From Geobacter sulfurreducens PCA (GTDB lineage Bacteria; Desulfobacterota; Desulfuromonadia; Geobacterales; Geobacteraceae), in NCBI RefSeq assembly GCF_000007985.2, contig NC_002939.5, positions 3,150,001 through 3,182,000 of the forward strand: DNA of 32,000 nucleotides. The letters are read 5' to 3'. Both the position numbers and the translations under genes were made by a program. Positions 1 through 32,000 of the stretch are shown here, one piece after another. Each line of letters opens with the position of its first letter. Position 1 is the first letter of the stretch. The notes under the pieces were generated by a model, which did not search any database, was not told the origin of the DNA, and saw nothing but the letters and a program-made list of their open reading frames with translations.

Positions 1-419
1 AGGCTCGCTTCGATGCCGCCGATCACCACCGGCACGTCACGGTAGGCCTCTTTCAGCCGGGAGGTATAGACGATGGTGGCGCGATTGGGCCGGGCGCCGT
101 GACGGTTGCCGGGGGTGTAGGCATCGTCGTGCCGGAGCTTCCTGGCGGGCGTGTAGTGGGCCACCATGGAATCCATGGCACCGGAGGAAACGGCAAAGAA
201 GAGCCGGGGGCGCCCCAGCGCCATGAACGGCTCGCAGGAGCGCCAGTCCGGCTGGGGAATGATCCCGACGCGGAAACCGTGGAACTCGAGCCAGCGCGCC
301 AGGAGCGGCACGCCAAAGGCGGGATGGTCCACGTAGGCGTCGCCGGTGACGAAGACGATGTCCAGCTCGTCCCAGCCGCGCTTCAGGGCTTCGCCGCGGG
401 TGACAGGGAGAAACGACAT
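1..419 (-). CDS. ygiQ: YgiQ-family (UPF0313) radical SAM protein, N-terminal part; the gene continues past the left edge
   Basis: Absent from the ORF track because it has no stop in the window. Reverse-complement reading from the ATG at 419-417 gives [61 protein letters not shown]...[48 protein letters not shown]. From memory this matches the conserved N-terminal domain of E. coli YgiQ ([41 protein letters not shown]). Confidence 0.85.
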
Positions 420-434
420 GGCCGGAAGGCGCCG

Positions 435-1475
435 TCAGGGGACGAGCGCCAGCCCCTCCAGGCCGAGCCCTTCGGGCAGCCCGCACATGATGTTCATATT
501 CTGCACCGCCTGCCCCGAGGCGCCCTTGACCAGGTTGTCGATGGCTGAAACCACGATGACCCTGCCGGTACGCTGATCCACGACCACTCCAATGTCACAG
601 AAGTTAGAGCCGCGCACATGGGCGGTGGACGGCACACCGCCGGCGGGAAGGACCCGCACGAAGGGCTCGCCCCCGTAGAACTCGGCATAGAGCCCGGCTA
701 GCTCGGCGGTAGTGGCGGGAGTGAGCAGCCTGCCGTAGATGGTGGAGAGAATCCCGCGATCCATGGGAGCAAGGTGGGGGGTAAAGGTGATAGTGATCCG
801 CTCATCAGCCAGCAACGACAGCTCCTGCTCCATCTCGGGGGTATGGCGATGGACGCCGCCGACGCCGTAGGCCTTGAACCCCTCGTTGACCTCGCAGTAG
901 AGATTGTCCACCTTGGCCCCACGCCCTGCCCCCGAAACACCGGAGGCCGAATCGGAGATGATGCCCGCCGTTTCGATAAGCTTATGCTTCAGGAGCGGTT
1001 GCAGCCCGAGAATCACGCTTGTGGGATAACAGCCGGGATTGGCCACGAGCTTGGCACCCTTGACGGCAGCCCGGCGCACTTCAGGCAGGCCGTAGACCGC
1101 CTTGGGCAGGAGGTGCGGATTCATGTGGGGCTCGTACCATTGCTCGTATGTGGCGGCATCGTTGAAGCGATAGTCGGCCGACAGGTCGATCACCCGCTTG
1201 CCGAGCTTCAGGAAGGTAGGAACCACTTCCATGGCCGCCTTGTGGGGCAGTGCCGTGAAGATGATGTCCGCTTTCTCCGCCACCCGGATCGGTTCGAGGT
1301 TTTCCAGCACCTGGGCGTAGCGCCCCCGCAGGGACGGAAACAGGTCGGACACGGGCTTGCCGGCGCTCTGCTCCGACGTGATGCAGGTGACCGCCACCTC
1401 CGGGTGACAATGGAGGATGCGCAGAAGTTCGACACCGGTATATCCGCTTGCTCCGACAACGGCTACTTTCAGCAT
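435..1475 (-). CDS. argC: N-acetyl-gamma-glutamyl-phosphate reductase
   Basis: ORF track 435..1565. The conserved N-terminus [21 protein letters not shown] (Rossmann GxSGYxG) starts at the ATG at 1475-1473, preceded by GGAAGGGGAG. The 30 upstream codons look like leader read-through. The active-site region ANPGCYPTS is present, and 346 aa is typical for ArgC. Confidence 0.93.
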
Positions 1476-1526
1476 GGCACGCTCCCCTTCCTGGAGAAAT
1501 GAACGATGAACCGGAAACCTGAATAC

Positions 1527-1556
1527 GCAAAAGGGGAAAACCCGCAGGTTTTCCCC
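1527..1556 (-). terminator. Rho-independent terminator downstream of rpsI
   Basis: Perfect 10-bp stem GGGGAAAACC (1533-1542) / GGTTTTCCCC (1547-1556) with a 4-nt loop. On the minus strand it is followed by UUUUGCG. Confidence 0.75.
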
Positions 1557-1585
1557 TCTGTCCATCCGAAAACGGCGTAAGCCGA

Positions 1586-1978
1586 TTAACGCTTGGAGAA
1601 CTGGCAGCTTCTGCGAGCGGCCCGCTTGCCGTACTTTTTCCGCTCCTTGATGCGGGAGTCGCGGGTGATGAAGCCGGCCTTCTTCAGGGTGCCACGCAGG
1701 GCAACATCCACTTCCAGCAGGGCCTTGGTTATGCCGTGCTTGATGGCGCCGGCCTGACCGGAGTCACCGCCGCCCCTGACATTGACATAGATGTCGAAGG
1801 CGCCGACCTTCTCAACGAGCTCCAGGGGCTGCTTGACGATCATCTTGGAGGTCTCGCGACCGAAGTACTCGTCGATCGGCTTGTTGTTGATGACGATGGC
1901 GCCCGTGCCCGGCTTGAGCCAGACCCTTGCGACCGACGACTTGCGCTTACCCGTACCGTAGTAGCTGATTCCTGCCAT
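1586..1978 (-). CDS. rpsI: 30S ribosomal protein S9
   Basis: 130 aa: [26 protein letters not shown]...[19 protein letters not shown]...RSCQFSKR. This is the typical S9 sequence and C-terminus, immediately downstream of rplM as in the conserved rplM-rpsI operon. Confidence 0.97.
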
Positions 1979-2011
1979 TCGTAATCTCCTGATGGTTCGT
2001 TCGTAATCCGA

Positions 2012-2443
2012 TTAAATGTCGAGGGTCTTGGGCTGCTGGGCCTCGTGCGGATGCTCGGGGCCGGCATAGACCTTGAGTTTCTTGAGCATGTGGCGGGCAA
2101 GCTTGTTCTTGGGGAGCATCCCCTTGACCGCCTTGCGGATCAGGTCCTCGGGCTTCTTCTCGATGAGCTTGCCGGCAGTGATGGACTTGATGCCGCCGGG
2201 GAAGCCGGTGTGATGATAGTACATCTTATCTGCCAGCTTGTTGCCGGTAAGCTGAAGCTTCGCGGCGTTGACAACGACGACGAAGTCGCCCGTATCGACG
2301 CTAGGCGTGTAGATCGGCTTTTTCTTGCCGCGCAGGATGTTGGCGATCTCGGTGGCCATGCGACCAAGCACCTTGTTATCGGCATCAACCAGGTACCAAT
2401 CCCTGGTCACTTCTTCTTTCTTTGCAACCTTCGTCGTTTTCAT
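2012..2443 (-). CDS. rplM: 50S ribosomal protein L13
   Basis: 143 aa: [48 protein letters not shown]...[10 protein letters not shown]. Canonical L13 motifs. Confidence 0.97.
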
Positions 2444-2504
2444 CGAACCCTCACAGCATGGATGGAATGAATGTGTAAACCGAGCTTTTCTCAGCGAAGG
2501 ACGG

Positions 2505-2533
2505 ATGGTACTATGGGCTCAACACGCTGTCAA
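2505..2533 (-). promoter_or_regulatory. Candidate sigma70 promoter for rplM-rpsI
   Basis: Minus strand: -35 TTGACA (2533-2528), 17-nt spacer, -10 TACCAT (2510-2505), about 60 nt upstream of the rplM ATG. Confidence 0.4.
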
Positions 2534-2547
2534 GCAAAAACTTTTCC

Positions 2548-3282
2548 TCAGAAACGGACCTTTTGGAGACAGAGTCCCTGGGGAGGAGCGGTGGGACCGG
2601 CCGGAACGACGCCCGGGCAGACAACCATCTGCGCCACGTGCTCCGGCGTCAGCTTCCCCCGCCCCACCTCCACCAGCGTGCCCACCATGATCCGGACCAT
2701 GTTGCGCAGAAAGCCCGAGCCATGGACATCCACCGTAAGCATCTCCCCGTCGTCACTGATCTCCACGGCATCCACCCGGCGAATGGTGGTCCGTGCGGCA
2801 CAGCCGGCAGTGCGGAAGGAGGCGAAATCCCGCTCACCTGTCAGGTGACGGGCCGCTTCGCGCATGGCGGCGAGGTTGAGCGCCCCCCGCACGTGCCATG
2901 ACTGGAGGCGGACCAAGGGGGAGCGGCGCTCTCCCCGATGGATGGTGTACCGATAATGCTTGCCGGTGGCCGCAAACCGCGGGTTGAAGCCCGGCAGGGC
3001 CTCATCGGCGCTTCGCACGGCGATGTCCGGCGGAAGCAGGGCATTGAGACCATCCGAAAACGCGCGCAGGGGAATCGACCGGTCCGTGTCAAAGGCAGCC
3101 ACCATCCCCCGGGCATGGACCCCGGCATCGGTGCGTCCCGATGCACGCAACCGCACGGGCTCCTTGAGCAGGCGCGCCAAGGCGCCCTCCACCACCTCCT
3201 GAATGGAAAGACCGTTGGGCTGCAGCTGCCAGCCGGCATAGTTGGTGCCGTCATATTCGAGTATGAGTTTGATGGTCCGCAT
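2548..3282 (-). CDS. truA: tRNA pseudouridine(38-40) synthase TruA
   Basis: 244 aa: MRTIKLILEYDGTNYAGWQLQPN...SGRTDAGVHARGMV (catalytic Asp motif)...FLRNMVRIMVGTL. Typical TruA. Confidence 0.93.
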   Translation of the reverse strand: MRTIKLILEYDGTNYAGWQLQPNGLSIQEVVEGALARLLKEPVRLRASGRTDAGVHARGMVAAFDTDRSIPLRAFSDGLNALLPPDIAVRSADEALPGFNPRFAATGKHYRYTIHRGERRSPLVRLQSWHVRGALNLAAMREAARHLTGERDFASFRTAGCAARTTIRRVDAVEISDDGEMLTVDVHGSGFLRNMVRIMVGTLVEVGRGKLTPEHVAQMVVCPGVVPAGPTAPPQGLCLQKVRF

Positions 3283-3293
3283 GGAAACGTGAA

Positions 3294-3315
3294 GACGCCC
3301 CGCTGGCGGGGCGTC
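3294..3315 (-). other. GC-rich hairpin between asd and truA (possible weak terminator or attenuator)
   Basis: GACGCCCCGC / GCGGGGCGTC inverted repeat. The minus-strand downstream sequence is UUCACGUUUCC, which is only a poor U-tract. Confidence 0.3.
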
Positions 3316-3351
3316 CTGGTACTGCGTGACGGTACGTTCGCGGCTGAGCCG

Positions 3352-4455
3352 CTACTTTTCCACCAGGATGCGGAGCATCCGGCGCAGGGGCTCTGCGGCA
3401 CCCCAGAGGAGCTGGTCGCCGCAGGTGAAGGCCTGCACGAACTGGGGCCCCATCTTCATCTTACGCACGCGGCCCACGGGAACCGTGAGGAGCCCGGAAA
3501 CCGCTGCCGGCGTGAGCTGGGCAAGGGTATCGGCCTTGGTGTTGGGGACCAGCTTTGCCCACGCATTGTCGTTGGCGATGATCTGCTCGATGTCGGCCAG
3601 CGGCAGGTCCTTGTTCAGCTTGATGGTGATCGCCTGACTGTGGCAGCGCATGGCGCCGACGCGGACGCAGATGCCATCGACCGGGATCGGGGTGGAGGTA
3701 CCGAGGATCTTGTTGGTCTCGGCAAACCCTTTCCACTCTTCGCGGCTCTGGCCGTCCTCAACCTCGCGGTCGATCCAGGGGAGCACGTTGCCGGCCAACG
3801 GGAAGCCGCCGAATTCCTTCATCGGCATGGACCCGTCGCGCAGGGTAGCGGTCACCTTCTTGTCGATCTCCAGGATCGCCGACCCCGGATTCTTCAGCTC
3901 CTCGGCAACTACTCCCTGTAGCACACCCATCTGGGAGAGGAGCTCGCGCATATTGGGAGCGCCGGCGCCGGAAGCGGCCTGATAGGTCATGGACGACATC
4001 CACTCCACCAGACCGGCGCGGAACAGACCGCCCAGTCCCATGAGCATGAGGCTGACGGTGCAGTTGCCGCCGATGAAGTCCTTCTGCCCCTTGGCCAGGG
4101 CCGCGTCGATGACGTTGCGGTTGATCGGGTCGAGGATGATGACCGCATCGGGCTCCATCCGGAGGGTTGAGGCCGCATCGATCCAGTAACCCTGCCATCC
4201 CTGCTTGCGGAGTTCAGGATGAACCGCCTTGGTGTAGTCGCCCCCCTGGCAGGTGATGATGATGTCGAGCTTCTTCAGCTCTGCGATGTCATCGGCGCTC
4301 TTGAGCGTTCCCGCGTTCATGGGGGCGGGCTGGCCCGCCTGGGAGGTGGAGAAGAAGACCGGCTCGATGCCGATGCCAAAATCACCTTCCTCCACCATCC
4401 GCTGGAGGAGGACCGAACCGACCATACCGCGCCAACCGACGATTCCGACTTTCAT
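3352..4455 (-). CDS. asd: Aspartate-semialdehyde dehydrogenase
   Basis: 367 aa: [26 protein letters not shown]...[17 protein letters not shown]...QAASGAGA...SREEWKG..ETNKIL...[12 protein letters not shown]...[16 protein letters not shown]. Collinear with E. coli-type Asd as I remember it. Confidence 0.95.
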
Positions 4456-4496
4456 AGGCAGAACTCCTTTTTCGGGAATGAATTTTGGTTGAGCCG

Positions 4497-5585
4497 TTAC
4501 AGGGCTGCGATGATCGCGTCGCCCATCTCCTTGGTGTTGACGAGTTTCTCGCCGTCTTTCTGCTGGTAGATGTCGCGGGTCCGGAAGCCCTGGTCAAGCA
4601 CCGTTGCCACCGCGTTGTCGATGGCGTCGGCCGCGTCGACCATGCCGAAGGAGAACTTGAGCATCATCCCCATGGAGAGGATCTGGGCGATGGGGTTGGC
4701 GATCCCCTGGCCAGCTATGTCAGGGGCGCTGCCGCCGGAGGGCTCGTACATGCCGAAGGTCCCCTCGGCCAGGGACGCGGAAGGCAGCATCCCGAGGGAG
4801 CCGGTCAGCATGGCCGCCTCGTCCGAGAGGATGTCGCCGAACATGTTCTCGCACAGGATCACGTCGAACTGCTTGGGCCAGCGGACCAGTTGCATGGCGG
4901 CGTTGTCCACGTACATGTGGGAGAGTTCCACGTCCGGGTATTCCTTGGCAATGCCGGTGACCACCTCGCGCCAGAGAACCGACGAGGAGAGGACGTTGGC
5001 CTTGTCGATGGAGCAGACCTTCTTGCCCCGCTTGCGGGCAGCCTGGAAGGCCACATGGGTTATCCGCTCGATCTCGGGCACGCTGTAGCGCATGGTGTCG
5101 AAGCCGACCCGGTCGCGCCCTTCGCCTTCGATCCCCTTGGGCTGGGCAAAGTAGATGCCGCCGGTGAGCTCCCGGATGACCAGCACGTTGAAGCCCCCGG
5201 CTATTACCTCTTCCTTGAGGGAGGAGGCGCCGGTGAGGGACGGGAAAATGATGGCCGGCCGCAGGTTGGCGTAGAGACCGAAGATCTTCCGCAGCGGCAG
5301 GAGCGCGCCCCGCTCGGGCTGCTCGTCCGGAGGGAGCGACTCCCACTTGGGTCCGCCCACGGAGCCGAAGAGGATGGCGTCGGCAGCCTTGCAGATGTTC
5401 ACGGTGGTTTCGGGGAGAGCTTTCCCCTCGATATCAATGCCGGCGCCACCCACGTTGGCGTGGGTCCGCTCGAACTTCACGTCGTATTTTGCCTCCACGG
5501 CATCCAGCACCCGGAGCGCCTCGGCCATCACCTCGGGACCGATGCCGTCGCCGGGAAGAACCGCCACCTTGAACACCTGAGCCAT
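4497..5585 (-). CDS. leuB: 3-isopropylmalate dehydrogenase
   Basis: 362 aa: [13 protein letters not shown]...NLRP...[10 protein letters not shown]-like ([15 protein letters not shown])...[26 protein letters not shown]...[18 protein letters not shown]. Canonical LeuB motifs. Confidence 0.95.
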
Positions 5586-5625
5586 CCGAACCCCCTTCTT
5601 GCAGTAAAAATTCCAAAAGTTCTCA

Positions 5626-5655
5626 ATTCTATTGGTGAATACAAATGGTTGTCAA
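5626..5655 (-). promoter_or_regulatory. Candidate sigma70 promoter for the leuB-asd-truA block
   Basis: Minus strand: -35 TTGACA (5655-5650), 18-nt spacer, -10 TAGAAT (5631-5626), about 40 nt upstream of the leuB ATG in an AT-rich gap. Confidence 0.5.
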
Positions 5656-5691
5656 CAAAAATCCGGAAATCCGAAAAGGGGCCCGACACCG

Positions 5692-6525
5692 CTACCGGAA
5701 GTATTCCATGTGGATCGAGGTATCCATGTGCGACGTGTAGAAGAGCGCCACCAGGGAGAAAATGAAACAGACCACGTAAAACAAGGCGGCCCGCTCGCCG
5801 CTCCAGCGGAAGAAGCGGCGGAGGTGGAGGTGGATGCCGAAGAGGATCCAGGTAATGAGGGACCAGTTTTCCACCGGGTCCCACCCCCAGAACCGTCCCC
5901 ACGATTTGTAGGCCCAGATGCTGCCGGCCAGCATGGCGATGGCCCAGATGATGAAGCCGAAGCCGGCGAAGCGGTAGGCGTGGAGATCCAGGCTCTCCAG
6001 GTCCGGGAGCCGCTGGAGCCAGGCAAAGGGGGTACGCTTTTTAAGGACAAGAAAGATGGAGCAGGCCAGTGCGATGAGGATGGTGCCGAGGGCGATCTTG
6101 TAGAAGGCAATGTGGATCACGAGCCAGATGCCGCTGAAGGTGGGGGGAAGCGTGCGGATCTGGACATCGAAGAAAAGACCCAGGGCGATCATCAGGAAGA
6201 CGGACGGGAAGACCACGATACTGGCCGGACGGACCCGTGGATAGAGGCGCTGGAAGCACATGAAAACCGTGAGGGCGATCCAGGCGTCGGAGGAGAGGAC
6301 CTCATTGCGGGAGAGGTAGGGACCGTGCCCCGTCACCCACCACCAATAGGCGATGACAACGCTATGGATCATCCACCCGACGGAGATCAGGCGATAGCTC
6401 CACCGCTCGGCCGGCTCGCTCCTGAAGAGCAGGCCGTAGACATTGACGACGGTGGCGATAACGTAGATGACGACGGCGGCCCAGTGGGCCCCCACGTAGG
6501 CGGCGAATGAAGGTGTCGGTGTCAT
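5692..6525 (-). CDS. ccsA: Cytochrome c biogenesis protein CcsA/ResC (System II haem-handling subunit), copy 1
   Basis: 277 aa polytopic membrane protein with the Trp-rich WWD-type motif WGRFWGWDPVENW and conserved His (GHGPY, IHLHLRR). Its ATG overlaps the resB stop (TGATG). Confidence 0.9.
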   Translation of the reverse strand: MTPTPSFAAYVGAHWAAVVIYVIATVVNVYGLLFRSEPAERWSYRLISVGWMIHSVVIAYWWWVTGHGPYLSRNEVLSSDAWIALTVFMCFQRLYPRVRPASIVVFPSVFLMIALGLFFDVQIRTLPPTFSGIWLVIHIAFYKIALGTILIALACSIFLVLKKRTPFAWLQRLPDLESLDLHAYRFAGFGFIIWAIAMLAGSIWAYKSWGRFWGWDPVENWSLITWILFGIHLHLRRFFRWSGERAALFYVVCFIFSLVALFYTSHMDTSIHMEYFR

Positions 6526-7832
6526 CAGAACTGCCCCTTTCCTTCCAGTTCCCTGAGCAGGGCCTCGCCTTCATCCCGGTAGAAATCGCCGAACCGGGTC
6601 GTCCGCCAGGCAACGCGCCAGCCGGGTGCTCTCGGGGTGGCCGCCAGTTCACGGGGCGGGGTGCAGAAGGTCAGGGCCGCCCCCAGGATAATGAGAAAGA
6701 ACCCCAGGAACACGCCGGACATGCCGGTGAGTTTCACGAAGATGATGGTGGTCCAGCGCTGCACGCCGGCAAGTCGCACCCGGTACTCGCCGAGGGTGCC
6801 GGTGGCCCCCGGCGTAAGGGAGACCCGCCCCGTTTCCCGCTCGTCGTCCATCATCCGAAGGACAAGAAGGGGACGCTCGCTGTCGATTCTCTTACTCTCC
6901 GCATCCACATAGTATTTTGCCTGGAGCTTGAGGGGGTTCCAGGGGAAGCGGAAATCGTTGTAACCGGCCTCCGCCAGGCTCTCCGGATGATTGATGGGGA
7001 GACGGAAGATCTCGCTGCGGCCGGCTGGATCGGTGAACTCTACGCTGAAGGCGTCCCCCGCGTCGGTGGACTGATACACCACGATTCCCCGCCGATTCAC
7101 CATGGCGTTCACTTCCACGGTCGCACGATGTTCGGGCGCGCCGGGAGGAAGAAAGCTCAGATCCGATGCGATCTGCCTCACCTTGTTATTGGGACGGAAG
7201 GTGAGGCGCACCCGATCGAGGCGGACCGGCTCCGGCAGCTCGAGCCTTCCGGCCAGGAGCCCCCTCTCCTCAACGCTCCAGGGATCGGTCGGGTAGAACA
7301 CCTCCCCCTCGAACATGGCGAGGGAACCTCGCTGCTGAGTGAGGGCGATGAGGAGCGAGGCGGCGATGACCGCCACCATGCCGCCGTGGAGAAAGGCATT
7401 GCCCCAGTGTCCCCAGGGGTGCTTGACGAAGCGGAGCGTCTCGCCCGACGCGACGGGCAGATAGCCACGGCGCCTGAGCCGGGCCGTCAGTTCTTCCCGC
7501 CCGAATTGAACCGTTCTCCCCTCATCAACGGGAGGCGCCGGGGCAAAGGTCTTCCGCCAGGCGGACCGGCACTGCTCCGCGGTGGAGAGGGTCAGGGAAA
7601 CGAGGGCAAGCAGGAGGATGCCCGCGAACCACGGGGTGGTGAAGACATGATGAAGCCCCAGGACCCCGGCCAGGGGGACCAGAGACGGATATGCCCGATG
7701 CCAGGTCACCATCTGATCGGGAGTGGCGAGGAATGCCTGGGGCACCAGGGACGCCGCCACGACGGCCGCCAACAGGAGCGCAATCAGGGTGATGACTGTT
7801 GTCCGTGAAAGAAAGAATCGCCTGATATCCAT
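6525..7832 (-). CDS. resB: Cytochrome c biogenesis protein ResB/CcsB, copy 1
   Basis: 435 aa. It has an N-terminal TM segment (FFLSRTTVITLIALLLAAVVAASLVPQ), a second TM, a large soluble middle part with HPWGHWGNAFLHGGMVAVI, and a C-terminal TM. This is the typical ResB layout, and the gene is translationally coupled to ccsA. Confidence 0.85.
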   Translation of the reverse strand: MDIRRFFLSRTTVITLIALLLAAVVAASLVPQAFLATPDQMVTWHRAYPSLVPLAGVLGLHHVFTTPWFAGILLLALVSLTLSTAEQCRSAWRKTFAPAPPVDEGRTVQFGREELTARLRRRGYLPVASGETLRFVKHPWGHWGNAFLHGGMVAVIAASLLIALTQQRGSLAMFEGEVFYPTDPWSVEERGLLAGRLELPEPVRLDRVRLTFRPNNKVRQIASDLSFLPPGAPEHRATVEVNAMVNRRGIVVYQSTDAGDAFSVEFTDPAGRSEIFRLPINHPESLAEAGYNDFRFPWNPLKLQAKYYVDAESKRIDSERPLLVLRMMDDERETGRVSLTPGATGTLGEYRVRLAGVQRWTTIIFVKLTGMSGVFLGFFLIILGAALTFCTPPRELAATPRAPGWRVAWRTTRFGDFYRDEGEALLRELEGKGQF

Positions 7833-7908
7833 GAAGATCGGGGTGATCCGGGATGATTGATGAGTGCCGTCGCTTCAGCTTACCGCCGTTGGCCGTCCGT
7901 CGCAAGGC

Positions 7909-7953
7909 GGTTTCGCGGGGAGGACTGCCTGACTCGGTCCTCCCCGCGAAACC
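7909..7953 (-). other. Perfect 17-bp intercistronic stem-loop (no U-tract)
   Basis: GGTTTCGCGGGGAGGAC (7909-7925) / GTCCTCCCCGCGAAACC (7937-7953) with an 11-nt loop, lying between the cytochrome stop (7970) and the resB start (7832). Confidence 0.6.
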
Positions 7954-7969
7954 ACGCTCCAACGCATTG

Positions 7970-10102
7970 TCAGTACCAGGTCTTCGAACCGTGGTTGTAG
8001 CTGCAGACCGTCCCGCAGGTGCGGGTGGTGGGGTTCCAGGTGGACAGCGTCACGTTGACCTTGGTGGCCCGGGTAGAGACGGTCGACGGCGTGTGGTTGC
8101 CCGGCCCGTGGGTGCCGTCGGTACGTCCGGTGCCGTAGGTTCCGTGACAGGTGCTGCAGGCCACCCGGTGGTCCGACTTGCCGTGCTGGCCGGCGATGTT
8201 CGGGAACGTGGAGCCGGTTGGGCGCCCCAGATTGACGCCGGTAGCGCCGGCGGTGCCGTGGCAGGAAGAGCAGTCGGCAACGCCGTAGGGGCTCTTCACC
8301 ACATGGCACGAACGGCAGTCTGGCGCCGTATAGTTGGGAGACGTCCCGGCCGGATAGGGGGCAGTTGCGCTGGCATTGGCGTGGCAGCCCGAACACTGGG
8401 CCGTGGTGGGGGCCGGCGACTTGTGGGTGTAGTAAGGAACCGCGTGGCCGCCCGAAGCCTCCACAACTCCGTTGATATGCTTCGATGCGTCGGTGAAGCC
8501 GGTGCCCGAGGCGTTCACGTGGGGGTGACAGCCGGTGCAGTCGGTGGCCACCTTGCCTGTATGAACGGAAGTTGCCGGCGGGAAGCCGTGGCAAGTGCCG
8601 CAACCGGTGAGAGTCGCTCCCCATACGGGGCTCTTTGTGGTGCCGCCCGTGAGGGTTGCGCCGTGGCAGTAAACAGTGGCGCAGGTCTTGGTTCCGGCTG
8701 TCCAGGTGGCCGTGGCCCCCACCCGAGCATTGGTGGTGTCCAGGTTCACATCAATGGCTCCATTGGTGTGGAGCGTCGATCCGGCCTTGATGGCGGTGCC
8801 CGTGGTCGTGGTGTTCGCGTGGCAGAGGGCACAGTCGGCGGCCGCGGCCACGTGCTTGGCGTGGCTGTTGGCCAGGGCCGTACCGGAGCCGCCGCTGGCG
8901 TAGTCGGGGGTACCGAGTGGGTTCAAGGTCCCGTGGCAGCCGTTGCACCCCATGGCCGCACCGGTCCAAGCGGGGGTTGGCGGCTGGGGAGCCGTGGCCT
9001 TGCCCGAGGAGTGACAGGTAGTGGCGGAACAGGTTTTGGCGGTGGCATTCCAGGTGCCGCCCCCCACAAAGGCGACCGTTTTGACGCCGTCAACGTGGGC
9101 AGCCACACCGGTAACCGCACGGTCATTGCCGGCGCTGACCGGTCCGTTGTGGCAGCGGGCGCATTCGATGGTGGTTCCGAGGACCGCTGCGGCGTTCACG
9201 TGCTGGGCGTGGAGCCCGGTGATGATGGGAGCGGCCGAAGCGGCGTTGCCCCCGTGGCAGCCGGTACAGTCGGCAGCAAGCGTCCCGCCCCAGGTGGCGG
9301 TGGCCCTGGCTGCGCCGCCGTTGCCGTCGCTGTGGCAGTACATGGCCGTGCAGGTGCCGTTGCGGTTGGCGGCGGTGGTCTGGCTCGGCAGGTAATTGGG
9401 ATAGTTCAGGTTGGCGGTCTTAGAGTAGGTTCCCGCCGTATTGGGTGCCGCGGTAAAACGGAGGATCAACCCGCGGTTGCCGGCGCTGGAGGCATGGGCA
9501 AAGGGCTTGGCCGCCGCCGCATGGTCCGGGTGACATTTCACGCAGGAACCGGTGCCGGTACCGTAGTAGTCACCATGCTTCCTGCCGGAGCCTGCCGTGG
9601 CCGCAGGATGGCTCCCATCGGCAGGGGGAAGCCCATGGCAGATGGAACAACCGGCGGGCACGGTGAGGGGACCGCTGCTCCAGACAGGGGTGGTCTTCTC
9701 GAAATGGCAGTTGACGTTGGAGCAGGTCCCCATGACCGGGTTGGAGGTCTGGTTGAAGAAGACCCCCTTGCCGTAGGTTGCTGCCAGAGGCGATGCATTG
9801 ATGTTCGACGCCATCTCGATGGTGCCGTTCATGTGGTCCATGGCGTAGGACCCGCTGCCGGTGTGGCAGACGGCGCAGGCTCCCGCCGGGGCTGTTGCGG
9901 GCTGATGGGTCTGATGGCTCCCCTTGAACCCGCCGGTAGTGATGTTGCGATAGGCCGCGTCTATGGGAGGCATGCCGTGGCAGTCGCTGCAGGTGGAGGC
10001 CGCAGCCGCCGTGTCCGCCAGGCCGACGGCAAGCATCAGGGCCAGTGCCCCGACAAACGCGCTGCCCACCCCTTTCCTGTCGCTCGTTGTATCGATCGCC
10101 AT
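7970..10102 (-). CDS. Multihaem c-type cytochrome, CxxxxCH...CxxCH-domain family (14 CxxCH + 4 CxxxxCH)
   Basis: ORF track 7970..10150, where the longest form starts at a TTG. The ATG at 10102 is preceded by GGAAAGGGAAAG and gives the signal peptide MAIDTTSDRKGVGSAFVGALALMLAVGLADTAAAAS. Hand count of sites: CSDCH, CAVCH, CSICH, CVKCH, CTGCH, CARCH, CNGCH, CALCH, CGTCH, CTGCH, CSGCH, CRSCH, CSSCH, CSTCH, plus CSNVNCH, CTAMYCH, CSATTCH and CATVYCH. Confidence 0.9.
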   Translation of the reverse strand: MAIDTTSDRKGVGSAFVGALALMLAVGLADTAAAASTCSDCHGMPPIDAAYRNITTGGFKGSHQTHQPATAPAGACAVCHTGSGSYAMDHMNGTIEMASNINASPLAATYGKGVFFNQTSNPVMGTCSNVNCHFEKTTPVWSSGPLTVPAGCSICHGLPPADGSHPAATAGSGRKHGDYYGTGTGSCVKCHPDHAAAAKPFAHASSAGNRGLILRFTAAPNTAGTYSKTANLNYPNYLPSQTTAANRNGTCTAMYCHSDGNGGAARATATWGGTLAADCTGCHGGNAASAAPIITGLHAQHVNAAAVLGTTIECARCHNGPVSAGNDRAVTGVAAHVDGVKTVAFVGGGTWNATAKTCSATTCHSSGKATAPQPPTPAWTGAAMGCNGCHGTLNPLGTPDYASGGSGTALANSHAKHVAAAADCALCHANTTTTGTAIKAGSTLHTNGAIDVNLDTTNARVGATATWTAGTKTCATVYCHGATLTGGTTKSPVWGATLTGCGTCHGFPPATSVHTGKVATDCTGCHPHVNASGTGFTDASKHINGVVEASGGHAVPYYTHKSPAPTTAQCSGCHANASATAPYPAGTSPNYTAPDCRSCHVVKSPYGVADCSSCHGTAGATGVNLGRPTGSTFPNIAGQHGKSDHRVACSTCHGTYGTGRTDGTHGPGNHTPSTVSTRATKVNVTLSTWNPTTRTCGTVCSYNHGSKTWY
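8931..9346. repeat. 416-bp near-identical direct repeat, copy 1 (inside cytochrome 7970..10102)
   Basis: Base-for-base match to 11776..12191 (offset 2845 bp) with one mismatch noticed (codon N versus D in HAQHV[N/D]AAA). The flanking homologous sequence is visibly more diverged at synonymous sites. Confidence 0.9.
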
Positions 10103-10217
10103 CGTCTTTCCCTTTCCGGCAGAACGGAACTGAAACGGACATTCCCTCAAGTGTAGCAGAACATTGTCCGGATGCCGGGCCGGGGGAAATGTTCCCTCCG
10201 GCCGGTGGCGAAGTTTT

Positions 10218-12926
10218 CTACCTGGAGGTGCTCCACTTCCTGGACGGCTTGAAGTGGCAGTTCACGTTGAAGCAGCTGCCGGTGGCGTTGGCACCGCCGT
10301 CAAGAAGCTTGCCGTCGTACTGCTGGGGTCCGAGCGGCAGACTATGGTTGAACTTGAGCCGGTCGCGGACATCCACGGTGATCTTGCTCGGGATTACCGG
10401 CAGGGCCATCTGGTGGGTGGCCGGGTTGAGCGCGCCGTTGCCGTGACACATGGTGCAGTTGGCCCAACCCTCCGCCGGGACTGCGGTTTTGGGAACGTGT
10501 TTGGCCACTACGTGAGCGCCGCCCCCCCCCGCATAGTCTTCAGGCTTGCCGGCCGCGTAGTTGCCCGTGCCGGTGACGAACCCGGCCGGGACCGGCGGGT
10601 AGCCGTGGCACGAGTCGCAGGCGGTGGCCGGCGCGAAGGCGTAGGCGCCACCCTTGTGACCGTGGCAGGAGAGGCAGTTTTTGGTCGGGTGTCCGTCCAT
10701 TGCCTGACCGGAGCGGAAGTGGCCGGTGGCGGTGTGGCACACCTGGCAGAGTCCGTCATAGGGAGCCACGGTCTTCACGAATCCGCTGGACAGGTTGGTG
10801 AAGGTGATGGTCTTGCCTCCGATGGAGGTGCGGACCATGGCCAGGTTCGTGGTGCCGTGGGGATCGTGGCACGATTTGCAGAGGCTCGTGGCCGCGCCCC
10901 CGGCGACGGTCACATGGGAAAGCACGTTCTGCTCGTTGGGGGTCGGCACCTTGGCCGGGTCATTATGGCACGAGGCGCACTGGGTGTTGTCGTTGGGGAG
11001 CGCGAGCCGCACGGCATCGCCCAGGACACCGGAAATATGGGCGCCATTGGCGTCGTGGCAGCTCTCGCAGGCACGACTGGCGTTGTAGGTGACGGCCGCC
11101 TGACCGTGGCCCCTGGTAGCGTAGTTGGCCTTGTAGGGGGCGGCCACGCCGTTGGCGAGAACCGACGGAGTCGCCGCATGGCACGAGGTGCAGGCGATGC
11201 GGGTGGTGCTGGTCCAGGCGGGGAGCGCACCGGGGTGGCATTTGACGCAGGCGCTGCCCGCGGCGTTCAGGACCTGGACAGTGCCGTCGGCGTGCTTCGC
11301 GTCGGGCTGGGTGGCGCTGTAGTCGTGGCAGCTCTGGCAGGCGGCCGTGGCCGTCCCCAGGTAGTTCCCGGGACCATAGGCGCGGGAGAGGTGGGTCGGG
11401 TGATTGAGGGTGGCGATGGGTGCAGCGCTCGTTACGCCGCCACCGTGGCAGCCCGTACAATCGGCCGGCAGGGTTCCGCCCCAGACCGGATTGGCGGTGC
11501 CGTGGCACGAAATATTGGAGCAGGTCTTGGTGGACGCGGCCCAGGTGGCGGTGGCGCCGGCCTGGGTATTGAAGTTCACGTTGATAACGCCGTTGGTATG
11601 AATCGTCGAGCCGGCTTTGATGGCAGTTCCGGTGGTGGAGGTATTGGCGTGGCAGACGCCGCAGTCGGCGGCGATGACCACGTGCTTGCGGTGGCTGTTG
11701 GCCAGGGGGAGGCCGGCGCCCGCGTTGGCGTAGTTGGGCTCGCCGGCGATGCTCGTGAAGGTGCCGCCGACGATACCGTGGCAGCCGTTGCACCCCATGG
11801 CCGCACCGGTCCAAGCGGGGGTTGGCGGCTGGGGAGCCGTGGCCTTGCCCGAGGAGTGACAGGTAGTGGCGGAACAGGTTTTGGCGGTGGCATTCCAGGT
11901 GCCGCCCCCCACAAAGGCGACCGTTTTGACGCCGTCAACGTGGGCAGCCACACCGGTAACCGCACGGTCATTGCCGGCGCTGACCGGTCCGTTGTGGCAG
12001 CGGGCGCATTCGATGGTGGTTCCGAGGACCGCTGCGGCGTCCACGTGCTGGGCGTGGAGCCCGGTGATGATGGGAGCGGCCGAAGCGGCGTTGCCCCCGT
12101 GGCAGCCGGTACAGTCGGCAGCAAGCGTCCCGCCCCAGGTGGCGGTGGCCCTGGCTGCGCCGCCGTTGCCGTCGCTGTGGCAGTACATGGCGGAGCATGA
12201 ACCGTCCCGCGCGGGATTGCGGCTCGGAAGGTAGTTGGGATAGGTAAGATTGGCCGTCTTGGAGTAGGTACCGCCGTTGTTGGGGGCCGCGGTGAAGCGG
12301 AGCGACAGGGGGCGCTTGCCGGCGCTCGTGGCATGGGCAAAGGGCTTGGCCTCCACCGTGTGATCCGGGTGGCACTTGACGCAGGAACCGGTGCCGGTGC
12401 CGTAGTAGTCGCCGTGCTTCTTGCCGGCGGCCAGAAGCGACGGGTGGCTGCCGGTGGCAGGGGCCGAGCCGTGGCAGACGCCGCAGTCCGTGGGGGAGAC
12501 GAGCTTGGCTCCCGCCCAGGTGGGGGTGGTCTTCTCGAAATGGCAGTTGACGTTGGAGCAGGTCCCCATGACCGGATTGGAGGTCTGGTTGAAGAAGACC
12601 CCCTTGCTGTAAGTCGCCGCCAGGGGAGATGCATTGATGTTGGAGGAGAGCTCCACCTTCTCGTTCATGTGGTCCGTGGCGAAGGTGGCGCTGCCGGCGT
12701 GGCAGACGGCACAGTCGGTGGCCGTGGCCGGCTGGTGGGTCTGGTGACTCCCCTTGAACCCGCCGGTGGTGATGTTGCGGTAGGCCGCATCGATGGGGGG
12801 CATGCCGTGGCAGTCAGTACAGGTGGAGGCGGCCCGGGCATGGCCGCCGAGAACGAGCGCCAGTGCCAGCGCCGCTACCGTCGAAACGATCCTTCTCACT
12901 GCAGTACTCCTTCCATTCACGTCCAT
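10218..12926 (-). CDS. Multihaem c-type cytochrome, CxxxxCH...CxxCH-domain family (19 CxxCH + 5 CxxxxCH)
   Basis: 902 aa with signal peptide MDVNGRSTAVRRIVSTVAALALALVLGGHARAAS. The N-terminal half is paralogous to 7970..10102 and the C-terminal ~440 aa is paralogous to 13002..16118. It ends in GSCFNVNCHFKPSRKWSTSR. Confidence 0.92.
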   Translation of the reverse strand: MDVNGRSTAVRRIVSTVAALALALVLGGHARAASTCTDCHGMPPIDAAYRNITTGGFKGSHQTHQPATATDCAVCHAGSATFATDHMNEKVELSSNINASPLAATYSKGVFFNQTSNPVMGTCSNVNCHFEKTTPTWAGAKLVSPTDCGVCHGSAPATGSHPSLLAAGKKHGDYYGTGTGSCVKCHPDHTVEAKPFAHATSAGKRPLSLRFTAAPNNGGTYSKTANLTYPNYLPSRNPARDGSCSAMYCHSDGNGGAARATATWGGTLAADCTGCHGGNAASAAPIITGLHAQHVDAAAVLGTTIECARCHNGPVSAGNDRAVTGVAAHVDGVKTVAFVGGGTWNATAKTCSATTCHSSGKATAPQPPTPAWTGAAMGCNGCHGIVGGTFTSIAGEPNYANAGAGLPLANSHRKHVVIAADCGVCHANTSTTGTAIKAGSTIHTNGVINVNFNTQAGATATWAASTKTCSNISCHGTANPVWGGTLPADCTGCHGGGVTSAAPIATLNHPTHLSRAYGPGNYLGTATAACQSCHDYSATQPDAKHADGTVQVLNAAGSACVKCHPGALPAWTSTTRIACTSCHAATPSVLANGVAAPYKANYATRGHGQAAVTYNASRACESCHDANGAHISGVLGDAVRLALPNDNTQCASCHNDPAKVPTPNEQNVLSHVTVAGGAATSLCKSCHDPHGTTNLAMVRTSIGGKTITFTNLSSGFVKTVAPYDGLCQVCHTATGHFRSGQAMDGHPTKNCLSCHGHKGGAYAFAPATACDSCHGYPPVPAGFVTGTGNYAAGKPEDYAGGGGAHVVAKHVPKTAVPAEGWANCTMCHGNGALNPATHQMALPVIPSKITVDVRDRLKFNHSLPLGPQQYDGKLLDGGANATGSCFNVNCHFKPSRKWSTSR
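11776..12191. repeat. 416-bp near-identical direct repeat, copy 2 (inside cytochrome 10218..12926)
   Basis: See 8931..9346. It encodes YCHSDGNGGAARATATWGGTLAADCTGCHGGNAASAAPIITGLHAQHV.AAAVLGTTIECARCHNGPVSAGNDRAVTGVAAHVDGVKTVAFVGGGTWNATAKTCSATTCHSSGKATAPQPPTPAWTGAAMGCNGCHG in both genes. Confidence 0.9.
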
Positions 12927-13001
12927 TGCGTCATCTCCGTGGCTCGGTCGGCTCGCTTTCGACCGGCCAGACTGCCGGACAACCCTGCGGCGCCAGGCCT
13001 G

Positions 13002-16000
13002 TTATTTCGTCGTGCTCCACTTCTTTGAGGGCTTGAAGTGGCACCGGACATTGAAGCAGCTGCCGGTGGCGTTGGCGCCGCTGTCCAGAAGCTTGCCCGA
13101 GTACTGCTGACCCCCCAGCGGCAGGGCATGGTTGAACTTGTACCGGTCGCTCGGGTCGATGGTTACCTTGCTTGGCGTAACCGGCAGGACCATGGTGTGG
13201 GTAGCCGGAGAAAGGGAACCGTTGCCGTGGCACGGGGTGCAGTTGGCCCAGCCCTCCACCGGCGAAGCCGTCTTCGGCACGTGCCTGGCCACCACGTGGG
13301 CGCCACCGCCCCCGGCGTAGTCTTCGGGCTTGCCGGCCGCGTAGTTGCCCGCGCCGGTAACAAACCCGGCCGGCACTGGCGGGTAGCCGTGGCACGAGTC
13401 GCAGGCACCGCCTCCCACCGGTTGGAAGGCGTAGCTCCCCTGATGGGAGTGGCAGGAGAGACAATTCTTGGTGGGATGCCCATCCAGGGCCTGGCCGGCA
13501 CGGAAGTGGCCGGTGGCGGTGTGGCAGACCTGACAAAGGCCGTCATAGGGGGACACTGTCTTCACAAACCCGCTGGACAGGTTGCTGAAGCTGATGGCCT
13601 TGCCACCGATGACCGTCCTGATCATGGCCAGGTTGGTGGTGCCGTGAACGTCGTGGCAGCTCGAACAGAGGCTCGTTGCCGCCCCGCCCTTGGCAGTCAC
13701 GTGCGTGGCAAGGTTACGCTTGGCCGCGGTCGGAACCTTGGCCGCATCGCCATGGCAGGAGGCACAAAGGGTATTGTTGTTGGGAAGGGTGAGCCGTGTT
13801 GCATCCCCCGAAACGCCGGAGATGTGGGGCGCATCGGGGTTATGGCAGCTTTCGCAGGCGCGGCTGGCGGCATAGGTGGCGGCGGGCTGTCCATGGCCGC
13901 TCACCGCGTAGCGGGCCTTGTAAGGAGCAGCCACGCCATTGATGATCGAGGGGACGGCGGCGTGACAGCTGGTGCAGGCGAACCGCGTCGCGACCGTCCA
14001 GGAAGCGCCCTGGGGATGGCAGCCGGTACAGGCAGAAGCCAGGAGATCGACAGAGCCGTTCACGTGCTTGGCCGTTGTGTAGTCATGGCACTTCTGGCAG
14101 GCGGTGAGCGAGGTACCGAGCTTGACCCCGTAAGCAGCCGAGAAGTGGGTGGTGTGAAGGCCCGTGGCAATGGTCTGGCTGCTGGTCGCCGCGATGGCGG
14201 GCGACGTGGCGTGGCAGGAGCCGCAGGTGCCCGTGGCGGGATTGGTCCAGACCGGCGTCGTGACCGGCGCCCCGGCGCTCCCCGAGGTGCCGCTGGAATG
14301 GCACCGGCTGGCGGAGCAGGATGCGGTGGCCGCGTTCCAGGAAGTGCCGGCGGCCAGCGGGTTCGTCGCGCTGAAGGAAACCGTTTTCACGCCGTCGGCG
14401 TGTCGGCTCCGGTCGGATATGGTGACGTTGTCGCTCACGGTTGCCGCATGACAGAGGGCACAGCCGTACCCTTTGGCCAGGTGTGCGGCGTGGGCGTTGG
14501 TGGCGGGCTGTGCCGCGTGGCACGATGCGCAGCCGGTGATGGTACCAGAACCGTTGGTCCAGGCCGGCACCGGTTTCAGGGCCAGGACCGGCGTGAGCGC
14601 GCTGTTGCGCGGGGCGCCGTCACTGTGACAGTAGATGGCGGAACAGGTGCGCGAAGCTGAGTTGTAAGCCGGTGCGGCGCCGGCCATGGCCGCCACGAGA
14701 CCTGCCGTATTCCTGAAAACATCCTGGAACGTGCCGGTGTTGTGGCTGTTCCCCTGGTGGCACTGGGCACAGCCGTAACCGTAGTCGGACCCACCTCCCG
14801 CGTGGCGCCGGTGGGGGGTGGCCGCCTCGCTGACGCCGGTGACCGCATAGCCGGCCGCGGCGCCGTCAGGACCGCCCGTGGCTGAGCTCCGGGGAGGATT
14901 GCCGTGACAAGAGGTGCAGCTGGCGCCGGCAGCGGAGAAGGCACCGGTACCATTCCCGTGAGAGTGGCAGGCCGCGCAGTCGGCCGCAGTGCCCGTGGCG
15001 AGTGCGTGCTCCGCCGGATAGCTGCCGCCGGTGGGGACAGGGTGGCATGCCTGGCAGATGCCGGTGCCGGCCGGATTCTTGTAGATACGGCGGGCTGCCG
15101 CGGTGTACTGGAGGAACACCATCCTGCCGCGCACGGCTCCGAACGAGGACGAGGCGTTGATGTAGCGGTTCACCAGGAAGACGTTGGGCACGGTGCCGTC
15201 CGCCAGGTCCACGTGGCCGCCGTGACAGTCGGCGCACTGGATGTTCTGCCCCTTGGCCCCGTGGTTCGGCAGCCGGTGGCAGTTGGTGCAGATGTTGACC
15301 GACGCGGCAGTGGCGCCCCTCAGGTCGGTCCGCAGGAGAAACCCGGCCGACGGGGTCAGCGTGCCGTGCCCCGAATGGTTGTCGAAGGTGGCGCTGTTGG
15401 AGTCGGCGTAGTGGACCCCGTGGCAGGTGGAGCAGAGGACCGCGCCGTTCGCGAGCTTCATGGCGGCCGTGGGGTTGGCCGGATTGGCATTGACCGGCGC
15501 CGGATGGAACCCGGCGGGGTCTTTTGCCGCTGCGGCCCCGTAGTTCACGTTCACCGGGTGGGTCCCCCGCGTGTGGTCCGACGTATTGCGTACCCGGTGG
15601 CAGTCCAGGCAAAGTTGATCCTGATCGTTGGCCCCCCGCAGGTAGGGGGGATAGGTGTTGTTGTGGGGATCGTGGCAGCGGGTGCAGGAGAGCGCGCCAG
15701 TCGTCGCGCCGGCCGTGAGCCCCGCCGAGAGCGGCGGCAGGGCGCCGGCGGGAAGCACCGTGTCGGAACCGGTCCAGGCATGGGAATTCTGGTAGATGAT
15801 GCCGCGGCGGGCTCCCGTGTACGTGCCGAAGGGGTTGGCCATGTCGTTCATGGTGAGGGGGCGGTTCCCACCCAAGGGTACGCCGGGCCGGTGGCAGGAA
15901 AGACAGATGTTGTTGTAGCCGGTGCTCCCCAGGGAGAGATGGGAGGAGTGGCAGGTGGAACAGGTAAAGCCGCTGACCGCGCCGTGGGGAGGATCAATGG

Positions 16001-16118
16001 CCCGGGCAGCCGCGACCAGAACCAGTGTCGCGGCCAGCGCCACGACACCGGCCTGCATCAGTTTCTCAACGAACGACTGCCGCCGGGGGCGAAGGTTGCC
16101 AAGATCACACCTGTTCAT
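13002..16118 (-). CDS. Multihaem c-type cytochrome (24 CxxCH + 3 CxxxxCH = 27 motifs)
   Basis: 1038 aa with an N-terminal hydrophobic signal (LMQAGVVALAATLVLVAAARA). The ATG at 16118 lies 10 nt after the stop of the upstream NHL gene and is preceded by GGGGGA. It ends in GSCFNVRCHFKPSKKWSTTK. Confidence 0.92.
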   Translation of the reverse strand: MNRCDLGNLRPRRQSFVEKLMQAGVVALAATLVLVAAARAIDPPHGAVSGFTCSTCHSSHLSLGSTGYNNICLSCHRPGVPLGGNRPLTMNDMANPFGTYTGARRGIIYQNSHAWTGSDTVLPAGALPPLSAGLTAGATTGALSCTRCHDPHNNTYPPYLRGANDQDQLCLDCHRVRNTSDHTRGTHPVNVNYGAAAAKDPAGFHPAPVNANPANPTAAMKLANGAVLCSTCHGVHYADSNSATFDNHSGHGTLTPSAGFLLRTDLRGATAASVNICTNCHRLPNHGAKGQNIQCADCHGGHVDLADGTVPNVFLVNRYINASSSFGAVRGRMVFLQYTAAARRIYKNPAGTGICQACHPVPTGGSYPAEHALATGTAADCAACHSHGNGTGAFSAAGASCTSCHGNPPRSSATGGPDGAAAGYAVTGVSEAATPHRRHAGGGSDYGYGCAQCHQGNSHNTGTFQDVFRNTAGLVAAMAGAAPAYNSASRTCSAIYCHSDGAPRNSALTPVLALKPVPAWTNGSGTITGCASCHAAQPATNAHAAHLAKGYGCALCHAATVSDNVTISDRSRHADGVKTVSFSATNPLAAGTSWNAATASCSASRCHSSGTSGSAGAPVTTPVWTNPATGTCGSCHATSPAIAATSSQTIATGLHTTHFSAAYGVKLGTSLTACQKCHDYTTAKHVNGSVDLLASACTGCHPQGASWTVATRFACTSCHAAVPSIINGVAAPYKARYAVSGHGQPAATYAASRACESCHNPDAPHISGVSGDATRLTLPNNNTLCASCHGDAAKVPTAAKRNLATHVTAKGGAATSLCSSCHDVHGTTNLAMIRTVIGGKAISFSNLSSGFVKTVSPYDGLCQVCHTATGHFRAGQALDGHPTKNCLSCHSHQGSYAFQPVGGGACDSCHGYPPVPAGFVTGAGNYAAGKPEDYAGGGGAHVVARHVPKTASPVEGWANCTPCHGNGSLSPATHTMVLPVTPSKVTIDPSDRYKFNHALPLGGQQYSGKLLDSGANATGSCFNVRCHFKPSKKWSTTK

Positions 16119-16128
16119 AGCGATCCCC

Positions 16129-18795
16129 CTACCAGGTTTGAACGCCGATGGACTTACGCAGAATCAGTATAGCATCCTGCAGGTCAATCTTCCCGTCGGG
16201 GCGAACTATGCCGTTGACCAGGGGGCCCACGTCGGCTGCGGCGTAGTCGTCGGCGGTCGGCGCCACGGCCCCTACCGCGATCCTGAGAACCCGCAGGACG
16301 TCTGCGATGGTTACCGTGCCATCGCTGTTCACATCACCTGTCGGCACGGGGGCAGACAGGCTCCGCGCCGTGACGTTGCCGGCAGCGTCGGTGGCGGTAA
16401 TCCGCAGGGTCGCCGGGTCATGGGGCGTACCGGCGAGATTGATGCTCCAGGCCCCATCGGAGGAGGCGAACAGGCCGAGAGTGCCGGACCGATCGCTTAC
16501 CATCACCGTGGCATCCCGGCCGGCGGTGCCGGCAAGGACGGCCGGCGGCGGCGAGGTCTGACCGGCGATGAGCAGCAACGGCGGAGTCCGGTCGACCACC
16601 AGGTTGCGGGTGGTGCTGGCAGAGGCACCGGTTGCGTCGGTAGCGGTCACGGTCACGGCATGGGCCCCTTCGAGCCCCGCCGGCACCGTAAGGCTGAAGG
16701 CGCTGCCGGTCAGGGTAACCGGCACGGCAGCCCCGTCCACGGTGGCAGAGAGGGTTACACCATCTTCCACGGCACCCGAGATGACGATGCTTTCGGCAAC
16801 GGTTGCCAGGTCTTCGGCCGGCGAGACGATTACCGCCTGGGGTGCGTCGGCATCGTAAAAGACCGTGCGTTTGAGGCGCGCCGTGGCTCCCGACGAGGCG
16901 GCAACGCCGATCTCGATGGTGTTCAGGCCAGGGGCGAGAGTCACCCGCCTGCTCCAGCCCGTATCGCTCACCGTGGCGACTACGCCGTTCACCGTCACGG
17001 TGACGCCGGCCGGGGCGGTGCCGGCAACCTCCACAACGGGCGTCCTCGTGCGGCTGCCATCGGAGGGCGCAACCACCGCCAGTTCGGGCGCAGCCGGATC
17101 AAAGGTAACGCTGCGGCCGTCGGTTACGCTGTTGCCGGCCTGGTCAGTGGCCGTGACCGTTAGCGTGGTGACGCCGTTGGCAAGGACCAGCGGCATACTG
17201 GCACTACCGTTCAGCAGCGTCACAGCCTTGCCGTTGACCGTAACGCCCTGGAGGTGAGGATCAACGGCGGCGATGGTCACGTTGTGGACCCTGACCCCGC
17301 TCCGGCTTCCATTGGCGAGGGTGGAGACCACCAACTGCGGCGCGCGGGTATCCACGGTCACCACCAGGCTTTCTGAGGCGCCACCCGTTGAGAGGGTTAT
17401 GAGGTTGGCGCCCTCGGCGAGGCCGCTCAGCACACTGCGCCAGGTGGAGGAAGTGGGATAGGTGACGGCGGCGGTTGCTCCCGTCGTCCCGTTGAGAATC
17501 GCAAGGGACACGCCGGCGGCGCGGGAACCGGTCAGGGTGACGCTGGTGGTGTTCAGCAGGGGCGGGACGGGGCCGATGGAGAAGAACGTATTGGTCACAG
17601 TCAGCACCACCGACCCGCCGACGGTGGCAATATTGCCAGCCGCGTCAACGGCCTGCACCGTAATACTGTTGAGACCGGGAGTAAGGGCGACAGTGGCGCT
17701 CCAGCCCGAGCCGCTCGTCACGGCCGGCTTGGCGACCCCGCCGTTTACCGACACCGTCACCGTGGCCCCGGCCTCTACGGACCCGCCCACGGCCAGCGAG
17801 GCGGTCAGGGTCGACACGGGTAGCGGATCAAGGGTGATCGCCGGCGGAGTCGTATCCACCGGCAGATAGCCTGCGCCGATGCCGTACAGCACCATGTCGC
17901 CGGCGCCGTTGGCCACCACGAGCCGACTGCCCGCGGCATCGAACAGGGCATCGGAGGGTGCGTTCAACAGGCCGGTGCCGGCGCCGTAGGAACCGATGAA
18001 CGCGAGGAACGCGCCGCTTCCTGCCGGGTCGATCACCTGGACGGTGCTCTGGAAGGAGTCGACCACGTACATTCTGAGCAGCGTGGGGGTTGCGCCGGCC
18101 GAATACTCGAAGGTGATGCCCTGGGGCAACGTGAGTTTGAGGGGGCCGGACCCGAAGGAACAAAGGGTCCGCTGAAAGATGCCGTTTGTGTCAAAAAACT
18201 GAATGCGTCCGTTCAGCGAGTCGACAACGGCCAACTGACCGGAAATCTTCTCGTAGGCAATGCCGGTCGGCATATTGAACTGGCCACTGCCAAAGCCGGC
18301 CGTTCCGAAACGGCTCAGGTAGTCACCCGTGGCAGTGAATACCTGGACGCAGTTACCCAGACTGTCTGTTACGTAAATCCTGCCTGCCGCATCCAGAACA
18401 ACACCGTTGGCCATCTTGAATTGTCCCGTGCCGGAACCCAGACGGCGCAACTCTTTCCCGGTCTGGTCCATGAGGGCCACAAAATCGCCCTGGCTCACCA
18501 CCAGGTTTCCCGTCGCGGTAAGTGCAACCCCCTGGGGCGCCTTGGCAGTGGGGATCAACCGGTCGAAACGGCCGGTGGAGGTGAAGCGCACGATACCGCC
18601 GCCCCGGGAATCGGTGACATACAGGTTGCCGGAAGAGTCTGTGGCGAGACGGACCGGAGACCGGAGACCGTCCGTCACTGACGGCAATGGTGTCACCTGC
18701 GGCGGGGTTGCCGCCAGGCCGCCCGCAATGCCGACCGCTTGGGCACCAACAATGACAACTACCGCCGCCAACAGCTTCCGGACCGTACCAACCAT
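16129..18795 (-). CDS. Secreted NHL-repeat beta-propeller / Ig-like domain array / dockerin-like C-terminal protein
   Basis: ORF track 16129..18798 starts at a GTG; an ATG follows at 18795, with GGGAGG 5-8 nt upstream. The signal peptide is MVGTVRKLLAAVVVIVGAQAVG. About six NHL-type blades follow (repeated P.GVA.D..G.LYV.DS.N..V..F). The middle holds repeated ~90-aa Ig-like units (..V.V.VNG..A....GW...V.L..G.N.I...A.D.AGN). The C-terminus is GDVNSDGTVTIADVLRVLR...RPDGKIDLQDAILILRK, which are dockerin/EF-hand-like duplicated loops. Confidence 0.9.
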   Translation of the reverse strand: MVGTVRKLLAAVVVIVGAQAVGIAGGLAATPPQVTPLPSVTDGLRSPVRLATDSSGNLYVTDSRGGGIVRFTSTGRFDRLIPTAKAPQGVALTATGNLVVSQGDFVALMDQTGKELRRLGSGTGQFKMANGVVLDAAGRIYVTDSLGNCVQVFTATGDYLSRFGTAGFGSGQFNMPTGIAYEKISGQLAVVDSLNGRIQFFDTNGIFQRTLCSFGSGPLKLTLPQGITFEYSAGATPTLLRMYVVDSFQSTVQVIDPAGSGAFLAFIGSYGAGTGLLNAPSDALFDAAGSRLVVANGAGDMVLYGIGAGYLPVDTTPPAITLDPLPVSTLTASLAVGGSVEAGATVTVSVNGGVAKPAVTSGSGWSATVALTPGLNSITVQAVDAAGNIATVGGSVVLTVTNTFFSIGPVPPLLNTTSVTLTGSRAAGVSLAILNGTTGATAAVTYPTSSTWRSVLSGLAEGANLITLSTGGASESLVVTVDTRAPQLVVSTLANGSRSGVRVHNVTIAAVDPHLQGVTVNGKAVTLLNGSASMPLVLANGVTTLTVTATDQAGNSVTDGRSVTFDPAAPELAVVAPSDGSRTRTPVVEVAGTAPAGVTVTVNGVVATVSDTGWSRRVTLAPGLNTIEIGVAASSGATARLKRTVFYDADAPQAVIVSPAEDLATVAESIVISGAVEDGVTLSATVDGAAVPVTLTGSAFSLTVPAGLEGAHAVTVTATDATGASASTTRNLVVDRTPPLLLIAGQTSPPPAVLAGTAGRDATVMVSDRSGTLGLFASSDGAWSINLAGTPHDPATLRITATDAAGNVTARSLSAPVPTGDVNSDGTVTIADVLRVLRIAVGAVAPTADDYAAADVGPLVNGIVRPDGKIDLQDAILILRKSIGVQTW

Positions 18796-18849
18796 CACCC
18801 GAGCCTCCCGGCGCCCCGCGTCTGCCGCTTCCCGCCGTCCAGCGGGCGC

Positions 18850-18895
18850 AGAAAAGCCGGGGCCACTTATCCTTCGGATAATTCGGCATCCCGGC
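18850..18895 (-). terminator. Intrinsic terminator (expression platform) of riboswitch unit A
   Basis: Minus-strand GCCGGGAUGCC (18895-18885, the 3' part of the aptamer) pairs with GGCCCCGGC (18864-18856), with a 2-nt bulge, and is followed by UUUUCUGCG. An inner hairpin UUAUCC-GAA-GGAUAA sits in the loop. Confidence 0.55.
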
Positions 18896-18960
18896 TGTCT
18901 CTAGGAGACCCTAGGCTTTCCGCCCCGCCCTCGCGGACGGTTTAGTCTTATCGTGTATCC
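18876..18960 (-). promoter_or_regulatory. GEMM-I (cyclic-dinucleotide) riboswitch aptamer, unit A, in the 5' leader of the NHL/cytochrome operon
   Basis: Minus-strand RNA: GGAUACACGAUAAGACUAAACCGUCCGCGAGGGCGGGGCGGAAAGCCUAGGGUCUCCUAGAGACAGCCGGGAUGCCGAAUUAUCC. It matches the remembered GEMM-I consensus ..AAACC-stem-GNRA-stem-GRCGCAAAGCC.CGGGUCU...GACAGCCGGGUUGCCGAA. Confidence 0.7.
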
Positions 18961-18993
18961 AGTATTTATTTTGTTACTTTTGCGTTTTATTTA

Positions 18994-19009
18994 TGCAACA
19001 AACAAGCCA
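18994..19009 (-). promoter_or_regulatory. Candidate sigma54 (-24/-12) promoter between the two riboswitch units
   Basis: Minus strand TGGCTT-GTTTG-TTGCA versus the consensus TGGCAC-N5-TTGCA. The GG and GC are correctly spaced. The predicted start is about 20-30 nt upstream of aptamer A. Confidence 0.4.
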
Positions 19010-19027
19010 ACCAGCAGAAATGGCACA

Positions 19028-19080
19028 GAAAAAATAAAAAGCCGGGAGCCTCATATCATCAGATACTTCGGCATCCCGGC
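19028..19080 (-). terminator. Intrinsic terminator (expression platform) of riboswitch unit B
   Basis: Minus-strand GCCGGGAUGCC (19080-19070) pairs with GGCUCCCGGC (19050-19041), giving 10 bp with one bulged U, followed by UUUUUAUUUUUUC. Confidence 0.7.
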
Positions 19081-19145
19081 CATCTCCTTGAGACCCTGGG
19101 CTTTCCGCCCCACCCTCGCGGATGGTTTAGTCTTATCGGCTATCC
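19062..19145 (-). promoter_or_regulatory. GEMM-I (cyclic-dinucleotide) riboswitch aptamer, unit B
   Basis: Minus-strand RNA: GGAUAGCCGAUAAGACUAAACCAUCCGCGAGGGUGGGGCGGAAAGCCCAGGGUCUCAAGGAGAUGGCCGGGAUGCCGAAGUAUC. It is about 89 percent identical to unit A over the 72-nt core. The hairpin CCAUCC-GCGA-GGGUGG differs from CCGUCC-GCGA-GGGCGG in unit A by a compensatory A-U to G-C change. Confidence 0.7.
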
Positions 19146-19344
19146 AGCTATCTATTTATTATTTCGGATATGTTTACCGGATATCAAAATTCAAACAAAA
19201 AAGCAACAAGACAACAATTATTGTTGCCTAACCGGCTCTTGGCGTCTTCATCGGCGAAATCACCGGATGCCCGGACGCGGATCGGGCCCAACCATTCAAG
19301 AAAACACCCGCGATGAGCACCCGGTCATGCAGCCCGCCAGGACC

Positions 19345-19377
19345 GGAAAACGACCGGCAGCCAATGACGGCTGCCGG
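19345..19377 (-). terminator. Rho-independent terminator downstream of the 7-haem cytochrome gene
   Basis: Perfect 9-bp stem CCGGCAGCC (19354-19362) / GGCTGCCGG (19369-19377) with a 6-nt loop. The minus strand continues UCGUUUUCC. It lies 12 nt after the stop at 19390. Confidence 0.65.
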
Positions 19378-19389
19378 CCACGTCTTCCA

Positions 19390-20451
19390 CTACCTGTGCT
19401 CGTCGCAGGCACTGGTGAGGGCGGTGCAGTTCCCCTCCCCGTAGGAGGTCGGCGACGATGCCTTCCTGAAGTTCGTCATGACCTGCGCCTTCTTGCCGGT
19501 GGAATCGATATAGGCATAGGGCGCGGGGTCGGAGTTGTAGCCGATGAACCGGCCGTGGTTCAGGCCGTGCGGACTCACCGAATGGCACGCGACACAGGCC
19601 ACATTGTTCTCGTGGTCGCTTTCGCTGTGAACGTTGTTGTACCAGCCGCTGGAGCCGCCACTTCCCTTGAGGGGGTGACACTTGGCGCAGAACAGGGTGG
19701 TCTGCCAGTTGCCGGTGTTGTTACGCACGTCTCCCAAGGTCCAGAGCTTGCCGTCGGAGCGCGCGGGCCAGGTGGTGCCGGTAATCAGCATGGACTTACC
19801 GGTCGAGCCGGGGGTGTGACAGTCGCTGCACTTCATCACCTGGGTGCCGACGGCGGTCCAGGGTGCCTTCATCTGGTTTGCCCGCAGAGCCCGCGGCGCG
19901 GCGGAGCCGGTCTGGCTGTTGAGGGGCACCTGGACCGGGTGGGCCGACGCGTTGGCCGGGTTGAACTCCCGGGCCTTGTCGGTAAAGGGCTTGCCCGACG
20001 GGCCGACGATGGCGCTCACGCCGTTGGTGGCGGAGAACGCATAGGTGGAGTGACACTTATAGCACAGCTGGTACTCCTTGGTCGCAGGCTGCACGGCCGT
20101 GTACCCGGTCGGCGAGGTCCACGCCGCCGTAGCATTCGGCTGGACCCCGTTGTACTGGCTGAAGTTGGCGACGTAGTCGCCGTGCTTGTCCAGGTGGGAC
20201 TGGGCGCCGTGGCAATTGGAGCAGGCATACTGCTGGCCCGCCACACCGGCGGTGATGGTGTCCATTACATCCTGGTTCGTACTGTTGTGACAGGTCTGGC
20301 AGACGGTGGCCGCAAAGCCGCCGTGTTGCGTGATCAGGTTGTTCTTGTGACAGAAGGAGCAGGTCCCCTGCCCCACCGCGGCCACATGCCCCGCCATGGC
20401 CGGAACGGCCATGGCGAGCAGTGCTGCGAATGTCATGACTATGCGTTTCAT
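19390..20451 (-). CDS. Heptahaem c-type cytochrome
   Basis: ORF track 19390..20490. The ATG at 20451 is preceded by GGAGGA at about 6 nt and gives the signal peptide MKRIVMTFAALLAMAVPAMA. Seven CxxCH sites: CSFCH, CQTCH, CSNCH, CYKCH, CSDCH, CAKCH, CVACH. Confidence 0.9.
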   Translation of the reverse strand: MKRIVMTFAALLAMAVPAMAGHVAAVGQGTCSFCHKNNLITQHGGFAATVCQTCHNSTNQDVMDTITAGVAGQQYACSNCHGAQSHLDKHGDYVANFSQYNGVQPNATAAWTSPTGYTAVQPATKEYQLCYKCHSTYAFSATNGVSAIVGPSGKPFTDKAREFNPANASAHPVQVPLNSQTGSAAPRALRANQMKAPWTAVGTQVMKCSDCHTPGSTGKSMLITGTTWPARSDGKLWTLGDVRNNTGNWQTTLFCAKCHPLKGSGGSSGWYNNVHSESDHENNVACVACHSVSPHGLNHGRFIGYNSDPAPYAYIDSTGKKAQVMTNFRKASSPTSYGEGNCTALTSACDEHR

Positions 20452-20504
20452 AGGGCTCCTCCATTGATCGGTCAGTTGGATGTGGTTCACGTCTCGCCTC
20501 CCCG

Positions 20505-23159
20505 CTACTGCACCAGGAAGGCCCCCTCGGCAACATAGAGGCTGCTCGAGGTGGTGGTGACACGGAACTTCATCCAGCCGTAGCCGTTCATCCGCTGCGC
20601 GATGGAGGTGACGTCGATATCTTTCCAGCCGGCGCTGCTCGTGCTGTAGCTCACCGAGTAGTAGCTGTTCACCGATGTGCCGTTGGACTGGTACGGATAG
20701 ATGCGCAGCGTCCGCGACGAACTGATGGAGGAGACATACAGCCGCAGCACTACCTTGCTTGCGGTCAGGGCGTCGCGGTTCAGCTTCATGGCGATGACGT
20801 AGTTCTCGCCACTCTTGTACTGCAGCAGATACCGGTCTGCAAGGTTGCTGTCGCGGAACTTCGAGGTCAGGTCGTTGCTGTTGCTGTCAGAGGAGGTGAC
20901 GCTGCTCAGCCGCTGCAGGTACAGCACCTGGTCCGCAAACACCGAACTGCTGCCCGCCTGGCTCTGAACCGTCACCACCGCCGTGTCGCTGGCCGTGTCG
21001 CCGCTGTTGTCGGTCACGGTAAGGGTCACCGTGTAGGTGCCTGCCGTGGTGTAGGTTTTGGTGACGCTCACCCCGCTTCCCGTGGTGCCGTCGCCGAAGT
21101 TCCACACATACCCCACGATACTTCCGTCAGGATCGCTGGAGCCCGAACCGGAGAAGGTGATGGCCTGGCCGACGGTAACGGTCCGGTCAGCCCCCGCGTT
21201 GGCCGAAGGGCCCCGGTTGGCGCCGCCGTGGATCATGGTGTGGCAACTGCGGCAGTTCTGCTGGATTCCAGCCATGCCGTCGCTGATGGTCTTGACGTAC
21301 AGCTCATTGGTGCTCGTATGGCAGCCGTTGCAGTAGACCGGTGTGGCGGCCTTCTCATGGGCTGTCACCGCGTTGTCCGAATGGCACTGGCCGCAGTTGG
21401 GGGCGGGCAGTCCCACCATGTCGTGCTGCCCGGCGTGGTTGCCGAAGCCGCCGATGGCGCTGTGGCAGTCAGCACAATAGACGAGCGTGCCGCCCAGCCC
21501 CTTCTGCACCGCCGCCGTCACCGACGCGTTATCGCTGGCGTGGCAGGCCGCGCACTGAAAGCCCTTCACAGCGTGCAGCTCAACCAGGTTCGGAATATGA
21601 CAGGAGCTGCAGTCGCCGTACGGGACCAGCACCTTGCCGTCGTGGGCGCTCTGGTGGGTCACCTGGCCGTGGCAGTCCACGCAGGAGACCGCCTGGCCGC
21701 TCCGCCCCGCGGCAATGGCCTGCTGGACCGCCGTGCTGCTGCTGGAGTGGCAGGTGGCGCAGGTAGACGTGCGGGTCAGGTGCTCGTCGAGCACGCTCTT
21801 GGTGTGGCACTGGGCACAGGCCGGAGAGGCAAGCGCCTGATCGTGCTGGGCCACGTGGTTAACCGCCCCGTGGCAGCTGGCGCAGGAGACCGTGATCCCG
21901 GCGCGGCCGTCGCTTATCGTCTTCTGCACCGCGGCGTTGGTGCTGTTGTGGCAGGTGGCGCAGGTGGAAGAGCGGTTCGTGTGCTCGTACACCACGCCCT
22001 GGCCATGGCACGAGGCGCAATCGGCAGGGGTGGTCACCTTGTCGTGCTGCTGGACGTGGTTCACGTTCGCGTGGCAGTTGGAGCAGTAGACCGTGGTGCC
22101 CGCCTTGCCGGCGGCAATGGCCTGCTGGACCGCGGGAGCGGCGCTCGAGTGGCAGGTGGCGCAGGTTGAAGCCCGCGAAAGGTGCTCGTTCACCACCCCC
22201 AGGTTGTGGCACTGGGCACAGTCGGCATTGGCCATGGCCTTGTCGTGTTGCTGGATGTGGTTCACGGCGCCGTGACAGTTGGCGCAGGAAACCATGGTGC
22301 CGGTCCGGCCGAGGGTGATCGTCTGCTGCACCGTGGTGCTGGAACTGTTGTGGCAGGTGGCGCAGGTGGAGGTCCGGTTGGTGTGCTCCTGGACCGGCCC
22401 CTGATTGTGGCAGCCGGAGCAATCCGCCGGCGTGGAAACCTTGTCGTGCTGAAGCACGTGGTTCACCGTGCCGTGGCAGGTAACACAGTACACGGCGATG
22501 CCGGCCCGGCCGTCGGCGATGGCTTTCTGCACCGCGGGCTGGGTGCTGGCGTGACAGGTGGCGCAGGTGGAGGTCCGGTTCAGGTGTTCGAAGACGACCC
22601 CTTGGGCGTGGCACTGCACGCAGTCGGGAGAGGGGAATGCCCTGTCATGCTGGACAATGTGGTTCACCGCGCCGTGGCAGGTGATACAATTGACCATGAC
22701 GCCGGCCCGGCCGTCGGTGATGGCCTTCTGCACCGCGGGAGCCGTGCTGGAATGGCAGGTGGAGCAGGACGACGTTCTGCTCAGGTGCTCGGCCACGGGG
22801 GTCTGGGTGTGGCACTGGGCGCAATCGGCCGCGGTGGCAACCATGTTGTGGGCCGCAGCGTGGTCCACTTGGCCGTGGCAGACGATACAGTCGGTGATCA
22901 CCTCGATGGTGAATCCGCCCGATCCGTCGGGGATCGCCCGGTGGCACTGGAGGCAGGTGATGCCCTTGCTGCTGGCTACCGCATGGTGTTGCTGGGGAAT
23001 AGAGCCGTAGGTGCTCCCGGTGTGGCACGTCGTGCAGTCGGTTGCGGTAAGAGCCTGGGCATCCCGGACAATTCCCGGACCGGCCGTCAGCATGACGGCT
23101 ACCCCCCACAGGCACATCAGAATCTGCGGGAAAATGGTGATAATCCTCGACCTGTTCAA
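20505..23159 (-). CDS. 27-haem c-type cytochrome (nine tri-haem modules) with a PKD domain and a beta-rich C-terminal domain
   Basis: ORF track 20505..23225, where the longest form starts at a TTG. I prefer the TTG at 23159, which is preceded by AAGGAGGA at 9 nt and gives a signal-like N-terminus NRSRIITIFPQILMCLWGVAVMLTAGPGIVRDAQA. The alternative ATG at 23117 has no SD. There are 27 CxxCH motifs by hand count. The PKD signature is ITFSGSGSSDPDGSIVGYVWNFGDGTTG...YTVTLTVTDNSG. Confidence 0.9.
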   Translation of the reverse strand: MNRSRIITIFPQILMCLWGVAVMLTAGPGIVRDAQALTATDCTTCHTGSTYGSIPQQHHAVASSKGITCLQCHRAIPDGSGGFTIEVITDCIVCHGQVDHAAAHNMVATAADCAQCHTQTPVAEHLSRTSSCSTCHSSTAPAVQKAITDGRAGVMVNCITCHGAVNHIVQHDRAFPSPDCVQCHAQGVVFEHLNRTSTCATCHASTQPAVQKAIADGRAGIAVYCVTCHGTVNHVLQHDKVSTPADCSGCHNQGPVQEHTNRTSTCATCHNSSSTTVQQTITLGRTGTMVSCANCHGAVNHIQQHDKAMANADCAQCHNLGVVNEHLSRASTCATCHSSAAPAVQQAIAAGKAGTTVYCSNCHANVNHVQQHDKVTTPADCASCHGQGVVYEHTNRSSTCATCHNSTNAAVQKTISDGRAGITVSCASCHGAVNHVAQHDQALASPACAQCHTKSVLDEHLTRTSTCATCHSSSSTAVQQAIAAGRSGQAVSCVDCHGQVTHQSAHDGKVLVPYGDCSSCHIPNLVELHAVKGFQCAACHASDNASVTAAVQKGLGGTLVYCADCHSAIGGFGNHAGQHDMVGLPAPNCGQCHSDNAVTAHEKAATPVYCNGCHTSTNELYVKTISDGMAGIQQNCRSCHTMIHGGANRGPSANAGADRTVTVGQAITFSGSGSSDPDGSIVGYVWNFGDGTTGSGVSVTKTYTTAGTYTVTLTVTDNSGDTASDTAVVTVQSQAGSSSVFADQVLYLQRLSSVTSSDSNSNDLTSKFRDSNLADRYLLQYKSGENYVIAMKLNRDALTASKVVLRLYVSSISSSRTLRIYPYQSNGTSVNSYYSVSYSTSSAGWKDIDVTSIAQRMNGYGWMKFRVTTTSSSLYVAEGAFLVQ
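21222..23039 (-). repeat. Coding tandem array: nine ~201-bp (67-aa) tri-haem modules
   Basis: The module consensus is DC.QCH....V.EH..RTSTCATCHSS...AVQ.AI..GRAG..V.C..CHG.VNH..QHD. Modules 2-6 are exactly 67 aa; the first and last three are more diverged. The 201-bp periodicity also shows in shadow ORFs, for example those starting at 21892 and 22093. Confidence 0.85.
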
Positions 23160-23469
23160 AGCGCAAAGTCCTCCTTTCAATGATTCTTCACACTGGCGGG
23201 TTAACAATACAAATACACAATTCAATATACAGCGATGTCAAAAACACATCACAGGCGGAACAAATTAACGCATCTTACTTAAAAAAACAAGGGGAAAAAT
23301 ACGACAAATCAACACATTGCAGCGTTTACAGAGATACGGAAAGGCTCCTCAAAACACACATAAAATCAAACAAGTGCGGCATCTCAACAGTCATTTAACC
23401 GTCATGTCCGGCGAAATAGCCGGACAATGCAACGTAACTGCGCAACTGCCGGTACATGAGAGACCGTTA

Positions 23470-23485
23470 AGCAGTACCTGTGCCA
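23470..23485 (-). promoter_or_regulatory. Candidate sigma54 (-24/-12) promoter upstream of the 27-haem cytochrome gene
   Basis: Minus strand TGGCAC-AGGTA-CTGCT with correct GG/GC spacing. It would give a leader of roughly 300 nt, largely AT-rich. Confidence 0.4.
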
Positions 23486-23560
23486 AACTGCCCACAGAAT
23501 GACAGATGCCTTCAAAAATTCGACACACGCGAGTGTCCTCACGGGGTTATGGTTGCCGTG

Positions 23561-23610
23561 CGCAAAGAAAACACAACGGCCCGGTCATCTTCGCGATAAG
23601 ACCGGGCCGT
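23561..23610 (-). terminator. Rho-independent terminator downstream of the radical SAM gene
   Basis: Perfect 11-bp stem ACGGCCCGGTC (23576-23586) / GACCGGGCCGT (23600-23610) with a 13-nt loop. The minus strand continues UGUGUUUUCUUUGCG. Confidence 0.75.
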
Positions 23611-23646
23611 GAAAAGCCGTGTCCGGGGGAACAGTGGCGGGGACGA

Positions 23647-25158
23647 TCAGGGGATCGGCGCCACCGCGTGGGGATGGGCTGCGCCCGTGCGCTCGCCGAC
23701 CGCGCGCAGCAGCGCCTTTACCTCGGCCGGCATCTCCTTTCCCTCCTTGAGCATGGCCCGCATCTGGCCGGCCAGGTAGGAATGATTGATGAGGAGATCC
23801 AGTACCGAGAGCATGAATTCCTGCTTCCATGCCGATAGCTGGTGCAGATTCTGGAATTTGTGCATGAAAAACTGCTGGGACGCCTTGCCGAGTTGGCGCT
23901 CCAGCTCTTCCAGGGTCATGTGCTTCGGCTTGATGACCGGCTCCACCAGGTTGTACTTGCGGTAGTCCTTGGTGGCCACGTACTCCTCCAGTTGGGGATA
24001 GAGCTCGGCGTAGGGCCAGGGCGCTATGGCCAGGAAAAAGGCCATGTCAGGATTGTAGTGCTTGGCCAGCTCAATGGTCTGGGCAATGGATTCCGGCGTA
24101 TCGTCGGGCATGCCGAGCACGAAGGAGGTTTCCGAGACGATGTCGGCGTTGTTGATCAGGTCGATAGCCTGCTTGGACTGCTCCACCTGGGTGTCCTTCT
24201 TGAAAAGGTCCAGGGTCTCCTGGGTGCCGGCCTCCACCCCCACGTAGATATGCTCGACGCCCCCTTCCCGGTACCTGTCCATAATGTCCGCATCACGCAG
24301 GATGTCGTCCACCCTCGTTTCCATGAGGAGCTTGACCGGAACCTGCCGCTCGATCATCAGGTCCAGGATGCGGACCCATCGCTGCCGGTCAAAGGTGGGA
24401 ATCTCGTCCGAAAGCATGGCCACCTGGACGCCGTGCACGGTGTGGAGCATCTCAAGCTCCGCCACGAAGTTCTCGGCGGAGCGGGCCCGCCACGACTGTG
24501 ACCAGAAGAGCTGCTGGGAACAAAAGGAGCACTGCTGCTTGCACCCCCGGGACGAGGAGACGATGGCGAGCCGGGCGTCGTTCTTTGCCCGGTAGGTGTA
24601 AATGGGCCATTCCACCAGATCCCAGGCCATGGGGAGCCCGTCAAGGTCGTGAATGTACGGCGCCCGCGGCGTTACCACCACGCCGCCGTCCCGCCGGAAG
24701 GCGAGCCCTTCCACCTTGTACGGATCGTCTCCGGCATTGAGGCAGGTACAGAGCCGGGGCAGCGTTACTTCACCCTCGCCCCGGACGATGAAGTCGACGG
24801 CGTCGTGGTCATGGGCGAGGATCTCGTCGTAGCAGAAGGTGGCGTGCACATTGCCGAGCACGGTCACGATGCCGGGATCGATCTCCTTGGCGAAGCGCAG
24901 CAGCCTGATCGCGTCGACGATGGACGCGGTGAAGGCGGTGGTGGCCACCACGTCGGGGCGGAACGCCTCGATCCGCCTCCTGATGTCGGGCCACGTGTGC
25001 CACAGGGACATGGCATCATAGTAATCGACCTCATACCCCGCTGCCCTGAGAGACCCGGCGATGTAGACAAATCCGACATTAAGCCAGGTGCCGGCTGATT
25101 CCACGACCCCCGAGTGATAGGGGGGCGTGATGAGCGCCACACGCTTTATTTTTTTCAT
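23647..25158 (-). CDS. B12-binding (class B) radical SAM enzyme
   Basis: ORF track 23647..25161 starts at a TTG; the ATG at 25158 is preceded by GAGGAG at 6 nt. The N-terminal cobalamin-binding-like Rossmann part reads KRVALITPPY...GYEVDYYDA...PDVVATTAFTAS...FIVRGEGE. The radical SAM cluster motif is SSRGCKQQCSFC (CxxxCxxC). Confidence 0.9.
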   Translation of the reverse strand: MKKIKRVALITPPYHSGVVESAGTWLNVGFVYIAGSLRAAGYEVDYYDAMSLWHTWPDIRRRIEAFRPDVVATTAFTASIVDAIRLLRFAKEIDPGIVTVLGNVHATFCYDEILAHDHDAVDFIVRGEGEVTLPRLCTCLNAGDDPYKVEGLAFRRDGGVVVTPRAPYIHDLDGLPMAWDLVEWPIYTYRAKNDARLAIVSSSRGCKQQCSFCSQQLFWSQSWRARSAENFVAELEMLHTVHGVQVAMLSDEIPTFDRQRWVRILDLMIERQVPVKLLMETRVDDILRDADIMDRYREGGVEHIYVGVEAGTQETLDLFKKDTQVEQSKQAIDLINNADIVSETSFVLGMPDDTPESIAQTIELAKHYNPDMAFFLAIAPWPYAELYPQLEEYVATKDYRKYNLVEPVIKPKHMTLEELERQLGKASQQFFMHKFQNLHQLSAWKQEFMLSVLDLLINHSYLAGQMRAMLKEGKEMPAEVKALLRAVGERTGAAHPHAVAPIP

Positions 25159-25417
25159 CAATAGCTCCTCTATTCCATAACAGGCGGAAACCGCAACGGG
25201 TTGCCTAAAGCAAAAAATGGACCGCGTTTAATAAAAATTCAAAAATCCCACATTCCTCACCAGAACACAACGATTTTCTCCAAAAGGAACTGCAGTGCGG
25301 TTCCGGTGGAGTCACGGCAAAAAAACGTCATTTAGCCGGGTCGTCGAAAGACTGGGAGGCTGTTCGCGGATGAAGCCGCCGGATGCGTCACTGACCTGCC
25401 GTACACGCGGCCATGCC

Positions 25418-25771
25418 TCAATGGAATACCATGCCGTACACGCACAGATAACCGGCGCCGAACGCGGCAAACAGGACCAGGTGCTTGATGATGAGCATCC
25501 GGCGGCGGACCTTCTCCGCATCGGGTCCGTACCAGTTCTCCACATAGGTGAAGGTCCGGCCGGCGCCCGTGGCCATGATCACCACCATGGCAACGACGCT
25601 GGCCCAGAAGAAGATATGCTCCAGCCGGTTGAGAATCGCAACGATCTCCGCGGCCTGCCCGCCGTGCATCCGGTGGATCAGGACAATGGCGGCAATGGCG
25701 GCAAGCCAGATGCCGGCCGCGAAGTCATGGACAAAGCCGTTGAGAATCACTGCTGCATTTTTCACGTTCAT
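25418..25771 (-). CDS. Small His-rich integral membrane protein (about 4 TM), function unknown
   Basis: 117 aa with an ATG preceded by AAGAGG at 6 nt, 36 nt downstream of ccsA copy 2. Hydrophobic segments are AAGIWLAAIAAIVLI, IFFWASVVAMVVIMATGA and HLVLFAAFGAGYLCVYGMVF. His residues occur at FVHDF, IHRMHGG, LEHIF, IKHLV and at the C-terminal H. Confidence 0.7.
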   Translation of the reverse strand: MNVKNAAVILNGFVHDFAAGIWLAAIAAIVLIHRMHGGQAAEIVAILNRLEHIFFWASVVAMVVIMATGAGRTFTYVENWYGPDAEKVRRRMLIIKHLVLFAAFGAGYLCVYGMVFH

Positions 25772-25807
25772 GCAAGGCCTCTTTCTGAAGGCAGGGTCGC
25801 CGGATCT

Positions 25808-26635
25808 CTACTTGAAATACTCCGAATGGATCGACGAACCGATGAGCGGCGTAAAGAGGAGCGAAATCACCGAGAGAACGAAGCAGATCAGGTAGAGGTA
25901 GGCCGCCCGCTCACCGTTCCAGCCGAAGAAACGGCGCAGGTGGAGGTAAATGCCGAAGGCGATCCATGTCATGAGGGACCAGGTCTCCACCGGATCCCAG
26001 CCCCAGAAACGCCCCCACGACTGGTATGCCCAGATGCTTCCGGCCACCATGGCGATACCCCAGAAGGTGAAGCTGAAGCCGGCAAAACGAAATGACAGGA
26101 TATCGAGGATCTCCAGTTCGGGGAGCCGCTGGAGCCAGGAGATCCCGGTCCGCTTCCGGAGAAGGTAGAAGAGGGAGAACGCCAGGGCCACCAGCAGGGT
26201 GAAGAGCGATATCTTGTAGAAGATCACGTGCAGGACGAGCCAGACGCTCCTCAGCGTGGGGGGGAGCATCTTGGCCTGGGGCTCGATGAACAGGCCCACG
26301 GCGATCATGAGGAAGGTGACCGGGAAAACCAGGATGCTCGCCGCCTTGATGCGGGGGAAAAAGCGTGAGGATGCCATGAACAGGGCCAGCACGGCCCAGG
26401 CGTGGGAGGAGAGGACCTCGAACCGGCCGATGTAGGGGCCGTGGCCGACGATCTTCCACCACCAGAGGATGCCGATCCCGTGCACCAGGAGCCCCCCGAG
26501 CACCAGGGCCTCGCTGACGGCAACGGCGCGCTCCTTGCGGAACATGAGGCCCGATACGTTGAAGATGGTGGCGATGACGTAGACAACCACCGCTACCCAG
26601 TGAATTATGGTGATGTGTGCAAAGGATGAATCCAT
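25808..26635 (-). CDS. ccsA: Cytochrome c biogenesis protein CcsA/ResC, copy 2
   Basis: 275 aa, collinear with 5692..6525 and more than half identical by eye. It has WGRFWGWDPVETW, GHGPY and YLHLRRFF. The ATG is preceded by AAGGAG. Confidence 0.9.
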   Translation of the reverse strand: MDSSFAHITIIHWVAVVVYVIATIFNVSGLMFRKERAVAVSEALVLGGLLVHGIGILWWWKIVGHGPYIGRFEVLSSHAWAVLALFMASSRFFPRIKAASILVFPVTFLMIAVGLFIEPQAKMLPPTLRSVWLVLHVIFYKISLFTLLVALAFSLFYLLRKRTGISWLQRLPELEILDILSFRFAGFSFTFWGIAMVAGSIWAYQSWGRFWGWDPVETWSLMTWIAFGIYLHLRRFFGWNGERAAYLYLICFVLSVISLLFTPLIGSSIHSEYFK

Positions 26636-26682
26636 GAGTACTCCTTACCCCTGTGTGAACGTGTGGCCGCGCCGTACGCGGC

Positions 26683-28026
26683 TCATCCCCGATGCCCCCC
26701 GCCCGGTACCCGGTCCCCGCCGGCTGCCTCGTCCGCCGGCAGGCACTCGCGGCAGATGCGCTCGAACTCCTCCCGGTAGAGCTCCGCGAACCGGGGGGCA
26801 CGCCAGGCGAGCCGGCATCCCTCCCCCTCCTTCACGGCCAGGAGCTCGCGGGGCGGGGACAGGTAACTCATCCCCCCGCCGAGGGCAATGACCAGAAAGG
26901 CGAAGAATATTCCTTCCATGCCCGTGGTATCGATAAAAATGATGCCGCCCCACCACTCCGACTTTACGAGAGTGACGGGATGGCCGCCAAGGGTCCCGGA
27001 CGCGCCGGCGGTGAGGGAGAGTTCCTCCACCACCTTCCCCGCCTTCACCAGTTGCAGCAGGAGCAGGGGGTTGTCACCCACGGGCGCCCGCCGGTCACTG
27101 TCGGGATAGTATTTGGCCCTGATCGTCGACGAGGTCCAGGGGACCGTAAAGTCCTTGAACGGGGCGTCGTCGCCGGTGAAGCGGCTGTCGACCATGAAGA
27201 TATCGCCCTGCCAGGCCCCGTTCGCATCCTGAAATCCCACGTAGAAGGCCCTGCCGAACGACTTGCCCTGGAAGACCCTGATCCCGCTGTGCCGGATCGT
27301 CTTGTTGACATGCATGGAGTAGGGGCTGTTCCGGCCGTCCGGGCCGATGAACGTGAAATCGGTCGTGAGCTGCTTGAGATTGCCGTTGGGCCAGAACTCG
27401 GGGACCACACGGTCGAGACGCACCGCCTCGGGAAGCGCGAATGTCCCCGCCAGCAGCCCCATATCCTGCCGTGTCCACGGATCCCCCACTCCGTGGACCT
27501 CCCCTTCCAGGAGATCGACCGACCCCCGCTTTTCATAGAGGAGGATGACAAGCGATGCAGCCACTGCCGCGACAATGCCCAGATGGAGCAGGACATTGCC
27601 CCAGTAGCCCCAGGGATTCTTTACGAGGCGGATCGAATCGCCATCGGAGCGGACCCGGAGATAGCCCAGCCTGCCGGCAGCGGCGGCAACCGTTTCCGGA
27701 GCGCAGGCAAGGACCAGGCTTTTGCCGCCGACCCCCCCTTCCCGGGTCAGCCGGAGCGCGCGCGTGAACTGCTCCCAGGTGGAGAAGAGCAGCGAAACCA
27801 TGAACAGCGCCAGGAGGACCGCAAACCAGGGCGACGTGTACACGTGGTCCAGTGCCAGCGTGCGCGAAAGGGTTGCGAGAAAGGGGTGGTCAAGCGCCCA
27901 CCGGTCCATGCCCGCCGGAGAGAGCAGGAACCGCTGGGGGAAGAGATAGCCGACAACCACCGCTCCCAGCACCAGGATGATCAGGGTCAGAACCGTTGAG
28001 CGGGCAAGAAAGAAACGTTTGATCAT
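26683..28026 (-). CDS. resB: Cytochrome c biogenesis protein ResB/CcsB, copy 2
   Basis: ORF track 26683..28185. The conserved ResB N-terminus MIKRFFLARSTVLTLIILVLGAVVVGYLFPQ aligns with copy 1 (MDIRRFFLSRTTVITLIAL...), so the start is at the ATG at 28026, or possibly 28041. The 53 Arg-rich codons upstream look non-coding. NPWGYWGNVLLHLGIVAAV is conserved. Confidence 0.85.
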   Translation of the reverse strand: MIKRFFLARSTVLTLIILVLGAVVVGYLFPQRFLLSPAGMDRWALDHPFLATLSRTLALDHVYTSPWFAVLLALFMVSLLFSTWEQFTRALRLTREGGVGGKSLVLACAPETVAAAAGRLGYLRVRSDGDSIRLVKNPWGYWGNVLLHLGIVAAVAASLVILLYEKRGSVDLLEGEVHGVGDPWTRQDMGLLAGTFALPEAVRLDRVVPEFWPNGNLKQLTTDFTFIGPDGRNSPYSMHVNKTIRHSGIRVFQGKSFGRAFYVGFQDANGAWQGDIFMVDSRFTGDDAPFKDFTVPWTSSTIRAKYYPDSDRRAPVGDNPLLLLQLVKAGKVVEELSLTAGASGTLGGHPVTLVKSEWWGGIIFIDTTGMEGIFFAFLVIALGGGMSYLSPPRELLAVKEGEGCRLAWRAPRFAELYREEFERICRECLPADEAAGGDRVPGGGHRG

Positions 28027-28117
28027 ATCCTCAACCTGCATCGGGCGGCACGGGCCGCCAACGGACCACGCACGGAAGAATCCGGCGCGGAGGCACAGTA
28101 CCCTCCGCCAGGAGCTC

Positions 28118-28309
28118 CTACCCCGCGCCCTCCCGCTTCGCCTTCTCCAGCAGGGCCGCGACCGATGCCCCCTCCTGACCGGCATCGATGATCATGTCGG
28201 CCACCAGGGCGGCACAGGTGCACATGGCCTCGCCGGTACCGAGCATCCTGTCGGATATCCGCTCCCCGGACCCGTCAGCGGCCCGCATTCGTTCGAGTAA
28301 TCTTATCAT
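28118..28309 (-). CDS. Hypothetical small protein (63 codons; uncertain)
   Basis: It fills the gap between the luxE-like stop and the resB start and overlaps the luxE-like 3' end by 35 nt. The distal two thirds have GC-rich third positions. It contains EAMCTCAALVADMIIDAGQEGASVAALLEK. The SD is weak and the start is uncertain (internal ATGs at 28288 and 28246). Confidence 0.3.
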   Translation of the reverse strand: MIRLLERMRAADGSGERISDRMLGTGEAMCTCAALVADMIIDAGQEGASVAALLEKAKREGAG

Positions 28310-29498
28310 GGAGCTTACCCACCTTTTTGAGACTTCGTTTCAACAGGAACTCGATAATGGGGGTCATGAAGCGGGGGCCGTGGGCCTGCTTGATGGCCTC
28401 GGTTTCCAGCTCCCAGGAGGTTTTCTTCCAGCGGCCGATGATCTCGAAGCCGCCGGGGGTCATGAATCCCACGTTGTCGGTCTGGACGGCCACCACCATC
28501 CCCCGGTTGACCAGGTCGTAGTGGCGCAGCAGCCCCGGATCGCCGTCGGGTACCGGTTCGAGCGTCTCCACGTCCACCACCCGGGTCCGGGTCCAGGGTG
28601 GAACGACCTTGGCCCTGGCAAGGGGACGTCCGGCCAGGTGATCCTTCAGGACATTATCGAAAAAGTTGGTGCTCACCTCGCCCATGCCGAGGACGTTCAC
28701 GCAGTGGTGCTCGTCCACCTGGAGGATCTCCGCTGATTTGAGATAGAACTCCTCCCGGGAGCACTCCCCGAACTGGGCCAGATAGCCGCCGCCGTCGCAG
28801 AGGCGGCTGCCCGGGGGAAGCCGGAACCGGACCCCGTCCCGCTCACAGGCATTCATGAAATAGACGAAACCGGCGGTCGACCCGATGATGACGATCGGCT
28901 CCCCGGTCCGTTCCGCCTCCATGAGCGCGGACAGGAGAAAGGCCAGGTCCAGGCCCCGGCGGTCGATGAGGTAGCGGCTGTCGGGGGAGCCGAACATCCG
29001 CCGCACCACATCCAGCCCCACCGCCATCCCCATGCCCGGCGCGATGTCGGGGGAGGGAACCATGAGGAACATGCGCATCCGGTCCACGTCGGGGAACACG
29101 TACTCCCTGGTGAGGAGGCCGTTGGCCGCATTGATGAGGGTCACCCCCGCCGGGTCCCGCAGTATCTTCCCCTTGTTCAGGGGGTCGGTGGTGCCGCTGG
29201 TGAAGTAGCGCTGCTCCGCCCGCTCCGCCGGAAACGAGGTCATGACGAACTTCTTGAAGGCCATGGACGGGACCGCCGGGATATCCTCCCACCGCTCCAC
29301 CTTTCCGGGCGACCTCCCCTTGTCGAGACAGAAGCGGCGGTAGGGCTCCACCGTATTGAACTGGAGCTCGAAGCAGCGCAGCGCCAGGTCGTTGAATCCG
29401 TCCTCGTCACGGTTTTCCAGCCCCTTTTCCACGTAGGAGAGGATGTCCCGGTCCAGTTCCCGGACAAAGTCGGATTCGAGCGAGTAGTCTTTCAACAA
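28275..29498 (-). CDS. LuxE/PaaK-like adenylate-forming enzyme (acyl-protein synthetase family)
   Basis: 407 aa with a TTG start preceded by AAGGAG at 5 nt. It has the adenylation P-loop-like YFTSGTTDPLNKGK. From memory, the N-terminal region (FNDLALRCFELQFNTVEPYRRFC) and the overall length resemble LuxE-family proteins. Confidence 0.75.
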   Translation of the reverse strand: MLKDYSLESDFVRELDRDILSYVEKGLENRDEDGFNDLALRCFELQFNTVEPYRRFCLDKGRSPGKVERWEDIPAVPSMAFKKFVMTSFPAERAEQRYFTSGTTDPLNKGKILRDPAGVTLINAANGLLTREYVFPDVDRMRMFLMVPSPDIAPGMGMAVGLDVVRRMFGSPDSRYLIDRRGLDLAFLLSALMEAERTGEPIVIIGSTAGFVYFMNACERDGVRFRLPPGSRLCDGGGYLAQFGECSREEFYLKSAEILQVDEHHCVNVLGMGEVSTNFFDNVLKDHLAGRPLARAKVVPPWTRTRVVDVETLEPVPDGDPGLLRHYDLVNRGMVVAVQTDNVGFMTPGGFEIIGRWKKTSWELETEAIKQAHGPRFMTPIIEFLLKRSLKKVGKLHDKITRTNAGR

Positions 29499-29558
29499 AT
29501 GATCTCCTTCCGCGGCACGCTTGGCAAGCCGACCTGCGTCAGCAAGGGCGGAGCGCGC

Positions 29559-29587
29559 ATCATAAATCGTTAGTCAAAATTTCCCAA
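29559..29587 (-). promoter_or_regulatory. Candidate sigma70 promoter for the luxE-like/resB/ccsA/rSAM operon
   Basis: Minus strand: -35 TTGGGA (29587-29582), 17-nt spacer, -10 TATGAT (29564-29559), about 55-60 nt upstream of the TTG start. Confidence 0.35.
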
Positions 29588-29930
29588 CACTTTTATCTTC
29601 CATCGCAGCGCTGCCGGCAGGCCAACGACCGGGACAGACAGCTCCGCCGCTGATACTGCCACGTGATTTCGCGTACAGGCCGGCGAATAGCCTCAGGTGA
29701 TCGAACGTGCCAAAAATCGACCCGAATAACCGGATTACTGCCGATGCGAGCCACAAAGTCACCGCTGTTTCACCGCAAATGAGGCCCATTATGCAAAAGC
29801 ACCAATTAAAAGCAAAGAATATACCAGACTCAATGCAGAGCCTTGCCCGCACTCCGTTCCCGGCCCCGAGCCCGCGGCAGGCCGCCCGCATTCGCTGCGG
29901 CGGCCGCGGCACCTTCAACCTGCCCACGAT

Positions 29931-29946
29931 TGGTACATTTCTGGCA
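29931..29946 (+). promoter_or_regulatory. Candidate sigma54 (-24/-12) promoter for the Sel1-repeat gene
   Basis: TGGTAC-ATTTC-TGGCA with correct GG/GC spacing, about 150 nt upstream of the ATG at 30098. Confidence 0.35.
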
Positions 29947-30053
29947 ATGATGTGCGAATCCGGACGAATCGTTGTCCGGCAAGGCGAAAAAGGGGCCCGT
30001 GCCGCCCCGGAGCTCCGCGGCAACGCGGGCAAACCCACTCTGGCGCGGGAACA

Positions 30054-30095
30054 GACAGACATCACCGGAGGAAAGACAGACATCACCGGAGGAAA
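30054..30095 (+). repeat. Perfect 2 x 21-bp tandem duplication containing the Shine-Dalgarno sequence
   Basis: GACAGACATCACCGGAGGAAA occurs twice (30054-30074 and 30075-30095), ending 2 nt before the ATG at 30098. Confidence 0.95.
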
Positions 30096-30097
30096 GC

Positions 30098-30835
30098 ATG
30101 CTGAATCGCACCACAAGAAAGATCGCCCTGGTTACCGGCCTGTCCCTGGCTCTTGCCCTTCCGTCGCTGTCATGGGCAGATTTTGCCGCCGGGCAGCAGG
30201 CATTCCGGAACGGCGACTATGAGACGGCGTTGCGGGAGTACAGGGAGGACGGGGGCGCCCAGGCCTGTTACCGGATCGGAACCCTCTACGACAACGGGTT
30301 CGGGGTCCCCGAAAACAAGCAGGAGGCCCTGAAGTGGTACCACAAGGCGGCAGATCTCGGCCTGGACCAGGCACAGCACCGGATCGGAGAAATGTACGAC
30401 AACGGGCGCGGCGTCGAAGAGAACCCGGTCACCGCCCTGAGCTGGTATCTGAAGGCTGCCGAGCAGGGAATGGCGATCGCCCAGTTCAAGGTGGGCGACA
30501 TGTATTACACCGGAAAGGGGGTCAAACAGGACGTGGCGCTGGGGGTCAAATGGCTGCAGCAGGCGGCCAAGATGGGAAACATCAGGGCCCAGTACGAAAT
30601 AGCGACCATGTACGAGACGGGCAGGGAGCTGAAAAAGGACATCTCCGAGGCGGCGAAGTGGTATCTCCGGGCAGCGGAGCAGGGGCACAGCAGGGCCCAG
30701 TACACCATTGCGCTCCTTTTCCTCAAGGGCGAAGGCGTCAGGCAGGATCGGGCGGAAGCCGTGAAATGGCTGCGCAAGGCCGCGGAAGGCGGGCACACCA
30801 AAGCCCAAATGGACCTGGCAAGCCTGAGCCAGTAA
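30098..30835 (+). CDS. Secreted Sel1-like (SLR/TPR-family) repeat protein
   Basis: ORF track 29972..30835. The ATG at 30098 is preceded by GGAGGAAAG and gives the signal peptide MLNRTTRKIALVTGLSLALALPSLSWA. Six to seven repeats of the Sel1 pattern follow (A.KWY.KAAEQG...AQ..LG.MY..G.GV..D). Confidence 0.9.
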   Translation: MLNRTTRKIALVTGLSLALALPSLSWADFAAGQQAFRNGDYETALREYREDGGAQACYRIGTLYDNGFGVPENKQEALKWYHKAADLGLDQAQHRIGEMYDNGRGVEENPVTALSWYLKAAEQGMAIAQFKVGDMYYTGKGVKQDVALGVKWLQQAAKMGNIRAQYEIATMYETGRELKKDISEAAKWYLRAAEQGHSRAQYTIALLFLKGEGVRQDRAEAVKWLRKAAEGGHTKAQMDLASLSQ

Positions 30836-30863
30836 ATGGGACTGAACGGGGTTCTGCTGCCGG

Positions 30864-31397
30864 CTACGGGCCGCTGAAGGAGCAGGTGCCGGCTTCAATG
30901 CAGCCGTCACCCAGGCTGTCGCCGACCCGGACGCAGCCGGCCACCCCCCAGGGCCTGATCTTCAACAGATAGCCATACCCGTGGTCACGGCAGAACGTGG
31001 ACTGCCGTGCCGCCGCATACAGAGGCACCGACCCGCTGTCCGCGCAGGAAAACCAGTTCCTGCTCCTGTCGCTGACAATGTACATGTCGGCACTGGGGCA
31101 GTAGTAGGTGATATCGTCCTGGTTAAAGAGCTGGTCCTCGATGGTCCCGACGGGGGTGCACACCCCGGGCCAGAGGTCATTGGCGGTCCCCTCGGGGCAG
31201 CAGCGCCCGTTTTTCTGCAACACCAGCCCATCCCCGCAGAGCGGGTTGCCCTTGCCGTCATCGGTGGCATCCAGGGCAGATGGCGGCACGACCGGTTTGA
31301 CGAAATTCACCACTCCCGCTCCGGCGGCAGAGGCGCGCGTCGCAGGCCCCCACAGGCCGACAGCCAGCAGACAAACCAGTGTGAACGGAATCCTCAT
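30864..31397 (-). CDS. Secreted Cys-rich hypothetical protein
   Basis: ORF track 30864..31607. The ATG at 31397 is preceded by GGGAGG at 8 nt and gives the signal peptide MRIPFTLVCLLAVGLWGPATRASA. The mature part has about 11 Cys, and I recognise no family. Confidence 0.65.
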   Translation of the reverse strand: MRIPFTLVCLLAVGLWGPATRASAAGAGVVNFVKPVVPPSALDATDDGKGNPLCGDGLVLQKNGRCCPEGTANDLWPGVCTPVGTIEDQLFNQDDITYYCPSADMYIVSDRSRNWFSCADSGSVPLYAAARQSTFCRDHGYGYLLKIRPWGVAGCVRVGDSLGDGCIEAGTCSFSGP

Positions 31398-31446
31398 CTC
31401 CAGCACCTCCCTCGGCGTCTCCGTTTCCGTCAGCGGGAACACGCTG

Positions 31447-32000
31447 TCAGTAACTGCCGGCCGCCTCCAGCAGCTTCGCGATTCCGTCCATCCCCCTGGC
31501 CCGGGCCACGTCCAGGGCCGACTTTCCGTCAGCGGTCCGGACAGAGACATCCGCCTTGCGCTCCAGCAACGCCCTGACGATTTCCTCGTTACCCTCGGCA
31601 ACGGCAATCAGCAGGGCGGTGACGCCGTGCCTGTTCCGGACAGCAACGTCCGCCCCGGCATCGATCAGGAACCGTGCGATATCAGTCCGGTTTTGAGCCA
31701 GGGCAAACATGAGCGCGGTATCCCCGTCCCTGTGCACCGCATTGATGTCGGCCTTTGCTCCCACCAGGAATTTCACCACCGCCAGGTGGCCGTTCATGGC
31801 GGCCGCCATCAGCGGCGTGACATCCTCGACATTGCTGTTGTTGAGGTAGGCCCCACGCCCTGCCAGGTACCTGACGATCTCCGGATGTCCGTTGTGGGCC
31901 GCGATCCAGAGCGCATTGACGGCCATACTGTTCAGATAGTTCACCCAGGCACCATTGGCAACCAGCAGCTTCACCGTATCCAGGCTCCCCGCCATGGTCG
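31447..32000 (-). CDS. Ankyrin-repeat protein (5' end probably beyond the right edge)
   Basis: It contains five or more ankyrin repeats (G..LN......T.L..AA..GH..VV..L...GA..N). The first M in the track (31995) falls inside a repeat helix (GSLDTVKLLVANGAWVN), and the frame stays open to the window edge. Confidence 0.85.
   Translation of the reverse strand, partial: TMAGSLDTVKLLVANGAWVNYLNSMAVNALWIAAHNGHPEIVRYLAGRGAYLNNSNVEDVTPLMAAAMNGHLAVVKFLVGAKADINAVHRDGDTALMFALAQNRTDIARFLIDAGADVAVRNRHGVTALLIAVAEGNEEIVRALLERKADVSVRTADGKSALDVARARGMDGIAKLLEAAGSY

Follow-up and report, generated by a model that had tools for sequence, protein, structure and literature searches.

The tandem GEMM-Ib riboswitches GSUR3017 and GSUR3016 of Geobacter sulfurreducens were reportedly first catalogued by Kellenberger and by Nelson, both in 2015. 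Seventeen GEMM-I riboswitches are listed for this organism, several of them in tandem (Hallberg 2019, PMC6456294). The same study gives GSU2885 as an example of tandem GEMM-Ib control and describes the gene as 'regulated by tandem riboswitches', with GSU0183 and GSU1948 carrying the two further tandem pairs in this organism (Hallberg et al. 2019, eLife, PMC6456294). [quoted passage not shown] One third of delta-proteobacterial GEMM elements were found in tandem, and it was suggested that tandem riboswitches of the same class make control more digital or more stringent (Weinberg 2007). [quoted passage not shown] The elements upstream of GSU2885, their tandem architecture and their dependence on the cGAMP synthase in vivo are thus already annotated and published, and the analysis below compares the locus with these descriptions and with its relatives.

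The sequence analyzed here is a 32 kb stretch of the G. sulfurreducens PCA genome, referred to as the window. The initial annotation, made from the sequence alone, had proposed two GEMM-I-type aptamers on the minus strand with a 185-bp period and had suggested the Rfam c-di-GMP-I covariance model (RF01051) as a check. Scanning of the whole window against Rfam identified both aptamers as the only gathering-level matches, with RF01051 scores above the gathering score of 35 (44.6 bits, E 9e-6, for the upstream unit at 19141-19067 and 48.8 bits, E 9e-7, for the downstream unit at 18956-18882). Both matches are full length, covering model positions 1-87 without truncation, and the period between the two units is exactly 185 nt. 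The GEMM-I fold of both units is therefore confirmed by the covariance model. The repeated module is larger than the aptamers, its two copies at 19157-19037 and 18971-18852 sharing 84% identity over 122 columns; it begins directly behind the predicted -10 element of the leader promoter and runs into the terminator U-tract. The 75-nt aptamer cores within it align without gaps at 93% identity. The compensatory A-U versus G-C pair that had been noted in the GNRA-capped hairpin was recovered at columns 19/30 of the core alignment, in a hairpin capped by GCGA.

In order to relate these units to the described elements, published coordinates were converted to window positions. The supplement of Hallberg 2019 places GSU2885 at 3175417..3172751 (2,667 nt), GSUR3016 (GSU2885b) at 3175467-3175581 and GSUR3017 (GSU2885a) at 3175652-3175766 (PMC6456294). 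With an offset of 3,156,622, these correspond to window 18795-16129, 18845-18959 and 19030-19144, respectively, and reproduce the geometry of the window exactly, the 185-nt period and the length of the coding sequence included. Since coordinates and period agree, as do the length of the coding sequence and the proteins encoded, the two units are GSUR3017 (GSU2885a) and GSUR3016 (GSU2885b), two riboswitches already annotated in Geobacter sulfurreducens. The operon downstream of them, GSU2885-omcA-omcH-omcG, agrees with the earlier placement of two complete units upstream of an NHL/cytochrome operon. Pfam domains of the GSU2885 protein were NHL, Glucodextran_B and Big_13, and the region spanning omcA, omcH and omcG (7970..16118) matched Cytochrome_C7, Paired_CXXCH and the Geobacter CxxxxCH motif. 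On the basis of the evidence set out below, GSUR3017 and GSUR3016 are very probably complete GEMM-Ib (3',3'-cGAMP) riboswitches placed in series in one 5' leader. The features of the locus are collected in Table 1.

Table 1. Features of the GSU2885 leader and of the operon that follows it, in order of transcription. Positions are those of the window.
Feature	Position	Strand	Remarks
Predicted sigma-70 promoter of the leader	19158..19187	-	TTGATA / 18-nt spacer / AATAAT; 10/12 consensus positions
Aptamer 1, core of annotated GSUR3017 (GSU2885a)	19067..19141	-	GEMM-Ib type; A/A/C; GCGA tetraloop on P1; RF01051 44.6 bits
Terminator 1 (predicted)	19029..19081	-	Hairpin sharing the P2 3' strand of aptamer 1, then UUUUUAUUUUUU (19040-19029); -27.3 kcal/mol
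AU-rich linker	18957..19028	-	34% G+C; -10-like ATAAAT (18969-18964), no -35 element
Aptamer 2, core of annotated GSUR3016 (GSU2885b)	18882..18956	-	GEMM-Ib type; A/A/C at ligand-contact positions; RF01051 48.8 bits
Terminator 2 (predicted)	18850..18895	-	Hairpin overlapping the P2 3' strand of aptamer 2, then short U-tract; -25.1 kcal/mol
Shine-Dalgarno GGGAGG of GSU2885	18804..18809	-	8 nt before ATG at 18795; read from sequence
GSU2885, NHL-repeat / Ig-like domain protein, first regulated gene	16129..18795	-	888 aa; identical to AAR36277.1 (G. sulfurreducens PCA)
omcA, multihaem c-type cytochrome	13002-16118	-	1038 aa; member of its protein cluster named omcA
omcH, multihaem c-type cytochrome	10218-12926	-	902 aa; identical to AAR36275.1
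omcG, multihaem c-type cytochrome	7970-10150	-	Gene order and name from the Hallberg supplement

The expression platform was examined by direct folding. The 3' strand of each aptamer quoted in the initial annotation, GCCGGGAUGCC, and its downstream partners, GGCUCCCGGC and GGCCCCGGC, were all found in the sequence, and in each unit a long hairpin takes up this P2 3' strand as its 5' arm. The alternative pairing with a downstream GGC(U/C)CCCGGC that had been claimed is supported by two stable hairpins (-27.3 and -25.1 kcal/mol), with a z of -5.0 for terminator 1, for which 0 of 200 shuffled sequences folded as stably, and a z of -3.1 for terminator 2. In the minimum free energy fold of each whole unit, the terminator hairpin is present and P2 is displaced, so the default state is most likely OFF and ligand would be needed for read-through, consistent with the proposal that aptamer and terminator are mutually exclusive and form an ON switch. 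The Shine-Dalgarno sequence and the ATG of GSU2885 lie outside both terminator hairpins, suggesting that control is transcriptional. A U-tract had been described after each hairpin; it is present in both units, but the second one is short, with four consecutive U residues in UUUUCUG compared to UUUUUAUUUUUU after terminator 1. A generic terminator scan with a loop limit of 3-8 nt detected neither riboswitch terminator, because the loops of both exceed this limit, and it was the direct folding that found them.

To place the two units among their relatives, 17 GSU2885 homologs were aligned, 56 loci were retrieved from species-representative genomes, and a covariance model was built from the two window aptamers. 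With this model, 20 loci beside NHL-homolog genes yielded 26 further aptamers at scores of 72-102 bits, all of these aptamers on the strand of the gene and nearly all upstream of it. Across the resulting 28 aptamers, 92.6% of cells were paired, compared to 35-49% with slid partners, in an alignment that is itself fitted to the model. Compensatory changes were present in four of the six P1b pairs, whereas the sequence of P2 varies too little for covariation to be of much use as evidence on that helix. In 26 of the 28 units, the P2 3' strand also takes part in a hairpin whose stem ends 24-32 nt past the aptamer and leads into a U-run. Sequence and comparative analysis thus both support the earlier claim that each unit has a terminator of its own, a claim to which the transcript data discussed below add a qualification.

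The tandem arrangement is shared by seven of the 21 loci analyzed, the window locus included; the six others (L010, L017, L020, L021, L045 and L051) have spacings of 206-280 nt. Between L020 and L021, the identity is 0.90 for the two a copies and 0.89 for the two b copies, compared to 0.76 within a pair. Because identity between like copies exceeds that within a pair, the a and b copies are orthologous between species, and the arrangement is old and maintained rather than the result of recent duplication. A duplication specific to G. sulfurreducens was considered separately and rejected, as the identity within the window pair (0.71 with flanks) is no higher than the identity to units of other species, and a/b orthology holds at other loci.

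In the mechanism that we propose, one promoter at about 19187-19158 would give rise to the leader transcript. Without ligand, GCCGGGAUGCC would pair with the downstream GGC(U/C)CCCGGC in each unit and form an intrinsic terminator. When cGAMP produced by the Hypr GGDEF enzyme GacA is bound, the same strand would be kept in aptamer P2, allowing RNA polymerase to read through. As the polymerase would have to pass both checkpoints before reaching GSU2885-omcA-omcH-omcG, the ligand dependences of the two units would multiply, and the multiplied dependences would provide very low basal expression together with a large dynamic range. Actual termination in vivo at each of the two terminators is predicted here from the sequence of the hairpins. 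The present analysis itself backs the aptamer fold with its covariation, the A/A/C residues, the overlap of aptamer and terminator, the identity of the locus and the conserved arrangement.

Published expression values bear on this mechanism. For unit a (GSU2885a), the values are 126 in wild type, 185 in the esnD mutant and 31 in the gacA mutant, with a log2 (gacA/WT) of -2.0; for unit b (GSU2885b), they are 45, 69 and 4, with a log2 of -3.5; and for the GSU2885 gene, they are 85, 136 and 3, with a log2 of -4.8 (-4.82) (PMC6456294). After deletion of gacA, which encodes the cGAMP synthase GacA, the values of unit a, unit b and GSU2885 are thus reduced 4-fold, 11-fold and 28-fold, respectively (PMC6456294), and the RNA is described as lost by the second riboswitch in the gacA mutant (Hallberg 2019, PMC6456294). 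This stepwise loss fits what serial checkpoints predict and agrees with the two-checkpoint response suggested by the initial annotation.

The per-base source data of Figure 3D of Hallberg 2019 (PMC6456294), in which transcription runs toward lower coordinates, allowed a closer view of the leader. Coverage forms a plateau of ~122/29/200 (wild type/gacA mutant/esnD mutant) that takes in aptamer 1, terminator 1 with its U-tract and the linker in full. The only abrupt drop, to about 40/3.5/65 in the same three strains, occurs at the 5' edge of unit 2 (window 18966-18953). Dividing coverage after the drop by that before it gives 0.31 for wild type and 0.13 for the gacA mutant, and the corresponding ratios for the pgcA terminator, taken from these data as well, are 0.32 and 0.15. 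These published data contain no step at the U-tract of terminator 1, where coverage is 122/29/200 on both sides, and none in any strain at the U-tract of terminator 2 (44-45/3/74 in wild type/gacA mutant/esnD mutant). A functioning terminator in each unit is therefore supported by sequence and comparative analysis rather than directly in vivo, and the coverage counts against the two-terminator reading.

Part of this pattern can be related to the preparation of the RNA, which was purified by RNeasy, a procedure that depletes RNAs below ~200 nt, and sequenced in 125-nt paired-end reads (PMC6456294). With this size cut, the ~120-nt product of terminator 1 would be lost, and a discrete small RNA would be seen as a plateau. 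The 4-fold lower plateau in the gacA mutant can be explained if only molecules that have passed terminator 1 are seen. However, depletion by RNeasy should not hide the ~300-nt product of terminator 2, and size depletion leaves both the edge at unit 2 and the missing ~300-nt product unexplained. Two other sources of the edge were considered. Cross-mapping between the repeats is an unlikely cause of the edge at 18961, the longest identical stretch being ~15 nt and the identity 84% with gaps. Cross-mapping is further disfavored by the 125-nt paired-end reads and by the coverage of the unique linker at full height. Pairing of the terminator 1 U-tract (UUUAUUUU) with AAAAUAAA just before the edge was dropped, since this helix formed only in the fold of the isolated linker and was absent from folds of the 191-nt and 304-nt leader.

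The coverage delimits an abundant leader RNA of ~175-195 nt that begins at the start site, includes aptamer 1, terminator 1 and the linker, and has a sharp 3' edge at window ~18961-18953. That this RNA is produced by neither intrinsic terminator, and is instead a processing product or a stable riboswitch-derived small RNA, is a reading that we regard as distinctly unlikely. Speculatively, transcripts that fail the second checkpoint and stop at terminator 2 might be cut immediately 5' of aptamer 2 in its unliganded state. If this is true, the second checkpoint would reveal itself through RNA decay, and no terminated species would be seen. Alternatively, the leader RNA could be a stable small RNA with a role of its own. 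As far as the literature examined shows, neither the processing nor the small-RNA reading has been described for GEMM-Ib leaders.

The same data raise the question of whether both units act as checkpoints. The locus might have one effective checkpoint in vivo, with unit 1 regulating and unit 2 leaky or redundant with a weak terminator (UUUUCU). The lack of a coverage step at the terminator 2 U-tract in all three strains is in keeping with this, as is the U-tract itself, which is the weakest among the 28 related units, and RNA in the gacA mutant is almost gone before aptamer 2, as also stated in PMC6456294. However, aptamer 2 outscores aptamer 1 (48.8 vs 44.6 bits) and keeps every ligand-contact base, and the hairpin of terminator 2 is stable at -25.1 kcal/mol. 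The effect of the gacA deletion also grows between unit b and the gene, from a log2 of -3.5 to -4.8, with counts of only 3-4 behind these values. Additionally, the terminators are intact in both units of six other species, where the a and b copies are kept as orthologs. We consider a single effective checkpoint unlikely and favor two serial checkpoints, each controlled by its own aptamer.

The identity of the ligand was examined through the positions that contact it in Vc2. The equivalents of G20, A47 and C92 are A, A and C in both units in the RF01051 alignment, and the alignment to the c-di-GMP-I-GGC variant (RF03167) agrees on A/A/C in both. The initial annotation had placed an A at the G20 equivalent and had treated the assignment as uncertain owing to a nearby indel. 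In the model alignment, this A (model position 11) has the top posterior probability in both units and is not flanked by an indel, which removes the earlier doubt over the assignment. A/A/C at these three positions is the sequence signature of the GEMM-Ib (3',3'-cGAMP) subclass, to which both units would accordingly be assigned by their residues. The RF03167 variant belongs to the same clan and has the same fold, and its raw scores for the two units are marginally higher (50.1 and 46.5 bits), yet these are below the gathering score of 59 for that family and the G residues that define it at the 20 and 47 equivalents are A here, so this assignment was rejected.

An adenine at position 20 is necessary for recognition of cGAMP and predicts cGAMP binding, but it does not prove exclusive selectivity, because the G20A mutant of Vc2 binds c-di-GMP and cGAMP similarly (53 nM and 120 nM) and some natural GEMM-Ib RNAs are bispecific for the two dinucleotides (PMC6140456). 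The aptamers could thus respond to c-di-GMP, either alone or alongside cGAMP, instead of being specific for cGAMP, and it is to the c-di-GMP-I family that the window matches, with a genome annotation that reads 'cyclic diguanylate-responsive riboswitch'. However, the A at the G20 equivalent is present in all 28 related aptamers, which have A/A/C at the three ligand-contact columns throughout (the 26 further aptamers and the two window units). In addition, expression collapses without GacA and rises in the esnD mutant, which is described as having lowered c-di-GMP (PMC6456294). GSU2885 is also counted among cGAMP-riboswitch transcripts, and 12 of the 17 GEMM-I RNAs of G. sulfurreducens bind cGAMP (PMC8835794). 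A response to c-di-GMP, alone or with cGAMP, is therefore very unlikely, and each GSU2885 aptamer would be predicted from its residues to select cGAMP over c-di-GMP.

Two serial checkpoints also require that both units lie on the same transcript. The single promoter match in the leader lies before unit 1 only. Coverage in the published RNA-seq rises at genome 3175782-3175754, corresponding to window 19160-19132, as expected, to within ~10 nt, for transcription that starts shortly past the -10 element, and it is continuous over aptamer 1, the linker and aptamer 2. As the linker is covered at the height of aptamer 1 and coverage falls rather than rises at unit 2, the leader forms one continuous transcript. 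The locus therefore carries tandem complete riboswitches, that is, two units of aptamer plus expression platform on one transcript and ahead of one operon. A promoter of its own for unit 2 was searched for in the window and rejected, as no match and no acceptable -35 element at 16-18 nt spacing were present before this unit and coverage falls there. In some relatives the arrangement is different, with a near-consensus sigma-70 promoter (10-11/12) located 23-28 nt upstream of each of the two aptamers in L045 and L051 and a near-consensus promoter likewise preceding the b copy of L017. In the window, two features would likewise fit separate promoter-riboswitch modules, namely the start of the repeat directly behind the unit 1 -10 element and the -10-like ATAAAT retained before unit 2. 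Two such modules instead of two checkpoints on one transcript are nevertheless extremely unlikely here, as the missing -35 element and the fall in coverage speak against a second start.

Through the two serial riboswitches, 3',3'-cGAMP is tied to the outer-surface multihaem cytochromes OmcA, OmcH and OmcG, which are used for extracellular electron transfer to Fe(III) oxides. With this tandem arrangement, the GSU2885 operon has the largest cGAMP dependence of the regulon, about 28-fold. To the published description, the comparison across Geobacterales adds that the A20 signature, in all cases, and the overlapping terminator, in nearly all, are conserved beside homologous operons. It further adds that the tandem a and b copies are kept as orthologs and that in some relatives the repeated module contains a promoter of its own.

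Among the known systems, GSUR3017 and GSUR3016 as described by Hallberg 2019 (PMC6456294) are the same elements as the two units, and nothing differs between them. Another is the Gs1761 (pgcA) GEMM-Ib cGAMP riboswitch (crystal structures 4YAZ and 4YB0), from the same organism and with the same fold, which has A14 at the G20 equivalent and, like the GSU2885 pair, is a terminator-based ON switch that depends on GacA in vivo. It differs from the GSU2885 pair in comprising only one unit and in having an abundant terminated leader that RNA-seq detects, where read-through amounts to about 0.32 in wild type and 0.15 in the gacA mutant. For Gs1761, affinity and selectivity have been measured. Vc2 from Vibrio cholerae, the archetype of RF01051, shares with the two units the two-helix GEMM-I fold, the GNRA-capped P1, the intercalating A47 and C92, which in Vc2 pairs with the G-beta of the ligand (PMC6140456). 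However, Vc2 has G20, binds c-di-GMP with picomolar affinity and discriminates against cGAMP, whereas the units have A at this position (PMC6140456). Finally, the tandem GEMM elements of Weinberg 2007 and the tandem TPP riboswitches of Bacillus anthracis (Welz and Breaker 2007, cited by Weinberg 2007) place two full aptamer-terminator units in one 5' UTR, as is the case here. These arrangements show no difference in kind from the GSU2885 pair, to which the relatives L045 and L051 add a promoter for each unit.

The per-base RNA-seq coverage published for wild-type and mutant strains (Figure 3D source data, Hallberg 2019, PMC6456294) showed a single sharp 3' edge within the leader, at window positions 18953-18966 on the minus strand. 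This edge coincides with the 5' end of repeat unit 2, approximately 70 nt past the U-tract of terminator 1, and no coverage step was seen in these data at terminator 1 or terminator 2. The sharp edge implies a discrete leader RNA of approximately 175-195 nt that is unexplained by either intrinsic terminator.

The two genes upstream of the leader also encode multihaem cytochromes, so the riboswitch-controlled operon is part of a more extensive cytochrome cluster; in the published coverage, cGAMP dependence is confined to the downstream part of this cluster. Coverage of the upstream transcript was independent of the cGAMP synthase GacA (values of 121, 111 and 96 for the wild type, the gacA mutant and the esnD mutant, respectively). 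The stretch that separates the riboswitch promoter from the nearer cytochrome gene (19390-20490) contains a terminator-like hairpin and a G+C-rich element; the published coverage of the upstream transcript drops at window positions 19291-19285, and about one-quarter of it reads through into the riboswitch leader.

Features in the window and at loci around homologs of the NHL-repeat gene GSU2885 in related species
Feature	Position	Strand	Details
Upstream multihaem cytochromes	window 19390-23225	minus	366 aa; 906 aa with PKD domain
Terminator-like hairpin	window 19209-19229	minus	AGGCAACAATAATTGTTGTCT, then T-run
G+C-rich element	window 19285-19305	minus	G+C-rich stretch, then GUUUUCUU
-10-like ATAAAT	window 18964-18969	minus	kept in unit 2
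Sigma-70 promoters, L045	2448-2476 and 2728-2756		one per aptamer, both aptamers
Sigma-70 promoters, L051	2322-2349 and 2599-2626		one per aptamer, both aptamers
Sigma-70 promoter, L017	2736-2765		b copy (second aptamer)
Tandem pair, Geomonas silvestris	L020:1307-1590
Tandem pair, G. limicola	L021:1273-1554
Single GEMM-Ib aptamer	L015:5572-5648		terminator -30.9 kcal/mol

In Geomonas silvestris and G. limicola, approximately 1.4 kb separates the tandem pair from the NHL-homolog gene downstream of it, and an additional gene probably stands between the riboswitches and that gene. Another locus (L015) carries a single strong GEMM-Ib aptamer whose terminator is very stable; it lies just downstream, rather than upstream, of the region matched by tblastn to the NHL homolog. 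That match spans residues 29-771 only and ends at 5256, and the aptamer presumably controls the next gene.

Three related tandem loci (L045, L051 and L017) harbor a near-consensus sigma-70 promoter, with 10-11 of 12 matches, within the repeated module, 23-28 nt upstream of the aptamer. The second unit at these loci would be fed by its own promoter as well as by read-through from the first unit. Unit 2 of the window retains a -10-like ATAAAT, homologous to the region right behind the unit 1 promoter, and a -35 element paired with this ATAAAT is absent; the motif may be a vestige of a duplicated promoter of the kind seen at L045 and L051. The regulatory logic would differ between these three loci, where the second unit would also have a promoter, and the window leader, which has a single promoter.

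What the first reader, a model, noticed from the sequence alone, without database searches (positions are those of the whole stretch)
21222..23039. The 27-haem cytochrome is a nine-fold array of 67-aa tri-haem modules, each with three spare histidines
All 27 CxxCH motifs fall into nine consecutive modules of consensus DC.QCH....V.EH..RTSTCATCHSS...AVQ.AI..GRAG..V.C..CHG.VNH..QHD. Modules 2-8 each carry exactly three additional conserved His (EH, NH, QH) and no conserved Met. That is the stoichiometry expected for three bis-His haems per 67 residues, about 22 residues per haem. Such extreme density and regularity suggests a linear haem wire of roughly nine repeating units within one polypeptide. 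The module does not resemble the c7-type triheme domains of the known Geobacter dodecahaem polymers as I remember them.
Basis: partly seen in the sequence, partly recalled or inferred. Interest (0 to 1): 0.7.

Follow-up and report, generated by a model that had tools for sequence, protein, structure and literature searches.

The report
Modular 27-haem cytochrome wire of Geobacter
The gene encodes the already catalogued but uncharacterised 27-haem cytochrome of Geobacter sulfurreducens (almost certainly GSU2887): a chain of nine three-haem units, all apparently histidine-ligated, ending in a sticky tail domain, and most likely a fixed-length electron wire outside the cell.

Summary
The ORF at 20505..23225 (-) has its true start at 23159 (884 aa). 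It holds 27 CxxCH motifs and exactly 27 other histidines, spaced 22/19/26 residues, which gives a 67-aa period. No methionine is conserved.

Six core modules (m2-m7) are 51-70% identical. Modules 1, 8 and 9 are divergent caps. The protein is 100% identical to a G. sulfurreducens protein and 2 residues from the strain PCA copy. The literature already calls GSU2887 'the 27-haem cytochrome', with function unknown.

New points:
- The module is not a c7 domain. hhalign against a PpcA-family profile gives 2-8% probability, and the single Pfam c7 stretches are faint.
- Natural deletions in 27 orthologues indicate that the His after the third CxxCH binds the first haem of its own module. By elimination, the 'QH' His serves the next module, so neighbouring modules would be interlocked.
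- The N-terminal cap is homologous to the OmcZ N-terminus.
- The C-terminus is a PKD domain plus a CBM-like beta-sandwich.
- Orthologues keep the caps but carry 2-10 pattern-matching modules (14-39 CxxCH). About 1,860 representative proteins carry the module, some with 49-76 motifs.

The linear-wire function is inferred, not shown.

The parts
20505..23159 (-). Gene for the 27-haem c-type cytochrome (884 aa plus stop); almost certainly GSU2887 of G. sulfurreducens
   Evidence: The ORF is listed from 23225. GGAGG lies 9 nt before the TTG at 23159. The 884-aa database protein P0001 is 100% identical. It is found on CP010430.1. The PCA copy AAR36279.1 differs by 2 aa.
23052..23159 (-). Sec signal peptide (ORF aa 23-58), with predicted signal-peptidase I cut after AQA, 5 residues before the first CxxCH
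   Evidence: Read from the sequence: positive n-region NRSR, hydrophobic core, then AQA|LTATDC. The A-x-A|L-(T/V)-E-x-x-C context is conserved in orthologues. Many of them have no Cys in the signal peptide, so the 'lipoprotein' name is doubtful.
22827..23039 (-). N-terminal cap module m1 (aa 63-133): haems 1-3 and four spare His (HH doublet, H122, H126); homologous to the OmcZ N-terminus
   Evidence: Module table. phmmer against OmcZ 7LQ5/8D9M gives E 1.2e-10 with shared QQHHA, PDGSGGFT and (D/N)CxxCHxQ.
21615..22826 (-). Six core tri-haem modules m2-m7 (aa 134-537; five of 67 aa and one of 69 aa): haems 4-21, pattern DCxxCH-x7-EH-x6-CxxCH-x21-CxxCH-x4-NH-x3-QHD
   Evidence: 51-70% identity. 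TRF 201-bp period over 21715..22881. AlphaFold2 of three modules gives pLDDT 88.1.
21399..21614 (-). Divergent module m8 (aa 538-609): haems 22-24, same ligand pattern (LH, NH, QH), with insertions
   Evidence: It is positionally conserved in all orthologues mapped, at 56-82% identity.
21219..21398 (-). C-terminal cap module m9 (aa 610-669): haems 25-27 and two spare His (H623, H666)
   Evidence: Its first CxxCH and the trailing His H666 occur together in only 2 of 27 orthologues and are both absent in the other 25.
20967..21218 (-). PKD domain (aa 670-753)
   Evidence: Pfam PKD_4 at 93.2 bits, E 1e-26. Collagenase PKD domains in the PDB. Foldseek TM 0.93, rmsd about 1 A to the ColG PKD domain.
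20508..20966 (-). C-terminal beta-sandwich domain (aa 754-906), with no Pfam or NCBIfam match; CBM-like
   Evidence: AlphaFold2 gives pLDDT 92.5 and is all-beta. The Foldseek top hit is 2C26, the PKD-CBM44 of a C. thermocellum endoglucanase, at E 2.8e-12. Surface glycan-binding proteins and TGF-beta prodomain arms also match. The domain also ends unrelated giant cytochromes P0039 and P0040.
19390..20451 (-). Downstream 7-CxxCH cytochrome (353 aa as called), 54 nt after the stop; probably co-transcribed
   Evidence: 7 CxxCH. Gene call in L001.

Best explanation
This is the Sec-exported, uncharacterised 27-haem c-type cytochrome of Geobacter sulfurreducens, almost certainly GSU2887.

Haem region. 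About 611 residues form one covalent chain of nine tri-haem modules: an OmcZ-like N-cap, six near-identical 67-69-aa core modules, and two divergent C-terminal modules. Every haem is most likely low-spin and bis-His ligated.

Ligand wiring (inferred).
- The His 3-4 residues after the third CxxCH ('NH') closes back onto the first haem of its own module.
- The module's 'EH', together with the 'QH' of the preceding module, serves haems 2 and 3.
- Adjacent modules are therefore stitched together by a ligand, not joined as independent beads.
- This is not the cytochrome c7 topology.

Expected function (inferred). Such a chain should act as a fixed-length electron conduit or capacitor about 20 nm long. 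Electrons would hop from haem to haem.

Anchor and location (inferred). The PKD plus CBM-like beta-sandwich tail most likely anchors one end to a cell-surface or matrix glycan, or to another surface. This would place the wire outside the outer membrane, within the low-potential extracellular electron-transfer network.

Length variation. Length evolves by gain and loss of internal 201-bp modules, while the caps and the tail stay fixed.

Status of each step. Shown here: motif and His stoichiometry, repeat structure, domain architecture, homologies, and copy-number variation. Inferred: ligation chemistry, wiring, extended shape, localisation and physiological role.
For: Haem and His stoichiometry.
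- 27 CxxCH and 27 other His; no conserved Met.
- The module profile has only Cys and His as invariant columns, with E25, G51 and G54 nearly invariant.
- In 40 relatives spare His is never fewer than CxxCH, and in several the two counts are equal: 23/23, 22/22, 19/19, 28/28, 36/36, 29/29.
- Giant relatives keep total His at about twice the motif count.

Wiring.
- Module 1 has one extra spare His and module 9 has one fewer.
- The trailing His and the first CxxCH of the last module are present together in 2 of 2 orthologues and absent together in 25 of 25. The two that have both are only 47% identical to each other, and a 71%-identical orthologue lacks both.
- A duplicated N-cap unit in P0007/P0019-type proteins lacks both features again.
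- In the AlphaFold2 model of three modules (pLDDT 88.1), the six 2-residue strands can all find partners inside the fragment only if the linker after QHD pairs with the strand before the third CxxCH of the next module.

Not c7.
- hhalign gives 7.8% and 2.4% probability against a PpcA-family profile.
- Against PpcA alone it gives 28.7% over 28 columns, with the His out of register.

Homologies.
- OmcZ N-terminus, E 1.2e-10.
- MtrA (6R2Q chain A), E 1.1e-9 with the three-module profile.

Tail.
- PKD domain.
- PKD plus beta-sandwich matching PKD-CBM44, E 2.8e-12.

Genomic context.
- The gene sits in a cluster of large multihaem cytochromes, flanked by two ResB/ResC haem-attachment pairs.

Copy number.
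- P0003 keeps the seven pattern-matching modules (m2-m8) in one-to-one correspondence.
- Other species lack or add internal modules, while m7, m8 and the caps persist.

Literature.
- GSU2887 is called a 27-heme cytochrome, predicted extracellular by PSORTb, and associated with the low-potential pathway (bioRxiv 10.1101/2022.05.22.492868).
- It is upregulated in electrode biofilms (PMC10599522).
- Cytochrome length scales linearly with haem number, with about 27 haems for about 200 A (PMC7096707).
Against: - No spectroscopy, structure with haems, or localisation data exist for this protein in what I could read.
- I had no model coordinates. His-to-haem pairings and the extended shape rest on bookkeeping, co-variation and DSSP strings.
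- The pTM of the three-module model is only 0.61.
- Pfam and the databases label the repeats c7/c3-like.
- One source annotates a lipoprotein, which would tether the N-terminus to a membrane rather than free it.
- About 27 haems also matches the width of the periplasm, so a periplasm-spanning role is not excluded.
- The equation of this gene with locus tag GSU2887 rests on the PCA accession, the name, the haem count and synteny. It is not a direct locus-tag look-up.
Confidence: 0.7

Rival explanations
1. It is a member of the known c7-type domain polymers of Geobacter (GSU1996, GSU0592, GSU2210). These are periplasmic 'nanowires of haems' that store electrons. Each module would be a cytochrome c7 fold with c7 ligand wiring.
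For: - Pfam Cytochrome_C7 matches with 9 stretches and E 4.5e-36; Cytochrom_c3_2 and Cytochrom_CIII also match.
- The layout is the same: tandem tri-haem units of about 70 aa.
- Shifting the register by one helix gives the same ligand order as c7 (H, H, CxxCH, H, CxxCH, CxxCH).
- The literature describes a nine-domain, 27-haem c7-type polymer in this genome, GSU2210 (PMC10138318).
Against: - hhalign against a PpcA-family profile gives 7.8% and 2.4% probability.
- Each Pfam c7 stretch is 'faint' on its own.
- The best Pfam stretch (aa 279-341) is in a register that aligns CxxCH spacing, not the His ligands (read).
- GSU1996 fragments do not appear at E<=0.01 with phmmer. With the module profile, 3OUQ scores only E 0.029.
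- There is no conserved Met for the His-Met haem that defines c7-type polymer domains.
- The N-cap has no His before its first CxxCH.
- Orthologues that lack the first haem of the last module lose the trailing His, not the upstream NH. This contradicts c7 wiring.
- A PKD plus CBM-like tail is present.
Confidence: 0.1
2. It is a periplasm-spanning conduit or capacitor. The protein would stay in the periplasm, possibly lipid-anchored, and bridge the inner-membrane quinol oxidases to outer-membrane conduits.
For: - About 27 haems is the number estimated to span about 200 A of periplasm (PMC7096707).
- One annotation calls it a lipoprotein.
- No porin gene is evident next to it.
- GSU1996-type polymers are described as periplasmic.
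Against: - PKD plus CBM-like tails are typical of secreted or surface proteins: collagenases, cellulosomal enzymes, surface glycan-binding proteins.
- The N-cap is homologous to extracellular OmcZ.
- PSORTb predicts an extracellular location, according to the preprint.
- The Cys in the signal peptide is not conserved in orthologues, and 'ILMC' is a poor lipobox.
- Orthologue length varies from 14 to 39 CxxCH. That fits poorly with a fixed periplasmic width.
Confidence: 0.15
3. It is a catalytic multihaem reductase, with a substrate-binding haem hidden in the array, rather than a pure wire.
For: Many multihaem families (NrfA, HAO, OTR, MccA) give weak motif-level hits in the PDB profile search.
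Against: - The exact 27:27 His balance leaves no haem without a sixth ligand.
- There is no CxxCK and no other variant motif.
- No catalytic-family model passes its cut-off.
- The matches to those enzymes cover single CxxCH segments only.
Confidence: 0.03

Closest known systems
GSU1996 / GSU0592 / GSU2210: c7-type domain polymers of G. sulfurreducens ('nanowires of haems'; structure of GSU1996 by Pokkuluri et al. 2011, cited from my own knowledge and from PMC10138318)
   Same: One polypeptide built from tandem tri-haem units of about 70 aa at very high haem density. The proposed role is an intramolecular haem wire or electron store. GSU2210 is also reported with 27 haems.
   Different: - The module here shows no profile-level homology to c7.
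- All haems appear bis-His; there is no His-Met haem in each unit.
- The inferred wiring crosses module boundaries.
- There is an OmcZ-like N-cap and a PKD plus beta-sandwich tail.
- I could not retrieve the GSU2210 sequence for a direct comparison.
OmcZ (GSU2076), the octahaem nanowire subunit (PDB 7LQ5, 8D9M)
   Same: - The first ~130 mature residues align at E 1.2e-10, with shared QQHHA, PDGSGGFT and (D/N)CxxCHxQ.
- Orthologues carry a stretched CX4CH or CX8CH motif where OmcZ has CX14CH.
- All OmcZ haems are bis-His (PMC9473688).
- Both belong to the same organism and are extracellular or predicted extracellular.
   Different: OmcZ has 8 haems, polymerises after OzpA cleavage, and has no 67-aa repeat array. 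The similarity ends after the N-cap.
MtrA / DmsE-family decahaem cytochromes (PDB 6R2Q chain A; NCBIfam TIGR03508)
   Same: - It is the best sequence match in the PDB for the three-module profile: E 1.1e-9 over 150 positions, including an HHD-x4-CxxCH segment.
- TIGR03508 matches at E 1.2e-24 in 6 stretches.
- MtrA is a peptide-minimal bis-His haem wire.
   Different: The score of 87 bits is far below the family cut-off of 192. MtrA has ten haems, built from penta-haem units and sheathed by a porin. The positions of the distal His differ.
Giant modular multihaem cytochromes predicted in Desulfuromonadia and other phyla (PMC11492766)
   Same: These are long single-chain 'wires' of repeated modules, predicted by AlphaFold2 and often extracellular. 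About 1,860 representative proteins carry this same module, some with 49-76 CxxCH.
   Different: That survey does not name this module in the text I read. The 27-haem protein it illustrates is a 130.7-kDa G. metallireducens protein, not this ~88-kDa one.

Membership tests
c7-type domain polymers (GSU1996 family) | Each domain is homologous to tri-haem cytochrome c7 (PpcA family) | tested here: not met
   hhalign of the module profile A1 against the PpcA-family profile A4 gives 7.8% probability over 9 columns. The three-module profile A2 gives 2.4%. Against PpcA alone it gives 28.7%. 3OUQ scores E 0.029.
c7-type domain polymers (GSU1996 family) | The last haem of each domain is His-Met ligated (from the literature, my own knowledge) | tested here: not met
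   No Met is conserved at any module position. Spare His equals haem number.
c7-type domain polymers (GSU1996 family) | c7 ligand wiring: two His upstream of the first CxxCH ligate haems I and III of the same domain | tested here: not met
   This is comparative inference only. The N-cap has no His before the first CxxCH. Loss of the first haem of the last module is coupled to loss of the downstream trailing His, not the upstream NH, in 27 of 27 orthologues. No coordinates were available for a direct test.
c7-type domain polymers (GSU1996 family) | Tandem tri-haem units in a single polypeptide | tested here: met
   Nine units with a 67-aa period.
Pfam Cytochrome_C7 (PF14522) / class III multihaem clan | Whole-protein score above the gathering threshold | tested here: met
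   122.9 bits against a 24.8 cut-off, in 9 stretches. No single stretch reaches E 0.001; all are 'faint'. Membership is therefore of the broad clan, not of c7 proper.
OmcZ family | Sequence homology across the octahaem core | tested here: inconclusive
   Only the N-terminal part aligns: query 3-134 to OmcZ 21-164, E 1.2e-10. The rest of OmcZ is not matched.
OmcZ family | Proteolytic maturation by an OzpA-type protease and polymerisation into filaments | not testable with these tools
   No subtilisin-like gene was seen among the neighbours examined. Polymerisation needs experiment.
MtrA/DmsE decahaem family (TIGR03508) | Score above the NCBIfam cut-off | tested here: not met
   87.2 bits against a 192.2 cut-off.
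PKD domain | Pfam match and PKD fold | tested here: met
   PF18911 at 93.2 bits against a cut-off of 27. Foldseek TM 0.93-0.94 and rmsd 1.0-1.3 A to ColG PKD domains.
Carbohydrate-binding-module-like beta-sandwich | Beta-sandwich fold similar to a characterised CBM; ligand-binding residues | tested here: inconclusive
   The fold match to PKD-CBM44 (2C26) has E 2.8e-12 but a two-domain TM of only 0.36. TGF-beta prodomain arms also match. No Pfam or NCBIfam model matches. Binding residues and ligand were not tested.
Bacterial lipoprotein | Lipobox [LVI][ASTVI][GAS]C at the end of the signal peptide, conserved in orthologues | tested here: not met
   'ILMC' is non-canonical. Orthologues P0003 and P0004 have no Cys in the signal peptide, whereas AxA|L(T/V)E..C is conserved. 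Judged by eye; no predictor was run.

The most novel reading that the evidence does not exclude
The 67-aa unit is a distinct, widespread tri-haem building block that is not c7. In it, one histidine of each module ligates a haem of the next module. This makes a rigid, ligand-stitched haem rod.

The length of the rod is tuned in evolution by adding or deleting 201-bp modules between fixed caps. Close relatives carry 14-39 CxxCH, and other phyla carry 49-76.

In Geobacter the OmcZ-like N-cap and the PKD/CBM-like tail would make it a 'molecular ruler'. One end would be fixed in the polysaccharide matrix, and the other end might dock onto OmcZ-type nanowires or minerals.
Probability: 0.3. Interest if true: 0.65.

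Novelty: new variant of a known kind. Interest (0 to 1): 0.4.

Why it matters
Geobacter is the model organism for extracellular electron transfer. Most of its very large cytochromes have no known role.

This protein packs 27 haems into about 63 kDa of peptide, on a strictly repeating and apparently all-bis-His scaffold. A one- to three-module fragment would therefore be a tractable system for studying electron hopping along a defined haem chain, and a candidate part for engineered protein wires of chosen length.

The cross-module ligand wiring, if confirmed, would explain how such arrays fold into stiff rods rather than beads on a string. The same module recurs in about 1,860 representative proteins from several phyla, so one structure would explain a large uncharacterised family.

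The PKD/CBM-like tail gives a testable idea of how a wire is fixed in the biofilm matrix. The practical gain is moderate, because the protein and its haem count were already catalogued.

Tried and rejected
- Foldseek of the three-module model against the PDB gave no meaningful hit: two rows at E 9.4. This is not diagnostic. The OmcZ authors report the same for OmcZ, OmcS and OmcE.
- I searched the protein database with PpcA hoping to recover the c7-type polymers (GSU1996, GSU2210) for a direct comparison. The 120 best hits listed are all 86-102 aa, so no polymer was recovered. I used them to build a genuine c7 profile instead.
- A supplement look-up for the locus tags in PMC12977616 found nothing. 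PMC9248073 lists GSU2210 without a haem count. The OmcZ paper PMC9999484 is not held.
- The Pfam DnaJ_CXXCXGXG match (73.5 bits) and the RNF4 and ribosomal S27e hits in the PDB are artefacts of repeated CxxC spacing. I rejected them.
- The long antisense and overlapping ORFs on both strands of the repeat region (for example 21228..22169 +, 22182..23183 +, 21859..22614 -) are by-products of a GC-rich repetitive gene.
- The 'lipoprotein' annotation is judged doubtful.
- TRF also reports a 402-bp super-period, and m3~m5 (70%) and m4~m6 (65%) hint at a two-module duplication. The DNA identities (66-73% throughout) do not separate this clearly, so I did not pursue it.
- I considered that the 27-haem cluster illustrated in PMC11492766 might be this family. 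Its representative is a 130.7-kDa G. metallireducens protein, so it is not the same protein.


Full report
**What is in the sequence**

The finding lies in a single ORF on the minus strand, listed as 20505..23225 (906 aa from a TTG). Translation shows 27 CxxCH motifs, no variant motifs, and 54 histidines in total. So exactly 27 His lie outside the motifs.

The distances between successive motifs are 27,22, then six times (22,19,26), then 24,19,26 and 27,21,26. This is a 67-residue period.

They span nt 21219..23039. Modules 2-7 are 51-70% identical to each other. Modules 1, 8 and 9 are 29-45% identical to the rest.

Tandem Repeats Finder sees the 201-bp period directly in the DNA: 5.8 copies, 69% matches, score 765. 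Modules 2-6 are 66-73% identical at the DNA level.

Modules 2-8 carry three spare His each. Module 1 carries four and module 9 two. The seven Met of the haem domain are not at conserved positions.

A GGAGG box lies 9 nt before an in-frame TTG at 23159. That start gives the 884-aa product found in databases.

**Identity**

The 884-aa product is 100% identical to a G. sulfurreducens protein (AJY69153.1) on chromosome CP010430.1. It differs by two residues from AAR36279.1 of strain PCA, named 'Lipoprotein cytochrome c'.

The neighbourhood on the minus strand, running from low to high window coordinates (for all except where noted):
- asd and an isopropylmalate dehydrogenase;
- a ResC/ResB pair;
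- three large multihaem cytochromes with extra CxxxxCH motifs;
- an NHL/Ig-like protein;
- a 7-haem cytochrome;
- the 27-haem gene;
- a B12-radical-SAM gene;
- a second ResC/ResB pair.

[quoted passage not shown] It also speaks of the 'GSU2887 lipoprotein cytochrome c' upregulated in electrode biofilms (PMC10599522). The neighbouring GSU2884 (OmcA), OmcH and OmcG are mentioned as long multihaem proteins (PMC11492766).

I conclude that this is GSU2887. The equation rests on accession, name, haem count and synteny, not on a direct locus-tag look-up. A different gene, GSU2210, is cited as the 27-haem polymer of c7-type domains (PMC10138318). I could not retrieve its sequence.

**Are the spare histidines ligands?**

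Four lines of evidence say yes.

1. In a profile of 32 diverse modules the only invariant columns are the six Cys and the eight His. The eight are three motif His, three spare His, and the two His of the preceding module included at the start. One Glu and two Gly are nearly invariant.
2. In 40 relatives the number of spare His is never below the number of CxxCH. It is exactly equal in several: 23/23, 22/22, 19/19, 28/28, 36/36, 29/29. Giant relatives with 49-76 motifs keep total His at about twice the motif count.
3. Spare His disappear together with haem motifs in natural variants (next section).
4. No Met is conserved.

This is the signature of bis-His haems throughout. It remains an inference until spectroscopy is done.

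**Wiring and the true repeating unit**

Module 1 has one spare His too many and module 9 one too few. This is what is expected if one His of each module serves its neighbour.

Twenty-seven orthologues share the C-terminal cap. Only two (this protein and P0008) have the first CxxCH of the last module. Exactly those two have a His four residues after the last CxxCH. The other 25 lack both. The two carriers are only 47% identical, and a 71%-identical orthologue lacks both, so shared ancestry alone does not explain the coupling.

A duplicated N-cap unit in the P0007/P0019 type again lacks both the first motif and that His.

The simplest reading is as follows. The His after the third CxxCH ('NH') ligates the first haem of its own module. 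'EH' and the 'QH' of the preceding module serve haems 2 and 3.

An AlphaFold2 model of three modules is confident: mean pLDDT 88.1, pTM 0.61. Each module shows the same five short helices. The model has six two-residue strands, at 12-13, 62-63, 80-81, 129-130, 147-148 and 196-197. All six can find a partner inside the fragment only if the linker after QHD pairs with the strand before the third CxxCH of the following module. That again ties the end of one module to the body of the next. I had no coordinates, so His-haem distances could not be measured.

**Is it a c7 array?**

Pfam places nine stretches in Cytochrome_C7, with a whole-protein E of 4.5e-36. No single stretch is significant on its own; all are marked 'faint'. 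The best stretch (aa 279-341) is in a register that fits CxxCH spacing rather than ligand positions.

I built a genuine c7 profile from 14 PpcA-family proteins. The PpcA sequence itself was verified against 1OS6. hhalign of the module profile against the c7 profile gives 7.8% probability. The three-module profile gives 2.4%. Only one CxxCH is aligned in each case. Against PpcA alone the value is 28.7% over 28 columns, with the His out of register.

GSU1996 fragments do not appear in a phmmer search of the PDB. With the module profile, 3OUQ reaches only E 0.029.

The c7-type polymer domains are defined by a His-Met haem (my own knowledge of Pokkuluri et al. 2004 and 2011). There is no conserved Met here. 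The c7 wiring is also contradicted by the natural deletions.

So the array works like a c7-type polymer, as tandem tri-haem units forming a wire. It is not a member of that family.

**Closest relatives with structures**

The three-module profile finds MtrA best (6R2Q chain A, E 1.1e-9, 150 positions). The DmsE-family model scores 87 bits against a cut-off of 192.

The N-terminal cap is clearly homologous to the N-terminus of the nanowire subunit OmcZ (7LQ5/8D9M, E 1.2e-10). Shared segments are QQHHA, PDGSGGFT and (D/N)CxxCHxQ. Where OmcZ has its stretched CX14CH motif, some orthologues of this protein have CX4CH or CX8CH.

Foldseek found nothing for the module model. This is uninformative for such folds (PMC9473688).

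**The rest of the protein**

Residues 670-753 are a PKD domain. Residues 754-906 match no Pfam or NCBIfam model.

AlphaFold2 gives a confident all-beta model of the last 244 residues (pLDDT 92.5). Its best Foldseek hit is the PKD-CBM44 pair of a Clostridium thermocellum endoglucanase (2C26, E 2.8e-12). Surface glycan-binding proteins and TGF-beta prodomain arms follow. The same terminal domain closes unrelated giant cytochromes P0039 and P0040.

The signal peptide ends in AQA|LTATDC. The 'ILMC' box is a poor lipobox, and orthologues lack the Cys. Plain secretion is therefore more likely than lipidation.

**Family and evolution**

Close relatives from Geobacter and other Desulfuromonadales keep the N-cap, m7, m8, the last module, the PKD domain and the tail. 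They carry 2-10 pattern-matching modules and 14-39 CxxCH.

In the 71%-identical P0003 the seven pattern-matching modules (m2-m8) correspond one to one. Other species lack m2-m5 equivalents or have extra m3/m5-like copies. Length therefore changes by gain and loss of internal modules.

A profile search of 1.84 billion representative proteins finds 1,862 proteins at E<=1e-3 and 113 at E<=1e-30. Some have up to about 30 full-length module matches, and the giants I fetched carry 49-76 CxxCH. Source names include Nitrospirota, Desulfobulbaceae, Coriobacteriia, Firmicutes and an archaeon.

**Most likely function**

The haem domain has 22.6 residues and 2.34 kDa of peptide per haem. The holo-protein is about 105 kDa. 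A published linear relation puts about 27 haems at about 200 A (PMC7096707).

I therefore read it as a secreted haem rod of roughly 20 nm. The PKD/CBM-like tail would anchor it to a surface or matrix component. It would act as a conduit or capacitor in low-potential extracellular electron transfer. The adjacent ResB/ResC pairs would attach the haems.

A periplasm-spanning role is the main rival. Catalysis is unlikely, because no haem lacks a sixth ligand.

**Verdict**

The description is accurate and the bis-His stoichiometry is robust. The protein and its haem count were already known, and single-chain wires built from tri-haem units are a known kind.

What appears to be new:
- the module is a distinct, widespread, non-c7 unit;
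- the inferred cross-module ligation;
- the OmcZ-like cap;
- the CBM-like tail.

Interest is moderate.

Noticed in passing
window 5692-7832 (-) and 25808-28185 (-): Two separate ResC(CcsA)-like and ResB-like gene pairs (System II cytochrome c haem attachment) flank the cytochrome cluster. This suggests dedicated maturation paralogues for these very large cytochromes.
   Followed up: partly
window 23647-25161 (-), plus small ORF 25418-25771 (-): A B12-binding radical SAM protein lies immediately upstream of the 27-haem gene. It is BchE-like: TIGR02026 at 408 bits, below the 481 cut-off. A 117-aa hydrophobic ORF lies between it and the ResC-like gene. Its role next to cytochromes is unexplained.
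   Followed up: no
window 7970-10150, 10218-12926, 13002-16118 (all -): Three large multihaem cytochromes carry 14+4, 19+5 and 24+3 CxxCH+CxxxxCH motifs and match the Pfam 'Geobacter CxxxxCH...CXXCH' motif. They are probably OmcG, OmcH and GSU2884/OmcA. Their plus-strand GC skew is strongly positive.
   Followed up: partly
window 16129-18798 (-): An 889-aa secreted protein without haem motifs sits in the middle of the cytochrome cluster. It has NHL/beta-propeller repeats, four glucodextranase-B-like domains and bacterial Ig-like domains.
   Followed up: no
window 19390-20451 (-): A 7-CxxCH cytochrome starts 54 nt after the stop of the 27-haem gene and is probably co-transcribed. It is a possible redox partner.
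   Followed up: no
window 22827-23051 (-); orthologues P0003, P0004, P0009: The N-terminal cap is homologous to the OmcZ N-terminus. In some orthologues the second haem motif is stretched to CX4CH or CX8CH, at the position where OmcZ has CX14CH.
   Followed up: partly
window 20508-20966 (-); proteins P0039, P0040: The unannotated C-terminal beta-sandwich domain also terminates unrelated giant cytochromes (1320 and 1493 aa) that lack the PKD domain. This suggests a mobile anchoring module for extracellular cytochromes.
   Followed up: partly
window 28275-29498 (-): A LuxE-like acyl-protein synthetase gene lies beyond the second ResB-like gene. No obvious link to the cytochromes.
   Followed up: no
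window 21058-23268, both strands: Several long ORFs (up to 333 aa) overlap the cytochrome gene in other frames and on the plus strand. They are by-products of the GC-rich repeat, not genes.
   Followed up: yes
window 23226-23646: A 420-nt AT-richer intergenic region lies upstream of the 27-haem gene (GC 0.54 in the 23-24 kb bin against 0.66 in the gene). The gene therefore probably has its own promoter. Not analysed.
   Followed up: no

Follow-up and report, generated by a model that had tools for sequence, protein, structure and literature searches.

The window analyzed here, a 32,000-nt stretch of the Geobacter sulfurreducens PCA genome, carries on its minus strand a cluster of six open reading frames that corresponds to GSU2888-GSU2893. 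An ORF check of the window found all six where an earlier note on this DNA had placed them, and profile searches against Pfam and NCBIfam agree with the gene families that it had assigned. The gene list as such is already known: a table published in 2009 includes it as a cluster for cytochrome c biogenesis and gives the accessory genes no function (PMC2700814, Table S5). A literature search found no paper giving a function to the gene combination, in keeping with the earlier note. From 5' to 3', the cluster encodes a LuxE/PaaK-type adenylate-forming enzyme of 407 aa (28275..29498; GSU2893 type), a 63-aa peptide with a Cys motif, hereafter the Cys arm (28118..28309; GSU2892 type), which overlaps the stop of the LuxE-like gene by 35 nt, a ResB/CcsB-like System II cytochrome c synthase subunit (ResB2, 26683..28026; GSU2891 type), a CcsA/ResC-like subunit (CcsA2, 25808..26635; GSU2890 type), a three-helix membrane protein of 117 aa (25418..25771; GSU2889 type) and a BchE-like cobalamin-dependent (class B) radical SAM (rSAM) enzyme (23647..25161; GSU2888), the likely start of which is an ATG at 25158. 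Successive intergenic distances from the LuxE-like gene to the 117-aa gene are -35, 91, 47 and 36 nt, followed by a gap of about 256 nt ahead of the rSAM gene; one transcript for the whole cluster is plausible.

An 11-bp GC stem with a T-run on the minus strand at 23564..23610, 37 nt past the rSAM stop, resembles an intrinsic terminator and folds at -32.5 kcal/mol (z -2.2), which bears out the terminator previously placed at 23561-23610. The sigma-70-like promoter proposed near 29559-29587 does exist as a candidate site (29559..29587, minus strand; TTGGGA-17-TATGAT, 9/12 matches), but such sites are no commoner in the window than in shuffles (4 versus 2.3 +/- 1.3). A candidate sigma-54-type promoter, TGGTATATTCTTTGCT, lies on the same strand at 29811..29826, about 313 nt 5' of the LuxE-like start, and matches TGGYAYN5TTGCW with 0 mismatches; motifs of this type show no excess in the window (5 versus 2.7 +/- 1.7 by chance), and the tentative assignment rests on position. 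Within the gap 5' of the rSAM gene, a GG-N10-GC motif, CGGTCCATTTTTTGCT (25209..25224, minus strand), is kept in three relatives (loci L001-L003) and departs from TGGCACN5TTGCW at three positions; it may tentatively be regarded as a possible internal sigma-54-type promoter. A further candidate of this type, TGGCACAGGTACTGCT, is found 5' of the neighboring 27-haem gene (23470..23485, minus strand), and is the sole site in the window with one mismatch to TGGCACN5TTGCW, against about 1.3 expected by chance.

The LuxE-like protein scores 63.8 bits against PF04443 (Pfam cut-off 24.9) and is identical to a G. sulfurreducens acyl-protein synthetase entry; a PDB profile search returned LuxE (7xc6_E, E 1e-21) and no other solved relative by sequence. 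Its AF2 model matches the PaaK-type adenylate-forming ligases PaaK1 and BT_0428 (TM ~0.56). The P-loop, TSGTT from residue 100, is intact, a CDGGG motif lies at 234, and the fold is a genuine adenylate-forming one. The 63-codon ORF, listed earlier as possible, has no match in Pfam or NCBIfam and is nonetheless a real conserved gene, with homologues in Geobacterales, Nitrospirota and Desulfobulbia that lie 3' of the LuxE-like gene, in the alignment of which I18, D20, G24, C30 and C32 are invariant. With the LuxE-like gene as seed, 80 genome loci from at least six phyla were collected. The Cys motif, with a background rate of 0.8%, is found as a C-terminal tail on the LuxE-like protein in 42 loci and as a separate small ORF downstream of its gene in 20; in 4 it belongs to a multihaem cytochrome of the MHC8 family, where it precedes the signal anchor as a fusion. 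No alternative start codon separates motif and anchor in two of these fusions (L022 and L019), and the motif-bearing N-terminus of the partner cytochrome would be cytoplasmic. The motif varies between lineages (CTC, CPC, SCP, PCS), and LuxE-like tails of Thermincola/Bacillota hold 2-8 regex matches to the repeat PCSTVADGM, with about ten copies counted by eye in the tail of L032.

The rSAM enzyme, identical in sequence to AAR36280.1, matches PF02310 and PF04055 and carries the motif CKQQCSFC at residue 207. TIGR02026 (BchE) is by far its best NCBIfam model, at 408 bits (cut-off 481), a lead that points toward tetrapyrroles; HpnR follows with 154 bits, and the RiPP-related B12-rSAM models ApyD and rSAM_ocin_1 reach 130 and 109 bits. 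Also pointing toward tetrapyrroles, two loci (L084 and L086) encode an extra NirJ/AhbD-like rSAM and a FAD amine-oxidase-like protein, and an ICMT-type carboxyl methyltransferase occurs in some loci. The best 120 of 3393 homologues, Geobacteraceae, Nitrospirae and Verrucomicrobia included, are all at least 79% identical, which would fit an invariant small-molecule substrate. The HpnR match, accompanied by matches to other lipid B12-rSAM models and by LuxE as the only solved relative of the adenylating enzyme by sequence, could be taken to indicate lipid chemistry, in which the LuxE-like enzyme would activate a fatty acid and S-acylate the Cys arm, a lipid would be methylated by the class B rSAM in the manner of HpnR or HpnP, and cytochromes would be anchored or packaged at the membrane or cell surface. 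Proteomic papers do call GSU2887, the 27-haem protein, a lipoprotein cytochrome, and GT2 and YfhO-like membrane proteins are present in some loci. Lipid chemistry is nevertheless quite improbable: it explains neither the BchE-like score nor why the genes are so tightly linked with a haem exporter/lyase pair, the cytochrome-fused arm already adjoins a transmembrane anchor, and no further lipid-synthesis genes recur in the loci.

The 117-aa protein, which had been described as having about four transmembrane segments, shows three long helices in its AF2 model (pLDDT 88), in agreement with hydropathy, and a fold search with this model gave no informative match. H15, D16, G69, R72, H97 and G107 are invariant in its alignment, and of its six His only His15 and His97, both in transmembrane helices, are among them. 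Its only family resemblance is a remote one to CopD (PF05425, E 0.0025; NF033808, E 4e-6). Starting from that resemblance, from the invariant His/Asp/His set and from the ability of CxC and CP motifs to bind metals, it could be argued that the CopD-like protein and the Cys peptide handle copper or another metal for the partner cytochrome, with the enzymes building or inserting a non-haem center; FGE-sulfatase-like periplasmic proteins recur in betaproteobacterial loci, and FGE is a copper enzyme. Metal delivery of this kind is very improbable, however, given that both CopD matches fall far under their cut-offs, that the FGE-like genes are confined to one lineage and that no role is left for the B12 rSAM or the adenylating enzyme.

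ResB2 (PF05140, E 3e-25), a protein seen in proteomes, shares 42% identity with the window's other ResB, and the alignment of the two agrees with its start at 28026. CcsA2 (PF01578, E 9e-36; TIGR03144, 152 bits, under the cut-off of 187.6) carries the WWD motif WGRFWGWD at residue 207 and is 58% identical to the CcsA encoded at 5692-6525. At this identity, the two CcsA copies are recent paralogues within one island, and the description of the pair at 5692-7832 as housekeeping is not supported. The G. sulfurreducens genome has four ResB/ResC pairs, each adjoining multihaem cytochrome genes, and every pair has been proposed to serve its neighboring cytochromes (Aklujkar et al. 2009). As regards the cytochromes of the island, motif counts confirm a neighbor with 27 CxxCH (GSU2887 type; 20505..23225, minus strand), comprising nine Cytochrome_C7 stretches and a PKD domain in Pfam, as well as cytochromes with 3-5 CxxxxCH each at 7970-16118. 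The proposal that the cluster is dedicated to these cytochromes was not supported by comparison, as homologues of the 27-haem protein occur in only 3 of the 80 loci (L001-L003). This protein was rejected as the conserved partner and is a lineage-specific neighbor; the CxxxxCH cytochromes were rejected likewise, the partner being another family. By sequence comparison, the conserved partner is the 7-haem MHC8 protein encoded at 19390..20490 (minus strand; GSU2886.1 type): the 37 proteins of the MHC8 family, drawn from 29 loci, all match it (top identity 49%, in a Syntrophales MAG), and the family alignment contains seven invariant CxxCH motifs and further invariant residues. A structure search returned no solved homologue of the MHC8 family. 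The 7-haem gene is co-encoded with the 27-haem gene.

Co-occurrence was counted, within 10 kb, on the 41 LuxE-seeded loci that span 18 kb or more; conditional on the seed gene, and on the basis of naive ORF calls in contigs many of which are truncated, CcsA was found near the LuxE-like gene in 34/41 loci and ResB in 30/41, the BchE-like rSAM and the 117-aa protein in 26/41 each, a cytochrome with at least four haem motifs in 31/41 and an MHC8 cytochrome in 18/41. In four Bacillota loci, the rSAM (residues 6-483) is fused to the LuxE-like enzyme (506-849). Since the combination recurs across phyla and as fusions, it lies far beyond chance. A rearranging cytochrome island could bring genes together by history, with no shared function, and gene order in G. 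sulfurreducens does differ from that in G. metallireducens/G. hydrogenophilus, just as the gap and possible internal promoter set the rSAM gene apart; such an origin is contradicted, and rendered exceedingly unlikely, by a combination that recurs in six or more phyla and by gene fusions of three independent kinds joining the parts. The earlier proposal of a functional tie between the accessory genes, the second ResB/CcsA pair and cytochromes is thus supported by synteny and fusions, and comparative genomics shows ResB2/CcsA2, the rSAM, the 117-aa protein, the LuxE-like enzyme and the Cys arm as one functional module, tied to the multihaem cytochrome family of the 7-haem protein.

The composition of this module changes with the gene used as seed. 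Among seven loci collected with the rSAM as seed, ResB/CcsA adjoin it in five and multihaem cytochromes lie near it in five, while the LuxE-like gene is present in one and the LuxE-like gene and peptide are mostly absent. Because these loci mostly lack the LuxE-like gene, the comparison suggests a core of rSAM, membrane protein and CcsBA, supplemented in some lineages by the LuxE-like enzyme and Cys arm; the six-gene set is one variant. In the G. sulfurreducens-like AP017912, the membrane protein and rSAM are kept at a locus without the LuxE-like, Cys peptide, ResB2, CcsA2, 27-haem and 7-haem genes. These data also bear on a RiPP-like system, in which the substrate would be the part that bears the Cys motif, whether peptide, enzyme tail or N-terminus of the cytochrome, methylated or cross-linked by the rSAM and with a carboxylate on it activated by the LuxE-like enzyme, the modified peptide acting as a chaperone, cofactor or signal in maturation of the partner cytochrome. 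A conserved small peptide gene does adjoin an rSAM and an ATP-dependent enzyme, tandem Cys motifs fused to an enzyme recall multi-core precursors and self-modifying enzymes, the ApyD and rSAM_ocin_1 models do match, and a PqqD/SPASM system lies near one rSAM-seeded locus. Yet the BchE score is three times that of any RiPP model, the rSAM is conserved (among the best 120 of 3393) while the motif varies, the LuxE-like enzyme and peptide are missing from most rSAM-seeded loci, and no RiPP-typical protease or exporter recurs in the loci. A RiPP-like role is, on balance, unlikely.

The reading preferred here, to which we give a probability of about 0.45 and which hence remains tentative, is a dedicated System II maturation branch, with handling or modification of haem in the cytoplasm followed by export through a dedicated CcsBA. 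The two soluble enzymes, LuxE-like and rSAM, would act on haem before export. The LuxE-like enzyme would adenylate a carboxylate, for which a haem propionate is the most plausible candidate, and transfer the resulting acyl group to the Cys-arm thiol, be the arm the separate 63-aa protein, the tail of the enzyme itself or the N-terminus that the cytochrome precursor exposes to the cytoplasm. The BchE-like rSAM would then alter a side chain of the tethered tetrapyrrole, and the three-helix protein, with its two invariant His, would pass the product to the dedicated CcsBA, to be exported and attached to the partner cytochrome at its CxxCH sites. The recurrence of these parts beside multihaem cytochromes in several phyla points to an undescribed step in the making of such cytochromes.

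Several observations weigh against this maturation branch. The module-linked CcsA proteins are 29-59% identical to CcsA2, reaching 76% in G. hydrogenophilus only, and do not form a single orthologous clade. Because the MHC8 core has canonical CxxCH only, there is no unusual attachment site to explain a dedicated lyase. The solved Geobacter cytochromes OmcS, OmcE and OmcZ contain ordinary haem c, and the known LuxE substrates are fatty acids. The trio of small Cys peptide, rSAM and ATP-dependent enzyme likewise marks RiPP-like systems of peptide modification, and the sole remote relative of the 117-aa protein, CopD, is a copper protein. Haem is inferred as the substrate from the gene context and from homology, under the family cut-off, to BchE, which modifies Mg-protoporphyrin IX monomethyl ester at its esterified C13 propionate; the rSAM of the module would act in the same fashion. 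For the preceding step, the proposed model is LuxE, which acylates its own C-terminal Cys much as the LuxE-like enzyme would transfer its acyl group to the Cys arm.

The six minus-strand genes that the earlier note had read as a single unit, running from GSU2893 to GSU2888, were all found, and HMM searches confirmed the families assigned to them; the proteins of GSU2888 and GSU2893 correspond by exact-sequence match to AAR36280.1 and AAR36285.2, respectively. The 27-haem cytochrome and the cytochromes with CxxxxCH sites are likewise present in the window as described. The set GSU2893, 2892, 2891, 2890, 2889 and 2888, with GSU2887 (27 haems) and then GSU2886.1 (7 haems) after it, had been tabulated by Aklujkar et al. 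2009 (PMC2700814, Table S5) under the heading 'cytochrome c biogenesis gene clusters'; that study proposes nearby cytochromes as clients of each of four Geobacter ResB/ResC pairs and gives no role to the acyl-protein synthetase and the radical SAM protein. A literature search for a function of the gene combination, or of GSU2884-GSU2893, returned just this gene table together with expression and proteome mentions, in line with the earlier statement that no function had been described.

The recurrence of the module was analyzed by scanning an alignment of LuxE-like homologues against one genome per GTDB species, which yielded 179 confirmed stretches, 80 of which were fetched as loci with 10-kb flanks. 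ORFs in these loci were called naively, compared with the window proteins by BLAST and clustered all against all; ORF calling was mechanical, antisense ORFs were discarded by eye, and many of the contigs are incomplete MAG fragments, one of them (L029) bearing an archaeal MAG label. Judged by their record titles, the loci belong to the Desulfobacterota (Geobacterales, Desulfobulbia, Syntrophales and Thermodesulfobacteria-type), Nitrospirota, Bacillota (Thermincola), Actinomycetota (Coriobacteriia), Pseudomonadota (Aromatoleum, Dechloromonas, Motiliproteus) and Myxococcota (Anaeromyxobacter). Among the 41 LuxE-seeded loci of at least 18 kb, CcsA was found in 34, a ResB-like protein in 30, an ORF with at least four CxxCH motifs in 31, and the BchE-like radical SAM (rSAM) enzyme and the 117-aa membrane protein in 26 each, all co-occurrence figures being conditional on the seed gene. 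Since genomes encode few CcsA genes, placement of one within 10 kb by chance is estimated at about 2%. The accessory genes thus co-occur with ResB/CcsA and with cytochromes across phyla. The analysis shows that the parts are functionally linked to each other and to cytochrome c maturation, and we consider it probable (roughly 0.8) that they form an accessory module of cytochrome maturation, of the specialised System II kind.

The earlier note had suggested that this system serves the giant 27-haem and CxxxxCH cytochromes, a proposal that the comparison across loci did not bear out. Only the three closest Geobacter loci contain homologues of the 27-haem protein (20505-23225, minus strand), and few CxxxxCH motifs occur in the remaining fetched loci; co-variation of the module with either type was therefore rejected. 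The conserved partner is instead a multihaem cytochrome family with canonical CxxCH motifs, here termed MHC8, which de novo clustering recovered as one family in 29 loci. Its members carry 7 to 19 CxxCH motifs and a Paired_CXXCH domain, and all 37 match the 7-haem cytochrome of the window (19390-20490, minus strand), whose gene starts 14 nt after the 27-haem gene. MHC8 is the sole operon cytochrome in the simplest loci, such as those of Aromatoleum (Cop117, the 117-aa protein, followed by LuxE-like, rSAM, MHC8, ResB-like, FGE-like, TPR and CcsA) and of a Bacillota locus, L047 (MHC8, LuxE-like, ResB, CcsA, Cop117, rSAM). The family core comprises seven invariant canonical CxxCH motifs and the signatures EY-x2-C-x-K-CH, S-x-H-P-V, C-x-D-CH and P-H-G. 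In the PDB, neither sequence nor profile searches found a solved MHC8 homologue; the matches to OmcE and NrfA were weak and reflected generic haem packing.

A small sample of seven loci was also fetched through homologues of the rSAM enzyme. ResB/CcsA adjoin the rSAM gene in five of these and multihaem cytochromes occur in five, a LuxE-like gene is present in one, and an unannotated protein of ~113-126 aa lies at or near the rSAM gene in six, three of which (L082, L083, L084) were checked for its homology to the 117-aa protein. The first of these, from G. sulfurreducens AP017912.1 (3082130-3103641), keeps the 117-aa protein (77% identity) and the rSAM enzyme (95%) between cytochrome genes, lacks the LuxE-like, Cys peptide, ResB2, CcsA2, 27-haem and 7-haem genes, and has a different cytochrome pair upstream; compared with the window, it shows strain-level turnover of the island. 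The rSAM enzyme is also more conserved than the LuxE-like enzyme: its homologues are at least 79% identical to the window protein among the matches listed (best 120 of 3393), which span Geobacteraceae, Nitrospirae and Verrucomicrobia, and LuxE-like identity in comparable lineages is ~53-78%. Because of these counts, of gene retention in L082 and of this difference in conservation, the rSAM enzyme, the membrane protein and CcsBA (the dedicated ResB2/CcsA2 pair) look like the core, and the LuxE-like enzyme and its Cys arm seem to be an add-on that accompanies MHC8-type cytochromes.

Further genes accompany the module in particular lineages. In three Desulfobulbia-type loci, CcsA and the LuxE-like gene are separated by a gene for a membrane carboxyl methyltransferase of ICMT/PEMT type (L017:9447-9923, L020:3731-4309, L023:7798-8313), an insertion that stands out because the natural substrate of BchE is a carboxyl methyl ester. 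In two rSAM-seeded loci lacking a LuxE-like gene (L084:7323-9808, L086:5102-7620), a NirJ/AhbD-like rSAM of ~350 aa and an FAD amine-oxidase-like protein adjoin the BchE-like enzyme, assigned through NCBIfam in L084, where the FAD protein belongs to the PRK07208 family, and through Pfam domains in L086. Twelve proteobacterial loci (L041, L048, L053, L057-L060, L062, L064, L067, L069, L073) carry periplasmic FGE-sulfatase-like proteins, often in two to four copies, encoded between an 11-haem MHC8 gene and CcsA, in most cases together with a TPR protein and a short protein resembling ResB. FGE is copper-dependent. NHL beta-propeller proteins recur in other loci.

The predicted haem lyase genes of the module form a complete second System II pair, as had been proposed, with ResB-like (26683-28026; PF05140, E 3e-25) and CcsA-like (25808-26635; PF01578, E 9e-36) proteins encoded on the minus strand by adjacent genes 47 nt apart. 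CcsA2 has a canonical WWD motif (WGRFWGWD) at residue 207 with His residues on either side, and scores 152.2 bits against the curated CcsB equivalog TIGR03144, below the cut-off of 187.6; by these profiles, it belongs to the Pfam family as a divergent paralogue. The ResB2 protein (GSU2891) is at least expressed, according to proteome papers. The pair at 5692-7832 had been described as housekeeping-looking, but neither pair can be called housekeeping by sequence: the CcsA copies are 58% identical and the ResB copies 42%, which marks the two pairs as recent paralogues in one island. A comparison of CcsA proteins rejected the idea that those linked to the module form one clade with CcsA2.

The gaps between genes from the LuxE-like to the 117-aa gene (-35, 91, 47 and 36 nt) support their co-transcription, and a gap of about 256 nt precedes the rSAM gene; a single transcript for the whole set is plausible. 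The predicted terminator at 23561-23610 corresponds to a real hairpin (23610-23564); at the candidate promoter near 29559-29587 a sigma-70-like site does exist, but it is no better than chance. Sigma-54-type motifs of the GG-N10-GC form are present in the minus-strand intergenic regions that precede the LuxE-like gene (29811-29826, no mismatch to the degenerate consensus), the rSAM gene (25209-25224, conserved in three related Geobacter loci), the 27-haem gene (23470-23485, one mismatch) and the NHL gene (18994-19009). Because counts over the whole window show no excess over chance, these sites are tentative, position-based leads. Sigma-54-dependent response regulators are encoded near the rSAM gene in L082 and L084. 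Rfam searches found no element inside the module; in particular, the 256-nt gap that precedes the B12 enzyme gene gave no match to a cobalamin riboswitch. Outside the module, the NHL-repeat gene (16129-18798) and OmcA/OmcH/OmcG-type cytochromes are preceded by two tandem c-di-GMP-I/GEMM-I riboswitch aptamers at 18882-18956 and 19067-19141 on the minus strand, which score 48.8 and 44.6 bits and exceed the gathering score; GSU2885 is mentioned in papers on cGAMP signalling in Geobacter.

The cobalamin-dependent rSAM enzyme (GSU2888; 23647-25161, minus strand) combines a B12-binding domain (PF02310) followed by a radical SAM domain (PF04055), as in BchE, the anaerobic Mg-protoporphyrin IX monomethyl ester oxidative cyclase, and has the CxxxCxxC motif CKQQCSFC at residue 207. 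BchE (TIGR02026) is its best family model, at 407.9 bits against 154 for the second-best, HpnR, and the alignment is near full length (residues 7-457 to 1-455 of 497). The enzyme differs from BchE in falling under the equivalog cut-off (481.35), in occurring in non-phototrophs such as G. sulfurreducens with no bch genes nearby, and in its context of cytochrome c maturation and cytochrome genes, as opposed to bacteriochlorophyll synthesis. Its homologues in non-phototrophs are often named after BchE ('anaerobic magnesium-protoporphyrin IX monomethyl ester cyclase'), or else 'Hopanoid C-3 methylase' or 'cobalamin-dependent protein', and some LuxE-like homologues are also named as Mg-protoporphyrin cyclase; these database names look like similarity-based transfers, not tested functions.

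The first gene of the set (GSU2893; 28275-29498, minus strand) encodes a LuxE/PaaK-type adenylate-forming enzyme, identified by PF04443 (63.8 bits), by a profile match in the PDB to LuxE 7xc6_E (E 1e-21) and by an AF2 model (pLDDT 80) whose Foldseek matches are PaaK1 and BT_0428; its P-loop TSGTT is intact at residue 100. LuxE itself, part of the luciferase fatty-acid reductase complex, moves the acyl group from acyl-AMP to its own Cys ten residues from the C-terminus, and lipid acylation is one rival to a haem-related role. The two proteins share PF04443, and module LuxE-like proteins bear, or are encoded just ahead of, a conserved Cys motif that may correspond to the C-terminal Cys of LuxE. 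They differ in that the module enzyme scores 63.5 bits against the LuxE equivalog NF052244 (cut-off 550) and lacks its usual partners, no luxC, luxD or luxAB being found in the window or the fetched loci. Three residues, C57, C218 and C266, are invariant in all LuxE-like subgroups, and may form a site for a metal or cluster, which the Cys arm might complete. A second LuxE paralogue is encoded in many Geobacterales and Nitrospirota loci and in some of Desulfobulbia (L004-L016, L018, L026 and others; for example L006:7266-9986), and is probably inactive in adenylation because its P-loop and CDGGG motif are absent; the three Cys residues are invariant in it too. Several Geobacterales and Nitrospirota loci also encode a second B12 rSAM of a different, TIGR04013-like and non-BchE-like subfamily, and an 85-aa membrane protein accompanies the second paralogue or second rSAM in some, all of them upstream of the active LuxE-like gene.

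The possible 63-codon ORF proved to be a conserved peptide (28118-28309) with an invariant core, I-x-D-x3-G-x5-C-x-C. The tail of the window LuxE-like protein has no Cys, and the CxC peptide is encoded directly downstream; in loci without the small gene, the LuxE-like C-terminus itself consists of a similar Cys motif and then an acidic amphipathic stretch, the motif reading PPVCPCDELSEEML in Aromatoleum, ASCPIAVEEMVA in Actinomycetota and SCPQVVDEILV in Geotalea and Anaeromyxobacter. In the Thermincola/Bacillota group it becomes PCSTVADGM(M/L)K in tandem (2-8 regular-expression matches per tail), within ~14-aa repeats of G-x-P-C-S-T-V-A-D-G-M-(M/L)-K-x preceded by a His/Gly/Pro-rich linker, which end both LuxE-like proteins and rSAM-LuxE fusions. 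Three such tails (L032:1-1848, L034:2345-5491, L045:8498-11395) have 4-8 matches each, L032 showing about ten copies by eye; L034 and L045 adjoin multihaem cytochromes, and a related fusion locus, L040, encodes a cytochrome with 34 haem motifs. Four Bacillota loci encode the BchE-like rSAM and the LuxE-like enzyme as a single fused protein of about 940-1050 aa, and in four Desulfobulbia loci the Cys motif is the N-terminus of the partner cytochrome, before a basic stretch and signal anchor, with no alternative start codon in between in two. Overall, 66 of 80 loci have the motif, compared with 0.8% of other ORF tails, as counted by a post hoc regular expression drawn up after inspection of the data. 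Many variants contain Cys-Pro, the classical haem-regulatory motif. By analogy, the Cys arm looks like the acyl-accepting Cys device of LuxE, here detached as a separate protein and elsewhere multiplied in tandem or fused to a cytochrome. When the 63-aa peptide was used as query in an exhaustive phmmer search, four short relatives and no new fusion architecture emerged; the two top matches (1358 and 2912 aa) had no individually significant stretch, and the one inspected was a spurious repetitive protein.

Such a peptide also raises the rival reading of peptide modification. A small conserved peptide beside an rSAM and an ATP-dependent enzyme recalls PqqA/PqqE and mycofactocin, peptide and rSAM are both present in the window, and the tandem copies fused to the enzyme elsewhere recall borosins, which carry the substrate at their own C-terminus. 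RiPP and peptide-cofactor systems differ, however, in that the module rSAM is class B and BchE-like, not SPASM-type, and in that an exported cytochrome can carry the Cys motif as its cytoplasmic N-terminus; the conserved neighbour families of the module include no recurring RRE/PqqD, protease or exporter.

The 117-aa protein (GSU2889; 25418-25771, minus strand) is a small membrane protein, as had been proposed, but a prediction using database homologues gives three long helices and not about four. Its His15 and His97 are invariant. Metal delivery, the third rival, may be weighed here: the protein scores 18.6 bits against CopD PF05425 (cut-off 32.1) and 26.5 bits against NF033808 (cut-off 195), with partial coverage of the CopD model, and its structural model has no informative fold match in the PDB, where it retrieved generic helical bundles (best E 0.55).

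Against these three rivals we tentatively set a haem-centred reading, whose chances we put somewhat short of even. Haem would be the substrate because the rSAM has BchE, which acts on a tetrapyrrole side chain, as its nearest characterised relative; because rSAM conservation suits an invariant small molecule; because the module travels with a haem exporter/lyase; because two loci add the NirJ/AhbD-like rSAM and FAD protein; and because three add a carboxyl methyltransferase, the substrate of BchE being a propionate methyl ester. The LuxE-like enzyme would adenylate a haem propionate and load the haem onto the Cys arm through a thioester, after which the BchE-like enzyme would modify the tethered propionate side chain, and the three-helix protein would pass the product to the dedicated CcsBA through which it would be exported and attached to specific multihaem cytochromes. 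That this sequence, taken as a whole, yields a new haem derivative, its propionate for example beta-oxidised, cyclised or methylated, is a conjecture we regard as unlikely; if true, cytochrome c biogenesis would gain both a new haem cofactor and a logic based on carrier proteins.

The haem lyase system is commonly assumed to be all that is required to mature multihaem cytochromes, the proteins that drive extracellular electron transfer, metal cycling and bioelectrochemical systems. A conserved, cross-phylum, cytochrome-linked enzyme set would mean that cytochrome c biogenesis includes a step so far overlooked, which might be a new modification of haem or a mechanism that carries haem covalently. 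Such a set would explain thousands of 'BchE' annotations in non-phototrophs, may bear on the poor heterologous expression of giant cytochromes, and is directly testable in the genetically tractable G. sulfurreducens.

For the proposed activation step, a parallel is CfbE of coenzyme F430 synthesis, which uses ATP to close a carbocyclic ring from a tetrapyrrole propionate; it is homologous to Mur ligases and not to ANL/LuxE enzymes, has no sequence relation to the module enzyme, and serves as an analogy only. For the lyase pair, the parallel is Wolinella succinogenes, in which NrfI serves CxxCK and CcsA1 the CX15CH site of MccA. The conserved partner of the module differs in having canonical CxxCH motifs only, and the Wolinella systems are not known to include a B12 rSAM, an adenylating enzyme, a Cys-arm peptide or a small membrane protein bearing His, all of which accompany the lyase in the module. 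What the two have in common is an extra, cytochrome-specific CcsA-type synthase encoded next to its presumed client cytochrome.
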